Positions 1 through 44,936 of a stretch of DNA of 44,936 nucleotides are shown piece after piece; positions within the stretch are counted from its first letter, which is position 1; each line of letters begins with the position of its first letter. A model generated the notes under the pieces. That model saw only the letters and a list, made by a program, of their open reading frames with translations. It did no database searches and was not told where the DNA came from. Origin of the DNA: an uncultured Candidatus Saccharibacteria bacterium (lineage in GTDB: Bacteria; Patescibacteriota; Minisyncoccia; Phycocordibacterales; Zambryskibacteraceae). Both the position numbers and the translations under genes were made by a program. The stretch spans positions 1-44,936 of the forward strand of contig CAYGIH010000002.1 of NCBI GenBank assembly GCA_964349945.1, written 5' to 3'.

Positions 1-1812
<1,812 letters not shown>

Positions 1813-2081
1813 TTTAAAAACCACTTACTTTTACTTCGACCAACAAAATGTTGATACGAAGGAGTGCGAGTGTCCCGCCGTCCAGCGAGACACTCACCTG
1901 CTCTGTTCTGCTAAATGAAATCAATCCATTTAGCAATTTATTTTTTCCTGCCCACCTCCATGTGCTTAAAGACCCAAAAACACTTGCTACTCTGCAGCAA
2001 CAAATGTCCCATCCATCCTCATGAATGAATGTGGTGACACACGTGGTGGAATTAAGTTGTCAAAGTACTCCCTAAAACGAA

Positions 2082-2147
2082 GACCTCCGCTTTTCACAAA
2101 GCGGAGGTCATTTCGAGACCAAAGCTAGCCGTTTGGCTAGCTTTTTT
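2082..2147. other. Two GC-rich stem-loops in the 23S leader/spacer (candidate processing or antitermination structures)
   Basis: Stem 1 is GACCTCCGC(2082-2090)/GCGGAGGTC(2101-2109). Stem 2 is AGCTAGCC(2123-2130)/GGCTAGCT(2135-2142), followed by T6 on the plus strand. Both lie between the candidate rRNA promoter and the mature 23S 5' end. Confidence 0.4.
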
Positions 2148-2190
2148 GCTTTGTGAAATTAAGGTTTTTTAACATTTTTAGGGTTTCTGT

Positions 2191-2219
2191 ATATTAGCTT
2201 TTCTCTGTTTATATGTCAA
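2191..2219 (-). promoter_or_regulatory. sigma70-type promoter candidate for the 23S rRNA gene
   Basis: The minus strand reads TTGACA (2219-2214), a 17-nt spacer, then TAATAT (2196-2191). This is ~370 nt upstream of the inferred mature 23S 5' end. Confidence 0.5.
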
Positions 2220-2295
2220 CTGCAACACCAAAACACCAAAAATGGGGATATTATGGGGATAAAATTGACATAAAATTCAAGAAATTGATCATTTT

Positions 2296-2304
2296 TGCTA
2301 TAAT
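2296..2304 (+). promoter_or_regulatory. Extended -10 promoter (TGcTATAAT) placed for a leaderless transcript of the 2311 gene
   Basis: TG is at 2296-2297 and TATAAT at 2299-2304. Only 6 nt (cgacca) precede the ATG at 2311, and there is no SD. Confidence 0.45.
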
Positions 2305-2310
2305 CGACCA

Positions 2311-3060
2311 ATGCAAAACAGAAGCATCATTATTATCATTTCTTTATTAGTCGTTATCTTGATTGGTTGGAAGCTGGCTGTTTATTTTCCTAAAGACCTA
2401 AATCCAATTCAAATTCCAGTAGTCATTGATAAATCTGCCACCAGCTCCCCCGCAACAACTACTCCAATCAATATAAAACCAATTGATGAGAAAACAGACA
2501 CTATCAATAAAGCTTGGACAGTTTTTCAAAAATATTTAGAAGCTGCCAAAAAACATGATTTGAAAACAGTCACCGAACTTTCACACCAGCTTTCAGATAC
2601 ATGCAAGGACCCAAATCAAACAAAAGGATGCAATGCATTGATGGACAATGTGTATGCATACGGGGGTGAAATGCAGCAAAAAGATTATGTGAATATTTGG
2701 TTTGATGATAAACAAATAATTCTTTTAACCAAAGAAAATTTTGTAGCCACAACAACAGTTAGAGGGATTTATAAAGGATTCATTTATTTTACCCGTGGTA
2801 CGAGCGGTAACATTAAATTTTTGAGTTTTAACCCTGAAGTTGGTGCTTATGTATTAACCAAAGATAAATCAAATGAGCAAGTTGACGCAGAAATACAAGC
2901 TATGATTAAAGACAGTGACCAAGATGGTCTCGCTGATTATTTGGAAACATGTAGAGAAAATGCTCTCTCAACATGTGTGAAGACTAATCCAGAAAAAAGA
3001 GACACAGACAGTGATGGGTGGTGGGATGGTACGGAGGCTCTTTTCTATGTGAAGCCCTAG
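2311..3060 (+). CDS. Membrane-anchored hypothetical protein with C-terminal Ca-binding-type D-x-D-x-D-G repeats
   Basis: The ORF is 249 aa with an N-terminal TM helix (IIIIISLLVVILIGW). DSDQDGLADYLE and DTDSDGWWDGTE resemble thrombospondin type-3-like calcium-binding motifs. Confidence 0.65.
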   Translation: MQNRSIIIIISLLVVILIGWKLAVYFPKDLNPIQIPVVIDKSATSSPATTTPINIKPIDEKTDTINKAWTVFQKYLEAAKKHDLKTVTELSHQLSDTCKDPNQTKGCNALMDNVYAYGGEMQQKDYVNIWFDDKQIILLTKENFVATTTVRGIYKGFIYFTRGTSGNIKFLSFNPEVGAYVLTKDKSNEQVDAEIQAMIKDSDQDGLADYLETCRENALSTCVKTNPEKRDTDSDGWWDGTEALFYVKP

Positions 3061-4409
3061 TTTCTCTTAAACAAGAATCTCTTAAGAGTTTCAAACCAAT
3101 TAGATTTAATTGGTGTTGTCGTAGACGTGGTTAGAGATAATAGAGTTATTGCCGTTTGATTTATATTCTTCGGAGCTTCAATCTCCTTCATTGTAGATAA
3201 TTCGTCTTGTATCAATTTGGCTTTTTGATAAATAGTAGAAATCTCATTTTTTGGCTCTGTGGTTATATTTTTATTCTGATTTTGAGGCAGATTTGGATTA
3301 CTTGTGCCAAGCGTAACCTCTCTTTCATTCATTGGTTTTAACCCTGTTATTCTAGAGGAAAATCCTATACTTGCTCCAGGTAAAATAATAGTATCTACTG
3401 GGAATTTGAAAACAAAACCACCATAAGAAAGCTCCCAACCATATAAATTAACTTCGTATTTGGAATTATTTTTTATTTTTATAAACGAATTATTTGCTTC
3501 TTCTATGGACAATTTCGGGTCAATCACCTTAATAGTTGATCTAGAAACTGATGAATCATCTGCATGATACGCATTTAAAACAACTATATAATCACCAGGA
3601 AAGTCATAGACATGTTCAACTCTTTTCCCTTCTCTCATAGCTCCATCTCCAAAAGACCAAGAATATAAAACTCTACCCTCAGCAATATTTGACTCTGCCT
3701 CAAATTCTGTTGGGGACCCAATAGTAGTGAGCCTATTTCTACCCATCGTCACCAAAAGTTTCTCTGGAGCTTTATAATTTGAAACACCAACTGATTCATA
3801 GTGACTAGAAAAAGAAGAACTACTGTTTGTATCGCTACCTGATGAAGAGACTGGCTGATCATTCGTACTCGAAGCGTTTGTTTGTGTTTGAGAATTTATT
3901 GTCCCCGGTGTAGGAGTAGCAACAACCCAAATAGTCCCACTTCTTTGGAGAGAATTCCCGTCCCCCTTTGCACCCTGAGTAGACGCGTATGAAACCGCAG
4001 GATCAGTGACATTACCACTACCATCTTTTATAGAAATAGTATTGCTTGTGTTAGTAAGAGAAAAGGAACTTTCAAAAAGCTTTCCACTAAATGATGGCCA
4101 GTCCATCGTGAACTTAGATGCATCGCTGGTAATAACCGCATAATCACCAGAGGCTAATACATTGCCTCCAGTTATAGGCCTCAAAGTATGGGCACTTGAA
4201 TCAACGAATCTCCAAGATCCGTTTACACTACCGGTGACAATTGTCACGGATTCTGATCCCGCATTATAAATCTCCACCCAGTCATCATCAGCCCCTGGAG
4301 AATCATACATAATCTCATTAATAACTATTTGAGCGAAACAAAACGATGGAAACAAAAAGGAGAAAAAGAAAAAATATAAAAAATAACCCTTAGAAATTTG
4401 TCCTCGCAT
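3057..4409 (-). CDS. Secreted lamin-tail-domain (LTD) / PKD-domain protein
   Basis: The ORF is 450 aa with a signal-like N-terminus. The LTD signature is VINEIMYDSPGADDDWVEIYN. The PKD-like segment is YSWSFGDGAMREGKRVEHVYDFPGDYIVVLNAY. A second LTD-like segment is FIKIKNNSKYEVNLYGWEL. Confidence 0.75.
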   Translation of the reverse strand: MRGQISKGYFLYFFFFSFLFPSFCFAQIVINEIMYDSPGADDDWVEIYNAGSESVTIVTGSVNGSWRFVDSSAHTLRPITGGNVLASGDYAVITSDASKFTMDWPSFSGKLFESSFSLTNTSNTISIKDGSGNVTDPAVSYASTQGAKGDGNSLQRSGTIWVVATPTPGTINSQTQTNASSTNDQPVSSSGSDTNSSSSFSSHYESVGVSNYKAPEKLLVTMGRNRLTTIGSPTEFEAESNIAEGRVLYSWSFGDGAMREGKRVEHVYDFPGDYIVVLNAYHADDSSVSRSTIKVIDPKLSIEEANNSFIKIKNNSKYEVNLYGWELSYGGFVFKFPVDTIILPGASIGFSSRITGLKPMNEREVTLGTSNPNLPQNQNKNITTEPKNEISTIYQKAKLIQDELSTMKEIEAPKNINQTAITLLSLTTSTTTPIKSNWFETLKRFLFKRN

Positions 4410-4544
4410 AAAGAATTACTCCAAGACTAAGAATGATAAGGAACAAAAATCCAAAGAAAAACTTGAAGAAATCCTTATCAAAATAACTCATTGTTTAAGT
4501 ATATCCTTATAAAAATAATTCGCTTAGACTTATCCCCAATACAA

Positions 4545-4571
4545 CAAAAAACCACCCGAAGGTGGTTTTTT
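4545..4571. terminator. Bidirectional rho-independent terminator
   Basis: The sequence reads A7, CCACC, cgaa, GGTGG, T6. It lies downstream of the 4632-6557 gene on the minus strand. Confidence 0.7.
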
Positions 4572-4631
4572 GTTACTTTCCTCACCTAGCCGAAGCCGGG
4601 ATTGGAAATGATTGGAGAAACTAAACTCGGA

Positions 4632-6557
4632 TTAAGGCAAGCTTACGCTTGAGCTTCTCCAGTTTGTTTGACCACTCATGAATGTTGAGCTGTTTAGAGT
4701 ACCTGCAGTAGCATTTACCCAGTTGATCTGTTCAAGACCGATTGAGTAGTTTCCTGCGGTTACACCAACTCCTGTTGCAAGATTACCTTCCATGGTAAAC
4801 GATACAGGAAGTGTGATGCTTTGACCCTTAGCCAAGGTAACGCTGTTTGAACCAGTAGCTACTACATTTCCTGATGAAGGGAATGCGAAGTCTGTTGATG
4901 AAGCAGCAACTGGTGTTACTGCAGCACCATTCAAGTAAACGATAAATGACTTAGTGCCACCTACAGTTACGTTACCAACCATTGGAGTACCTGAAGCGGT
5001 AGTACCAAGTAAGATTGGAGCACCAACTGCCTCAATCTTCAAGTTGAAGGTTGCTGTAGCTGTTGATGTTGCGTAGTTGTTCTGTACTGGTCGTGCACCC
5101 TTAACAATTGTTGGAGTACCAACAAGTGAGAAGACAGGACCTTGATTTGTAACCAAGATGTTGTTTCCTGTTGCTGAACCAGTTAGGTTAGAACCAGATA
5201 CAGTGTCTCCATTTGAATTCTCTGCACTAATACCGCTGGTTGCAACTGATGCTGTGATAGTTGCTTGAGCGGATGTTGCACCTGTGATATCAGCCTTGAT
5301 CGTAAAGGTCTTGGTTGTATCCTTTGGAATAGTGTAGTTAATGTCTGCGAATGTTGCAGCAGCAGCACTTAGAGAAGCTGTGCCTACAAGAGTATCACCT
5401 ACGTATAGGTAAGTGCTTGAAGCTTCAGCTCCTGTTCCAACTGCAGCGATAGTAGCAACAAGGTCAGTAACAAGAACTGCATCCTTTTCTGCTCTCAAAT
5501 CGAATGTCAAGAGAGAAACCTTATCTGCTTGGTCATTAAGTGAACCAGTAGATGCGATTACTTCTTGTTTCAATGGAGTATTTCCATTTGTTGACAAGGT
5601 AAGGTTTGCGCTATCGACTAGAGATGCACCGGTTGTGATGGCCTTTGAAAGAGTTCCTGTTCCTTCATATTGGTCAATACCTGCTCCATCAACACCACGG
5701 ACTGCATTGTCCATCAAACTGAATGTCCAAGCAACGTTTTTAACATCTGCATCATTGCCAAAGCTCATAACATCAGCCTTAACAGTGAAAGTCTTTGTAG
5801 CATCCTTTGCTACAATTGAGCTAAATCCTGTCAATGTGATTGTGTATCGAGGTGTACCTTCTGTACCTTTGACAACAGTGTTTGAATTAAGTTCAGATGA
5901 TGCAACAGTCTTTCCTGATTCATCTACTAGGTAGATCTTTGAGAAAGCTCTGGTGTATACCTTGTTGTTTGTTCCCAAATCAACCTTTAATCTCTGGATA
6001 GCAACGTCAGAGTTTGTAGCCTTCACTTTGAAAGCTAAAACAGGGACCATTGAATCACCTGAGTAAACAGTTGAGTTTGAAACAGTGGCAACGCTCTTGC
6101 TGATTGTACCTTCAGCACCTGGAGTTGAAATTCCGGTTACTGCAGGGACAGTTGTTGTAGTAGTGGTTGTAGTTGTTACTGAACCAGCTGCTGCAGCACG
6201 AGACTTAGGTCCAAAGTAACCAGCTGCAGGAGTAATTCCCTTAGCTACTTGCCACTTTGCGACTGCTGCCTTTGTCAATGCTCCGAAGTATCCCTTAGCA
6301 ACACCTGCTGGCATTGTTAGGTAACCACCTGCGACGAGCATGTCTTGTAATGCAGTAACTTCAGCTCCCTTGCTACCGACTGTAAGGTCAGTAGTGAAAG
6401 ATGAAGAAACTGTTGCGCCTCCTGACATAGCTGAAAGCTGTGCCATTAGGGCGTTGATTTGTGCTTGTAGTTCAGCAACGGTTGCAGCTGATGCAGGTGA
6501 TGCAAAGCTGAGAACCATTACAGAAACCGCAGCAATTCTTGCGATTCTATTTGTCAT
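4632..6557 (-). CDS. Secreted surface protein with a peptidoglycan-binding (PG_binding_1-like) domain and a long Thr/Ser/Ala/Val/Gly-rich beta-rich region
   Basis: The ORF is 641 aa with a signal peptide (MVLSFASPASAA). A PG-binding-like segment reads GSKGAEVTALQDMLVAGGYL...GALTKAAVAKWQVAKGI. A poly-Thr linker and low-complexity, repeat-like beta-rich sequence follow. Confidence 0.75.
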   Translation of the reverse strand: MTNRIARIAAVSVMVLSFASPASAATVAELQAQINALMAQLSAMSGGATVSSSFTTDLTVGSKGAEVTALQDMLVAGGYLTMPAGVAKGYFGALTKAAVAKWQVAKGITPAAGYFGPKSRAAAAGSVTTTTTTTTTVPAVTGISTPGAEGTISKSVATVSNSTVYSGDSMVPVLAFKVKATNSDVAIQRLKVDLGTNNKVYTRAFSKIYLVDESGKTVASSELNSNTVVKGTEGTPRYTITLTGFSSIVAKDATKTFTVKADVMSFGNDADVKNVAWTFSLMDNAVRGVDGAGIDQYEGTGTLSKAITTGASLVDSANLTLSTNGNTPLKQEVIASTGSLNDQADKVSLLTFDLRAEKDAVLVTDLVATIAAVGTGAEASSTYLYVGDTLVGTASLSAAAATFADINYTIPKDTTKTFTIKADITGATSAQATITASVATSGISAENSNGDTVSGSNLTGSATGNNILVTNQGPVFSLVGTPTIVKGARPVQNNYATSTATATFNLKIEAVGAPILLGTTASGTPMVGNVTVGGTKSFIVYLNGAAVTPVAASSTDFAFPSSGNVVATGSNSVTLAKGQSITLPVSFTMEGNLATGVGVTAGNYSIGLEQINWVNATAGTLNSSTFMSGQTNWRSSSVSLP

Positions 6558-6755
6558 TTTTAAATTTAAATACTAATGCGCATATGTTTCCCCAGTGATT
6601 CTAAAGTGTCGGGTACGCACTGCGTGGATTAATTTGCCGACAACGGATAAGCCTTCGCCGGCAAGCTGATAATTAATTTATTGCACCAATCTATTATAGA
6701 ATGGGACAAAACAAACACCTAATGTTCTGTGGATAACTCCCTTAGAATATAGCAT

Positions 6756-7523
6756 TTATTCGACTTTAGCAAGCGAATATCTGCTCCAACGCTTCTCTCC
6801 TTCCTTATGAAGAATCCCAGAATGGACCATAGCCATTAATTCTCTTTGAATAGTCTTTTCACTGCAACCATCAATAAGTGGCGAAACGTCCTTTATCATA
6901 ATCTCCTTCTTACGCTTTAGAAGGTTAACTATAACACTTTGACGACCATTCTTCTTCACAGCCACTGCACCAAATTCCTTTAAGGGTTTTTGCTCTAAAA
7001 CCTCATTATGTCCTTTATTTCCCTTGATTTGTTCCACACTTGGCAATAATCCAATGTCCTCTTTCTTCTCAAGACTCGAAGCATAAAAAGTGCTTGAGGC
7101 AGGTTTGTCCTTAATGTTGTCTAACCTCAAATTAGTGCGAGAAAACCCTGTTTGAGAACCAAAATAGTCTTTGGATAAAAGAAGATTTTGCGGATCTTCT
7201 AACATATCAACAGGAACAGAAATAACATCAATACACTTCTTAAACTCACCCACTAGAATCTCATAATTCAAATCAGAAACTAACCCAGCATGACTTGCCA
7301 CCACAAAAAGACCTTCAATTTCTAATAGGTTTTGTCTTAAATCAACTACATTTTTATCACTTTGAGAATAGTTATTGTCTTTTATTAAAATTGAATTAGA
7401 AATCAAATTAGAAGCAAGATTTCTAAGCTTCCATTTCAAAGGCTCTTTCTCATCAAAAAATCCAGTGACTAAGTAAATTGCCGAAGCTATTTTTTGTGTC
7501 TTTTTGGTGATTTCTGGCTTCAT
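6756..7523 (-). CDS. Hypothetical protein with a C-terminal winged-helix DNA-binding-like domain
   Basis: The ORF is 255 aa. The C-terminal segment IKDVSPLIDGCSEKTIQRELMAMVHSGILHKEGEKRWSRYSL looks like a wHTH. Confidence 0.6.
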   Translation of the reverse strand: MKPEITKKTQKIASAIYLVTGFFDEKEPLKWKLRNLASNLISNSILIKDNNYSQSDKNVVDLRQNLLEIEGLFVVASHAGLVSDLNYEILVGEFKKCIDVISVPVDMLEDPQNLLLSKDYFGSQTGFSRTNLRLDNIKDKPASSTFYASSLEKKEDIGLLPSVEQIKGNKGHNEVLEQKPLKEFGAVAVKKNGRQSVIVNLLKRKKEIMIKDVSPLIDGCSEKTIQRELMAMVHSGILHKEGEKRWSRYSLAKVE

Positions 7524-7671
7524 ATATGTCTTTTATAAACTGTCCTTTAATACTACCATATTTTGTCCTTTATTGCAAGTGTCTAAAGTATAGGACATTA
7601 AGGACATAAAATGCAATACCAAAATCCACAGTTTGTGTTGTGATATGATTATTATTAAGTGTTATACACAT

Positions 7672-9837
7672 ATGGCTAAAAAACGTAAATCAGATAAGGG
7701 TGATTCTGAAGGATCATTGTTAAATCATATTTCTAAAGAAACATTTAATGCTGTACTTGGGGTACTTTCTATTGTTATTACCATATTCCTTTTTATGGCC
7801 GCTTTTGATAAAGGTGGGCCAGTGGGCAATTTCACATATATTGGCTTAACCTTTCTCTTTGGTATAGGTTATTACCTTGTCCCCATTGCATTTCTTATGT
7901 TGGGTATTTCTTTTTTCCAAGCACGAGAAAAAAATTTCGCTCTTCCCCAAACATTGGGCACAATTCTGTTTTTTATTGCCTCACTTGGCTTAACTGACTT
8001 ACTCTTTGTTAGAGGTGGACTCATAGGAGGGTTTATATCGAGACCGTTGCATTCGCTTTTTGATGTTTATCTCTCCGCTATTATTTTAGTAGCACTTATA
8101 GTCATTTCTATCCTTATCACCTTTGACACATCTATTAAAATTAATTTCCTTGCGCTCTTCTATAAAATTTTTAAGAAGAAAGATCCCCAAATAGAAATGG
8201 CACAAGCTGAGAATGCTAAGGTTGACAAGGCTGTTGAAGAGATGAAAAAAGAAGAGAAAGAACAAAAACCAAAAGAAGCTCAAGGAGCCTTGAAAAAATT
8301 ATTAAACCAAGATGACAGCGAAGGCTTTGCCCCCACAGTAACCAAACGTCTTGGACGAGCTTGGACTCCTCCCCCACTTTCACTTCTTGATAGAGACAGA
8401 GGTAAACCAGGAGTTGGAGATATAAAAGCAAATGCAAACCAAATAAAAAGAACTCTTCAAAACTTTGGCATCATCGTTGAGATGGACGAAATTTCTATTG
8501 GACCATCTGTTACCCGCTATGCTCTTAAACCTGCCGAAGGTGTAAAACTTTCTAAAATTCTCGGACTCCAAAACAATCTTGAGCTCGCTCTCGCTGCCCA
8601 CCCTGTTCGTATTGAAGCCCCAATCCCAGGAAAATCTCTTGTGGGTATAGAAGTGCCTAATACATCTAAAGCGACTATTGGCCTGGGTTCCCTACTCTCT
8701 GAACCAGGATATGCGGAATCAGATAAACCACTCTTAGTTGCTCTTGGTCGTGATGTCTCTGGAGAAACACATTTCGCTAACATGGGCAAAATGCCTCATT
8801 GCCTAGTTGCTGGTGCTACTGGTTCAGGTAAATCTGTAACCATCCATGCGATAGTTAATTCACTCCTCTTCCGTAACCCTCCAGAGAATCTAAAATTCAT
8901 AATGATTGATCCAAAGCGTGTTGAACTCACCCTCTATAACAAAATCCCCCATCTCCTCACTCCAGTTATCACTGATGCTAAAAAAGCTATTCTAGCTCTT
9001 AAATGGTCAGCCAAGGAAATGGAACGTAGATACGACATCCTTGAAAGAAATTCTGTAAGGGATATTGATTCGTATCACAAAGCCATACTTGCTGGTACTA
9101 CCAAGAAGATGAAAGATGAAGAAGATGGACCAGACCCTATGCCGTTTATAGTTATTATCATTGATGAGTTGGCTGACCTTATGTCCGCATATCCAAGAGA
9201 ACTTGAGTCAGCAATTGTTCGATTGGCTCAGATGTCTCGCGCCGTGGGTATTCACCTTATACTCTCTACCCAACGTCCATCTGTAAATGTCATCACTGGC
9301 CTTATCAAAGCCAACATACCTGCACGTATAGCTCTCCAAGTTTCCTCTCAAATTGACTCGCGTACGATTATAGACATGGCAGGAGCCGAAAAACTACTTG
9401 GTGCTGGAGATATGCTCTACGCTGGTGGAGAAATGAGTAAACCAGAACGCATCCAATCTGCATTTATTTCTGAATCAGAGGTAAAAAAGGTTGTTAAATA
9501 CCTTGTAGATACTTATATAGATGATTTGGGCACTCAAATAGATTTTACTAATGATAAAGCAGACACTTCTATTTTCTCTGCATCTCTCGATGATGATAAC
9601 CTTGGTGATGATGACGATGAATTATATGAAGAAGCCAGAGAAATAGTGGTCAGTGCGGGTAAGGCGTCCACTTCATATCTCCAACGAAAACTTCGAATTG
9701 GTTATGCTCGCGCAGCTCGACTCATCGATATACTTGAAGAACGAGGGGTGGTTGGACCAGGTTCAGGAGCTAAACCTCGAGATGTTATTGGCACCACAAA
9801 CAATTCTGCAGAGTTCGCTGAAGAAGAGATCTTATGA
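7672..9837 (+). CDS. ftsK: DNA translocase FtsK/SpoIIIE
   Basis: N-terminal TM helices are followed by the Walker A motif GATGSGKS, then IIIDELADLM, then a C-terminal gamma wHTH (STSYLQRKLRIGYARAARLID). I chose the ATG at 7672 (MAKKRKS); the ORF is open from 7633. Confidence 0.9.
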   Translation: MAKKRKSDKGDSEGSLLNHISKETFNAVLGVLSIVITIFLFMAAFDKGGPVGNFTYIGLTFLFGIGYYLVPIAFLMLGISFFQAREKNFALPQTLGTILFFIASLGLTDLLFVRGGLIGGFISRPLHSLFDVYLSAIILVALIVISILITFDTSIKINFLALFYKIFKKKDPQIEMAQAENAKVDKAVEEMKKEEKEQKPKEAQGALKKLLNQDDSEGFAPTVTKRLGRAWTPPPLSLLDRDRGKPGVGDIKANANQIKRTLQNFGIIVEMDEISIGPSVTRYALKPAEGVKLSKILGLQNNLELALAAHPVRIEAPIPGKSLVGIEVPNTSKATIGLGSLLSEPGYAESDKPLLVALGRDVSGETHFANMGKMPHCLVAGATGSGKSVTIHAIVNSLLFRNPPENLKFIMIDPKRVELTLYNKIPHLLTPVITDAKKAILALKWSAKEMERRYDILERNSVRDIDSYHKAILAGTTKKMKDEEDGPDPMPFIVIIIDELADLMSAYPRELESAIVRLAQMSRAVGIHLILSTQRPSVNVITGLIKANIPARIALQVSSQIDSRTIIDMAGAEKLLGAGDMLYAGGEMSKPERIQSAFISESEVKKVVKYLVDTYIDDLGTQIDFTNDKADTSIFSASLDDDNLGDDDDELYEEAREIVVSAGKASTSYLQRKLRIGYARAARLIDILEERGVVGPGSGAKPRDVIGTTNNSAEFAEEEIL

Positions 9838-10181
9838 GAAAAATAGAGGCGAATCCAAGATTAGTAGCACTTTATTTGGGGCTTTTGATTGTTATCCTTT
9901 ATATTTTCTTTCAAGCGAGATTTATTGTTTTTGGTCCACAAATATCTATTTATACTCCTAGAAACAATGAGACCGTCGCATCATCTACAATTTTCGTCAC
10001 TGGACGTGCTGAAAATATCGCTTACATAACTTTGGATGATCGACCTATATTTGTTGACGAGAAAGGTAACTTTAGTGAGAAGATTGTTGCCCAAGATGGT
10101 ACAAATTTCATTAAAATGTGGGCCAAAGATCGCTTCAATAGATCTACAGAAAAAACTTTAAGAATCGTCTATAATAGATAA
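9834..10181 (+). CDS. Small membrane-anchored protein with a probable Ig-like beta domain, translationally coupled between ftsK and recA
   Basis: The ORF is 115 aa. Its start overlaps the ftsK stop (ATGA) and its stop abuts the recA ATG. It has one TM helix (LVALYLGLLIVILYIFF). Confidence 0.6.
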   Translation: MRKIEANPRLVALYLGLLIVILYIFFQARFIVFGPQISIYTPRNNETVASSTIFVTGRAENIAYITLDDRPIFVDEKGNFSEKIVAQDGTNFIKMWAKDRFNRSTEKTLRIVYNR

Positions 10182-11225
10182 ATGAAACCTAAAAAAACAC
10201 CAAAAGCCCCAAAAGAAATGGGCCATAGAGACGAGTCAAGAAATATTGACTCAACACTCGATGCAATAAAGATGAAGTTCGGTGAAGATTCAATTATGAT
10301 GCTTGGGGCTAAACCAAGAGTTGGCGTTGATGCCATCTCTACAGGCTCTATTGGACTTGATGCTGCGCTCGGTGTAGGAGGCCTTCCTCGCGGCAGAATA
10401 GTTGAAATCTTTGGACCAGAATCTTCAGGCAAGACTACCCTCTCTCTCCACGTGATAGCCGAAGCTCAAAAGCTTGGAGGTATCTGTGCTTTTATCGACG
10501 CAGAACACGCTATGGACCCAGAATATTCAAAGAAACTTGGTGTGAAAATAAACGAACTCCTCATCTCTCAACCAGACACAGGCGAACAGGCCTTAGAAAT
10601 TGTTGAATCACTTGTTCGTTCAGGCAAGATGGATGTCATAGTCATAGACTCTGTGGCCGCATTGACTCCAAAGGATGAAATCGAAGGAGATATGGGCGCG
10701 CACCACGTCGGTAAACAAGCTCGTCTTATGAGCCAAGCTCTCAGGAAGCTTACAGCCATAGTGGCAAAATCAAAGACGATAGTTATTTTTATCAACCAAA
10801 TCAGAATGCAAATCGGAGTGATGTTTGGTAATCCAGAGACTACTCCAGGGGGTAAGGCTCTTAAGTTTTATACATCTGTAAGAATTGATATAAGGAGAAT
10901 TGCTCAAATAAAAAAAGGTGAGGAAATAATGGGAGGAAGAATTCGAGTAAAGGTGGTGAAGAATAAAGTCGCCGCTCCGTTCAAACAAACAGAATTTGAT
11001 TTAATGTACAACGAAGGTATCAGCCGTGAGGGTGAAATCATCGCTCTGGGAGAAAAGATGGGATTCATAAAGAAAACCGGCAATTCATACTCCTACTCCC
11101 CCGAAGGCGGTGAAGAGGAGAAACTTGGACGAGGATATGATGCTACTCGACAATTCCTAAAAGAAAATAAAAAAGTCACTGACCAAATCCTTAAAGAAAT
11201 TAGAAAGAAACTAAGTGAAGAATAA
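10182..11225 (+). CDS. recA: Recombinase RecA
   Basis: The Walker A motif is [26 protein letters not shown] and [28 protein letters not shown] are also present. Confidence 0.97.
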
Positions 11226-11332
11226 AAGCATAAAGAGTTTTTAAAACCCTTTCGCAGACTGACGAGTCGAGAACGACCAAAATTTTCAGCAGAAAATTAT
11301 TGGGTGGTTTTTAAGGCTCTTTTGCTTTTATT
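11221..11332 (+). other. Long imperfect inverted repeat enclosing two small hairpins (candidate recA terminator or structured RNA)
   Basis: The left arm AATAAAAGCATAAAGAGTTTTTAAAACC (11221-11248) pairs with the right arm GGTTTTTAAGGCTCTTTTGCTTTTATT (11306-11332). The inner hairpins are GTCG-agaa-CGAC (11266-11277) and ATTTTC-agca-GAAAAT (11282-11297). Confidence 0.4.
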
Positions 11333-11340
11333 AAAAACCT

Positions 11341-11368
11341 TTGCTATTCCGAATTAATTATGTAAAAT
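11341..11368 (+). promoter_or_regulatory. sigma70-type promoter candidate for efp
   Basis: TTGCTA (11341-11346), a 16-nt spacer, then TAAAAT (11363-11368). The ATG at 11378 is only 9 nt downstream and there is no SD. Confidence 0.45.
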
Positions 11369-11377
11369 GTGAGTCTT

Positions 11378-11971
11378 ATGCTTGAATACAACGAAATTAC
11401 CGAACATAAATATGTGGTCTTCGAAGGAGAACCTTATGAAGTCCTAGACTCACACGTCTTCCGCAAACAACAGCGAAAGCCAGTTAATGCGACCAAAATG
11501 CGCAGTCTTCTCACTGGACGCATTGTTGAACATTCATTCCACGTCTCAGACAAAGTCCATGAGGCAGATATTTCTAAGCGTGAAGTTAAATATCTTTATA
11601 TGAACAAAGGTGAGTATTGGTTCTGTGAAGTTAAAGATCCTTCAAAGAGATTCGAACTCCCTGCTGTGATGGTTGGTGACGCTGGTAAATTCCTCAAAGC
11701 TAACATCATTGTAGATGCGATGATATTCGATGATGGTAAGAGTGAAGAAGGAAAAATTATCGGACTCAAGCTCCCTATCAAGATGGACCTTAAAGTTATC
11801 GAAGCTCATCCAGCAGTCAAAGGTAACACCGCCCAAGGTGGTTCAAAGATGGTGAAGGTAGAGACTGGTGCCGAAATACAAACTCCTATGTTTATCAAAG
11901 AAGGCGACATCATCCGCATCAATACAGAAACAGGAGAATATACCGACCGAATCAACGGGAATAGTTTCTAA
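11378..11971 (+). CDS. efp: Translation elongation factor P
   Basis: The sequence is EF-P-like throughout (VVFEGEPYEVLDSHVFRKQQRKPVNATKMRSLLTG...). The ATG at 11378 is preferred over the GTG at 11369, which would directly abut the -10 box. Confidence 0.9.
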   Translation: MLEYNEITEHKYVVFEGEPYEVLDSHVFRKQQRKPVNATKMRSLLTGRIVEHSFHVSDKVHEADISKREVKYLYMNKGEYWFCEVKDPSKRFELPAVMVGDAGKFLKANIIVDAMIFDDGKSEEGKIIGLKLPIKMDLKVIEAHPAVKGNTAQGGSKMVKVETGAEIQTPMFIKEGDIIRINTETGEYTDRINGNSF

Positions 11972-11977
11972 TCAATC

Positions 11978-12004
11978 AAAAAACTCCCCGAAGGGAGTTT
12001 TTTT
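11978..12004. terminator. Bidirectional rho-independent terminator between efp and rpsR
   Basis: The sequence reads an A-run, ACTCCC, cgaa, GGGAGT, T6-7. Confidence 0.75.
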
Positions 12005-12005
12005 G

Positions 12006-12209
12006 TTATCTGGTTATATAGGGCAGAAATCCCATGAATCTCGCACGTTTGATGGCCATGGAGACTGCTCTCTGGCTCTTGGCACTCACACCTGAACGTC
12101 TCTTTGCTTGAATTCGAGCATGAGGGGTCAAGAATTTCTTGAGTGTATCTACGTCTTTGTAGTCTACATACTCGATGTGGTGTTCTTTGAAGTAATCTTG
12201 CTTTTTCAT
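12006..12209 (-). CDS. rpsR: 30S ribosomal protein S18
   Basis: The ORF is 67 aa, with YKDVDTLKKFLTPHARIQAKRRSGVSAKSQRAVSMAIKRARFMGFLPY. Confidence 0.9.
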   Translation of the reverse strand: MKKQDYFKEHHIEYVDYKDVDTLKKFLTPHARIQAKRRSGVSAKSQRAVSMAIKRARFMGFLPYITR

Positions 12210-12231
12210 TTTGTTATTAATTTATTTTGGA

Positions 12232-12678
12232 TTAGAAAGGAATATCTTCTGGGTTAATATCTTCTTCTGGGTATTCAATGGTGTCTATTGGAGGCGGAGT
12301 TTGTTCGTTCCCTTTTGGAGCAACCGCTGGGGCACTTGTTGGTGCACCTCCAGCTCTTGGACCAAACTGCACCCTATCAGCAACAATTTCTGTTCGATAG
12401 TTTTTCTTGCCATCTGGACTATCCCAGCTTCGAGTTTGCATTCTTCCTTCAACCATTGCGCTGGCTCCCTTTCTTAGAAATTGAGCCGCTGTTTCTGCTT
12501 GTCTTCCGAATACGACAACGTTGTGATAATCAACTGATTCTTGCTTGGCACCATTTTTATCCTTCCAAACTCTGTTTGTAGCTAAAGACATAGAGCAAAC
12601 TTGAATACCCGAGGGTAGAGATTTTAACTCTGGATCTCTGGTTAGATTTCCTATAATGATTGCTTTGTTGTAATACAT
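12232..12678 (-). CDS. ssb: Single-stranded DNA-binding protein
   Basis: The OB-fold N-terminus reads NKAIIIGNLTRDPELKSLPSGIQVCSMSLATNR. The acidic tail ends in DIPF. Confidence 0.93.
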   Translation of the reverse strand: MYYNKAIIIGNLTRDPELKSLPSGIQVCSMSLATNRVWKDKNGAKQESVDYHNVVVFGRQAETAAQFLRKGASAMVEGRMQTRSWDSPDGKKNYRTEIVADRVQFGPRAGGAPTSAPAVAPKGNEQTPPPIDTIEYPEEDINPEDIPF

Positions 12679-12702
12679 TTTGGTGTGGTTAATCTAATAC
12701 GA

Positions 12703-13197
12703 TTATACTACCACATCCTCTACTACTACTTCTTCGGCTGGTTTCTCTATAGCCTCAAGAGCTTCTTCTTGAACTTCAACAATTGGATTCTCTAAAGCCT
12801 GTTCTTTTTCTGCACGAGCCTTGCGGGCTTCTGCAAATGTGAATGTTGTCTCTCGAGGAACTTTTATAAGAAGACATCGAAGGATTTCTTCTACTTTTTC
12901 TACTGTCTTTTTTATTTGTTCAACTTCACTTGAAGCGATTTCAAATTTCATCCAACCAACATAAGCGTCGTTAACCACATATTTCCTTGCACCAATAGTC
13001 TTGGACATCGCATAAGCGAGATCTTCCAAATATGGATCTTCGGAGTCTAATGGCTTGCCGCCTGCCTTTTCAATAATAGAAACAAGATTTGAGACCACTT
13101 TAGGGATATTGTCTTCGGTGACACTTGGTAGAACTAGATAACCTAATTCATATACTTGTGTAACAAAAACATCCTCGTGGTCTACTGTAGTGGACAT
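12703..13197 (-). CDS. rpsF: 30S ribosomal protein S6 with an acidic C-terminal extension
   Basis: The S6-like core reads YELGYLVLPSVTEDNIPKVV...DLAYAMSK. Position in the conserved rpsF-ssb-rpsR order supports the call. The ATG at 13197 is preferred; the ORF is open to a TTG at 13242. Confidence 0.8.
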   Translation of the reverse strand: MSTTVDHEDVFVTQVYELGYLVLPSVTEDNIPKVVSNLVSIIEKAGGKPLDSEDPYLEDLAYAMSKTIGARKYVVNDAYVGWMKFEIASSEVEQIKKTVEKVEEILRCLLIKVPRETTFTFAEARKARAEKEQALENPIVEVQEEALEAIEKPAEEVVVEDVVV

Positions 13198-13263
13198 CAG
13201 TTTGTTTATTAACTTATAAACCTCAGCCCCGAAGCTAAACAACGGGGTACAGTAGAGGTTTGG

Positions 13264-14046
13264 CTACTTTAGCACGATTTTATAGGCCCTACAAGCATTT
13301 TCTACTAGAGCTTTTTGGACTGTTTCAAGGTCTTCTCCCCGAATTTCGGCTATCTTTTTAACCACTTCTACGACAAAACTTGGTTCATTTCTCTTACCTC
13401 TATATGGGACTGGAGCCACCCACGGCGCATCTGTCTCAGACATAATCATGTTTAGTGGCGTATTTTTAATCACTTCATCATAATCATGAGTAAAGGTTAT
13501 AACCCCAGTGAAGGAGGTGGTAAAACCAATAGCCCAATATCTTTTGGCCTGTTCAAGTGACCCTGTAAAGAAATGAGAATTACCTCGAAGTCTTTCTCCA
13601 TACTCCTTCTTTAGTGGTTCTAGTATTTCTAGAACTTCATCATAAGCATCTCTAGAGTGAATCATGATTGGCTTATCATACTCAAGTGCAAATTCAATGT
13701 GTTTTAAAAATTCACTTTTCTGTCTCTCAAAATCTATCTCTTTTTTATTATGAAAAAAATCCAGACCACACTCCCCTACAGCCACAATCTTTGGGTGTTT
13801 AACCAAATCAACGAATAACTTTTTATCAAAGATTCTTGTTGGATCATCAACCGGATGTACACCTATACAGGCATAAACATTTTCATATTTTTCTGCAATC
13901 TCCACTGCCCACTTAGAAGATTCTAAATCTGTACCCACTACTATCGTGCCTGTCTCACTTAAAGCCAATCTCTCCATCACAGCCTCACGATTTAAATCGT
14001 AGTCGTGAAAATTTAAATGAGAATGAATATCAAAATACTTAAGCAT
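13264..14046 (-). CDS. tatD: TatD-family metal-dependent hydrolase
   Basis: FDIHSHLNF, VGECGLDF and other TatD-like motifs are present in a 260-aa ORF. Confidence 0.85.
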   Translation of the reverse strand: MLKYFDIHSHLNFHDYDLNREAVMERLALSETGTIVVGTDLESSKWAVEIAEKYENVYACIGVHPVDDPTRIFDKKLFVDLVKHPKIVAVGECGLDFFHNKKEIDFERQKSEFLKHIEFALEYDKPIMIHSRDAYDEVLEILEPLKKEYGERLRGNSHFFTGSLEQAKRYWAIGFTTSFTGVITFTHDYDEVIKNTPLNMIMSETDAPWVAPVPYRGKRNEPSFVVEVVKKIAEIRGEDLETVQKALVENACRAYKIVLK

Positions 14047-15478
14047 CTTTGCGTAGAAATAGGGGTTCAGATGGTTTTTTATTTTCTTTTATTAGTTTTA
14101 ATATTTTTTCTGAAGTCTCAGGCATAAACGGAGTAAGCGCCTCAGCCACACCCCCAAGACCACTAACAAGTTCAGCAATAATTTCTTTGGCCTTATCGTT
14201 ATCTGTCTTAACTAGTTTAAATGGTTCGGTTTCTTGAATTTTCTTATCCAACTCACCAATTTTTTCCCATATAATATTCATAGCCTTGGCTAGCTCAAAT
14301 TTTTCTAACTCTTCATTGGTGTTAAACACCGAGTGTTTAACACTTTTTGTATCTAAGTACCTCTCAGACATAGTAAGAATACGAGATGTGAGATTCCCTA
14401 TCCCGTTCGCAAGCCCAGAATTATAAGCTTCATTAAATCTTTCCCAAGTAAAATCTGAATCCTCAAAAGTTGAAAGTTCTCTACAAACAAAATACCTGAG
14501 TGCGTCTTTACCATATCTCTCTACTACTTCGTCTGGACTTATAACATTACCCAAAGATTTAGACATTTTTTGGCCATTGGCTCCTTGAATAAAGCCGTTT
14601 ATTACTATTTGGTGAGAATAAGGTAGACCAGCAGATTGAAGCATGGCTTGCCACATTGCACTCTGCTGACGGAGATTATCCTTGCCCGCATATTGAGTTG
14701 GGTTACCATCTCTCCAAAATTTATTAAACGTTTCTTCATCCTCAGGCCAACCTAGTGTTGAAATATAATTTTCCAGCGCATCAAACCAAACATACATCAC
14801 ATGTTCTGAATCTCCAGGCACTGGTACCCCCCAACTCATCTTGGACTTCAAACGCGAGATAGAGAAATCTTCGAGCCCCCTTTCTACAAACGATTTTATC
14901 TCATTGAATCTAAAATCAGGCACAACGAAGTTTGAATTATTTTTATACAAATCAAGAAGAGGTTTTTGGTATTTAGAAAATCTAAAGAAATAATTTTCTT
15001 CTTCCCTTACCTCGAGTTCAAGATGAGGATGAACGATACAGTGGCCATTGTCTATTTCAGAGTCCGTCTTCTCAAGTTCACATCCCACACAGTATTTAAT
15101 CGTATAATTTTTCTTATAGATATCTCCGTTCGCCTCACACTTCTTCCAAAATTCTTGTGCGGACCTTATATGGTGTTCATCGGTTGTACGAATGAAATGC
15201 ACATCTGGACTAATGCCGAGTAGTGGGATAAGACTCTTAAAACTTTCTACAGAATTATCGACATATTTCTGAGTTTCAACACCAGCTTCTTTGGCCTTCT
15301 CATAGATCTTTTGTCCATGTTCGTCTGTGCCAGTATTAAAAAATACTTCAAAACCTTGAGATTTTTTCCACCTTGCTATTACATCAGCACGGATTATTTC
15401 CATGGCAAACCCAATATGTGGCTCTGCATTCACATACGGGAGAGTTGTTGTAATATAAAAACTTTTTTGTTCCCTCAT
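14039..15478 (-). CDS. metG: Methionyl-tRNA synthetase (short form, no C-terminal tRNA-binding domain)
   Basis: The HIGH-region reads PYVNAEPHIGF and the KMSKS motif reads KMSKSLGN. A Zn knuckle reads CVGCE...HC. The ORF is 479 aa. Confidence 0.93.
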   Translation of the reverse strand: MREQKSFYITTTLPYVNAEPHIGFAMEIIRADVIARWKKSQGFEVFFNTGTDEHGQKIYEKAKEAGVETQKYVDNSVESFKSLIPLLGISPDVHFIRTTDEHHIRSAQEFWKKCEANGDIYKKNYTIKYCVGCELEKTDSEIDNGHCIVHPHLELEVREEENYFFRFSKYQKPLLDLYKNNSNFVVPDFRFNEIKSFVERGLEDFSISRLKSKMSWGVPVPGDSEHVMYVWFDALENYISTLGWPEDEETFNKFWRDGNPTQYAGKDNLRQQSAMWQAMLQSAGLPYSHQIVINGFIQGANGQKMSKSLGNVISPDEVVERYGKDALRYFVCRELSTFEDSDFTWERFNEAYNSGLANGIGNLTSRILTMSERYLDTKSVKHSVFNTNEELEKFELAKAMNIIWEKIGELDKKIQETEPFKLVKTDNDKAKEIIAELVSGLGGVAEALTPFMPETSEKILKLIKENKKPSEPLFLRKDA

Positions 15479-16561
15479 TTAATTTATATTCTCTAGTGCT
15501 TCATTAAGTACCTTTTTGTCTGCCTCAAGATCTGCAAAATATTCCATAATAATAGTGGCCACAGGGACTGAGATAACAATCCCTAGAAATCCTCCAAGTG
15601 CTCCTCCCACCAATAGAGCAATAATAGAAACCATCGGAGGCACTCCCACCACCTTCTTTACCACCAAAGGATAAATAAGATGATTTTCAAATTGTTGGAC
15701 AATTAAGAATAAACCAACCACTACTAAGGATTGAGTCATCCCACCTGAAAAAGCGATGAGGACCGCGGGAATGGCTGCAATAACTGGTCCAAATAAAGGT
15801 ATTATTTCAAGTATGCCGGCTACAGCTGCTAGCAACAACGCATGCTCTACTCCAATAAGTAATAACCCTAAATATACTAAAACCATCACTATAACAGCCA
15901 AGATTACTTGTCCCTGCATCCATAGCCCAATCTTGTTTTGTGATCTCTTCCACAAACTCAAAATGTACTTTTCTTGCTTCCATGGTGTTACAACTTTTAG
16001 GAACTTCCCCACTCCATCTTCTTGAACAGCAAGGTAAAAGGAAAGAATAACAATAATAATAAAACTAAAGAATCCTCCAAAAATAAACGAGACGCTTGAA
16101 AACACTCCTTTAGAAAATGACTCTACAAAAGAATTCACATGTTCAACCAAATCAGTCATTGAAACAGCGTTCGTTACATTATTAAAAATACTAGATGAAC
16201 CAAACGCATTCAAAAACATCGGATCACTTGCCATGGCGCTAGAATATTCTGGGAATGATCTTATGAACCCAGAGAATTCTCCAAGAAGCGGAAGGATTAG
16301 AAAATAAAATATTCCAGCGAAAATAATAGCTACTGATATGTATAAAACCAAAATGGTTGGCACACGAGGAATCCTTTTTCTCTTGGCCCATGTTGCCACA
16401 GGTTCAACCGCAGAAGCAATGACTATAGAGGTTAAAAATATCAAAAGTAAGTCCTTAATTAGAAACAAACCAGCAAAAGCGATGAGGACTAAAATCCCCC
16501 TTACCCAGCTTCCTGTGGTTATGGACAATTCTGTTTCTTGTTTGTTTGATCGATCTGTCAT
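15479..16561 (-). CDS. AI-2E (PerM/YhhT) family transporter
   Basis: This is a 360-aa polytopic membrane protein. EIIPLFGPVIAAIPAVLIAF is typical of the AI-2E family. Confidence 0.8.
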   Translation of the reverse strand: MTDRSNKQETELSITTGSWVRGILVLIAFAGLFLIKDLLLIFLTSIVIASAVEPVATWAKRKRIPRVPTILVLYISVAIIFAGIFYFLILPLLGEFSGFIRSFPEYSSAMASDPMFLNAFGSSSIFNNVTNAVSMTDLVEHVNSFVESFSKGVFSSVSFIFGGFFSFIIIVILSFYLAVQEDGVGKFLKVVTPWKQEKYILSLWKRSQNKIGLWMQGQVILAVIVMVLVYLGLLLIGVEHALLLAAVAGILEIIPLFGPVIAAIPAVLIAFSGGMTQSLVVVGLFLIVQQFENHLIYPLVVKKVVGVPPMVSIIALLVGGALGGFLGIVISVPVATIIMEYFADLEADKKVLNEALENIN

Positions 16562-16609
16562 ACGACTATCATAGCACCTCAGAAGCTTCCTTGAAAACTG
16601 AGTCTAAAT

Positions 16610-17878
16610 TTAGATTTTAAGGATTTTTTGAAGTGATTTTTTGTCTAAACCCTTGCCCACCACAGCTAAATTCAAGGTTTCATTCTTAAATAATTCCTTA
16701 GCTACTCTCTGGATATCCTTAGTCGTCACCTTTCTTATTTCTTCTTCCATTTCATTTAGAGTTTTTATTTTACCTGCTGTGGCCTCTTCTGTGGCATAAA
16801 ACGTAGCTAAAGAATCTGTGGTTTCTAAACCCATATAAAGGTGACCAACCATATAATCTTTGGTTTTTTGAAGTTCTTTTTCTGAAATTGGTTCAGTGAT
16901 TAGGGTTTTTAGTTCATTTAAGATCGCTTTTATAACTTCGTTTACCCTACTTTTCTCTATACCAGTCACCACTCCCGCCATCCCATGATCGGTAAATGGA
17001 TCATTAAAACTGATGACATAGTAGCAAGCCCCCATCTCTGTTCTAATTTTTCTATATAACCTTGAAGAGAAGCCTCCACCAAGTATTTGAGCAAGTACTG
17101 ATAAAGCTGGCGTCCTTTTGTCATTGATTTTATAGCTTCTAAAGGCAATGGCCATATGAATTTGATCAGTCTCTTTTTCTTTAATAATAACAGCTGGGGT
17201 CTTTTGCGCTTCTTTTAATTTACCTTTCTTGGCTTTTTTAGCTGTAGAAATTTTAGAAAAATACTTCTCTACTGATTTCTCTACATTTTTTGGATTCACA
17301 TCTCCAGAAACAACCACAATTGTCCCTTCGGCTACATAATGCTTCTTTCTATAATTTATGAAATCTTCTCTGGTGAATTTTTTTATATTTTCCTTTGGTC
17401 CTATGACTGGTCTGCCTTCTGGTGTGTCACCATACATGAGTTTATACAAAGCCCACCAAACTTGTCTGTCTGGTTTATCTTCATTCATACTAATTTCCTG
17501 TAATATTACTCCCCGCTCCTTTTCTATATCCTCCTTTTTAAAGAGAGGGTCGAGATACATATCAGAAATAATATCTAGGAGTTTAACAAAATGTCTTTTT
17601 TCTGCTTTGGCATAATAGCCGGTAAATTCGTTAGAGGTAAAAGCGTTGTTGTATGCTCCAATATTATCGAATTCCAAAGAAATATCTAAAATCGTTGGTC
17701 TTTTGGTAGTACCCTTAAAACACATATGTTCAAGGAAATGTGAAAGACCGTTTTGCTCTTTGGTCTCATAATTTGAACCCGCCTCGACCATAACCATCAC
17801 CGTTACCGAAGGGTTGCCCTTGGTTGGTATCGTTATAACCCTTAAACCATTTTTTAATTTTGTCTTTGTATATTGCAT
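16610..17878 (-). CDS. M16-family (pitrilysin-like) zinc peptidase
   Basis: The inverted zinc motif HFLEH is present in GLSHFLEHMCFKGT. The ORF is 422 aa. Confidence 0.88.
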   Translation of the reverse strand: MQYTKTKLKNGLRVITIPTKGNPSVTVMVMVEAGSNYETKEQNGLSHFLEHMCFKGTTKRPTILDISLEFDNIGAYNNAFTSNEFTGYYAKAEKRHFVKLLDIISDMYLDPLFKKEDIEKERGVILQEISMNEDKPDRQVWWALYKLMYGDTPEGRPVIGPKENIKKFTREDFINYRKKHYVAEGTIVVVSGDVNPKNVEKSVEKYFSKISTAKKAKKGKLKEAQKTPAVIIKEKETDQIHMAIAFRSYKINDKRTPALSVLAQILGGGFSSRLYRKIRTEMGACYYVISFNDPFTDHGMAGVVTGIEKSRVNEVIKAILNELKTLITEPISEKELQKTKDYMVGHLYMGLETTDSLATFYATEEATAGKIKTLNEMEEEIRKVTTKDIQRVAKELFKNETLNLAVVGKGLDKKSLQKILKI

Positions 17879-17917
17879 GCGGAGAAGTGTAGCAAGAAAA
17901 TATACAAAAGAAAAAGG

Positions 17918-18133
17918 TCACGGCTTGCGTGACCTCATGGCATCAACCCTGCCTCGCAAAATGCTAATCATGCGAGCATTGCTGTTAAACACCCGCCACT
18001 GCTCATCGCTCATCTTGTCCATTCCCCCAACAAGGTTAACTAGAGCAATATTTCGCATTTGGGCACTTTCCAGATCATGAAGATTGAGTTTCATCTCCTC
18101 CTCTATCTGATCACATCCTCTTGGAATCCGCAT
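17918..18133 (-). CDS. Small hypothetical protein, higher-GC orphan gene with its own promoter, SD and terminator
   Basis: The ORF is 71 aa. A GGAGG SD lies 6 nt upstream of the ATG at 18133. A TTGACA -35 box lies upstream, and a terminator hairpin GGTCACG-caagc-CGTGACC plus a T-run overlaps the stop. A hand count of one 60-nt line gave ~50% GC. Confidence 0.6.
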   Translation of the reverse strand: MRIPRGCDQIEEEMKLNLHDLESAQMRNIALVNLVGGMDKMSDEQWRVFNSNARMISILRGRVDAMRSRKP

Positions 18134-18188
18134 CACCTACCTCCAAATGAGAGTTCTATAAACAACAATACATTAATTCCAGTTTTTG

Positions 18189-19406
18189 TCAAATACTAGT
18201 CTTCAAATCTTTAATAGCCACCCGTTTTTGCTCTCCAGTATCTCTATCTCTTAGGGTCACTGTATCGAGTAATTCCTTGTTTTCTCCCAAGGTATCAAAG
18301 TCTATGGTGATACAGAACGGCGTACCTATCTCGTCTTGTCTCCTATATCTCTTCCCTATGTTGCCATTATCATCAAAAACTACATTAGGAATTTCCTTTT
18401 TTAACATCACATAAACTTCTTTAGCCTTAGCCACGAGTTCTGGTTTGTTTTTTAGAAGTGGGAAAACGGCTGCACGAATCGGAGCAATCTCCTTTGGAAA
18501 TTTGAAATAATTTCTTGTTTCTCCTCCGAGTTCATCTTCTGTATAAGCGGATATAAGAACCGCGAGCATTGTTCGATCAACTCCAAGAGAAGGTTCTATC
18601 ACATGAGGAATAAATCTCTCTCCACTTTCTTCATCAAAATATGTTAAATCGACTCCGCTCGTGGTGGTGTGTGCCTGGAGATCAAAATCTGTTCTATAAG
18701 CTAAACCCCAAAGCTCCCTCCTTCCAAATGGATAATCAAACTCAAAGTCTATAGTGCGCTTAGAATAATGTGCGGGCTCCTTTACCTCAAGCTCATGGAC
18801 CTTATTTAAACCAAGTGCCTTGGCGAAATTTTGCATTATCTCTCTCCAATTTTCAAAATGCTTTTCCCAGTCTTCTTTCTTAGTAAAATACTCAACTTCC
18901 ATTTGTTCAAACTCTCGTTTCCTAAAAAGCCATTCTCTAGGAGCGATTTCATTCCTGAAAGCCTTGCCTATTTGAGCCAAACCAAATGGAAGCTTTGGAT
19001 GGAATGAATCAATGATATTTTTAAAATTCACAAACATACCTTGGGCGGTTTCAGGCCTCAAGAAACTTTCTATAGCATTCTCCCCTGCACCAACACTTGT
19101 CTTGAACATCACATTGAATTGTTCACCATTCTCAAGAGGATCAGCAAAACCAGCGACGTGTCCACTAGCCTCCCAAACTTTTGGATTCATAATGATGGCA
19201 CAATCAACCCCGAGCATATCTTCCCTCTCATCTACGAACATTTTCCACCAAAGTTTGATTATATTTTCTTTGAGCTTTAAACCAAGAGGACCAAAGTCAA
19301 AACTACCCGCAAGTCCTCCATAAATAAGAGACCCAGGGTAAACAAAACCTCTGCTCTTGGCTACTGCGATTATTTTCTCTAAAACGTCTGGATTTTTTTC
19401 TGTCAT
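18189..19406 (-). CDS. glyQS: Glycyl-tRNA synthetase (class II GlyQS type, shortened)
   Basis: RGFVYPGSLIYGGLAGSFDFGPLG, FLRPETAQGMFVNF, EPSLGVDR and an anticodon-binding C-terminus are present. The ORF is 405 aa. It seems to lack the insertion usually found between GHVxxFxDP and NxMFKT. Confidence 0.92.
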   Translation of the reverse strand: MTEKNPDVLEKIIAVAKSRGFVYPGSLIYGGLAGSFDFGPLGLKLKENIIKLWWKMFVDEREDMLGVDCAIIMNPKVWEASGHVAGFADPLENGEQFNVMFKTSVGAGENAIESFLRPETAQGMFVNFKNIIDSFHPKLPFGLAQIGKAFRNEIAPREWLFRKREFEQMEVEYFTKKEDWEKHFENWREIMQNFAKALGLNKVHELEVKEPAHYSKRTIDFEFDYPFGRRELWGLAYRTDFDLQAHTTTSGVDLTYFDEESGERFIPHVIEPSLGVDRTMLAVLISAYTEDELGGETRNYFKFPKEIAPIRAAVFPLLKNKPELVAKAKEVYVMLKKEIPNVVFDDNGNIGKRYRRQDEIGTPFCITIDFDTLGENKELLDTVTLRDRDTGEQKRVAIKDLKTSI

Positions 19407-19431
19407 GTATCGTATCTTATATATTTAAAGG

Positions 19432-21375
19432 TTATTTCACAACCATATCATTACCTTGGACATATTTTGGATCAGTATCAAAGCGGGTGGTCACTTGAGG
19501 GACATTAACCCTGATTGTCTCCTTAGTAAACGTGTCCGTCCCACTAAAACCGATATTTTGGGCTAGGAGTGGAGCTGTGTTTACTTGGCCAATAGAAGGG
19601 GTAAGGCTAACTTTAAAGAATACTTGCTTACCTGTGGCAGAGAACCCCGCCCCAGAAACCAAAGTCCCTACATTCCATTTGAAAGAATTGGTTGTCTCAT
19701 CAAACATAATATCTTCACTGCTTGGACTAGTTTCTCCTACCCATGTCACATTTGTCCCCAACGTCCCAAAAACAGCAGAGTCAACAATGTCGTTTTGAGT
19801 ATTCCCTAAAGTAAGAGAAATGGTATAGGTAGTTGGTTTGTCTGCCTTTGGGGGTGTCGAGCCGGAGTTAGTAAACGGTCCACGAGAATAAAGTGATTTT
19901 GCTGTGAGGCTTACTTCTGAAGCAATCTTCACTGACCCAGAGTCATTAGCTGACGTATTAATGGTGGTGTCACCATTTTGAGGCACAGCAGTAAAGTTAG
20001 AATTCAAAGATATCTCTGAATTCTTATTGCCAGAAGGAAGAGTGCTCAGAGAAGCAAATCTAAACGAAACCTGTCCTGTTGTCCCTGGCGAAATTGCTGA
20101 CAAATCATTTGTTTTTGACTTATCCCAAGTGATAGTGTTTTGAGAAGAATTATAAAATCCTCCATTTTGAGCAACTACTGAATATTTATCTAATGCTACA
20201 CCATTCAATTTTATTTGAATCTTCCCATTCACCACACTCTGAGGCAAATTATTAACATAATCAATTCTACCTTCAACAATTTTTCCTATAGGAGCAACAA
20301 TACTCGAGGACTCATCATTGTTTAAAAACAATTTTAGACCCAAAGAAGAATGGTTGATGCTTATAGTATTACTTTGGAGAGCAAGGGTGGCATCAAATTT
20401 TTGGTTGTTGTTTGGGCTAGCTACTCCTGCATAAAATCTAAATGTTCTTTCTTCTTTGTCCTCACCAGTAAGAACACCATTTATTTTCACTGTTTTTTTA
20501 TCCCCTGGAGCCATGTCACCTAGAACCCAAATATTTTCAGAGAGAATCGTTCTTGGATTTGAATCAATCATACTATAACCATAAGGATATTCACCTTTTA
20601 GTAGAACGTTTTTTAGTATTTCACTAGAATTAGAAACAATGGTCACAGTAGTAGTAAAATTATCACCCGAAACAACACTTGTTGGTTCTTCTACCGTCAT
20701 GGTCACAGGCGATGTGCCGATAGAAACATCATAAAGTTTTTCTTTAGTGAAAGTGGCATTCGAACCTTTTACTCCATAATCAATAGAAACTTTTATTTCT
20801 TTTGTATCAGCCTTTTGACCAAAAATGATTGCTTTAAGTACATGGTTATACTCTCCTCCAGAAACAATCGTGCCTACAGGAATTTTTGAACGAACCAGAG
20901 GTGCATTCGAATCATCAGGAGAACGAGTACTCGAAGGATATTCTATGAGTAAGTTGGTATTAGTGAGATCAGCATTGTTGTTATTCTTTATATTCACATT
21001 CATGTTTAAAACTTCTCCAGCCGAAATTGATGCTGGACCAAGGATAGTGATATCCACATTTTTTGAAGATATAAAATTAGATCCTCCAAGGAAAACATAG
21101 GCAGTAAACCCGAGCGTAAGGACAAAAAATACAACCGCCATAATAAATAACTTTTTCATAATTGGATGGGTTGGAGGTTTCCTGTTGTCACCTCTAATAA
21201 TGTCGTCTATGCTTTTGGTTTTCCAATCTGCTTCGAGTGTAGGTAAATCAAGTGGCTCAACAGTCGAGCGATTCATATTTGGGTTTTGATACTTCGTCCT
21301 AGAATAAAGAGCTTGGTCAAGTTCGCTCAACTTGCTCGCTGGCCTTTCTTTATCACTTTGAGGTTCATGCAACAT
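19432..21375 (-). CDS. Large membrane-anchored extracellular protein (repeated beta-sandwich, CARDB/DUF11-like by eye)
   Basis: The ORF is 647 aa with a single TM helix (LFIMAVVFFVLTLGFTAYVFLGG). The remainder is Ser/Thr/Asn-rich beta-rich sequence. Confidence 0.6.
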   Translation of the reverse strand: MLHEPQSDKERPASKLSELDQALYSRTKYQNPNMNRSTVEPLDLPTLEADWKTKSIDDIIRGDNRKPPTHPIMKKLFIMAVVFFVLTLGFTAYVFLGGSNFISSKNVDITILGPASISAGEVLNMNVNIKNNNNADLTNTNLLIEYPSSTRSPDDSNAPLVRSKIPVGTIVSGGEYNHVLKAIIFGQKADTKEIKVSIDYGVKGSNATFTKEKLYDVSIGTSPVTMTVEEPTSVVSGDNFTTTVTIVSNSSEILKNVLLKGEYPYGYSMIDSNPRTILSENIWVLGDMAPGDKKTVKINGVLTGEDKEERTFRFYAGVASPNNNQKFDATLALQSNTISINHSSLGLKLFLNNDESSSIVAPIGKIVEGRIDYVNNLPQSVVNGKIQIKLNGVALDKYSVVAQNGGFYNSSQNTITWDKSKTNDLSAISPGTTGQVSFRFASLSTLPSGNKNSEISLNSNFTAVPQNGDTTINTSANDSGSVKIASEVSLTAKSLYSRGPFTNSGSTPPKADKPTTYTISLTLGNTQNDIVDSAVFGTLGTNVTWVGETSPSSEDIMFDETTNSFKWNVGTLVSGAGFSATGKQVFFKVSLTPSIGQVNTAPLLAQNIGFSGTDTFTKETIRVNVPQVTTRFDTDPKYVQGNDMVVK

Positions 21376-21393
21376 AAATAAAGTATAACATTT

Positions 21394-21930
21394 CTATGAA
21401 AGCTGGCTGGCTTCGAGGCCGTGGTTTATGGCTTTGATCAGGTCTTTGGTTTCTAGATTCAAATCTGTTTTATTCAAATATCCGAGGTGAAAGAGAATGG
21501 TGGCCACAAATTTAGTTTCAAATTCTTTTATATCCTCTACCCCATCCTTCACCGCTTCTTTCACTAACTTTTCCAACGCATCAAATAATTCTCCATGCGG
21601 AGTTTCTCCTTGAACCATTCTTTCTAAAAGGGCGAGTGCTTGCGAGATGGCTTTCAAAAGTTTCCTATTATCACTTAATTTTATAGAAATATTTTCATCC
21701 ACTGATGAACTCGTGATTCTCCAAAATTCCTTACCCTTCACAAACGAAACAGTAGAAAGAGAGATGGGTTCGAGCGAACCACGGAGTTTGGAATGTTCCT
21801 TGCGCACGCCCTGAGCACTGGCTCTTATTAACCCAAGTTCTTTGGTCAAAAGTGAATACAACCTATCTGCCTCTCTATAAGGCTGTGAGGAAAGCACAAG
21901 AGCAGGGGTCGTATGAATGGTATAAGACAT
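21394..21930 (-). CDS. recO: DNA repair protein RecO (short form)
   Basis: The N-terminal OB-fold pattern reads TPALVLSSQPYREADRLYSLLTKELGLIRASAQGVRK. The ORF is 178 aa and lacks an obvious Zn-finger region. Confidence 0.75.
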   Translation of the reverse strand: MSYTIHTTPALVLSSQPYREADRLYSLLTKELGLIRASAQGVRKEHSKLRGSLEPISLSTVSFVKGKEFWRITSSSVDENISIKLSDNRKLLKAISQALALLERMVQGETPHGELFDALEKLVKEAVKDGVEDIKEFETKFVATILFHLGYLNKTDLNLETKDLIKAINHGLEASQLS

Positions 21931-24900
21931 TAGAATTCAATATTTGTAGCCGAAGTAATCTCTTTCCTAAACTTCTCAAATAAATCTTTTTCTTCTGATT
22001 TAACTTCATAAGGCATCACATCACTAGGTTTCAAATTCTTTTCTTTCCTTAAATCTTGGATAACTCGAATGACATCTCGCATCCTACCTTCTTCAGCGAG
22101 CTCTGGAGTGATGATTGTATCAATTTCTACCCCTTCTATCTCTTTGTCTATTACCTCCTTCACGTTCACTTCGTCCTTAATCAAATCTACATAAACATCT
22201 TTTGTAGAAGTAGTGAGCGAAGCGATAGGTTGCCTGATTTTTATATTTGCTTTTGAACGAGCTTCAAGAGCGACAGAAACTTTTTGCCTGGTAGCTTCCA
22301 TTTTCTTTATTATTTCTTCGTCTACATTTGTATCAGCAGTTGGCCAGCTTTCTAGGTGCACACTTTCTACATCATTTTCAATGCGGAGTTTTCTATAAAG
22401 CTCTTCTGCAATAAATGGTGCAAATGGGGCTAGGAGTTTAGTGATGTTTTTCAACACAAAATACAAAGTCTGCTTGGCTTCCTTATCCCCTTCTTTAATC
22501 CTCTCCCTTGAACGACGGAGATACCAAGTAGAAAGATCGTCCACAAAATCTCTAAAGCTCCTAGTTGGTTCAATTAAATTATAAACATCGAGTTTTTCAG
22601 TCATGATGCTTGTGAGTTCATTGAATCTGGTGAGAATCCATTTATCCAAAATATTTTCTGATTTTGGTGAATCATTATTCTCTAAACTCTTATCTCTAAA
22701 CAAATCATAGAAAGAATATATGTTGTCGAGCATGTTGAATACTCGTTTATTCACTTCATCAACTGTCTTATCATCATAATTCTTCGGATCTCCTGGTTGA
22801 TTAATCGAATACATCCAAAATCTCACCGCATCAGCTCCGTGCTTCTCCATCGCTTCCATAGGATCAACAACATTGCCGGTAGTCTTACTCATCTTCTTAC
22901 CATCTTTGTCCAAAAGTAATCCAAGACAAATGACATTTTTATAAGCTGCTCCCTTACCCATCAGTACTCCGAGTGCGTGCATGGTGTAGAACCACCCTCT
23001 GGTTTGGTCTAAGGCTTCAGATATAAAGTCTGCTGGATACATAATGTTTGAGAAATCCCCAGCTTTCTCTCTGTCATCAGAGTCTTGGGAGAAAGGCATC
23101 GAACCAGAATCAAACCACACATCCATCACCTCCTTCACTCGTCTGTATTCCCTACCATCCTTCTCTAGCACCACTTCATCTATAAATGGTTTATGTAAAT
23201 CTAGAGCGAAATCCTTATCATGTGGCAGTGGGGAGAAATCCAATGGACGCACTTCAGCATTTTTAAATCTTTGGAAATCATTCACAAAATCTTTACCTTC
23301 CGAAAGTGAATATTTTTTATTATCTGGCATATGTAAACCAGAAACTACATAAAGAAGCCATGCTGGGCCACCATGAGTCACAATCAAAATGTTTTTACCT
23401 TTGTATTTATTTTCTAAATCATAAATAAAAGAACCCATTCTTCGTCTAACATCGGCGAGTGATTCACCATTAGGCATTGTCACATTGAACCAATCTGGTC
23501 CTGCTGCATACATAGTTTTGTGATATTCATTCCAATCACCACCATCAAACTTCCCTGGATTTATTTCTATAATTCTGTCATCTAAAGCTACTTCGACACC
23601 CAAAACCTTACCAACTATTTCTGCGGTTTCTTTAGTACGAGTGAAAGATGAAGAGATGATTAAATCAATTTTCTTATCTTTCAAATCTTCTGCGGATTTC
23701 TCCGCTTGTTTTTTGCCATCCTCAGTTATATGGTCACCCTCTTGATTCTTGAAGCTAACAATCTCATTCTTGTTTCCTTCTGTGCCTCCATGACGCATCA
23801 CAAAATATTTGTTCCCAGATTTCTTTGTATATTTTCTAATTGTATCCAAAGAATCAACAACCATTCTTTCCTTACTATCTTCTGTCTGCCAGATTGGCAG
23901 TGGTGTGCCCCAATATCTCTCTCGGCTGATAGCCCAATCCTTCACCTCTCGTAGCCATTCACCAAAACGACCTTCTTTTATATAATCCGGCTCCCAATTT
24001 ATTTTTTGATTTTCTTCAACTAATTTATCTCGAACCTCAGACATTCTTATGTACCAAGAATCTCGAGCATAATAAATGAGTCGCGTGCCGCATCTCCAAC
24101 AAAACGGATATGCGTGAGTATAATTTTCTTTATCAAAAAATAGTCCTCGACTTTGAAGTTCTTTGAGTATCTCCACAGCCAGAGTTTCATCTACCACTGA
24201 TTTTCCTTCCAACCAATCTGTACCTTTTATAAACAAACCTTCTGGAGAAACAAGATGCACTTTAGGCAAACCTATTTTAGTGCCCAAATCAAAGTCCTCC
24301 TGTCCATACATCACCGCTGTATGCACAATACCCGTCCCATCTGTAGTAGTAACAAAGTCTGCTGTGTGAACCTTAAAGGCCTTATCTAATGCCTCTTTTG
24401 GAGCGTCTACAGCCAATCCGGATACAAATGGATACAAGGGTTCATAAGCCATACCCTGCATCTCAGAGCCCTTGTGCTCTGCGATTATTTCATAAGGTTC
24501 TTTAATAATTGAAAGTCTTTCTTTGGCTAAAACATAAATCTCTTCACCCACTTTCGCTTCTACATAATCAATATCTGCTCCAACAGCAAGCGCAATGTTC
24601 CCTGGGAGAGTCCAGGGGGTAGTAGTCCACGCAAGGAAATATGCTTTTGGAAACCCGACAATTTTAAACTTCACATACAGAGAAATATCCTTCACATCTT
24701 TGTATCCTTGAGCAAGTTCGTGTGAAGAAAGTCCTGTCCCACATCTTGGGCACCAAGGGACAACTTTATAATCCTTGTATAAAAGTTTCTTCTTCTCTAC
24801 TTCAGCAAGGATTGTCCAAATAGATTCAATGTATGGATTATGGTAAGTGACATACGCGTTTTCATAATCTGCCCAATACCCCATGCGGTCACTGAACTGT

Positions 24901-25289
24901 CTCCAGAGATCTACATAAGTCCAAACGGATTTCTTGCATTCATCATTAAATTTTTCTACTCCATAACTCTCAATTTCTTTCTTGGATTTTAATCCCAATT
25001 TTTTCTCTACTTCGAGTTCGACTGGCAGTCCGTGTGTGTCCCAACCCGCCTTTCGACGCACATGAAAGCCTCGCATGGTTTTGTAGCGCGGAATAGCATC
25101 CTTGAAGGCGCGGGCCTCGACGTGGTGAATACCTGGTTTGCCGTTCGCAGTTGGAGGACCTTCATAAAACACAAATTCACCCTTGTCTGCGGGTTTCTCT
25201 AAGGTCTTTTCGAATATTTGATTGTCTTTCCAAAATTGGAGGACCTTCTCCTCCCTTTGGGAACGAGTAAGCCCTTTATCTTCAGGCAT
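21930..25289 (-). CDS. ileS: Isoleucyl-tRNA synthetase carrying an internal histidine-phosphatase-like domain
   Basis: PTANGKPGIHH (HIGH), the editing-domain motif TTPWTLPGN, WAISRERYWGTPLPIW, DVWFDSGSMP and KMSKT are all present. The ORF is 1119 aa, with an extra ~190-aa block at aa ~494-685. Confidence 0.93.
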   Translation of the reverse strand: MPEDKGLTRSQREEKVLQFWKDNQIFEKTLEKPADKGEFVFYEGPPTANGKPGIHHVEARAFKDAIPRYKTMRGFHVRRKAGWDTHGLPVELEVEKKLGLKSKKEIESYGVEKFNDECKKSVWTYVDLWRQFSDRMGYWADYENAYVTYHNPYIESIWTILAEVEKKKLLYKDYKVVPWCPRCGTGLSSHELAQGYKDVKDISLYVKFKIVGFPKAYFLAWTTTPWTLPGNIALAVGADIDYVEAKVGEEIYVLAKERLSIIKEPYEIIAEHKGSEMQGMAYEPLYPFVSGLAVDAPKEALDKAFKVHTADFVTTTDGTGIVHTAVMYGQEDFDLGTKIGLPKVHLVSPEGLFIKGTDWLEGKSVVDETLAVEILKELQSRGLFFDKENYTHAYPFCWRCGTRLIYYARDSWYIRMSEVRDKLVEENQKINWEPDYIKEGRFGEWLREVKDWAISRERYWGTPLPIWQTEDSKERMVVDSLDTIRKYTKKSGNKYFVMRHGGTEGNKNEIVSFKNQEGDHITEDGKKQAEKSAEDLKDKKIDLIISSSFTRTKETAEIVGKVLGVEVALDDRIIEINPGKFDGGDWNEYHKTMYAAGPDWFNVTMPNGESLADVRRRMGSFIYDLENKYKGKNILIVTHGGPAWLLYVVSGLHMPDNKKYSLSEGKDFVNDFQRFKNAEVRPLDFSPLPHDKDFALDLHKPFIDEVVLEKDGREYRRVKEVMDVWFDSGSMPFSQDSDDREKAGDFSNIMYPADFISEALDQTRGWFYTMHALGVLMGKGAAYKNVICLGLLLDKDGKKMSKTTGNVVDPMEAMEKHGADAVRFWMYSINQPGDPKNYDDKTVDEVNKRVFNMLDNIYSFYDLFRDKSLENNDSPKSENILDKWILTRFNELTSIMTEKLDVYNLIEPTRSFRDFVDDLSTWYLRRSRERIKEGDKEAKQTLYFVLKNITKLLAPFAPFIAEELYRKLRIENDVESVHLESWPTADTNVDEEIIKKMEATRQKVSVALEARSKANIKIRQPIASLTTSTKDVYVDLIKDEVNVKEVIDKEIEGVEIDTIITPELAEEGRMRDVIRVIQDLRKEKNLKPSDVMPYEVKSEEKDLFEKFRKEITSATNIEF
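23235..23810 (-). other. Histidine phosphatase superfamily (PGAM/SixA/CobC-like) domain nested within ileS
   Basis: The block reads KYFVMRHGGTEGN ... LIISSSFTRTKETAEIVG ... NGESLADVRRR ... ILIVTHGGPAW. This gives the RHG motif, the S-x-x-R-T-x-E-T-A motif and the distal H-G-G. It is in frame and flanked by IleRS sequence on both sides. Confidence 0.75.
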
Positions 25290-25304
25290 TGTGGGCTTAT
25301 CTTA

Positions 25305-26933
25305 TCACATCCTTTCTGGGGTAGGAATACCGAGGATAGTAAGGCCGTTTTTCATGACTATATTAAAGGCACGAGTGAGAGCGATGAGATAAGCAGATTC
25401 TGGTTTATCCGAAATTATTTGTTCGTTCGCATAAAGATTATTGAAACTGCCTGCAATTTCAGTGAGGTAAGTGGTGATGATGTTTGGAGAATACTCCTTG
25501 GAAGCTCGTTCAACTATTTCTGGGAATCTATATAGAAGCTTCTCTACTTCATGAATATTTTCTCTCTCTGCACTCGCATTACCTTTCATATTCGCTTTCT
25601 CAAGGATTGAACAAGTTCGTGCATAAGCGTATTGCAGATAAACTCCAGAATCACCTTCAGTAGAAACTGATTTTTCTATATCAAAAATAATATCGTTGCC
25701 GATTGATTGACGAAGAATCATATATTTAATCGCCCCTATGGCTATTGCTTCGTCACCTTTGGTCTTTTCTTTTACTCCATCAATTAGAGTTTCTGCGAGA
25801 GTCACTTCACCAGTCCTTGAACTCATCTTACCTGTAGGTAAGCGAAGCATGCCGTGTCCAATGTGTTTGGTTATTTCTGCAAGATTTGGAGAAATAAGTT
25901 TGAGCGCCTGAAGTAAAACCTTAAAATATGCGTTGACCTCATTGCCTGTCACTACGATAGATTTAGTGTATGGATACTTCTCAAACTTCATTGGAGCCAA
26001 ACCAAGCTCCTTGGCTTCATAAGTAGGGATGCCCTCGGAGTTTATGAAAACTCGAGTATGTAAATTTTTATCATACATCTCTCCATCAAACACTATTGGG
26101 TATCTCTCCTCTTCAGTACTACTCCTAAAAATCTTTTTACCATCTTTATTTGTATTTTCTTCTACGAGTTTCTTACCTCTTGGGGCAGCTTCTGATTCAA
26201 AAAAATAATAATCGAAGTGACTTCCTAATTTTTTATATATAGAATCAAAATATTCTAGACTCGCCTTTCTGCCTTCATCATAAAGTTTGTTTATTGATTC
26301 ATCTGATCTGTCATAAATCTTTTTGTTTATCTCTTGGATTTCTTTGCGAACATTCTCATCTTCCTCAAATTTCTTATTTCCGAAAACATATGGTTCCTGA
26401 CTTCCAGCCATCATTCCCCAAATAGCTTTGGCCACATGAATACCCACATCTCCTTGATAACATGCTTGTTTCACCTCAGCTCCATTCCATTCAAAAATGT
26501 TTGCAAGTGTTGAACCTATTATATTAGGCATGAGATGACCAATATGAAATGACTTGAAAGGATTTGGATCAGTATGTTCAACCATCACCTTCTCTCCTTT
26601 CATATTTTCATTCTTCCCAAACTCGCTTCCCTTCTCTACTATCTCTCCAATACTTTTTTTAAAAAATTCTTTGGATAAATAGAAGTTTATAAAAAGCATT
26701 TTTTCTTCTATTTTTTCAATTTCTGGTGGTTGATTTGCTTTTAACCAATTTACAATATCTGATACATTGCCTGCTGGTAATATTTTTAGTGCTATATTCG
26801 AGCTATAGTCCCCAAAAGTCATATTGGTTGGGTGTTCTACACTAAAATTCACATTTTTAAACTCACCGAGATTTAGTTCAGTTAATGCCTGTCTTATTAA
26901 ATTTTCTATTGTTTCTTTCATTGCTCCAATCAT
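25305..26933 (-). CDS. argS: Arginyl-tRNA synthetase
   Basis: VEHTDPNPFKSFHIGHL (HIGH-type), the MSSR variant of KMSKS in GKMSSRTG, and a DALR-type C-terminus are present. The ORF is 542 aa. Confidence 0.92.
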   Translation of the reverse strand: MIGAMKETIENLIRQALTELNLGEFKNVNFSVEHPTNMTFGDYSSNIALKILPAGNVSDIVNWLKANQPPEIEKIEEKMLFINFYLSKEFFKKSIGEIVEKGSEFGKNENMKGEKVMVEHTDPNPFKSFHIGHLMPNIIGSTLANIFEWNGAEVKQACYQGDVGIHVAKAIWGMMAGSQEPYVFGNKKFEEDENVRKEIQEINKKIYDRSDESINKLYDEGRKASLEYFDSIYKKLGSHFDYYFFESEAAPRGKKLVEENTNKDGKKIFRSSTEEERYPIVFDGEMYDKNLHTRVFINSEGIPTYEAKELGLAPMKFEKYPYTKSIVVTGNEVNAYFKVLLQALKLISPNLAEITKHIGHGMLRLPTGKMSSRTGEVTLAETLIDGVKEKTKGDEAIAIGAIKYMILRQSIGNDIIFDIEKSVSTEGDSGVYLQYAYARTCSILEKANMKGNASAERENIHEVEKLLYRFPEIVERASKEYSPNIITTYLTEIAGSFNNLYANEQIISDKPESAYLIALTRAFNIVMKNGLTILGIPTPERM

Positions 26934-27027
26934 AGCAAAAAAGAAGAAAATTGCTTATTAGACAGCCTCTTAAATATGAGTAATATGAGGTCAGATTCGT
27001 CCTTTCACATCAACTAAGAGGATCCTT

Positions 27028-27930
27028 ATGGACCCCCAGTATTTGCCCTTTGCAGATCGCAAACCAGATCATCAGTATTTGAAGCTCATTCGCAGAATCT
27101 ACAATGAAGGCGAGATGGTTATTCACCCCCACCAACAAGGGATGGGGCGGAGAACCCATCTTTCCCTGCCTCCGCTTATCTACAAAATGTCTAACGGTTT
27201 CCCACTCCTCACGGAGAGAAACATTCCGTTCTGGAAAGTAGCCATCGCAGAGCTCGTCGCCTTCATGAACGGCGTCACTACCAACGAAGGCCTCCATGCA
27301 TATGGATGTGCCTGGTGGGACATGTGGACCACGAAGGAGAAGTGTGAGCTCTTCGGACTCGAAGAAGGTGACCTCGGTTGGGCGTCTTATGGTGGAGCAT
27401 ACGGGAAGTTCCCAATGCCCAACGGTGAGTCCTTCAACCAGTTCGTGCATCTCATTCAAAGCATGAAAGAATCGCCGAACTTGGCTACGCACTGCATCAC
27501 TTCATGGATCCCTTATGGAGTCCTTCAACACAGTGGGTTAAAGCGCAAGGTGGTTGTGGCTCCATGCCACGGCAACTTCCTGAAGTTCACCATCATCAAT
27601 GGGAAGTTGTCACTCCAGCATGTGCAACGCTCTGCTGATATGCCTGTTGGAGTAGTTTCCAACATCATTCAGTATGCGGCACTGCTCCTTATGGTCGCGC
27701 AAGTGATCGGCGTCGAGCCGTACGAGTATTCGCACTACTTCCTCGACGCTCAGATCTATGAGAACCAGTTTCCACAAGTCAAAGTCCTTTTGGACAGAAG
27801 CCCTCGAGCCTTCCCGACTCTCCGCATCATCGACAAGTCGGTCAAGGATATCTTGGCTTTCCGCCCGGAGCATTTTGAACTCACTGACTACAATCCAAAC
27901 CCAGGGATGAAGTTCCCCGTCACGGAGTAG
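27028..27930 (+). CDS. thyA: Thymidylate synthase (ThyA) family enzyme, divergent
   Basis: The catalytic Cys is present in VVAPCHG, along with QRSADMPVGVVSNI (Arg/Asp/Asn triad region), AIAELVAF, WWDMW and DAQIY. The SD AAGAGGA lies upstream. GC is higher than in the flanks. Confidence 0.8.
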   Translation: MDPQYLPFADRKPDHQYLKLIRRIYNEGEMVIHPHQQGMGRRTHLSLPPLIYKMSNGFPLLTERNIPFWKVAIAELVAFMNGVTTNEGLHAYGCAWWDMWTTKEKCELFGLEEGDLGWASYGGAYGKFPMPNGESFNQFVHLIQSMKESPNLATHCITSWIPYGVLQHSGLKRKVVVAPCHGNFLKFTIINGKLSLQHVQRSADMPVGVVSNIIQYAALLLMVAQVIGVEPYEYSHYFLDAQIYENQFPQVKVLLDRSPRAFPTLRIIDKSVKDILAFRPEHFELTDYNPNPGMKFPVTE

Positions 27931-27935
27931 TGCCC

Positions 27936-28871
27936 ATGCTCAAGATCATCGTTGCAGTAGCAACGAATGGGGTGATCGGACGGGGTGACAAACTGCCGTT
28001 CAATCTCCCCGCTGACCGCCGCAAATTCAAGGACATAACACTTGGCCATCCAGTGGTCATGGGCTCGAATACCTTTCGGTCCCTCCCAAAGCAGTTTCGG
28101 CCGCTTCCTGGTCGAGAGAATATTGTGCTCTCCAGAAACCCGAATGCACAGATGGATAACGTGACACACGTACTCTGGTGGAAGGAAATTCTCCATCGAG
28201 CAGAAACTGAGGACATGTTCGTCATCGGCGGATCGAGGGTATACGAACTCGCTCTCGACCATTCTGATGAACTTTTTATCACTCGCGTTCACGCTGAAGT
28301 CGAAGGTGACACCTTCTTTCCTGAGCTCGACATGAGCGACTGGAAACTTCTCTCGAGCGAAGAACATGCTCAAGATGAAGAGAATGAGTTTGCCTTCACT
28401 TGGGAAGTGTATGAGAGGATTCCACGAATCTCTCCGCATAACCCATTCATCGAGATGCGCAATTGTCGCACAGACGAACAACGCAGGGCAATGAAAGAAA
28501 TCCTCGATGCTGGAGTTTGCCCGTTTTGTGCAAGTAATTTCCACAGATGGCACAAAAAGCCGCTTTTGTGGTCCGGAGACCACTGGTTTGTCAGCGAGAA
28601 CATGTGGCCATACCCCGGCTCCAAGATTCATCTGGTGGCTTTCCTGAAGTATCATGCGGAAGGTCCAGAGGACATGTCAGTCGCTGAATTTGGAGAGCTC
28701 CACACCATTCTCGTCTGGGCAATGAAAGAATACGGCATCAAGGGTGGTGGTCTCTACATGCGCTTCGGTGAATGCCTGTGGACTGGTGGTACTGTACGCC
28801 ACATCCACGCACACATCGCCGCGAAGGCCGAGCTCGGCGGTGAGGCAATTAAGTTTTACCTCGGCAGTTGA
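27936..28871 (+). CDS. folA: Dihydrofolate reductase fused to a C-terminal HIT (histidine triad) domain
   Basis: The DHFR part reads IIVAVATNGVIGRGDKLPFNLPADRRKFK...PLPGRENIVLSR...VIGGSRVYE. The HIT part reads CPFC...HLVAFLKYH...GGTVRHIHAHIAA (H-x-H-x-H at 28800-28814). A GGAG SD lies 8 nt before the ATG at 27936. A GTG at 27930 overlapping the thyA stop is an alternative start. Confidence 0.8.
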   Translation: MLKIIVAVATNGVIGRGDKLPFNLPADRRKFKDITLGHPVVMGSNTFRSLPKQFRPLPGRENIVLSRNPNAQMDNVTHVLWWKEILHRAETEDMFVIGGSRVYELALDHSDELFITRVHAEVEGDTFFPELDMSDWKLLSSEEHAQDEENEFAFTWEVYERIPRISPHNPFIEMRNCRTDEQRRAMKEILDAGVCPFCASNFHRWHKKPLLWSGDHWFVSENMWPYPGSKIHLVAFLKYHAEGPEDMSVAEFGELHTILVWAMKEYGIKGGGLYMRFGECLWTGGTVRHIHAHIAAKAELGGEAIKFYLGS

Positions 28872-28876
28872 TGTTG

Positions 28877-28906
28877 AAGCCCGCACCTTATAGGTCGGGC
28901 TTTTTT
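28877..28906 (+). terminator. Rho-independent terminator of the thyA-folA::HIT operon
   Basis: The stem AAGCCCG...CGGGCTT is followed by a T-run. Confidence 0.7.
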
Positions 28907-28911
28907 AATAA

Positions 28912-28948
28912 TAAAAAAAACCTCGTTCTGTTAGACAGAAACGAGGTT
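28912..28948 (-). terminator. Rho-independent terminator of the cytidylyltransferase-deaminase operon
   Basis: On the minus strand a long stem, AACCTCGTT(T)CTGT-cta-ACAGAACGAGGTT, is followed by T8. The 5' arm of the stem overlaps the stop codon. Confidence 0.75.
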
Positions 28949-29794
28949 GTCCTTCACTTGAATGAGCTTCACTCCATGAGTCTTGAAAACTTCCTGTGCA
29001 TTCAGAGATGAAAATCCTTCAGAGAAATACACCGTGTGTACTCCACTGGCTGAGATTTCTCTGGCACACATCTCACAAGGGAAAGTGGTCACATACAGCG
29101 TCGCCCCTTCGAGCGCATGGCCGTATCTGGCACACTTGATGATGACTGACTGCTCTGCGTGAATCACGCAGGACTTACCCATCTGCCCTGCATCGCGATT
29201 GATGCTTGGATCACCAAAGATGTATGTCTCGTACTCATTCGGCATATGAGTATTGCATGCGGTGGCCAACACCTTCCCGTCTCGACTGATAGCCGCAGCG
29301 GCCACACGTCTCCACCAATCTGGACTCCGACCAGAGAACTTCTTCAGCTCACTGAGAAACTCAACATCGAACTGGTCAGTGGAAATTTCCACATGAGGAA
29401 TGACTGGTTGATTCTGTAGAATTGCCGTCATATCCCAACGCGCCCAGATCATCTCATAGGCCACATTGCACTCAGCTGGCAGTAAGTATTTCTCTGCCAA
29501 AAGATGTGAAATATCTTCGTCTGGAAGAATGATGCATTCTTCCGCATGAGGTGAGCTGTCCAAACCTGGGAACAAAGGATTGAAGATTCTCACCTTTCTA
29601 ACCAAGTTCAGAGAACTGATCATGCGAAGCATGGTCACGGCCGGCAAACCGGCCATGTTGCGAGCGAGCCGAGGCAGTAAATCATATGCATCCTTCTCTG
29701 ACACGAGCAAAAGGGTGCAATCCGAATACTTCGACAACCAATCGATGTGGCGTTGGTTCAGCGTCGGGATATACGCAATGAGGTTCTGGGTCAT
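28931..29794 (-). CDS. Two-domain protein: unknown N-terminal ~135-aa domain plus C-terminal dCMP/CMP-type zinc deaminase
   Basis: The C-terminal half carries the deaminase signature CVIHAEQSVI ... TFPCEMCA. I recognise no motif in the N-terminal half (IAYIPTLNQRHIDWLSKYSDCTLLLVSE...), including no P-loop. The start overlaps the upstream gene's stop (ATGA), with GGAG upstream. Confidence 0.8.
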   Translation of the reverse strand: MTQNLIAYIPTLNQRHIDWLSKYSDCTLLLVSEKDAYDLLPRLARNMAGLPAVTMLRMISSLNLVRKVRIFNPLFPGLDSSPHAEECIILPDEDISHLLAEKYLLPAECNVAYEMIWARWDMTAILQNQPVIPHVEISTDQFDVEFLSELKKFSGRSPDWWRRVAAAAISRDGKVLATACNTHMPNEYETYIFGDPSINRDAGQMGKSCVIHAEQSVIIKCARYGHALEGATLYVTTFPCEMCAREISASGVHTVYFSEGFSSLNAQEVFKTHGVKLIQVKDNLVSV

Positions 29795-30399
29795 TTTTGC
29801 TCCAGACCCAAATGCCTGTCCACGACTTCCTTAACAGCGACAGCCAAGTCCTTGGCCAAACTCTCAGCTCCCTCTCTCTGAAGGCGTTGCATCTTGGCTG
29901 AAGTACTGATGCTCTCAGGTGGAGCTTGGGGATCAAGATGTTCAATCCGACCACAGAACTCATCCAAGATTGCCTTGTCCTTGTCTGTGAATGAGCTCGT
30001 CGTCTTGGACATCACGAGTACATCCGGCTTCACTAACCTGATGAGGTCGTACATGTGCTGGTCCACATCTCGCCGAGTGATAATCTTCACAAACGAAAGC
30101 ATCGACAGGAGTTCAATACGTTCATTGAACCCATCGAATGGACGAGTCGGGCCCTTCATTTGACGCGTCAGCTCGTCGGAGTCAACCCCAACGATGAGGA
30201 TATCTCCGAACTGCGAGGCTTCCTGCAGGTAGCGACCATGTCCAACATGGAACATGTCGTAAACACCTTGTGTGAGTACAATCTTGTAACCAGATTCACG
30301 CAATAGTCGAACCATCACTTCAAGATCATTGAAGTCGGGGATGTACTTCCCGTGCAAACCACTACTGCCTTCCAAAACACCCTTGAGATTTGGTGTCAC
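29791..30399 (-). CDS. Cytidylyltransferase-like (HxGH nucleotidyltransferase; RfaE-II/TagD/RibL-like) protein
   Basis: IVLTQGVYDMFHVGHGRYLQEASQFGDILIVGVDSDELTRQMKGPTRP provides the HxGH motif, and a distal ISTSAKMQR motif is present. The GTG start is preceded by GGAGG. Confidence 0.75.
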   Translation of the reverse strand: MTPNLKGVLEGSSGLHGKYIPDFNDLEVMVRLLRESGYKIVLTQGVYDMFHVGHGRYLQEASQFGDILIVGVDSDELTRQMKGPTRPFDGFNERIELLSMLSFVKIITRRDVDQHMYDLIRLVKPDVLVMSKTTSSFTDKDKAILDEFCGRIEHLDPQAPPESISTSAKMQRLQREGAESLAKDLAVAVKEVVDRHLGLEQK

Positions 30400-30460
30400 A
30401 AAGCCTCCGTGAAAGTATTTACAAGGACCAAAGTCTGTTCTTACTTTACTTGCTCATAAG

Positions 30461-30490
30461 AAAAACAAAAGCTCCATAAATGGAGCTTTT
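30461..30490. terminator. Bidirectional hairpin terminator downstream of the 30513-31133 gene
   Basis: The stem AAAGCTCCA-taaa-TGGAGCTTT is flanked by A-rich and T-rich runs. Confidence 0.65.
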
Positions 30491-30512
30491 GTGTTCAAAT
30501 TTTTAACTTTTT

Positions 30513-31133
30513 TTAACGAAGAAAATCAAAGAAAGACCAAAACGAAGAACTCTTGGATGCCGTCGCAGTAAGACCAGACGAAGCCACCACTGGTGGTGTA
30601 TATGTGACAACTGCAGATATTCTACTTAACCTCACACCCTTGGTTCCTCCACTATAAACAACCCCAATTTCTAGGTTTGTTGTTGAGCCTTTAGGGATAT
30701 TCAATCCAGAAAAAGAATACGTGGGTAAATCAGACGGCATTGTACCTCTTAATTCATAACTAGTTGAATCCTCGCTATCTACCCCATCTACTCTATAAAA
30801 AACCTTCATTTCTGAATTAGCCTTACCACTCGAGCTCTTTGAAGCACATGGTGTGATATCAATTTTTGTAATTTGGGAACCGTTTGGTACATAATAAGTA
30901 GCTCCTATTCGAAATGAATCACGGCTGTTTAATGTGGTCGTACTATCATAAGTCCTTGTACCATCACACGAATAAGTTTCCGTTACTTGTTGATACTGAA
31001 TCTTTCCATACCTTGGTATCCATTGTCTATAAAATCCATCAGCCTCTGGTAGTAATACTGGGGTCGTATCCGCAAACACTGGTAAAGCTATAAATAATAG
31101 AGGAACCACAAACATCAATATATTTTTTCTCAT
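30513..31133 (-). CDS. Secreted hypothetical protein (low GC, native-looking composition)
   Basis: The ORF is 206 aa with a signal peptide (MRKNILMFVVPLLFIALPVFA). I recognise no motif. Confidence 0.6.
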   Translation of the reverse strand: MRKNILMFVVPLLFIALPVFADTTPVLLPEADGFYRQWIPRYGKIQYQQVTETYSCDGTRTYDSTTTLNSRDSFRIGATYYVPNGSQITKIDITPCASKSSSGKANSEMKVFYRVDGVDSEDSTSYELRGTMPSDLPTYSFSGLNIPKGSTTNLEIGVVYSGGTKGVRLSRISAVVTYTPPVVASSGLTATASKSSSFWSFFDFLR

Positions 31134-31173
31134 AGTTAAAACATACTCCCATGAATACAGATGTCAACAATAA

Positions 31174-31197
31174 TAAAAAAGCCCCTCTTATAGGGCT
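31174..31197 (-). terminator. Rho-independent terminator of the ParB/Srx-like gene
   Basis: On the minus strand the stem AGCCC/GGGCT is followed by a T-run. It overlaps the stop codon. Confidence 0.55.
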
Positions 31198-31861
31198 ATC
31201 CATCGATGCCAACTCTCTCGAGTTGGCGGAAAAGGTCTGGATGAAGATCAAAATATCTTTTTTCACGAGGGGGTTTTTCCTCGACAACCACAACCTTCTC
31301 CCACATCTGCGGAGTGCAAGGAAACGGCACCTTCACCCCGCTCACGATAATCGTCTCAAGAGTAGTGCCAACCCGCATCACTAAAAAGTTGCGATGCATT
31401 CCATCGAGAAGGATTTTTCTTTCTCCTTGTTCAACTATTGGTGGAAGGTAATGGGCGAGAGCAAGTGTCCCATCTACTAGTTCACCGTACACGATGAGAG
31501 CTGTGCACTTGGCTACACCCTTCGTAGTACAAAAACCGTCGAAGAAAGTTGAGAACATCTCAATGAGTGATTGATATTTCTTCCTTTCCACGAAGGTCTG
31601 CCCCACAAGAAGAATCGATGGATCAATTCTCGCGGTGGTAATAATAGCCCCCTCGTATGGCCTTATGTTACTGTCTCCAGCCAGAGTAACACTAGAAAGA
31701 ATTTGCTTGAGATACTCCATAGGCATGACCCTAATTTCCCTCACCCGAATGAGCTCGCGAAGGGAAACCACTAATCTAACCTTATCCCACCCACTGAAAA
31801 AATCCTCATGCCTCATGCCGGTGTTGTGCTCAAACTCCTCAAGATCAAGTCTTTTTAGCAT
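31196..31861 (-). CDS. ParB/sulfiredoxin-fold (DGxHR motif) domain protein, function unknown
   Basis: HYLPPIVEQGERKILLDGMHRNFLVMRVG resembles the ParB-like nuclease/Srx core (PPI-V...DG-HR). GC is higher than in the flanks. A GGAG SD precedes the ATG at 31861; the ORF is open to a TTG at 31879. Confidence 0.6.
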   Translation of the reverse strand: MLKRLDLEEFEHNTGMRHEDFFSGWDKVRLVVSLRELIRVREIRVMPMEYLKQILSSVTLAGDSNIRPYEGAIITTARIDPSILLVGQTFVERKKYQSLIEMFSTFFDGFCTTKGVAKCTALIVYGELVDGTLALAHYLPPIVEQGERKILLDGMHRNFLVMRVGTTLETIIVSGVKVPFPCTPQMWEKVVVVEEKPPREKRYFDLHPDLFRQLERVGIDG

Positions 31862-31907
31862 TGTGGCTCCACTCGTCAAAGGACTATCTCTCCAAAGGGT
31901 AACAAAC

Positions 31908-31916
31908 TGCTATAAT
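31908..31916 (+). promoter_or_regulatory. Extended -10 promoter (TGcTATAAT) placed for a leaderless transcript of the 31924 gene
   Basis: TG is at 31908-31909 and TATAAT at 31911-31916. Seven nt precede the ATG at 31924 and there is no SD. Confidence 0.45.
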
Positions 31917-31923
31917 ACTAGCA

Positions 31924-32466
31924 ATGAAAATTGGACTAGATTTTGATGGGGTAATTTCTGACTGCCTGGAGATGAAATCCAGATTTGCCAAGGAAATGTA
32001 TGGGGTGGATATTCCTCCTTATGATTTTAAAAAAGAAATTGTTTTTGAAAGAAAACTATTAACACCTGAAGAGTACAGAAACCTTCAATTAAAGATTTAT
32101 GAGGATGAAGAAATTGGCTTAACGATAAATGAAGTTATGGGGGCAATAGATGGGATTAAGAATTTAATGAAAGACCATAATGTGGTTGTGGTAACTTCTA
32201 GGGGTGATAGTTCGGTAAAGATAGCAAGAAAATGGTTAAACAAAAGAGGTGTAGATCTTCCTTTTATTTCAGTTCAATACGGGATGGATAAAATGGTGGC
32301 TAAAGATTGTGATGTGTTTATAGATGACGACCTAGTAAAACTAGTACCACTATCTGGACATGTACCTAAACTTTTTTTATTTTCCTGGCCATATAACCAA
32401 GAAGATTCACACCCATCCATTACTAGAGTAGCCAGCTGGAAAGATTTCTTAGATAAAATTGAATAA
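31924..32466 (+). CDS. HAD-superfamily phosphatase, 5'(3')-deoxyribonucleotidase-like
   Basis: The N-terminal HAD motif I reads MKIGLDFDGVISDC. VVVVTSR (motif II-like) and FIDDD (motif IV-like) are also present. The ORF is 180 aa. Confidence 0.65.
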   Translation: MKIGLDFDGVISDCLEMKSRFAKEMYGVDIPPYDFKKEIVFERKLLTPEEYRNLQLKIYEDEEIGLTINEVMGAIDGIKNLMKDHNVVVVTSRGDSSVKIARKWLNKRGVDLPFISVQYGMDKMVAKDCDVFIDDDLVKLVPLSGHVPKLFLFSWPYNQEDSHPSITRVASWKDFLDKIE

Positions 32467-32496
32467 AAAAACCGAATCAAGAAGATTCGGTTTTTT
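32465..32496. terminator. Bidirectional terminator between the HAD gene and rplK
   Basis: The sequence reads an A-run, ACCGAATC, aagaa, GATTCGGT, T6. Confidence 0.75.
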
Positions 32497-32500
32497 AGGT

Positions 32501-32923
32501 TTATTTCACATCCACGCCCATTGACCTTGCGGTGCCGGCGATAATTTTCTTAGCTCCCTCCATATCGTTTGCATTCAAGTCTGACATTTTCTTCTCTGCA
32601 ATCTGTGTGAGTTGGGCCTGATTTATAGAACCAATCTTCGCTGTATTGGGTTTACCAGAACCTTTTTCTTGACCCAAAACCTTAAGGATAAGATTAGCTG
32701 CAGGTTCAGTCTTATAAGTCATCTTGTAAGTTCTGTCTTCATAAATCTCAACAACTGTAGGGACGATATCCCCAACTCTGTCTTTGGTCTCATCATTAAA
32801 ACGCTTCACGAATTCACCGATTTGAATCCCCGCACCTCCGAGCACAGGTCCAAGAGCCTGACCAGGTACTGCCTTGCCTCCAGGGATTTGTAGTTTGAGT
32901 ATTTTTGTAACTTTTTTTGCCAT
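32501..32923 (-). CDS. rplK: 50S ribosomal protein L11
   Basis: KLQIPGGKAVPGQALGPVLGGAGIQIGEFVKRFNDET is present in a 140-aa ORF. Confidence 0.95.
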   Translation of the reverse strand: MAKKVTKILKLQIPGGKAVPGQALGPVLGGAGIQIGEFVKRFNDETKDRVGDIVPTVVEIYEDRTYKMTYKTEPAANLILKVLGQEKGSGKPNTAKIGSINQAQLTQIAEKKMSDLNANDMEGAKKIIAGTARSMGVDVK

Positions 32924-32945
32924 AGTATTAGAAAGCTAGATTACC

Positions 32946-33491
32946 TTACATTTTCTTAATCTGCAAGAAGTCGAGCTCAACTGGGGTCTCTCGCCCGAAC
33001 ATAGAAACAAGTACTTTAACCTTGCCCCTCTCAGCATCCACTTCACTTACCTTGCCTTCAAGGTCTTTAAACGGACCGTCCACAATGAGAACCGCATCAT
33101 CGGGTACAAGATTAATAGTGTGCATCACTTTACCATCATTCATTCGAGCGAAGAGAGCTTCAACTTCCTTCTCTTCTATAGGCACAGGATAAACTCCTGA
33201 ACCAACGAAGCCGGTCACACGTGGAGTGTTTCTAACCACATACCAAGAATCATCGGTCACAATCATATCTACCAAGATGTAACCTGGGTAAATTTTCTCT
33301 TCTTCTTCTACGCGTTTGTTGCCTTTGATTTTTATTTTCTTCTCTGTAGGGACAATGACATTGAAAATTTTATCCTCCATCCCCAGAGACTCAATACGTT
33401 GTTTGAGATTTCTCTGTACAGCATTTTCATATCCAGCATAAGTGTGGATGACGTACCAGTGTCTACCTTCTGAGATTTTTTGTTTGGACAT
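32946..33491 (-). CDS. nusG: Transcription termination/antitermination factor NusG
   Basis: The NGN N-terminus reads WYVIHTYAGYENAV and the KOW motif lies in VDGPFKDLEGKVSEVD. Position in the secE-nusG-rplK order supports the call. Confidence 0.93.
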   Translation of the reverse strand: MSKQKISEGRHWYVIHTYAGYENAVQRNLKQRIESLGMEDKIFNVIVPTEKKIKIKGNKRVEEEEKIYPGYILVDMIVTDDSWYVVRNTPRVTGFVGSGVYPVPIEEKEVEALFARMNDGKVMHTINLVPDDAVLIVDGPFKDLEGKVSEVDAERGKVKVLVSMFGRETPVELDFLQIKKM

Positions 33492-33497
33492 GTGCGA

Positions 33498-33683
33498 TTA
33501 AACTAAAATAAACTTTTGGATAATAAGAGAGAAAATATAATCAAAGAATCCAAGGAAAAAGGCTGTGAAAATAGACACAATGATTACTATCACAGTGAAA
33601 CCAATCGCTTGCCTGCGAGTAGGCCAAGAAACATGTTTGAGTTCTCCGCGAGTATCTTTGAGATAATTAATGAATGTATTCAT
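33498..33683 (-). CDS. secE: Preprotein translocase subunit SecE
   Basis: The ORF is 61 aa. LKDTRGELKHVSWPTRRQ is followed by a single TM helix, and the gene lies directly upstream of nusG. TAATAT lies 7 nt upstream of the ATG. Confidence 0.88.
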   Translation of the reverse strand: MNTFINYLKDTRGELKHVSWPTRRQAIGFTVIVIIVSIFTAFFLGFFDYIFSLIIQKFILV

Positions 33684-33695
33684 GGGCTTTATATT

Positions 33696-33714
33696 AAAAA
33701 ACGCCCCGTGGCGT
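33696..33714 (-). terminator. Rho-independent terminator after the SIMPL-domain gene
   Basis: The minus strand reads ACGCC-acgg-GGCGT followed by T6. Confidence 0.6.
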
Positions 33715-33759
33715 CCCTTAATACTACTACAAGAGTAGTCTCTTTGTCAAATACTAAAC

Positions 33760-34554
33760 TTAACGGATTTCGTAGGTGACGGTCACATTGGCTGTCACCT
33801 TATTCTCACCCTTTGGTACAGTTGGAGCCGCATCTGGAGCAGCTACTGCTTTCATCATGCTCACTCCGTTCATTCCCTCTCCATAAATCGGATAACCGTT
33901 TTGAGCATCATAGAACCCAACCACTTTTACTATCTTTACTCCGAGGTTTTTAGCTAATTCATCTGCCTTACTCTTGGCGTTCTTTATTGCATTTGCTCTG
34001 GCTTCCTTTATTACTTTTTCTGGATCATCGTTGGTGAAGGTTAGACCAGAAACATTTGTTGCTCCCTTGTCTCCAACTACAGCAAGTGCCTTACCCGCAT
34101 CATCTGTTTTTCTGACTTTCACTAAAATAGAATGATTAACAGTAAAACCGTCTGCTACTTGTCTTGAAGGAGGACAATACATGGATGTACAAACTGGTTG
34201 AACATAAGAATACTTTGGCCAAACTGCATAGTCAGTTGTTTTAATATCTTTGTCTTCAATACCTAAGGTTTTCAAACCGGCAAGTATCTCATCAGTTTTT
34301 TTAGTCACTGTTCCTTGAGCGTCACTGACATTTTTTGATTCAGCTGAAACAGTGAAAGAAAATGTGGCGAGGTCAGGAATAGAAACTGCTTCACCCTTAC
34401 CTGTCACCTGAATTGAATTATAGGCAGGGTTCGTATTATCTATTGATTTGAAAACACTGAGTGATTGTCCGAGCAAAAATACAGCAAGGAAAATTACTGC
34501 CCACGTAGCCCACTTAAAAAACTTTTTTACTTCTACTACTATTTCTCTATCCAT
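33760..34554 (-). CDS. SIMPL-domain (DUF541-like) secreted/periplasmic protein
   Basis: The ORF is 264 aa with an N-terminal TM/signal segment. The central and C-terminal pattern (ARANAIKNAKSKADELAKNLG ... VTANVTVTYEI) is typical of SIMPL/BP26-like proteins. Confidence 0.65.
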   Translation of the reverse strand: MDREIVVEVKKFFKWATWAVIFLAVFLLGQSLSVFKSIDNTNPAYNSIQVTGKGEAVSIPDLATFSFTVSAESKNVSDAQGTVTKKTDEILAGLKTLGIEDKDIKTTDYAVWPKYSYVQPVCTSMYCPPSRQVADGFTVNHSILVKVRKTDDAGKALAVVGDKGATNVSGLTFTNDDPEKVIKEARANAIKNAKSKADELAKNLGVKIVKVVGFYDAQNGYPIYGEGMNGVSMMKAVAAPDAAPTVPKGENKVTANVTVTYEIR

Positions 34555-34595
34555 ATATTTATAGGATTATCTACTAATATACCTATTTTAGCATA

Positions 34596-35258
34596 CTATG
34601 CTTTTCTCCTCATTGGTTTTCGTTCTTCTAAGAAAATATTAAATATTAGAGCAGAGAAGCTAACAACCATAAGACCGAGAGCAAATCCGGCTAGAATATC
34701 AAGAGACCAGTGTGCTCCAAGATAAATTCGTGAAAATGAAATCAAGCTGGCTCCAATTATACAACCAACAACCAATACGGCTTTGCCCCACATAGATTCT
34801 ATCCAGTCATAAAACGAATAAGCGGTAGTGAAGAAAAATGTTGTCGCCACTGTCGCATGACCCGATGGGAAACTCCAACCAGAGATACCTATGAGGACCG
34901 CATCCGGACGAGCCATTTGAAATGTATCCTTCATTATTATTAAAGTAATCATTCCTACACTCATAGACACTATGTAAAGCAGAGCGTCATATGTTTCTCC
35001 TTTTAAAAGTAAGATGACTACCAAAACAATAGTCATCACAGCAAGAGTCATCGGACTACCTACATTAGTTATCCAAATCATAAAGGATGTAAGCCAAGGA
35101 GCCCTGATAACTAGAATCGCAGATTCTATAGCTGTATTAAACGGAGTCAACTCCGTCCCACTTATCAGCCCATCTATTATAAGCACAAGGGCAAAGCCCG
35201 AAATTATATATACAAGCAGAAATAGAAAGGTCTTTGCCCATCTATGAAATGAAATCAT
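34596..35258 (-). CDS. PAP2-family membrane phosphatase (undecaprenyl-diphosphatase-like)
   Basis: The PAP2 motifs are present: KDTFQMARP, SFPSGHA and SRIYLGAHWSLD. Confidence 0.85.
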   Translation of the reverse strand: MISFHRWAKTFLFLLVYIISGFALVLIIDGLISGTELTPFNTAIESAILVIRAPWLTSFMIWITNVGSPMTLAVMTIVLVVILLLKGETYDALLYIVSMSVGMITLIIMKDTFQMARPDAVLIGISGWSFPSGHATVATTFFFTTAYSFYDWIESMWGKAVLVVGCIIGASLISFSRIYLGAHWSLDILAGFALGLMVVSFSALIFNIFLEERKPMRRKA

Positions 35259-35280
35259 ACTAAAAGCCTATCATAAATTT

Positions 35281-35312
35281 AAAAAAAAAAGCCCAACCAG
35301 TATTGGTGGGCT
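35281..35312 (-). terminator. Rho-independent terminator of the 35329-35652 gene
   Basis: The minus strand reads AGCCCACCA-atac-TGGTTGGGCT followed by T10. Confidence 0.75.
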
Positions 35313-35328
35313 TGGTGAAACCAGTCGG

Positions 35329-35652
35329 TCAGGACTGGAAACGTCTGTGGCACTTGCCAAGATATTCATCGAAGCAAGCCTTCCTGTCCTTCAGTCTCTC
35401 ACGCAGAAAGCAGTTGACGACGCCGGGGCCGTCGACCTTCGCATGAGTGCTGGTCAGGCGGCGCGCTTCCTTCTCGGTCAGGTTATAGGTTTCCCTCAGA
35501 ATCTTCAGCCGACGCTTGCGCTCCTTCTCAGTGATAGAGGGTGAAAAGAGATCAACGAAGCACATGGTGTGATCGCTCAAGGTCACCATGTCATTCGTGT
35601 GGCTTGCCCGACGGGCGGTCCCGGAACCTGCGCGTTCGGTTGCTACTGCCAT
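35329..35652 (-). CDS. Small Cys-containing hypothetical protein, strongly GC-enriched orphan gene
   Basis: The ORF is 107 aa (start uncertain; GAGG lies upstream of the first ATG). The C-terminal Cys pattern reads NCF...KACFDEYLGKCH. It has its own -35 TTGACT promoter candidate and terminator. One 60-nt line hand-counted at ~65% GC. Confidence 0.55.
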   Translation of the reverse strand: MAVATERAGSGTARRASHTNDMVTLSDHTMCFVDLFSPSITEKERKRRLKILRETYNLTEKEARRLTSTHAKVDGPGVVNCFLRERLKDRKACFDEYLGKCHRRFQS

Positions 35653-35824
35653 TGGATCTGCCTCAAGGTTGGCTGTGAAAATGAAAAAGGGCTCTAGCCC
35701 TCATTTATATAACCAGAAAGACGTGTTCAAGTCAAATAAAATATTCGAGGCAATGATTATGTTTAAACTCACTTCGACTGTAGAATTATTGTTGTATTGT
35801 ATTTTTATAAATAAATTTAATTTA

Positions 35825-36241
35825 ATGTCACAAAAAGTATCATTGTTCTTACTTCGTATTTCATTAGGTTGGTATTTCTTTTATGCTGGGATCACAAAGG
35901 TGTTTGATCCAAACTGGTCTGCAGAAGGATATTTAAAGGGGGCCAAGCTTCTTTCTGGATTATATATGTGGTTTGCTTCTCCTGCTGTACTTCCTTATGT
36001 TAACTTTGTAAATTCTTGGGGACTTACTCTGCTCGGCATTTCTCTTATTCTTGGTGCTTATATTAAATATTCTGCGCCTCTTGGGGCTCTTTTGATGCTT
36101 CTATACTACATCCCACTAGGTATTATTTATCCTGATGCTCATTCGATGATTGTAGATAATCACGTTATCTTCATTTTTGTACTTCTATACTTTATGAAGG
36201 GTGGAGCAGGAATTTGGAGTTGGGATGAAAGAAAGAAATAA
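35825..36241 (+). CDS. DoxX-family membrane protein
   Basis: LLRISLGWYFFYAGITKVFDPNW is DoxX-like and there are four TM segments. I chose the ATG at 35825, because the ORF extension back to 35588 overlaps the antisense high-GC gene and looks non-coding. Confidence 0.75.
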   Translation: MSQKVSLFLLRISLGWYFFYAGITKVFDPNWSAEGYLKGAKLLSGLYMWFASPAVLPYVNFVNSWGLTLLGISLILGAYIKYSAPLGALLMLLYYIPLGIIYPDAHSMIVDNHVIFIFVLLYFMKGGAGIWSWDERKK

Positions 36242-36245
36242 AAAT

Positions 36246-36263
36246 AACTACCCTAGGGTAGTT
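36246..36263. terminator. Perfect 18-nt palindrome between convergent genes (hairpin/terminator candidate)
   Basis: AACTACCCTAGGGTAGTT is followed by ATTTT on the minus strand. It lies downstream of the HTH gene. Confidence 0.5.
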
Positions 36264-36264
36264 A

Positions 36265-36525
36265 CTACTTCGAAGAAACAATGTGTTTCTGGATTGTTCT
36301 TAGAACAATGAGCCTTCGTTCCTTGTGAGGAGCCTGTTTACTCCCCAGCCAACGAACGATTGTCGCTCTTTTTACTCCAGTAATTTCCGCGAGAGTCTCT
36401 GGGTAAACCCCGAATCTCGAAAGGGTGCGGATTAGCTCACCGAAGTCGCCATATGAGACAGTCCCGATGGTTTTAGACAGAAGTTCATGCACTTCACCGA
36501 GCGTTGTACATTCCCTAAATTGCAT
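36265..36525 (-). CDS. Small helix-turn-helix DNA-binding protein (higher GC)
   Basis: The ORF is 86 aa from the ATG at 36525, which is preceded by a strong SD (AGAGGAG). The HTH reads ETLAEITGVKRATIVRWLG. Confidence 0.65.
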   Translation of the reverse strand: MQFRECTTLGEVHELLSKTIGTVSYGDFGELIRTLSRFGVYPETLAEITGVKRATIVRWLGSKQAPHKERRLIVLRTIQKHIVSSK

Positions 36526-36644
36526 TGGGGCTCCTCTATAAAAGGGTTTGACCGAGCTCAAACTAACATACGAATAATGACAAATCAAGCAATTTAATAC
36601 TTAATGTGTGATAATTGAAGCAGTTATCACTAACCTATAAATAT

Positions 36645-36794
36645 ATGTTATCCACAATCGCAATCATTCTTATTATTCTCTGGCTACTGGGTATTGTGAC
36701 CTCTTATACAATCGGAGGTTTCATCCATGTGCTTTTGGTCATCGCCGTCATCATGATCTTGATTCGTCTAATTAGAGGAGAAAAAATATTCTAG
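36645..36794 (+). CDS. Lmo0937-family small membrane protein (49 aa, below the ORF-track cutoff)
   Basis: The translation is MLSTIAIILIILWLLGIVTSYTIGGFIHVLLVIAVIMILIRLIRGEKIF. This matches the characteristic two-helix pattern ...LWLLG...GG.IH.LLVIAV...I..LIRG. Confidence 0.7.
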   Translation: MLSTIAIILIILWLLGIVTSYTIGGFIHVLLVIAVIMILIRLIRGEKIF

Positions 36795-36799
36795 TAGCT

Positions 36800-37351
36800 T
36801 TATAAAACTAAGAGCTTACTCACAAACCCTATTATATAAATACCCAAACTATTCATCACGAAGGAAATTAGAAGAAAATATTTATCCTTGGTTTTTGATA
36901 TACCCATCATCGCAATTCCCATTTCGTCTGGTAGTGGTGATGCAATAATGAGAGCCCCTATAAATGGGACTAAAAATTTAAAAAGATGTGTTTTAAATAT
37001 TTGTTTAAATCTCTTTTTTTGTGAAAAGGAAAAAAGGTATTCAACATCCTTGGATACTCTATCTTTTATAAAACGAAATATAATATAATCCCCCACAACA
37101 GCGCCCAGGCCTCCGATTAAAGCCATAGGGAAAATAGGGGTAGTTTGGGCAAATTCACTGAGTAGAGCAATAGACGGAGCAGTGGTTATTAGTGAGGTGA
37201 AGAACATCCCAGAAATAAATATACCCAGCCACCTATAATCCCCCAAAGAATAAATAAATTGTTTGATAAAACTTTCTTCAAGAATAAATATAGCCACCAA
37301 AATACTGACCAGTAGTATCAAAAAATCTGCATATAATCTTTTTCTCCGCAT
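36800..37351 (-). CDS. Polytopic membrane protein (possibly DedA/VTT-like)
   Basis: The ORF is 183 aa with several TM helices, plus GGLGAVVGDYIIFRF and ASPLPDEMG segments. TATACT lies 6 nt upstream of the ATG. Confidence 0.55.
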   Translation of the reverse strand: MRRKRLYADFLILLVSILVAIFILEESFIKQFIYSLGDYRWLGIFISGMFFTSLITTAPSIALLSEFAQTTPIFPMALIGGLGAVVGDYIIFRFIKDRVSKDVEYLFSFSQKKRFKQIFKTHLFKFLVPFIGALIIASPLPDEMGIAMMGISKTKDKYFLLISFVMNSLGIYIIGFVSKLLVL

Positions 37352-37363
37352 TCCAAAAGTATA

Positions 37364-37726
37364 TCAAATAATAAGTGGTGTTCCTTGGTGAAATAACATT
37401 TTCCATTTACCATTCTCATTTTTCCATATGGAGCTTCTTAGAGACCTGGTGATTTTATTTGTCTGAGTATTTATTTTCTCTGTTTTGAATGTTGATTGAA
37501 CAACATCTGAAGATAATGCATTTACTTCAAAATCTGTCATTATGAATTTAATCTCTGATGAAGCGGGTAGATTATTCAAAACATCTTTCTTTTTATAAAC
37601 CGCTCCAGAACTACCAAATTCTATAAAATCATCAGAAATTAAATCGTTGAGGCTTTCCTTTGATTTTCTAATATTTGGTTGTAGAAGTTTATTTTCTAAT
37701 TCAAAAATAGTTTCTTTTATGTCCAT
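37364..37726 (-). CDS. NTF2-like / DUF4440 (SnoaL-like) small protein
   Basis: LISDDFIEFGSSGAVYKKKDVL...IWKNENGKWKMLFHQGTP is present. The ATG at 37726 is preferred because it avoids overlap with the upstream gene; the ORF is open to 37768. Confidence 0.6.
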   Translation of the reverse strand: MDIKETIFELENKLLQPNIRKSKESLNDLISDDFIEFGSSGAVYKKKDVLNNLPASSEIKFIMTDFEVNALSSDVVQSTFKTEKINTQTNKITRSLRSSIWKNENGKWKMLFHQGTPLII

Positions 37727-37727
37727 A

Positions 37728-38111
37728 TTAGTTGAAAAAGCCAACAATAGTGAAATAAAAACCAACAAGAAGAAAAGCGCTAGCCAAGGTGTAATATATA
37801 GTTTTTTTCTGTATCAATTTATAGAATACAGAAAACATTTTTTGTGGAAGGAATACATAAACTAATGCTTCTAAGAAGAGATACCAACCCAATATTGTGA
37901 CAGCGAGGGCTGTGGTACCACTCCAAATATTATGCTCAAGTATCATGACTAGAGAGATTACTAACGTGATAATTCCCCAAATATAAGTCAGTACTCGATG
38001 TGCAAAAAGTTCCTTGAAAACACCCATCACCATCTTTCTCTCTGTGGCCAAAGATATACTTACTATTATAAATAATACTCCAATAGCTTGTGCCAAAAAT
38101 GTTGTTGTCAT
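37728..38111 (-). CDS. Small four-TM membrane protein, hypothetical
   Basis: The ORF is 127 aa and hydrophobic throughout. TATACT lies 6 nt upstream of the ATG. Confidence 0.55.
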   Translation of the reverse strand: MTTTFLAQAIGVLFIIVSISLATERKMVMGVFKELFAHRVLTYIWGIITLVISLVMILEHNIWSGTTALAVTILGWYLFLEALVYVFLPQKMFSVFYKLIQKKTIYYTLASAFLLVGFYFTIVGFFN

Positions 38112-38132
38112 AAGAAAAGTATATCAAACATT

Positions 38133-38154
38133 GGGGTGGTGGGTGGGTGGGTGG
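38133..38154 (+). repeat. G-tract repeat GGGGTGGTGGGTGGGTGGGTGG (G-quadruplex-capable motif)
   Basis: The motif is read directly at 38133-38154. It lies in an otherwise AT-rich intergenic spacer between the HIT gene's stop and the 38111 gene's start. Confidence 0.8.
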
Positions 38155-38171
38155 ATAGATTTAGAACTTGG

Positions 38172-38576
38172 TTAATCAATTAGTTCTTCGATTTTGTGTA
38201 TGAATTTGTTAATTTTTTCCCTGCTTGGTTTTCTTATTTTATGTTTTGTATCTGCCAGACTATTCATCGGTATTAGATGAACATGAGTATGTGGAACCTC
38301 GAACCCATAAATAGCTAATACTATCCGTTTACACCTCGTAACTTTTTTTAACGCTTTTGCAACTTTTTCGCTTGCTAATAAAAGCTTTAGGTATTCTTTT
38401 TTATGCAAATTAAAAACATAACTATTGTGGTTTTTGGGAATCACTAAGGTATGCCCAAATGCCTGTGGCTCTCTACTTAAAAACGCGATGTGTGATTTGT
38501 CTTCCCAAAATTGAGAGTGTTCTATTTTTCTTTGGGCAACTTTGCAAAAAACACAATTATTTTTGTAATGTGACAT
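38172..38576 (-). CDS. HIT-family (Hint-like) protein
   Basis: CVFCKV is present at the N-terminus, along with GHTLVIPKNH and the histidine triad HTHVHLIP. Confidence 0.85.
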   Translation of the reverse strand: MSHYKNNCVFCKVAQRKIEHSQFWEDKSHIAFLSREPQAFGHTLVIPKNHNSYVFNLHKKEYLKLLLASEKVAKALKKVTRCKRIVLAIYGFEVPHTHVHLIPMNSLADTKHKIRKPSREKINKFIHKIEELID

Positions 38577-38638
38577 TCAATAATAATAACAGCTTCGAAT
38601 TAATTAGTGCACTAGTAAATAATGTTAGACTAATAAGC

Positions 38639-39535
38639 TTAAAATTCTCCAATAAAACCAATTTCAGTCTTGAGGTTATATCCTAACTCTGATTTAACTT
38701 TTTCTTGGATTAAATGTATCAGCTCTATAACATCTATTGCTTTTGCATTTCCTAAATTAACAATGTAGTTTGCATGTTTATTGGATATCTGCGCTCCGCC
38801 GATTATATACCCTTTCAAACCAACCTTTTCTATTAATCTCCCAGCCCCTATTTCTTCTATCTTTTTAAAGACAGAACCACATGATGAGAATTCATTGAGT
38901 TGTGGTTGCTTTTCACTTCTCCATTTTAAATTTTCATTAATTTGTTTTTCGATTATACTTTTATCCCTTGGGGTGAGAGCGAAAGTAGCTTTTGTTACTA
39001 ATAAATTTTTCTCATGTAAAATACTGTAATCATATCCAAAATTAAAAAAAGTTTTATCTACTTCTCTCAATTGATTATTTTCATCTAATATTTCTGCGGA
39101 TTTCAAAATGGACTCAATAAATAAAGTGGAGTTTCTATCAGGAGAAAGAAAATGAAGGTTTTGCCATATTGCTCCACCAACTGTACTTGGAATACCAGCG
39201 TAGTGCTCTAAACCTGATAAGTTTTCATTCAATGTCTTCTCAATAAGTTCTGAAATAACAACTCCACTATCTGCAGTCACAAGGTTGTTTTGAAATATAA
39301 TACTTTTCGCTTCATTTTTAATGACTAATCCTCTGAAACCTTTATCGCCTATCAAAATATTTGCACCGGTTCCTAATATAAAATATGGAATCCTATTTTT
39401 TCTCGCCTTTATTACAATATCAACTAATTCTTCTTTTGATTTGGCAACAATAAAATAATCTGCATTACCTCCTATTTTGTAAGTAGTATACGGAGCTAGT
39501 GATACATTTTTCTGTAAATTTGGGATATTAATCAT
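38639..39535 (-). CDS. murB: UDP-N-acetylenolpyruvoylglucosamine reductase
   Basis: An FAD-binding N-terminus (YTTYKIGGNADYF...ILGTGANIL), GIPSTVGGAIWQN and a C-terminal MurB pattern (GAQISNKHANYIVN) are present. Confidence 0.9.
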   Translation of the reverse strand: MINIPNLQKNVSLAPYTTYKIGGNADYFIVAKSKEELVDIVIKARKNRIPYFILGTGANILIGDKGFRGLVIKNEAKSIIFQNNLVTADSGVVISELIEKTLNENLSGLEHYAGIPSTVGGAIWQNLHFLSPDRNSTLFIESILKSAEILDENNQLREVDKTFFNFGYDYSILHEKNLLVTKATFALTPRDKSIIEKQINENLKWRSEKQPQLNEFSSCGSVFKKIEEIGAGRLIEKVGLKGYIIGGAQISNKHANYIVNLGNAKAIDVIELIHLIQEKVKSELGYNLKTEIGFIGEF

Positions 39536-39625
39536 AAAAAAATCGTACCATAGTTTTACACTATTTAAGTCAAGAATAATAGGAGTTCTTTAATCTACAA
39601 ACAATTTGGGTGACTACTGAGATAC

Positions 39626-39657
39626 AAAAACACCTCTCAGGTTGAGAAGTGTTTTTG
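39626..39657. terminator. Hairpin terminator downstream of the 340-aa gene
   Basis: The sequence reads A5, CACCTCTCA, ggt, TGAGAAGTG, T5. Confidence 0.65.
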
Positions 39658-39782
39658 ATCTTGGGTCAGTATTCGAACACTATTATAACTATCTTAGAGG
39701 ATGAGAAATACATGACTTCACTTTATTCAAGATATCATGCTATTAAAGTTGATTTAGCATCAACTCTTCTCTGATTTTGGGG

Positions 39783-40781
39783 TCATGACCTATGAGCTTT
39801 CCATCTGCCCCAACCATGTTTACCCCCAAGAGTATACATGTTAGGCGGATTTAACTGAAGATAAGTATGGTATTTAATCAAAAATTCATTTGCAGCTCCT
39901 TCTACCTTTGAGTAATTAATTGAAATAAATGTGTAGTTCTCATTGGCGTGTGCAACATCACTTTTATTCCTTTCATCCCATGCTTTCTTGGAATACTTAA
40001 TACTTTCCTTAGTTACCCCCAATTTTTTTCCCGCCAACTCGAAAAGCTCTTTAGTTGTGAGATCAACTTTTTTATTCGTTTTGGGATTAATTTTTGTCGA
40101 TTTAATATTCAATGAATGAGATATAAGTTCTATGCACTTCACCAGGTTTAAAAGCCACAACAATTGATCGTAGTTACCCGTATCCTTCATACGTACTGAT
40201 TTAGACACATACGATAATGCTTTAAAAAATACGTAATCTCTGTTATTAAGAAATTTCTTTGTTTTTGCTACAAAATTTTTTGGAAAGTCTTTGGGACAAA
40301 CATTATGACCATTAATTAGTGGTCTTGGTAATCTCATTTCAAGAAGTTGGCCTTTAGTTTTTACATAAATATTAGATATTTCAAAATCATAATGCTCATC
40401 ATTTCTTCGAAATCTTTTACCGTTTATATTGCGAATTGTAGTTTTTATTGCTAACGATAAACAATCGATTACCCTATGAAATCTTTTTTCTGCTTCCTCT
40501 ACTGCTTGAGAGGGTGTGTGAGTTTCTACCTCAGTTTTAATACTATATTCTGATTGAAAATTTCTTGTACTCACTGGCTTTTGTGGGTACTGAATAAAGT
40601 TTCTCTGCTTATTTTCTATATTGAAATAATACATTTCTGAATCCATGATCGGAATCTCTGGTTTATTAGAGTTCGTTAAAAAATATGGATTTAGATGTTT
40701 TTCAATGACACAGTCTTCAATTTTCTTACGTTTAGTTGGCAAAAAAGAACCAAGAATTTTTGCATAGACTAGATATTTCAT
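39783..40781 (-). CDS. Hypothetical protein next to the R-M genes (possible HEPN-like Rx4-6H motif)
   Basis: The ORF is 332 aa from the ATG at 40781, or 340 aa from the TTG at 40805. I recognise no family. The C-terminal half has AWDERNKSDVAHAN (R-x6-H) within a helical-looking region. Confidence 0.55.
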   Translation of the reverse strand: MKYLVYAKILGSFLPTKRKKIEDCVIEKHLNPYFLTNSNKPEIPIMDSEMYYFNIENKQRNFIQYPQKPVSTRNFQSEYSIKTEVETHTPSQAVEEAEKRFHRVIDCLSLAIKTTIRNINGKRFRRNDEHYDFEISNIYVKTKGQLLEMRLPRPLINGHNVCPKDFPKNFVAKTKKFLNNRDYVFFKALSYVSKSVRMKDTGNYDQLLWLLNLVKCIELISHSLNIKSTKINPKTNKKVDLTTKELFELAGKKLGVTKESIKYSKKAWDERNKSDVAHANENYTFISINYSKVEGAANEFLIKYHTYLQLNPPNMYTLGGKHGWGRWKAHRS

Positions 40782-40840
40782 TATATTATGTTTTAAAAAG
40801 TTCAAATAATACCGACATGGGAAATGGTATTCAAATATTA

Positions 40841-40930
40841 CTACACAGCTCCTAAAGAACCAGAGCCGTCAAGATTTCTTAAAGAATTTAAAACTGGATT
40901 AAATAGCTCGTCAAATTTTGGTACTGCCAT
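40841..40930 (-). pseudogene. 29-codon relic of an Mrr-type restriction-enzyme N-terminal (Mrr_N winged-helix) domain
   Basis: The translation is MAVPKFDELFNPVLNSLRNLDGSGSLGAV-stop. Compare the E. coli Mrr N-terminus MTVPTYDKFIEPVLRYL... (recalled from memory). The fragment is truncated and no continuation is visible in any frame. Confidence 0.5.
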
Positions 40931-41000
40931 AAGCCTATTATAGACTTTTTACACCAGATACTAAAGGTCAGCGCAAGGGCCAGCTTTTTATACCCATTGC

Positions 41001-41009
41001 TGGTATAAT
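41001..41009 (+). promoter_or_regulatory. Extended -10 promoter (TGgTATAAT) upstream of the methyltransferase operon
   Basis: TG is at 41001-41002 and TATAAT at 41004-41009. Eleven nt precede the ATG at 41021 and there is no SD. Confidence 0.45.
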
Positions 41010-41020
41010 TCTTATTAAAC

Positions 41021-42085
41021 ATGGCGCACAGAAAACCAACAGTCTTAGATTTATTTAGCGGTTGCGGGGGCCTCTCAAGAGGCTTTATGGACGCAGGCTA
41101 TCACATCCTTCTCGGTGTTGATAATAACGACTCTGCTCTTGAAACTTTCAAGTTAAACCACAATGGAGCTGATGCAATTAACTTGGATCTTTCAGATAAA
41201 AAAAGTATTGGAATAATTAAAAAAATTCTTGGAAGCAACCAACCAGACATTATTGTAGGAGGTCCTCCCTGCCAAGGTTTCTCACTCACTGGGCCAAGAA
41301 ACTTTGACGACAAGAGAAACAAGCTTTACTTGGCAATGATTGAAACTGTTAAAGAATTTAAGCCTAAGGCTTTTCTAATTGAGAATGTGCCTGGACTTGC
41401 TCGTCTATATGAAGGAAAAGTTAAAGACGAAATAATAAAAAGATTTACAAGGCTTGGTTATAACGTCAATATGCAAATTATATGTACAGCAGATTACGGT
41501 GTGCCTCAAATTAGGCGCAGAGTAGTTTTTATAGGTATTAAAAAAACTCTTGGTAAGTTTGAGTTTCCAAAGCCAATACTATCCCCCACTAATTATCTGA
41601 CTTGTGAGGATGCAATTGGAGACCTTCCTAGTAGAGTAGATGATTTTGGAAATGAAATTGATAAATATAGTCATTCTCCTAAATCTAATTATCAGAAAAA
41701 GATGAGGGACAATGGAGATATTTTATTAAATCATGTGGCTAGTCGTCATACGGACCTTGTGAAATCAATAATTGCTCAGGTCCCCGAAGGTGGAAACTAT
41801 AAGAACCTACCAAAAGGGGTTGGGGATAACCGAAAATTCAATGAAGCATGGACTAGGTATCACAGCAAAAAACCATCTAGAACCATTGATACCGGCCACA
41901 GAAACCATTTCCACTATAAATACAACAGGATTCCGACTGTGAGGGAAAATGCCAGACTCCAATCCTTTCCTGATAGTTTTCGGTTTGTCGGGACACGTAC
42001 TGAACAAAATCGACAGGTAGGAAATGCCGTGCCTCCACTACTGGGTTATTATATTGGTAGAGAGATTCTTAAATACATTAAATAA
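41021..42085 (+). CDS. DNA (cytosine-5)-methyltransferase 1
   Basis: All C5-MTase motifs are present: LDLFSGCGGLSRGF (I), GGPPCQGFS (IV), ENVPGL (VI), QIRRRVVFIG (VIII), RENARLQSFPDSF (IX) and GNAVPPLL (X). Confidence 0.95.
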   Translation: MAHRKPTVLDLFSGCGGLSRGFMDAGYHILLGVDNNDSALETFKLNHNGADAINLDLSDKKSIGIIKKILGSNQPDIIVGGPPCQGFSLTGPRNFDDKRNKLYLAMIETVKEFKPKAFLIENVPGLARLYEGKVKDEIIKRFTRLGYNVNMQIICTADYGVPQIRRRVVFIGIKKTLGKFEFPKPILSPTNYLTCEDAIGDLPSRVDDFGNEIDKYSHSPKSNYQKKMRDNGDILLNHVASRHTDLVKSIIAQVPEGGNYKNLPKGVGDNRKFNEAWTRYHSKKPSRTIDTGHRNHFHYKYNRIPTVRENARLQSFPDSFRFVGTRTEQNRQVGNAVPPLLGYYIGREILKYIK

Positions 42086-43380
42086 TGAAGAGAAACAAGT
42101 CTCAAAAATTAAGAACAATTGATTTGTTCGCAGGCTGTGGAGGTCTAACTGAAGGATTTGAAATGTCTGGTGCTTTTTCCACTATCGGGATAGTTGAATG
42201 GGAGAAATCAGCCCTGAAAACATTGGTTCATAGAATGAAAACAAAGTGGAAAAAAGATGATGCTGAATCATCCTCACTTCTTTTTGATATGCAGAGAACT
42301 AATGACCTATTAGAAGGTTGGACTGAAGATAAAAAATATGGGACTCATGAAGGGTTAAGGAAACTTGTAAAAAAAAGTGGTAAGGCAGTTGATGTCATCG
42401 TTGGTGGTCCGCCATGTCAGGCTTATTCAATAGCAGGAAGAGTACGAGATCAAGACGGAATGAAGAATGATTATCGCAACTACCTTTTTGAAACATATCT
42501 TAAGGTAGTAAGGGAATTTCAACCAAAAGCATTTGTATTTGAAAATGTATTGGGCCTATTAAGTGCTAACCCAGAAGGTATCCCAATCCCAGAACTTATA
42601 AGAAATGCTTTTAAAGAAATTGGTTATGAAATAATCAGCGATCTTCATGAAGCGATAGTTGATGCATCAGAGTTCGGGATACCACAAGTCAGAAAAAGAC
42701 TGGTGATAATAGGATTAAGGAAAAACGCTTTTGAGGATGACTCTCAGGATATTTTGTTAGATTTCTATAATAATATTCTTCCGACTTATAAAACAAAGAT
42801 GAAAACTGTTGCAGATGCTATTTCGGATTTACCAAAAATGAAGGTTTCAAAAAAGATGAACGTTTCCCATGAAGTAGTAGGAGAAAATACGGCCTTAAAT
42901 CACAACCCGAGATACCACAATCCAAGAGATGTTGAAATATTTGAAGAACTAGCCACTGACTTAACAAGAAAGAGTAGGAAATATAAAACGATTGATGACT
43001 TGAAAAAATTGTATACTGAAAAAACAGGTAAGACATCCAGTATTCATAAATATTATGTATTGGAGTCTGATAAGCCTAGTAATACAATTGTAGCTCATCT
43101 CCACAAGGACGGATTGAGGCATATACATCCTGATCCAAAACAGGCCCGATCAATAACTGTAAGAGAAGCTGCGCGACTACAAACCTTTCCCGATGACTTT
43201 GAGTTTTTAGGTAGTATGGGAGATCAATACAAAATGATAGGAAATGCAGTGCCTCCGTTGTTGGCCAAGGCTGTTGCCTTGTCACTTAAGGCAGTACTGG
43301 AGAAATATCTGGCATCCGATATACTGAATACCAATGAGTCAGCAATTACTGAAATTCGACGAATCAGCGTATATACATAA
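42085..43380 (+). CDS. DNA (cytosine-5)-methyltransferase 2
   Basis: IDLFAGCGGLTEGF, GGPPCQAYS, ENVLGL, QVRKRLVIIG, REAARLQTFPDDF and GNAVPPLL are present. The start overlaps the MTase 1 stop (TAATG). The target-recognition region is long. Confidence 0.95.
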   Translation: MKRNKSQKLRTIDLFAGCGGLTEGFEMSGAFSTIGIVEWEKSALKTLVHRMKTKWKKDDAESSSLLFDMQRTNDLLEGWTEDKKYGTHEGLRKLVKKSGKAVDVIVGGPPCQAYSIAGRVRDQDGMKNDYRNYLFETYLKVVREFQPKAFVFENVLGLLSANPEGIPIPELIRNAFKEIGYEIISDLHEAIVDASEFGIPQVRKRLVIIGLRKNAFEDDSQDILLDFYNNILPTYKTKMKTVADAISDLPKMKVSKKMNVSHEVVGENTALNHNPRYHNPRDVEIFEELATDLTRKSRKYKTIDDLKKLYTEKTGKTSSIHKYYVLESDKPSNTIVAHLHKDGLRHIHPDPKQARSITVREAARLQTFPDDFEFLGSMGDQYKMIGNAVPPLLAKAVALSLKAVLEKYLASDILNTNESAITEIRRISVYT

Positions 43381-44341
43381 GCTAAATGCCCAGGAGTTGG
43401 GCTATAGAAACGGCAAACCTGGTGGTGCTGGTCGGTATTTTTATATTTCCAAGTCCTGTGTCGAATACTTTCCTCCTCTGAGCGAGGTGGAACTCAATGA
43501 TCACGTAATTTTAGACTTAATACCTCCCCATAACGACGAGGTGGTTCTCACAAATTATGTTTTTCACAATAGTAAGTACGCAACTCCGGTAAAGACCGAG
43601 GATAGGGACGAGTACCGAATATACTTAAATAGTAGAAATGATCCTGGCCGCGATTACTTTAAGCCAGAGGACATTATCGTAATACTAAAAATGTATAACG
43701 ATGAAGATCTTTTGTATAAAGTCCTTCATACCAAGCCCGATAGTCAGGATTATAAAAAACTAGAAGGATTATTTGATAGTTCTGGTCGAAATAAGACCCA
43801 TGCTCTAGTCCCTCTAAGTTCTCTAACTTTTCTCGAAGCATTAAGAAAAATAAAAGTTGGGGTCAAGATTATTCCCCAGGAAATAATTGACGAAGCACTT
43901 GAAGAGCCTGTATATCATGAACCAGTAAGAGAAGAACAGGTCACTCAGGTAATCAGAAGTAAATCATTCCGCGATCTTGTTTTGTATTTTTACAATTATA
44001 GTTGTGCGATTACTGACAAGACATTTTTTATTGATCATAAGGATTTCAACAATCTCGAAGCTGCACATTTAAGAGCAAGAGCTGCGGGTGGCGGAGGTAA
44101 TCCTTCTAATGGTATTGCACTTGAGCGAAACCTGCATTGGTCTTTTGATAAGGGTTTTTTTACAATCACTAATGATTACAAAGTCGAGGTTCATCCAGAA
44201 GCAATGAAAATACCTTACTTAAAGGAAAAACACGGACAAAGCATCACGGTTCCAGAAGATAGTCGTGCTAGACCAGATAAAGATTCTCTAAGATGGCACA
44301 GAGAAAATGTCTACGGTATCTTTTTGAAAACAGAATCGTAG
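43334..44341 (+). CDS. Putative restriction endonuclease: EcoRII-N/B3-like DNA-binding domain plus C-terminal HNH (HNH_2-type) nuclease
   Basis: The N-terminus YIHKLNAQELGYRNGKPGGAGRYFYISKSCVEYFPPLS...EYRIYLNS...PEDIIVILKM parallels EcoRII-N YIKRLSANDTGATGGHQVGLYIPSGIVEKLFPSIN (recalled from memory). The C-terminus reads CAITDKTFFIDHKDFNNLEAAHLRARAAGG..NPSNGIALERNLHWSFDKGFFTI (HNH). It overlaps the end of MTase 2 by 47 nt. Confidence 0.75.
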   Translation: MSQQLLKFDESAYIHKLNAQELGYRNGKPGGAGRYFYISKSCVEYFPPLSEVELNDHVILDLIPPHNDEVVLTNYVFHNSKYATPVKTEDRDEYRIYLNSRNDPGRDYFKPEDIIVILKMYNDEDLLYKVLHTKPDSQDYKKLEGLFDSSGRNKTHALVPLSSLTFLEALRKIKVGVKIIPQEIIDEALEEPVYHEPVREEQVTQVIRSKSFRDLVLYFYNYSCAITDKTFFIDHKDFNNLEAAHLRARAAGGGGNPSNGIALERNLHWSFDKGFFTITNDYKVEVHPEAMKIPYLKEKHGQSITVPEDSRARPDKDSLRWHRENVYGIFLKTES

Positions 44342-44345
44342 AGAT

Positions 44346-44876
44346 TTACACCTTAAATTCCCAATTATCTTCGTATTCTTCTGTAGTAGGTGTACTGATT
44401 GAGTATTGTTCACCTTTAATACCTATTCTAAAAATACGCCTATCTGTCTCAAACTTTACTTTCTTACCCTCTTTCTTTTTCTCATCAATCCAAATTTGAT
44501 GTTCGTCTTTAACATATTTAGCAACAACCTTACTAGGGACAATGTAAAACCTAAAAAGGTGTGTGTCTTTTGATATATTCACAAAACAATAAAATAATGT
44601 GGAGATGTCTATCTTTTCTTGCTTTTCATTCATCATCCAATCGCTAATAGACTTGCCATGAATTTTAGAAACAGAAGGTTTCTTTTTGTCTTTTTGTAAG
44701 TTTGTCTTTACTTCAAGTTGATAAAGTTTCCCAGTCTTTGGATCTGAAACTAGAATGTCAACGCTTTTTGTGTGCCCCAAAGTCATGCTTGCATCCATAC
44801 CTTTTAAGGCGAGTTGAGAAAGGACGGCAAATTCTCCCGCTAAAGATACTCTATTTTTGTCAGTTGATTCTGTCAT
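44346..44876 (-). CDS. PD-(D/E)xK-fold nuclease-like protein
   Basis: GEFAVLSQLALKGMDASMTL....VDILVSD...LYQLEVKT gives the E...D...E-x-K arrangement. This is typical of small PD-(D/E)xK endonucleases (group-I-intron-associated/PDDEXK_5-like). The gene is convergent with the HNH gene. Confidence 0.6.
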   Translation of the reverse strand: MTESTDKNRVSLAGEFAVLSQLALKGMDASMTLGHTKSVDILVSDPKTGKLYQLEVKTNLQKDKKKPSVSKIHGKSISDWMMNEKQEKIDISTLFYCFVNISKDTHLFRFYIVPSKVVAKYVKDEHQIWIDEKKKEGKKVKFETDRRIFRIGIKGEQYSISTPTTEEYEDNWEFKV

Positions 44877-44936
44877 AAAATTGAGATAACCCCTCTGAAA
44901 TGCTAGTAGGAAAAGTTTAGTGGCTAACGCTTATGC

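Follow-up and report, generated by a model that had tools for sequence, protein, structure and literature searches.

A Predicted Histidine Phosphatase Nested within the Type-2 Isoleucyl-tRNA Synthetase of a Patescibacterial Genome

The ileS locus and its type-2 isoleucyl-tRNA synthetase

The window (the whole stretch of 44,936 nucleotides of DNA analyzed here) carries ileS on its reverse strand between argS and recO (Table 1). The ileS open reading frame (ORF) of 1119 aa was uninterrupted by stops and continuous in frame, and its product scored 868.9 bits against the isoleucyl-tRNA synthetase (IleRS) family model TIGR00392 (cutoff, 621.4 bits), with the match falling into two stretches that break at aa 495. 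All IleRS motifs quoted in the original prediction, i.e., PTANGKPGIHH, TTPWTLPGN, WAISRERYWGTPLPIW, DVWFDSGSMP, and KMSKT, were present. Besides KMSKT, the protein has further TIGR00392 features: GIHH as a noncanonical form of the HxGH signature, the CP1 editing residues, and Pfam Anticodon_1. In an alignment of homologues of the window IleRS (n = 119 to 120), the editing-site residues T222-224, H323, and D332 and the CP-core zinc ligands C180, C183, C397, and C400 were invariant, and the G/AxHH signature was found in 118 of 119 sequences.

Several results identified the protein as IleRS2. It matched the IleRS2 structure 8c8w at 3.6e-229, compared with 8.3e-94 for Staphylococcus aureus IleRS1, and the nearest solved structures were PmIleRS2 and TtIleRS. 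The G/AxHH motif is known only from IleRS2 and is linked there to mupirocin hyper-resistance (PMC10485003). The acquired mupirocin-resistance enzymes MupA and MupB were rejected as identities for the window protein (726 and 744 bits; cutoff, 1900), as was the GNAT-domain IleRS NF040702 (298 bits; cutoff, 1999), Pfam giving no GNAT match in this protein. The AF2 model of the full-length enzyme had a pLDDT of 89.8 (about 95 over the insert) and a pTM of 0.83. No tRNA genes were found in the window, and the sole Rfam match in it was a truncated 23S rRNA.

Table 1. Coordinates of the genes, domains, and motifs at the ileS locus (positions are those of the window)
Feature	Position	Strand	Basis
argS, directly upstream of ileS	25305..26933	(-)	Pfam Arg_tRNA_synt_N, tRNA-synt_1d, DALR_1
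ileS ORF, 1119 aa, type-2 IleRS with nested phosphatase	21930..25289	(-)	ORF list; TIGR00392; PmIleRS2 / TtIleRS
IleRS N-terminal part, aa 1-488 (first Rossmann half, CP core, CP1 editing domain, CP2, first half of CP3)	23826..25289	(-)	Aligns with 8c8w 11-478
GIHH, aa 53-56, noncanonical class I signature replacing HxGH	25122..25133	(-)	Translation
WAISRERYWG, aa 452-461, CP2-CP3 linker motif	23907..23936	(-)	Translation; 28 residues upstream of insert
Inserted block, aa 489-689 (201 aa): whole histidine phosphatase, N-terminal lead KKSGN, C-terminal tail NAEVRxLxFxPLP	23223..23825	(-)	Gap in 8c8w alignment
Pfam His_Phos_1 core, aa 496-647	23349..23804	(-)	PF00300, E=4.9e-35
R499-H500-G501, phosphate-binding Arg and predicted nucleophilic His	23787..23795	(-)	R and H 120/120, G 118/120; corresponds to RHG of PhoE
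R551, second phosphate-binding Arg (SxxxRTxETA motif)	23637..23639	(-)	120/120
E575, predicted general acid (DxRLxE motif)	23565..23567	(-)	120/120; aligns to DERLRE of PhoE
H639, distal His (THGG)	23373..23375	(-)	120/120
IleRS C-terminal part, aa 690-1119 (second half of CP3, second Rossmann half, SC-fold, anticodon-binding, and DUF5915 C-terminal domains)	21930..23222	(-)	Aligns with 8c8w 480-849 and beyond; Pfam Anticodon_1, DUF5915
KMSKT	22881..22895	(-)	In second Rossmann half
recO, directly downstream of ileS	21394..21930	(-)	Pfam RecO_N

A histidine phosphatase domain inserted at the tip of CP3

In the alignment with IleRS2 of P. megaterium (8c8w), query residues 10-488 correspond to chain residues 11-478 and query residues 690-1048 to chain residues 480-849. 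Since the alignment skips the stretch in between, the extra block comprises aa 489-689 and displaces about 1 residue at the tip of CP3. It is slightly wider (23223-23825) than originally proposed (23235-23810, i.e., aa 494-685 from KYFVMRHG to RPLDF). The proposal that other IleRSs have a short linker at this position needs correction: the site belongs to the CP3 subdomain and is not a mere linker. CP3 comprises ~60-70 aa and binds zinc in Thermus thermophilus (PMC7191050, PMC7955072). It begins directly after the WAISRERYWG linker, whose equivalent in yeast IleRS lines the pocket receiving the tRNA CCA end (PMC7955072).

No IleRS profile or solved IleRS structure covered the block in our profile and structure-sequence searches, in agreement with the view that it is not a documented standard subdomain of IleRS. 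It matched PF00300 (His_Phos_1) with 121.4 bits (cutoff, 21.7; E=4.9e-35) and is flanked on both sides by tRNA-synt_1 stretches, which bears out the central claim of the original prediction that a complete branch-1 histidine phosphatase is nested in a class Ia IleRS. Free-standing homologues of ~200 aa align with the block from end to end. The insert alone was modeled by AF2 with high confidence (pLDDT, 90.8), and the block is, as modeled, an independent folded lobe.

The junctions read KKSGN/KYF and PLP/HDKDF and are without Cys/Ser/Thr...His-Asn splice residues, and Hint, LAGLIDADG, and endonuclease domains were all absent from a Pfam scan of the ORF. Thus, the continuous frame and the lack of intein features noted previously held up. 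The composition had been described as matching that of the remaining gene; although not foreign-looking, the insert is slightly AT-richer than its host gene (GC, 0.365, and GC3, 0.279, versus 0.400 and 0.358 for the remainder).

All phosphatase strings quoted previously (KYFVMRHGGTEGN, SSSFTRTKETAEIVG, NGESLADVRRR, and ILIVTHGGPAW) were found. The Arg/His/Arg/Glu/His set (R499, H500, R551, E575, and H639) matches that of PhoE and was invariant in the 119 to 120 aligned homologues, among which the sole invariant insert columns were these five residues, G525, and R617. The mean pairwise identity was 49.5% in the phosphatase core versus 72-76% in the Rossmann halves; judging from this alignment, the phosphatase domain evolves fast apart from its invariant catalytic set. 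The set was retained also in nested inserts just 36-53% identical, and in multicopy variants all five residues were kept wherever the sequence was complete. Among the 29 copies in these variants, N506 was replaced in one (P0124 copy 3) and both E609 and R617 in another (P0148 copy 1), and two copies were cut at the N terminus. The block is apparently an intact histidine phosphatase of the PhoE/PspA/CobC type, which its residues predict to be catalytically competent.

Assignment to branch 1 (PF00300) was indicated by the profile score, the motif residues, and the α/β fold of the AF2 model. Searched against solved structures, a profile of the insert family matched PhoE (1ebb; 2.3e-25), PspA (9e-24), and CobC (2e-21), and the top Foldseek matches of the insert model were PspA, GpgP, riboflavin HFP, TIGAR, PhoE, and CobC (probability, 1.00; TM about 0.7 to PspA, GpgP, PhoE, and CobC). 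On both sequence and modeled structure, the domain groups with the PhoE/PspA/CobC-type phosphatases rather than with mutases. The earlier label "PGAM-like" is therefore too broad, since the models of dPGM ("PGAM" proper) failed (dPGM_arch, 72.6 versus 225; GpmB, 54.8 versus 261), and dPGM structures matched the insert profile over its N-terminal ~100 positions only. We also rejected the CobC alpha-ribazole phosphatases (TIGR03162, 93.9 bits; cutoff, 162.9), the PspA phosphoserine phosphatases (NF045917, 78.1 bits versus 350, despite PspA being the top Foldseek match), and the SixA phosphohistidine phosphatases (TIGR00249, 32.5 bits versus 74.5, with coverage of aa 495-590 only). The mean pI of the insert is about 6.0, i.e., the insert is not basic and offers no hint of an extended RNA-binding surface.

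Nested, split, and fused forms among relatives

PF00300 was found inside IleRS in all of the 120 best homologues of the window protein (59-85% identity), and a related-locus survey queried with one protein placed close relatives of the nested form in Parcubacteria/Paceibacteria (at least 322 GTDB species); the insert thus proved widespread in the orthologue comparison proposed at the outset. Each of the 80 fetched loci had a single copy, located within a large ORF. Misassembly is excluded because this architecture, with identical junctions, is found in hundreds of independent assemblies. The four CP3 zinc ligands are lost in the subclade of the window protein. We considered whether the insert replaces the CP3 zinc knuckle and rejected this idea, because many nested IleRSs retain CxxC...CxxC around the insert and the cysteines are lost only in that subclade. 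Some IleRSs of the candidate phyla radiation (CPR), to which the bacterium studied here belongs, carry other, unrelated extra domains, namely, GNAT, HD, and RAYT-type transposase domains.

The genes for the nearest free-standing homologues (~200 aa) directly precede an ileS that has no insert in 10 of the 11 loci examined (proteins P0391, P0398, P0412, P0411, and P0403; species loci L096 and L098-L101), and the two genes overlap by 8-11 nt in several of them. Scanning with free-standing P0412 as the query and with very specific peptide patterns yielded seven close loci. The gene order is argS-hisphos-ileS in L091 and L098-L101, and the argS-ileS slot of the window is without a separate phosphatase gene. 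The position of recO is also shared with split-form loci (same order in L084, L086, L094, and L081). The linkage to ileS is not universal: the neighbor of a close homologue in L102 is a nucleotidyltransferase gene (NTP_transferase) and not ileS, and in L081 the phosphatase gene is present and ileS is missing from the slot. Based on a neighbor-joining tree of the IleRS core, the split lineages are nested among insert-bearing ones (bootstrap, 79-95%).

The domain also occurs elsewhere in IleRS, at a second site in the loop after WFDSGSMPYAS (P0186 and P0220) and at a third at about aa 869 (P0150), and some lineages have tandem copies. It is nested in ValRS in P0124 and P0229; we had considered P0124 as a four-copy IleRS, which was rejected because it is, like P0229, a ValRS. 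A fusion to the C terminus of TsaC was found in P0201. C-terminal fusions to ArgRS consist of the phosphatase gene joined to the upstream argS; as they account for only 3 of 120 listed ArgRS clusters, ArgRS fusion was rejected as a general theme and is best explained as a neighbor gene fused to argS. In all of these forms, the copies retain their catalytic residues wherever the sequence is complete.

The original prediction had called the architecture unfamiliar, and no published description of a phosphatase within IleRS was found in our literature search; the AARS Online paper makes no mention of a phosphatase-bearing IleRS. The split-gene form upstream of ileS, the further IleRS sites, the tandem copies, and the ValRS, ArgRS, and TsaC versions are new here. 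A second, apparently active enzyme thus lies within the catalytic body of one of the best-studied enzyme classes, across a large part of an uncultivated radiation. Whatever its substrate, the family offers a clear natural example of one domain being inserted repeatedly into another.

Candidate roles and known counterparts

In sister lineages, a stand-alone phosphatase gene directly precedes ileS, so the two enzymes probably cooperate. The adjacent-gene form, the several insertion sites, and the ValRS, ArgRS, and TsaC versions argue for a functional tie with the synthetase, though not one specific to tRNA-Ile; being a neighbor gene, nested at several sites, and fused to other synthetases, the domain is predicted to work with the charging machinery. 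Conserved adjacency can, on the other hand, outlast shared function, as with ribF-ileS of Escherichia coli. Our best explanation is that the block is a captured, active phosphatase that is functionally coupled to IleRS and acts on a macromolecule-bound substrate. We give this explanation an even chance of being correct as a whole, a judgment that includes the pairing being functional rather than accidental.

According to this explanation, a separate upstream gene of related Paceibacteria would have been captured whole into the loop at the CP3 tip of a type-2 IleRS. The domain would hydrolyze a phosphomonoester via a phospho-His500 intermediate, with R499, R551, and H639 holding the phosphate and E575 serving as the acid. 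We infer that the phosphate sits on a macromolecule docked on the synthetase, because tethering would hardly speed up the turnover of small molecules that diffuse freely. Tentatively, the likeliest target would be a phosphorylated tRNA end that blocks charging, i.e., a 3'- or 2'-phosphate from RNase damage or a toxin-added 3'-pyrophosphate. Against this target, the nearest characterized relatives of the domain all act on small molecules, and no branch-1 histidine phosphatase working on RNA ends turned up in our literature search. Other points against the explanation are that the insert is not basic, that linkage to ileS is not universal, and that the domain occurs both as a stand-alone protein and at different tether points, so that precise geometry would not be required. 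The broader idea that synthetase-tethered histidine phosphatases constitute an unrecognized tRNA phosphate-removal step in the CPR, evolved convergently through at least three independent IleRS insertions plus the ValRS, ArgRS, and TsaC versions, seems to us unlikely. Examples of such a step would be the reversal of toxin (pyro)phosphorylation of the 3'-CCA and the healing of RNase-generated 2'/3'-phosphate ends before charging. If a blocked tRNA end or a phosphorylated synthetase proves to be the substrate, the domain would represent a new layer of translation quality control or defense; if a metabolite does, the many orphan "PhoE-like" proteins, a large family in organisms of minimal metabolism, would gain a role.

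Alternatively, the domain might be a housekeeping small-molecule phosphatase of a reduced genome, kept for its own need and without a mechanistic tie to aminoacylation, which local rearrangements repeatedly drop from its place next to ileS into permissive surface loops where fusion is tolerated. The closest characterized relatives are indeed metabolite phosphatases (PhoE, PspA, CobC, GpgP, and riboflavin HFP), and the domain is acidic to neutral, exists as a separate protein in sister lineages, and persists in L081 without an adjoining ileS and in L102 in another context. CP3 is structurally variable and permissive (PMC7191050), and CPR IleRSs have received GNAT, HD, and RAYT-type transposase domains as well. 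Nevertheless, one domain type appears at three or more distinct IleRS sites and in stable tandem pairs whose paralogues have diverged, a proximity-driven accident leaves the ValRS and TsaC versions unexplained, and we saw no N-terminal fusion, the easiest to arise by accident from a gene lying upstream. On balance, we consider this alternative rather unlikely.

It is improbable, in our view, that the domain clears a small phosphorylated molecule of adenylate chemistry (AMP or another NMP, PPi, or a phosphorylated antimetabolite or aminoacyl-tRNA synthetase [aaRS] inhibitor). All of its partners are PPi-releasing nucleotidyl-transfer enzymes (IleRS, ValRS, ArgRS, TsaC, and the NTP_transferase beside the L102 copy), PhoE hydrolyzes AMP and many other esters, and some IleRSs also carry GNAT domains (NF040702), which typically detoxify aminoacyl-nucleotide antibiotics. 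However, small molecules diffuse, so that nesting would be little better than coexpression, and AMP hydrolysis would waste purines, which the organism is probably unable to make. We know of no branch-1 pyrophosphatase and of no phosphorylated IleRS inhibitor.

HipA/HipT-type kinases inactivate aaRSs, and a protein phosphatase could guard the synthetase by dephosphorylating IleRS or a bound partner, countering a regulatory or toxin kinase of that type. True protein phosphatases (SixA, PGAM5, and Sts-1) are known in branch 1, the domain is paired one to one with one partner protein, either in cis or within an operon, tethering at different points could give access to different phosphosites, and this IleRS lineage bears G/AxHH, a signature associated with inhibitor pressure. 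The match to SixA is weak and incomplete (32.5 bits versus 74.5), though, a kinase gene was absent from the window and from the related loci examined, and no case of bacterial IleRS phosphorylation is known to us, which makes this role decidedly improbable.

A pseudoenzyme that merely stabilizes CP3 or adds tRNA-binding surface would fit the loss of the four CP3 zinc ligands in the window's subclade, but this possibility is very slight, given that the catalytic residues are invariant family-wide and in nearly all extra copies, that many nested IleRSs keep the zinc knuckle around the insert, and that the insert is not basic. Apart from the slightly lower GC3 of the insert, nothing speaks for misassembly, two-gene read-through, or an intein-like mobile element, whose probability is negligible and which are refuted by identical junctions in hundreds of independent assemblies, the continuous frame, and the absence of Hint or endonuclease domains and splice residues.

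Among known systems, PhoE (YhfR) of Geobacillus stearothermophilus (1ebb and 1h2e), PspA (4ij5), and CobC (6nru) share with the inserted domain its fold, the R-H...R...E...H set, a length of about 200 aa, and a short cap region; they are free-standing metabolite phosphatases, whereas the inserted domain is nested in an aaRS and falls below every named-subfamily cutoff. The host enzyme is best matched overall, in sequence and structure, by IleRS2 (Brkic et al. 2023, PMC10485003; 8c8w), with which it shares GIHH, a KMSKS-type loop, an intact CP1 editing site, and a DUF5915-type C-terminal domain, although the described IleRS2 has a short CP3 without an enzymatic insert and the window's subclade has the insert and lost the CP3 zinc ligands.

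The CP1 editing domain, which interrupts the Rossmann fold of IleRS, ValRS, and LeuRS and acts as a hydrolase on the 3' end of the tRNA held by that same enzyme, shows that a nested hydrolase is workable in the class Ia scaffold, but it is universal in these enzymes, has an unrelated fold, and cleaves aminoacyl esters rather than the phosphate esters predicted for the inserted domain. Rv2228c of Mycobacterium tuberculosis (RNase H/CobC-type acid phosphatase, NF005567) likewise combines a nucleic acid enzyme with a branch-1 phosphatase of the same subgroup, and NF005567 was the second-best NCBIfam phosphatase match of the window protein (87.7 bits, below the cutoff of 326). In Rv2228c, however, the fusion is end to end and the partner is RNase H, whereas here the phosphatase is nested and the partner is IleRS.

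The HD domain of the E. coli CCA-adding enzyme is a 2',3'-cyclic phosphodiesterase and phosphatase and has been proposed to heal blocked ends. As a phosphohydrolase on a tRNA 3'-end enzyme, it may offer a functional analogy for the favored explanation, although it is metal dependent, terminal, and of another fold and chemistry, with no sequence relationship to the inserted domain. One relative (P0098) has an HD domain added to the IleRS-phosphatase. A precedent for an IleRS with a second, unrelated catalytic domain is NF040702 (isoleucine--tRNA ligase, N-acetyltransferase domain-containing), in which the extra domain is GNAT instead of a phosphatase, and another relative (P0259) has both His_Phos and GNAT in one IleRS.

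IleRS and its nested phosphatase domain

The window ORF encodes an isoleucyl-tRNA synthetase (IleRS), with a TIGR00392 score of 868.9 bits against the NCBIfam cut-off of 621.4 and the match split at aa 495. The Pfam order was tRNA-synt_1, His_Phos_1, and tRNA-synt_1 again, followed by Anticodon_1 and DUF5915. This bears out the original prediction of a histidine phosphatase inside IleRS; the stretch proposed there, 23235-23810, corresponds to aa 494 to 685, and all motifs quoted were found in the translation. The closest solved structure was Priestia megaterium IleRS2 (8c8w; E=3.6e-229), in which chain residues 11 to 478 aligned with query residues 10 to 488 and chain residues 480 to 849 with query residues 690 to 1048, and thus the 201-residue insert stands in for about one residue. 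Its composition, originally described as matching the rest of ileS, was close but slightly AT-richer (GC3, 0.279 versus 0.358). A full-length AF2 model was confident (pLDDT, 89.8, and about 95 across the insert; pTM, 0.83), and its best structural neighbors were IleRS2 and eukaryote-type IleRS.

Positions of the features in the window
Feature	Position	Strand	Basis or remark
23S rRNA gene, 5' 1740 model positions	1-1806	-	cut at window edge
MetRS	14039-15478		
Class II aaRS with HGTP anticodon domain	18189-19406		
ileS ORF, stop-free, 1119 aa	21930-25289	-	ORF listing and TIGR00392
Insert, 201 residues	aa 489-689, nt 23223-23825	-	gap in 8c8w alignment
His_Phos_1 (PF00300)	aa 496-647		Pfam E=4.9e-35, 121.4 bits (cut-off 21.7)
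GIHH, class I signature replacing HxGH	25122-25133	-	aa 53-56 of IleRS
thyA	27028-27930		GC-rich island
DHFR ORF, 313 aa, about 150 extra C-terminal residues	27930-28871		GC-rich island
dCMP-deaminase-like gene	28931-29794		GC-rich island
Cytidylyltransferase-like gene	29791-30399		GC-rich island

In fungal IleRS, the CP3 subdomain (residues 459 to 526 in yeast and 473 to 534 in Candida) starts directly past the CP2-CP3 linker WxxSRxRYWG, part of the tRNA CCA-end pocket, and leads into the latter Rossmann-fold half; CP3 differs in topology among species and is zinc binding in T. thermophilus (PMC7955072, PMC7191050). WAISRERYWG occupies aa 452 to 461 of the window protein and the insert begins 28 residues downstream, so that the insertion point is the tip of this small variable subdomain, not the short linker originally supposed. 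The CP3 zinc cysteines flank the insert in many nested forms and are gone in the window's subclade.

A profile of the insert family matched PhoE (1ebb/1h2e; 2e-25), PspA (9e-24), and CobC (2e-21) among solved structures; the RHG, DERLRE, and THG motifs and the second Arg aligned residue by residue, and dPGM mutases gave only a partial match. An insert-only AF2 model (pLDDT, 90.8) resembled PspA, glucosyl-3-phosphoglycerate phosphatase, a riboflavin-pathway histidine phosphatase, TIGAR, PhoE, and CobC at a TM of about 0.7. Since every named NCBIfam phosphatase subfamily stayed below its own cut-off for the window domain, we place it in the small-phosphatase group of branch 1 without assignable orthology. 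The predicted branch 1 membership stands on profile and catalytic motifs; "PGAM-like" is too loose a label, as the domain groups with PhoE/PspA/CobC phosphatases and not with mutases.

Distribution and conservation

The orthologue survey suggested with the original prediction found PF00300 in all 120 best database homologues (59 to 85% identity; 1051 to 1181 aa), named as from Parcubacteria, Minisyncoccota, Paceibacterota, Nomurabacteria, and Zambryskibacteria and annotated solely as IleRS or "class I tRNA ligase family protein." A scan with one genome per GTDB species revealed at least 322 stretches encoding insert relatives, including Parcubacteria RAAC4_OD1_1. Each of the 80 loci fetched from it had a single insert copy within a long ORF, with no second phosphatase copy within 4 kb. 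The nested phosphatase is not an artifact, and it is under selection.

R499, H500, G525, R551, E575, R617, and H639 were invariant among the 120 homologues, with N506 kept in 119 and E609 in 118. The phosphatase core was otherwise fast evolving (mean pairwise identity of 49.5%, versus 72 to 76% for the Rossmann halves), and the catalytic set was intact even in nested inserts only 36 to 53% identical to that of the window. An active enzyme shows just this pattern, in which the active site is kept while the scaffold drifts; structural filler would not show it. We infer that the insert is catalytically active with His500 as the nucleophile; R499, R551, and H639 would bind phosphate, and E575 would act as the acid. 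Taken jointly, the nested architecture and an active phosphatase are nearly certain.

Split, fused, and multicopy arrangements

With the insert as query, an exhaustive HMMER search returned 15153 matches at E<=0.001. The best 150 representatives were mostly IleRSs or fragments of them, with the domain at the CP3 site as in the window; free-standing homologues of ~190 to 210 aa appeared from about 45% identity down, some aligning end to end with the insert. The genes of the five free-standing homologues whose genomic context was examined (P0391, P0398, P0412, P0411, and P0403) all lay directly upstream of an ileS lacking PF00300 (937 to 976 aa), in several cases with an 8- to 11-nt overlap. Besides, five Paceibacterota species loci (L096 and L098-L101) had argS, the phosphatase gene, and insert-less ileS in succession. 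Such split loci share the window's gene order: argS, ileS, recO, DUF11/DUF7619 surface protein, class II aaRS, and M16 peptidase. For close homologues, the adjacency to ileS held in 10 of the 11 loci; in the exception (L102, 3780-5863), the phosphatase gene lies away from ileS, where it overlaps a sugar-nucleotidyltransferase-like gene at that gene's end and is followed by a PD-(D/E)XK nuclease gene. A more distant homologue, P0419, is also encoded elsewhere than beside ileS. The window has no separate phosphatase gene between argS and ileS, and thus the nested and split forms complement each other, as a single function with two arrangements would predict. At one split locus (L086, 2292-5633), a series of genes for phosphate handling (two CYTH genes, Ppx/GppA, and a HAD hydrolase) lies upstream of the phosphatase-ileS pair, which may be coincidence.

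A bootstrapped NJ tree built on 892 columns of the IleRS core, whose deep branches are only indicative, placed split lineages among insert-bearing ones (bootstrap of 95% for P0142 with the L088 clade and 79% for P0138/P0147/P0260 with L084/L087), which suggests several gains or losses.

A C-terminal His_Phos on ArgRS was rare (P0140, P0271, and P0272; 3 of 120 listed ArgRS clusters) and is best explained as the neighboring phosphatase gene joined to argS. At locus L082 the fusion precedes an IleRS-like gene; at L081 (10001-12795) recO follows directly, and ileS is missing from its conserved slot. In one stable clade, CP3 contains two phosphatases in tandem, with identities of 42 to 64% within the copy 1 group, 36 to 46% within the copy 2 group, and about 21 to 32% between copies. 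In P0186 and P0220, one phosphatase lies at a further IleRS site (B), between WFESGSMPYAS and FPADFIAEG, with a short, normal CP3, and a second at about window aa 869; P0150 has one in CP3 and another at about aa 869 (site C). P0124 and P0229 are ValRSs, not IleRSs, with nested His_Phos, the former with four copies (one in CP2 and three in or after CP3). In P0201, His_Phos is joined to TsaC, and the junction ESGNKYFLMRHA resembles the nested IleRS lead KKSGNKYFVMRHG. Among the 29 copies in multicopy proteins, two of them cut at the N terminus, 25 kept the full eight-residue set; N506 was replaced in P0124 copy 3, and E609 and R617 were replaced in P0148 copy 1. R499, H500, R551, E575, and H639 were present in every complete copy, including all four of P0124. 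What is shown is a complete phosphatase fold that is tethered through CP3, has an invariant catalytic set, and has genomic links of several independent kinds to class Ia synthetases.

The loops of CPR IleRSs seem to accept foreign domains unusually readily. The IleRS P0259 (1066 aa) carries an in-frame RAYT/IS200-like Y1 (REP-associated tyrosine transposase) in the CP1 region (aa 326 to 472), nested His_Phos (680 to 854), and GNAT (935 to 1063), and P0098 (1334 aa) combines the nested phosphatase with a C-terminal HD phosphohydrolase domain (aa 1140 to 1258).

Possible function, novelty, and genomic surroundings

Whether phosphatase and synthetase are functionally coupled is, in our judgment, an even question, and a neutral origin, the domain being a "hitch-hiker" from the adjacent gene, is a serious rival. 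Operon coexpression would be enough for a diffusible metabolite, and tethering raises effective concentration only where the synthetase holds the substrate; repeated selection of physical tethering thus points to tRNA or the synthetase itself. Our first choice is a phosphate blocking the tRNA acceptor end, such as a 3'- or 2'-phosphate, an opened cyclic phosphate product, or a 3'-pyrophosphate. Our confidence in this substrate is low, and several points count against it: no branch 1 enzyme acting on RNA ends was found in the literature, the insert is not basic (pI of about 6), and its nearest relatives act on metabolites. The partners IleRS, ValRS, ArgRS, TsaC, and the nucleotidyltransferase neighbor also have PPi-releasing adenylate chemistry in common, which fits a small-molecule role.

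Both components are known families, and synthetases carrying extra domains are already known; NCBIfam includes an IleRS-with-GNAT model. We found no paper describing a catalytically intact phosphatase within the catalytic body of an aaRS, in accord with the unfamiliarity originally noted, nor any on the split-gene, multisite, ValRS, ArgRS, or TsaC variants. Nested sequences have been public, annotated as plain IleRS, since at least the RAAC4_OD1_1 genome.

G/AxHH was present in 118 of 119 aligned close homologues, and a 2023 report found that the motif swap makes IleRS2 about 1000-fold more mupirocin resistant (PMC10485003). Inhibitor pressure may therefore have shaped the lineage with the nested phosphatase. 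Nested forms occur among both HxGH and G/AxHH IleRS2 lineages.

The 45-kb window holds no tRNA gene. Four aaRS genes (MetRS, class II aaRS, IleRS, and ArgRS) lie inside 13 kb (14039-26933), in an order that recurs in distant Paceibacteria loci, e.g., L081 and L088. Next to them, a GC-rich island (27000-30400; 0.50 versus about 0.38 elsewhere) has the look of a thymidylate/nucleotide module gained by horizontal transfer.

Follow-up and report, generated by a model that had tools for sequence, protein, structure and literature searches.

This locus raises the question of why a 3.37-kb block (positions 27028 to 30399) departs so sharply in base composition from its surroundings, and whether its genes are a module acquired from elsewhere. 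In the window, the whole 44,936-nucleotide stretch of DNA analysed here, the block is 50.5% GC, against 38.2±2.3% elsewhere (z = 5.4; 166 equal-sized windows, rRNA excluded; mean 0.382, sd 0.023, maximum 0.418). The GC content of 1-kb windows rises from 0.33-0.41 before position 27000 to 0.50-0.515 over 27001-30000, and in 200-nt bins the edges are sharp, at about 27000 and about 30400. Sliding windows computed over the window thus show that the jump at ~27000 reported in an initial annotation is real. Third codon positions carry the shift: GC3 is 0.645 in thyA and 0.573, 0.559 and 0.562 in the other block genes, compared with 0.22-0.42 (mean 0.310, sd 0.043) in the remaining 36 genes. The genes for a secreted protein and an NT5C-family protein are low in GC, as had been described (GC3 of 0.27 and 0.28). 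Raised GC at the start of the window corresponds to the 23S rRNA.

The block is the thymidylate-synthesis core cassette of the Parcubacteria (Paceibacteria), arranged as two convergent operons in its usual chromosomal position. It encodes a housekeeping route from dCMP via dUMP to dTMP with folate recycling: the deaminase turns cytosine into uracil at the deoxynucleotide level, methylation of dUMP by ThyA yields dTMP and dihydrofolate, and DHFR regenerates tetrahydrofolate. This logic had been recognized in the initial annotation, and its gene identities (ThyA, DHFR, deaminase, CTP_transf_like, ParB-CE-like and NT5C) are correct by Pfam matches. By established enzymology, the cycle is completed by GlyA, Dut and FolD, which neighbour the cassette in 28, 18 and 11 related loci, respectively. 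For the region as a whole, the likely explanation is a conserved housekeeping cassette with two accessory proteins, probably present in replaced versions, beside a separate insertion.

The plus-strand operon starts with thyA (27028-27930; 300 aa; PF00303, 7.5e-58), whose product passes the TIGR03284 thymidylate synthase equivalog cut-off (151 bits, cut-off 108). The catalytic Cys180 (PCH), Arg201-Ser202-x-Asp204 and Asn212, the dUMP-type (dUMP-specific) Asn, are kept in 77-78 of 78 relatives. Translationally coupled to thyA is a folA::HIT fusion (27936-28871; 311 aa from the ATG; the automatic ORF listing places the start at GTG 27930), in which residues 1-163 are DHFR (PF00186, 8.7e-52) and roughly the last 150 residues form a HIT domain. 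From its own sequence the HIT region of this protein has no Pfam match. The earlier HIT call holds at the family level, where 26 of 28 relatives match PF01230, the family profile matches the HIT protein 3oj7 in the PDB (E = 3.9e-9), and CxxC, His90 and HxH are invariant in the alignment of relatives. Among the related loci compared, the fusion is limited to the window, L003, L007 and L054; in 74 loci HIT is a separate protein of 125-175 aa (usually 150 aa) beside ThyA.

These features bear on a role in DNA base hypermodification suggested for the block, built around a TS-family hydroxymethylase and a DndB/DpdB-like ParB protein. Phage modification systems do combine TS-family enzymes with deaminases and ParB-like proteins. 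Against this, ThyA scores as a true thymidylate synthase with the dUMP-specific Asn kept, and is coupled to DHFR, which is required only where dihydrofolate is made. No kinase, glycosyltransferase or dnd/dpd genes lie near the block, and in no other genome of our locus set does the ParB-CE gene accompany the cassette. A base-modification role is extremely unlikely.

The two operons meet at 28872-28930, where back-to-back terminator-like hairpins were read directly from the sequence (plus strand, GAAGCCCG...CGGGCTTTTTT; minus strand, AACCTCGTT...AACGAGGTT, then a T run); the automatic terminator scan does not list them. On the minus strand, the gene for a cytidylyltransferase-like (CT-like) nucleotidyltransferase (29791-30399; 202 aa; PF01467, 1.5e-11; RfaE domain II, 3e-26) overlaps by 4 nt the gene for a fused deaminase (28931-29794). 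The latter joins a predicted degenerate cytidylyltransferase-fold domain (aa 1-140) to a putative dCMP-type deaminase (aa about 145-287; PF00383, 7.9e-17), for which dCMP or dCTP are the candidate substrates. Its HAE and PCxxC zinc motifs are invariant in 81/81 sequences, and the full-length model matches the dCMP deaminases 2w4l, 1vq2 and 4p9c (E about 1e-10). The N-domain, which lacks HxGH, models as a degenerate cytidylyltransferase fold (pLDDT 83); it matches TagD 2b7l (E = 9e-4), HldC, Fom1 CyTase and PPAT, with Foldseek TM-scores of only 0.5-0.6. By hhalign it aligns only weakly with the CT-like family (E = 0.049, probability 1%). A profile search of 1.84 billion representatives gave 478 matches; the 150 listed are mostly full-length proteins of 270-310 aa, the others being shorter and probably fragments, and none of these 150 joins the N-domain to any other domain.

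The CT-like protein matches ECT 3elb, HldC 5x9q and TagD among PDB sequences, and source annotations call it RfaE domain II or TagD. HxGH (H51, G53, H54) is kept in 77-78 of 78 sequences and the ISTS-like Thr166 in 76 of 78; the enzyme, encoded upstream of the deaminase, is catalytically intact by these residues and appears paralogue-like to the deaminase N-domain. Catalytic residues are likewise intact in ThyA, the deaminase and HIT.

A nucleotide-pool function in defence or counter-defence, such as that of an AvcD-type anti-phage dCTP deaminase depleting dCTP, was also proposed for the block. The deaminase does show local similarity to the NF041025 anti-phage dCTP deaminase (1.5e-20, residues 210-272) and a PADLOC dCTPase match (3e-23; PADLOC gave no other match of note), and it shares with AvcD a two-domain layout with a C-terminal deaminase. 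But the NF041025 match reaches 73.5 bits where the cut-off is 400, and covers the zinc-motif core only, while the N-terminal domain is predicted to have a cytidylyltransferase fold where those systems have a kinase-like domain. Moreover, the deaminase is universal and in synteny with ThyA, DHFR, GlyA and Dut, close to genes for ribosomal proteins and tRNA synthetases, a housekeeping distribution instead of a sporadic one in defence islands. There is no evidence for a defence or base-modification role, and we regard the former, too, as highly improbable.

To place the cassette among relatives we used 80 GTDB species loci chosen for the fused deaminase, 81 with the window; L001 and L002, copies of the window's own contig, were removed. 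Co-occurrence counts are conditional on the fused deaminase, with Parcubacteria lacking the cassette outside the set. The order CT> Deam> HIT< ThyA< is found in 77/81 loci, and only DHFR shifts position. ThyA and the CT-like gene are each present in 77 and HIT in 76 of the 80 species loci; in the count of adjacency, the CT-like gene adjoins the deaminase gene in 79/80 and in most of them overlaps it. The usual site lies between nusG-rplK and argS-ileS, with rplK upstream in 56/80 loci, nusG in 53/80, and argS downstream in 40/80. In the nearest relative, L003, the cassette occupies the same position and likewise has high GC3. Fourfold-site identity between the window and L003 is 0.37-0.58 in the cassette and 0.48-0.66 in the flanks, and because synonymous divergence is thus similar in both, the cassette has been co-inherited since the two lineages split.

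This distribution does not fit a foreign module wedged between argS and the ribosomal operon, as the initial annotation had it, that is, a self-contained island recently acquired with a phage or some unrelated bacterium as donor. GC and GC3 far beyond the range of the genome, and cassette gene trees that conflict with those of flanking genes, would suit such an origin. Yet the gene order recurs at this position in 77/81 loci, the L003 cassette is about as diverged at synonymous sites as its flanks, and source-named homologues of the fused deaminase and CT-like protein all carry Patescibacteria or generic labels. We found no tRNA genes, integrase or flanking repeats around the block; the fused deaminase is on only one IMG/VR contig, and no INPHARED phage covers its N-domain. 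A recent foreign origin is very unlikely. Core synteny in relatives, and the absence of ParB co-occurrence, largely contradict the proposed module; the nucleotidyltransferase does co-occur, however, and the proteins depart from the simple canonical types.

The sole real insertion in the region lies beside the cassette. It spans 1,990 bp (30509-32498), holds three genes, and is absent from L003 with exact boundaries: blastn places L003 3232-3684 on window 32950-32499 and L003 3686-3954 on window 30508-30239. A minus-strand terminator hairpin found by the terminator scan at 30465-30492 (aligned with L003 3699-3732) directly follows rplK in L003 and the secreted-protein gene in the window; a scanned hairpin also follows the ParB gene. 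The first inserted gene (30513-31133, minus strand) encodes the secreted protein, of 206 aa and outside the cassette, with an N-terminal signal-like peptide and no match in Pfam, NCBIfam, PHROGs or PADLOC. The second encodes a 221-aa (from the ATG) ParB-CE-like protein with a ParB/Srx-type LLDGxHRNF motif (31196-31861, minus strand), which matches PF24392 at 3e-4, under the gathering score; 21 of 28 relatives match it (best 7e-7), and the family comprises 45 clusters. Across a 62-bp spacer, the divergent third gene encodes a 180-aa NT5C-family HAD 5'(3')-deoxyribonucleotidase-like protein (31924-32466, plus strand; PF06941, 1.9e-8; phrog_420, 4.5e-16).

None of these three genes occurs in any of the 80 related loci. 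The ParB-like gene, initially considered an orphan and a member of the module, is neither: with the NT5C gene it makes up a conserved pair in divergent orientation (6/7 contexts examined), and the two travel together in five other, unrelated neighbourhoods (L083/84, L085/86, L087, L089 and L090). The insertion is separate, and the pair moves as its own unit outside the cassette. Like SerK, SbnI and sulfiredoxin, non-segregation proteins of the ParB-CTPase fold, the ParB-CE-like protein is small and single-domain with a DGxHR-type motif, and no DNA-binding domain was detected in it; it differs in its conserved nucleotidase partner. No solved structure matched it by sequence. In the non-segregation proteins the fold serves as an ATP-binding enzymatic module (PMC12704722).

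How, then, did an inherited cassette come by its GC3? Regressed on flank GC3, cassette GC3 has a slope of 0.46. Where flank GC3 is below 0.40, the cassette is higher in 24/24 loci (0.45 vs 0.32); where it is at least 0.55 (24 loci), the cassette is lower on average (0.59 vs 0.64); and in mid-range genomes the difference runs both ways. Dut, GlyA and FolD beside the cassette have native GC3. Gene trees conflict as well: for NusG+L11 the window is nearer L066 than L006 (P = 1.000) and for CT+Deam the reverse holds (P = 0.000; 1,000 bootstraps on p-distances, many near saturation), the L066 deaminase being a long branch (nearest relative 0.57). Between L060 and L074, ThyA diverges at 14% of sites and ArgS/IleS at 57%. 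Because the shift is confined to the cassette, reverses in high-GC relatives and is accompanied by these conflicts, we favour, with some confidence, replacement in place by relatives' versions of other GC content, followed by incomplete adjustment.

Codon-usage selection, or a recombination hot spot with GC-biased gene conversion, could instead maintain the shift without import, holding GC3 close to 0.5. In favour of this, GC3 is raised in all 24 low-GC relatives, the window, L003 and L007 retain high GC4 despite fourfold identity of only 0.31-0.58, and several genomes have raised GC3 in the ParB-CE gene too. GC-biased conversion alone does not predict a cassette below its flanks in high-GC genomes, and the two-way differences in mid-range genomes, the unshifted pathway neighbours and the clear tree conflicts also weigh against this account, to which we give perhaps one chance in a handful or slightly better.

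Of the two accessory proteins, the nucleotidyltransferase, initially seen as lacking an obvious role, is a real and conserved partner of the deaminase. Cytidylyltransferase-fold enzymes act as dimers, and ECT has two copies of the fold within a single chain, one active and the other degenerate; by this analogy we tentatively propose that the CT-like enzyme docks on the degenerate N-domain of the deaminase. Enzymes of this class cleave the alpha-beta bond of (d)CTP with release of pyrophosphate, and HIT enzymes free NMP from NMP-X compounds. In the same tentative proposal, the CT-like and HIT proteins together would most likely take triphosphates of the cytosine or uracil deoxynucleosides down to the monophosphates on which the deaminase and ThyA act. 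The main alternative is (d)CTP-sensing regulation. Distance correlations do not single out an interaction between the CT-like enzyme and the N-domain. A two-enzyme route for a task that a single pyrophosphatase could perform is not parsimonious.

Alternatively, both proteins might be unrelated to thymidylate synthesis, for example making an NDP-activated envelope precursor, and be neighbours by history only. The nearest characterised relatives of the CT-like enzyme make CDP-alcohols or ADP-heptose, and its annotation is RfaE domain II or TagD. We think this rather improbable: the 4-nt overlap of the CT-like and deaminase genes is the usual arrangement from species to species (median gap -4 nt; 72/78 gaps <=5 nt), the deaminase itself bears a degenerate domain of apparently the same fold, found with no other partner among the matches listed, HIT is a neighbour of ThyA at almost every locus and part of a DHFR fusion in four genomes, and the adjacency outlasts apparent replacement of individual genes.

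Among known systems, the cassette most resembles thyA-folA clusters and the phage T4 genes td, frd and cd, in which ThyA and DHFR are likewise adjacent and coupled and a dCMP-type deaminase supplies dUMP. It also resembles thymidylate-cycle clusters in having SHMT, FolD and Dut nearby in relatives, and differs from them in the near-universal CT-like enzyme and HIT protein and the extra deaminase N-domain. The deaminase shares zinc motifs and a structural match with ComEB, human DCTD, T4 Cd and cyanophage S-TIM5 dCD, but falls far under the ComEB equivalog cut-off (56 vs 219 bits) and carries the predicted 140-residue N-terminal domain. The HIT protein has the CxxC, conserved His and HxHxH of the superfamily of Hint hydrolases and GalT-type transferases; it is divergent, with H, Q or N in place of the third His, a variation shared with the GalT branch, and with an invariant RFG motif in place of the usual N-G-x-x-x-G-Q. 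Our searches found no described precedent for a genomic link of HIT to ThyA and DHFR. ECT (3elb) and the dimeric TagD/HldC match the CT-like enzyme best in sequence and the deaminase N-domain best in fold. Here the two copies of the fold are divided between two proteins, and one copy is part of a deaminase fusion, an arrangement that may mimic the active/degenerate pairing of ECT across two chains.

The GC-rich block at window positions 27028-30399 comprises genes for ThyA (27028-27930) and for a DHFR with a C-terminal extension (27936-28871) on the plus strand and, on the minus strand, for a 287-aa protein with an N-terminal half without known family and a dCMP-type deaminase as its C-terminal half (28931-29794), and for a 202-aa cytidylyltransferase-like (CT-like) protein (29791-30399) whose gene overlaps that of the deaminase by 4 nt. 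Beyond the block are genes for a secreted protein without family (30513-31133, minus strand), a ParB-CE-like protein (31196-31861, minus strand) and an NT5C-type HAD nucleotidase (31924-32466, plus strand). The initial annotation called the genes of the whole region correctly, the HIT call in the DHFR extension being confirmed only by family-level evidence, and the composition jump that it placed at ~27000 is real. In 1-kb windows, GC rises from 0.33-0.41 just before 27000 to 0.50-0.515 over 27001-30000, with the edges of the GC-rich block at ~27000 and ~30400 (200-nt bins). The block has a GC of 0.505, compared with 0.382±0.023 (maximum 0.418) elsewhere (z=5.4, against 166 equal-sized windows, with the 23S rRNA at 1-1806 left out). 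GC3 of its four genes is 0.56-0.645, compared with 0.22-0.42 (mean 0.310) in 36 other genes, and GC2 is unremarkable; thus, the shift is mostly synonymous. Amino-acid conservation was rejected as its source because third positions carry the shift and because NusG and L11, although highly conserved, show none.

The window is ordinary chromosome. Genes for 23S rRNA, FtsK, RecA, EF-P, SSB, S6, TatD, MetRS, RecO, IleRS and ArgRS precede the block, and rplK, nusG, secE and a gene for MurB follow it. A scan with the fused deaminase, using one genome per GTDB species, recovered 142 relatives, from which 80 loci were kept. Counted with two duplicates of the window's contig taken out, these 80 have an adjacent CT-like gene in 77 cases, an adjacent ThyA gene in 77 and an adjacent HIT gene in 76; rplK is found upstream in 56 and nusG in 53, and argS is found downstream in 40. 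These frequencies are conditional, since the loci were picked for the presence of the fused deaminase. When neighbouring ORFs were clustered, GlyA (28 loci), Dut (18) and FolD (11) also came up. The order CT> Deam> HIT< ThyA< is kept in 77/81 loci, window included, and DHFR alone changes place. The distance from the CT-like stop to the deaminase start has a median of -4 nt and is at most 5 nt in 72 of 78 cases. Homologues with a source name come from Patescibacteria/Parcubacteria (Minisyncoccia, Zambryskibacteria and others) or carry generic labels. Of the criteria for a genomic island, deviant composition is seen in the block (z and GC3, as stated); absence from close relatives is not, as the cassette is present in the nearest relative, L003. 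A search of the window for tRNA genes, integrases and flanking repeats at the block and at the insertion next to it found none, the only repeats being short and at chance level. We conclude that the block is conserved core synteny, an ancestral cassette rather than an insertion, and the reading of it as a foreign element does not hold, given the same cassette in L003 and the same order across the loci.

Other features of the window were recorded in passing. The IleRS (1119 aa; 21930-25289, minus strand) has a PF00300 His_Phos_1 domain inserted within the synthetase; the IleRS of relatives are similarly long (about 1110-1220 aa), and the sequence from one of them, L018, has the same insert. Dcm-type C-5 cytosine DNA methyltransferases are encoded twice in tandem (41021-42085 and 42085-43380, plus strand; PF00145, 8.5e-70 and 5e-63), with a 335-aa ORF (43334-44341) after them, and this region is possibly a restriction-modification locus. 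Large predicted surface proteins are encoded at 3057-4409 and 4632-6557 (minus strand), one with Lamin-tail and PKD domains and the other combining a peptidoglycan-binding domain with a GC2 that is unusually high (0.53).

The deviant GC3 of the cassette extends to its relatives. In most low-GC genomes, the GC of the cassette is 3-17 points above that of the flanks, and the regression of cassette GC3 on flank GC3 has a slope of 0.46 (65 loci). Where flank GC3 is below 0.40, cassette GC3 is higher in 24/24 loci (0.45 vs 0.32); where it is at least 0.55, cassette GC3 is lower on average in 24 loci (0.59 vs 0.64). The adjoining Dut, GlyA and FolD genes show no GC3 shift, so the shift is a property of the five-gene cassette and not of the pathway, and pathway-wide codon selection was rejected for the same reason. 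In trees of NusG+L11, the window is nearer L066 than L006, L009 or L031 (bootstrap 1.000); those of CT+Deam give the reverse, the window being nearer L006/L009/L031 (bootstrap for L066 0.000), a conflict drawn from p-distances near saturation and with the L066 deaminase as a long branch. The loci L025 and L029 have near-identical flanks (0.06) and CT-like proteins that differ at 68% of sites. The ThyA of L060 (Adlerbacteria) and L074 (Kaiserbacteria) differ at 14% of sites (86% identical) and their ArgS/IleS at 57% (ArgRS/IleRS ~43% identical), a clear instance of thyA passing from one Parcubacteria lineage to another. Between the window and L003, synonymous divergence is alike in cassette and flanks; thus, their common ancestor already had the cassette in GC-rich form. 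The cassette has probably been replaced in place, repeatedly, by relatives' versions of other GC, which have since adjusted only in part to the host. Selection or biased gene conversion acting on GC3 is a fairly improbable source of the shift.

The true insertion lies beside the cassette. The alignment with L003 runs to 32499 (rplK) and picks up again at 30508, so the 1,990 bp at 30509-32498, with the secreted-protein, ParB-CE-like and NT5C genes, are extra in the window. Absence from a close relative is thus what is seen for this segment, all three genes are found in 0/80 related loci, and it has no mobility genes. The terminator hairpin of rplK in L003 sits, in the window, after the secreted-protein gene (30465-30492). 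The secreted-protein and NT5C genes look native (GC3 0.27 and 0.28), with the ParB-CE-like gene alone elevated (0.48). It is the ancestral segment of the region that is GC-rich, and the true insertion is mostly native-looking. Annotators should take this as a warning: a cluster of housekeeping genes that is ancestral and syntenic can have the composition of an island. The terminator hairpins after the DHFR::HIT gene (28886-28910) and after the ParB-CE-like gene (31171-31195) are 80% complementary over 25 nt and so are one hairpin type in opposite orientation, perhaps by chance.

ThyA matches PF00303 over residues 15-298 (7.5e-58) and TIGR03284 with 151.2 bits, above the cut-off of 108.35. Members of this family have a catalytic Cys, bind the dUMP phosphate through R-S-x-D, and owe their pyrimidine specificity to an Asn in place of Asp; the window and 77-78/78 relatives have the corresponding C180 (PCH), R201, S202, D204 and N212. 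The products are predicted to be dTMP and dihydrofolate, given the coupled DHFR gene, whose ATG (27936) closely follows the thyA stop (27930). DHFR matches PF00186 over profile positions 1-159 of 159 (8.7e-52) and is under the NCBIfam type-3 equivalog cut-off (133 vs 168 bits). Its extension carries HIHAHI, and the HIT residues C45, C48, H90, H139 and H141 are intact and conserved, the third histidine being H, Q or N. The window's own HIT region gave no match in Pfam (E<=10) or by phmmer against the PDB. Family profiles were needed because single-sequence searches gave nothing: a profile of 28 relatives matches PDB 3oj7 (E=3.9e-9), and PF01230 is matched by 26/28. HIT is a separate protein of 125-175 aa in 74 loci, and its fusion to DHFR occurs only in the window, L003, L007 and L054.

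The deaminase domain (PF00383, 7.9e-17) has its zinc residues H212, E214, C240 and C243 in 81/81 sequences, and Foldseek of the model retrieved 2w4l, 1vq2 and 4p9c at ~1e-10. It falls short of the dCMP deaminase equivalog TIGR02571 (56.3 bits vs a cut-off of 219.45), and the fused protein is a distinct two-domain subfamily. The N-domain alone has no sequence relatives in Pfam (E<=10) or the PDB; its profile produced only chance matches to PDB sequences (secretagogin, E=0.12), and hhalign against the CT-like family was weak (E=0.049). It was modelled separately because, with the full-length model, the deaminase domain swamped the Foldseek results. The top structural matches of the N-domain model (pLDDT 83) are all cytidylyltransferase-fold enzymes (TM 0.50-0.60), namely TagD 2b7l (E=9e-4), HldC, Fom1 CyTase, 3glv, 1coz and PPAT. 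Since HxGH is replaced by LNxRH or LHxGY, the N-domain is best called a putative degenerate member of the cytidylyltransferase family. In a profile search, 478 matches were found among 1.84 billion representative proteins; the 150 listed are mostly full-length (about 270-310 aa), the shorter ones being probably fragments, and no other domain is attached to the N-domain among them.

In the CT-like protein (PF01467, 1.5e-11), H51, G53 and H54 (HxGH) are present in 77-78/78 sequences and T166 (ISTS-type) in 76/78, and the top sequence match is ECT 3elb. Because cytidylyltransferase-fold enzymes are dimeric and ECT consists of an active and a degenerate copy of the fold, the active CT-like protein could dock on the degenerate domain of the deaminase. 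Co-evolution of the two, as a distance-matrix correlation, was uninformative (0.43, equal to other pairs).

The thymidylate cycle is textbook biochemistry. By established enzymology, the cassette would convert a cytosine deoxynucleotide to dUMP and then dTMP, with folate recycled by DHFR (and by GlyA and FolD in relatives). CT-type enzymes cleave the alpha-beta bond of an NTP and release PPi, and HIT enzymes free NMP from NMP-X. We tentatively suggest, as one possibility, that the CT-like protein and HIT take cytosine/uracil deoxynucleotides from triphosphate to monophosphate, the form that would serve the deaminase and ThyA. In a putative undescribed route, the (d)CMP moiety would be moved from (d)CTP to a carrier, deaminated, and then freed by HIT as dUMP for ThyA, and the route could be a Parcubacteria-wide substitute for the Dcd/Dut or dCTP-pyrophosphatase steps. 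The main alternative is a (d)CTP-sensing regulatory role for the two proteins. An unrelated role in envelope-precursor metabolism is less likely because the overlap of the CT-like and deaminase genes is conserved and fusions occur. It is unlikely that both parts of a joint reading hold, namely that the CT-like protein, the fusion and HIT form the carrier route and that the five-gene cassette is an exchangeable unit swapped repeatedly among lineages at a fixed site.

Parcubacteria are tiny, host-dependent and largely without nucleotide biosynthesis (PMC11974145). The cassette points to a capacity that they retain, from cytosine deoxynucleotides to thymidylate with folate recycling. The chemistry of its two near-universal members, an active nucleotidyltransferase apparently paired with a degenerate copy on the deaminase and a divergent HIT protein tied to ThyA/DHFR, could bring to light a step or control point new to deoxypyrimidine metabolism. 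Our literature searches found no description of a Parcubacteria-wide cassette with an active CT-like enzyme, of a degenerate-fold::deaminase fusion, or of a ThyA/DHFR-linked HIT protein.

The initial annotation also counted the ParB-like gene as a member of the module; its absence from the related loci and its pairing with NT5C elsewhere speak otherwise. Members of the ParB-CE-like family fall into 45 clusters, are ~220 aa long and share an invariant LLDGxHRNF. PF24392 is matched by 21/28 members (best 7e-7), the window protein reaching 21.2 bits, under the 23-bit gathering score, and PDB sequences gave it no match. The gene is divergently paired with NT5C in six of seven contexts (the window, L083/84, L085/86, L087, L089 and L090; not L088), with a spacer of 62 bp in the window, L083/84, L087 and L089 and of 44 bp in L090. 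Neighbourhoods are otherwise unrelated (ThrRS/DnaE; HisRS/MreB by a Cas12a locus; BipA; NIF3/PNP), so the pair is its own two-gene unit outside the thymidylate cassette. On the 102-kb metagenomic contig of L085, a Cas12a (Cpf1)-Cas4-Cas1-Cas2 locus (1-3658) lies ~2.3 kb upstream of the pair. GC3 of the ParB-CE-like gene is 0.48 vs 0.31 for its neighbours in the window (31196-31861), 0.75 vs 0.36-0.51 in L083 (6001-6663) and 0.66 vs 0.27-0.41 in L087 (6001-6669), with the NT5C partner at native GC3. No dnd or dpd genes occur in the seven contexts, IMG/VR and INPHARED scans gave no match, and a literature search for 'ParB-CE' returned no description, mostly fluorescent ParB fusions. ParB-CTPase-fold proteins without DNA-binding domains, SerK, SbnI and Srx, act as ATP-using enzymes (PMC12704722). 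The likeness to these is the ParB-CTPase fold, putative in the window protein; a role as a nucleotide-dependent enzyme or switch, coupled with the deoxynucleotidase, is plausible, and the pair is a candidate enzymatic use of this fold.

Suggestions of base modification or defence for the region were not borne out. Base modification was rejected because ThyA is canonical and DHFR-coupled, modification genes, including the partner genes of DndB/DpdB, are missing, and the ParB-like gene has no link with the cassette. Phage origin was likewise rejected: in IMG/VR the CT/deaminase pair is confined to a single contig, where it stands without ThyA or HIT, and INPHARED has no phage deaminase match covering the N-domain. 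On that 158-kb contig (UViG_3300037483_001116), the CT-like and fused deaminase genes lie at 7492-8810 with no ThyA or HIT within 8 kb; the contig may be cellular and misclassified, or may carry a rare solo pair. Beyond generic enzyme families, nothing in PADLOC or PHROGs spoke for a role in defence or an origin in phages. The deaminase matches the anti-phage dCTP deaminase NF041025 only over residues 210-272 (73.5 bits, cut-off 400), and defence was rejected on this local, sub-cut-off match and the housekeeping distribution. Unlike the anti-phage dCTP deaminase, which has a kinase-like N-terminal domain and occurs sporadically in defence islands, the fused deaminase has an N-domain predicted to be of cytidylyltransferase fold and resides in core synteny.
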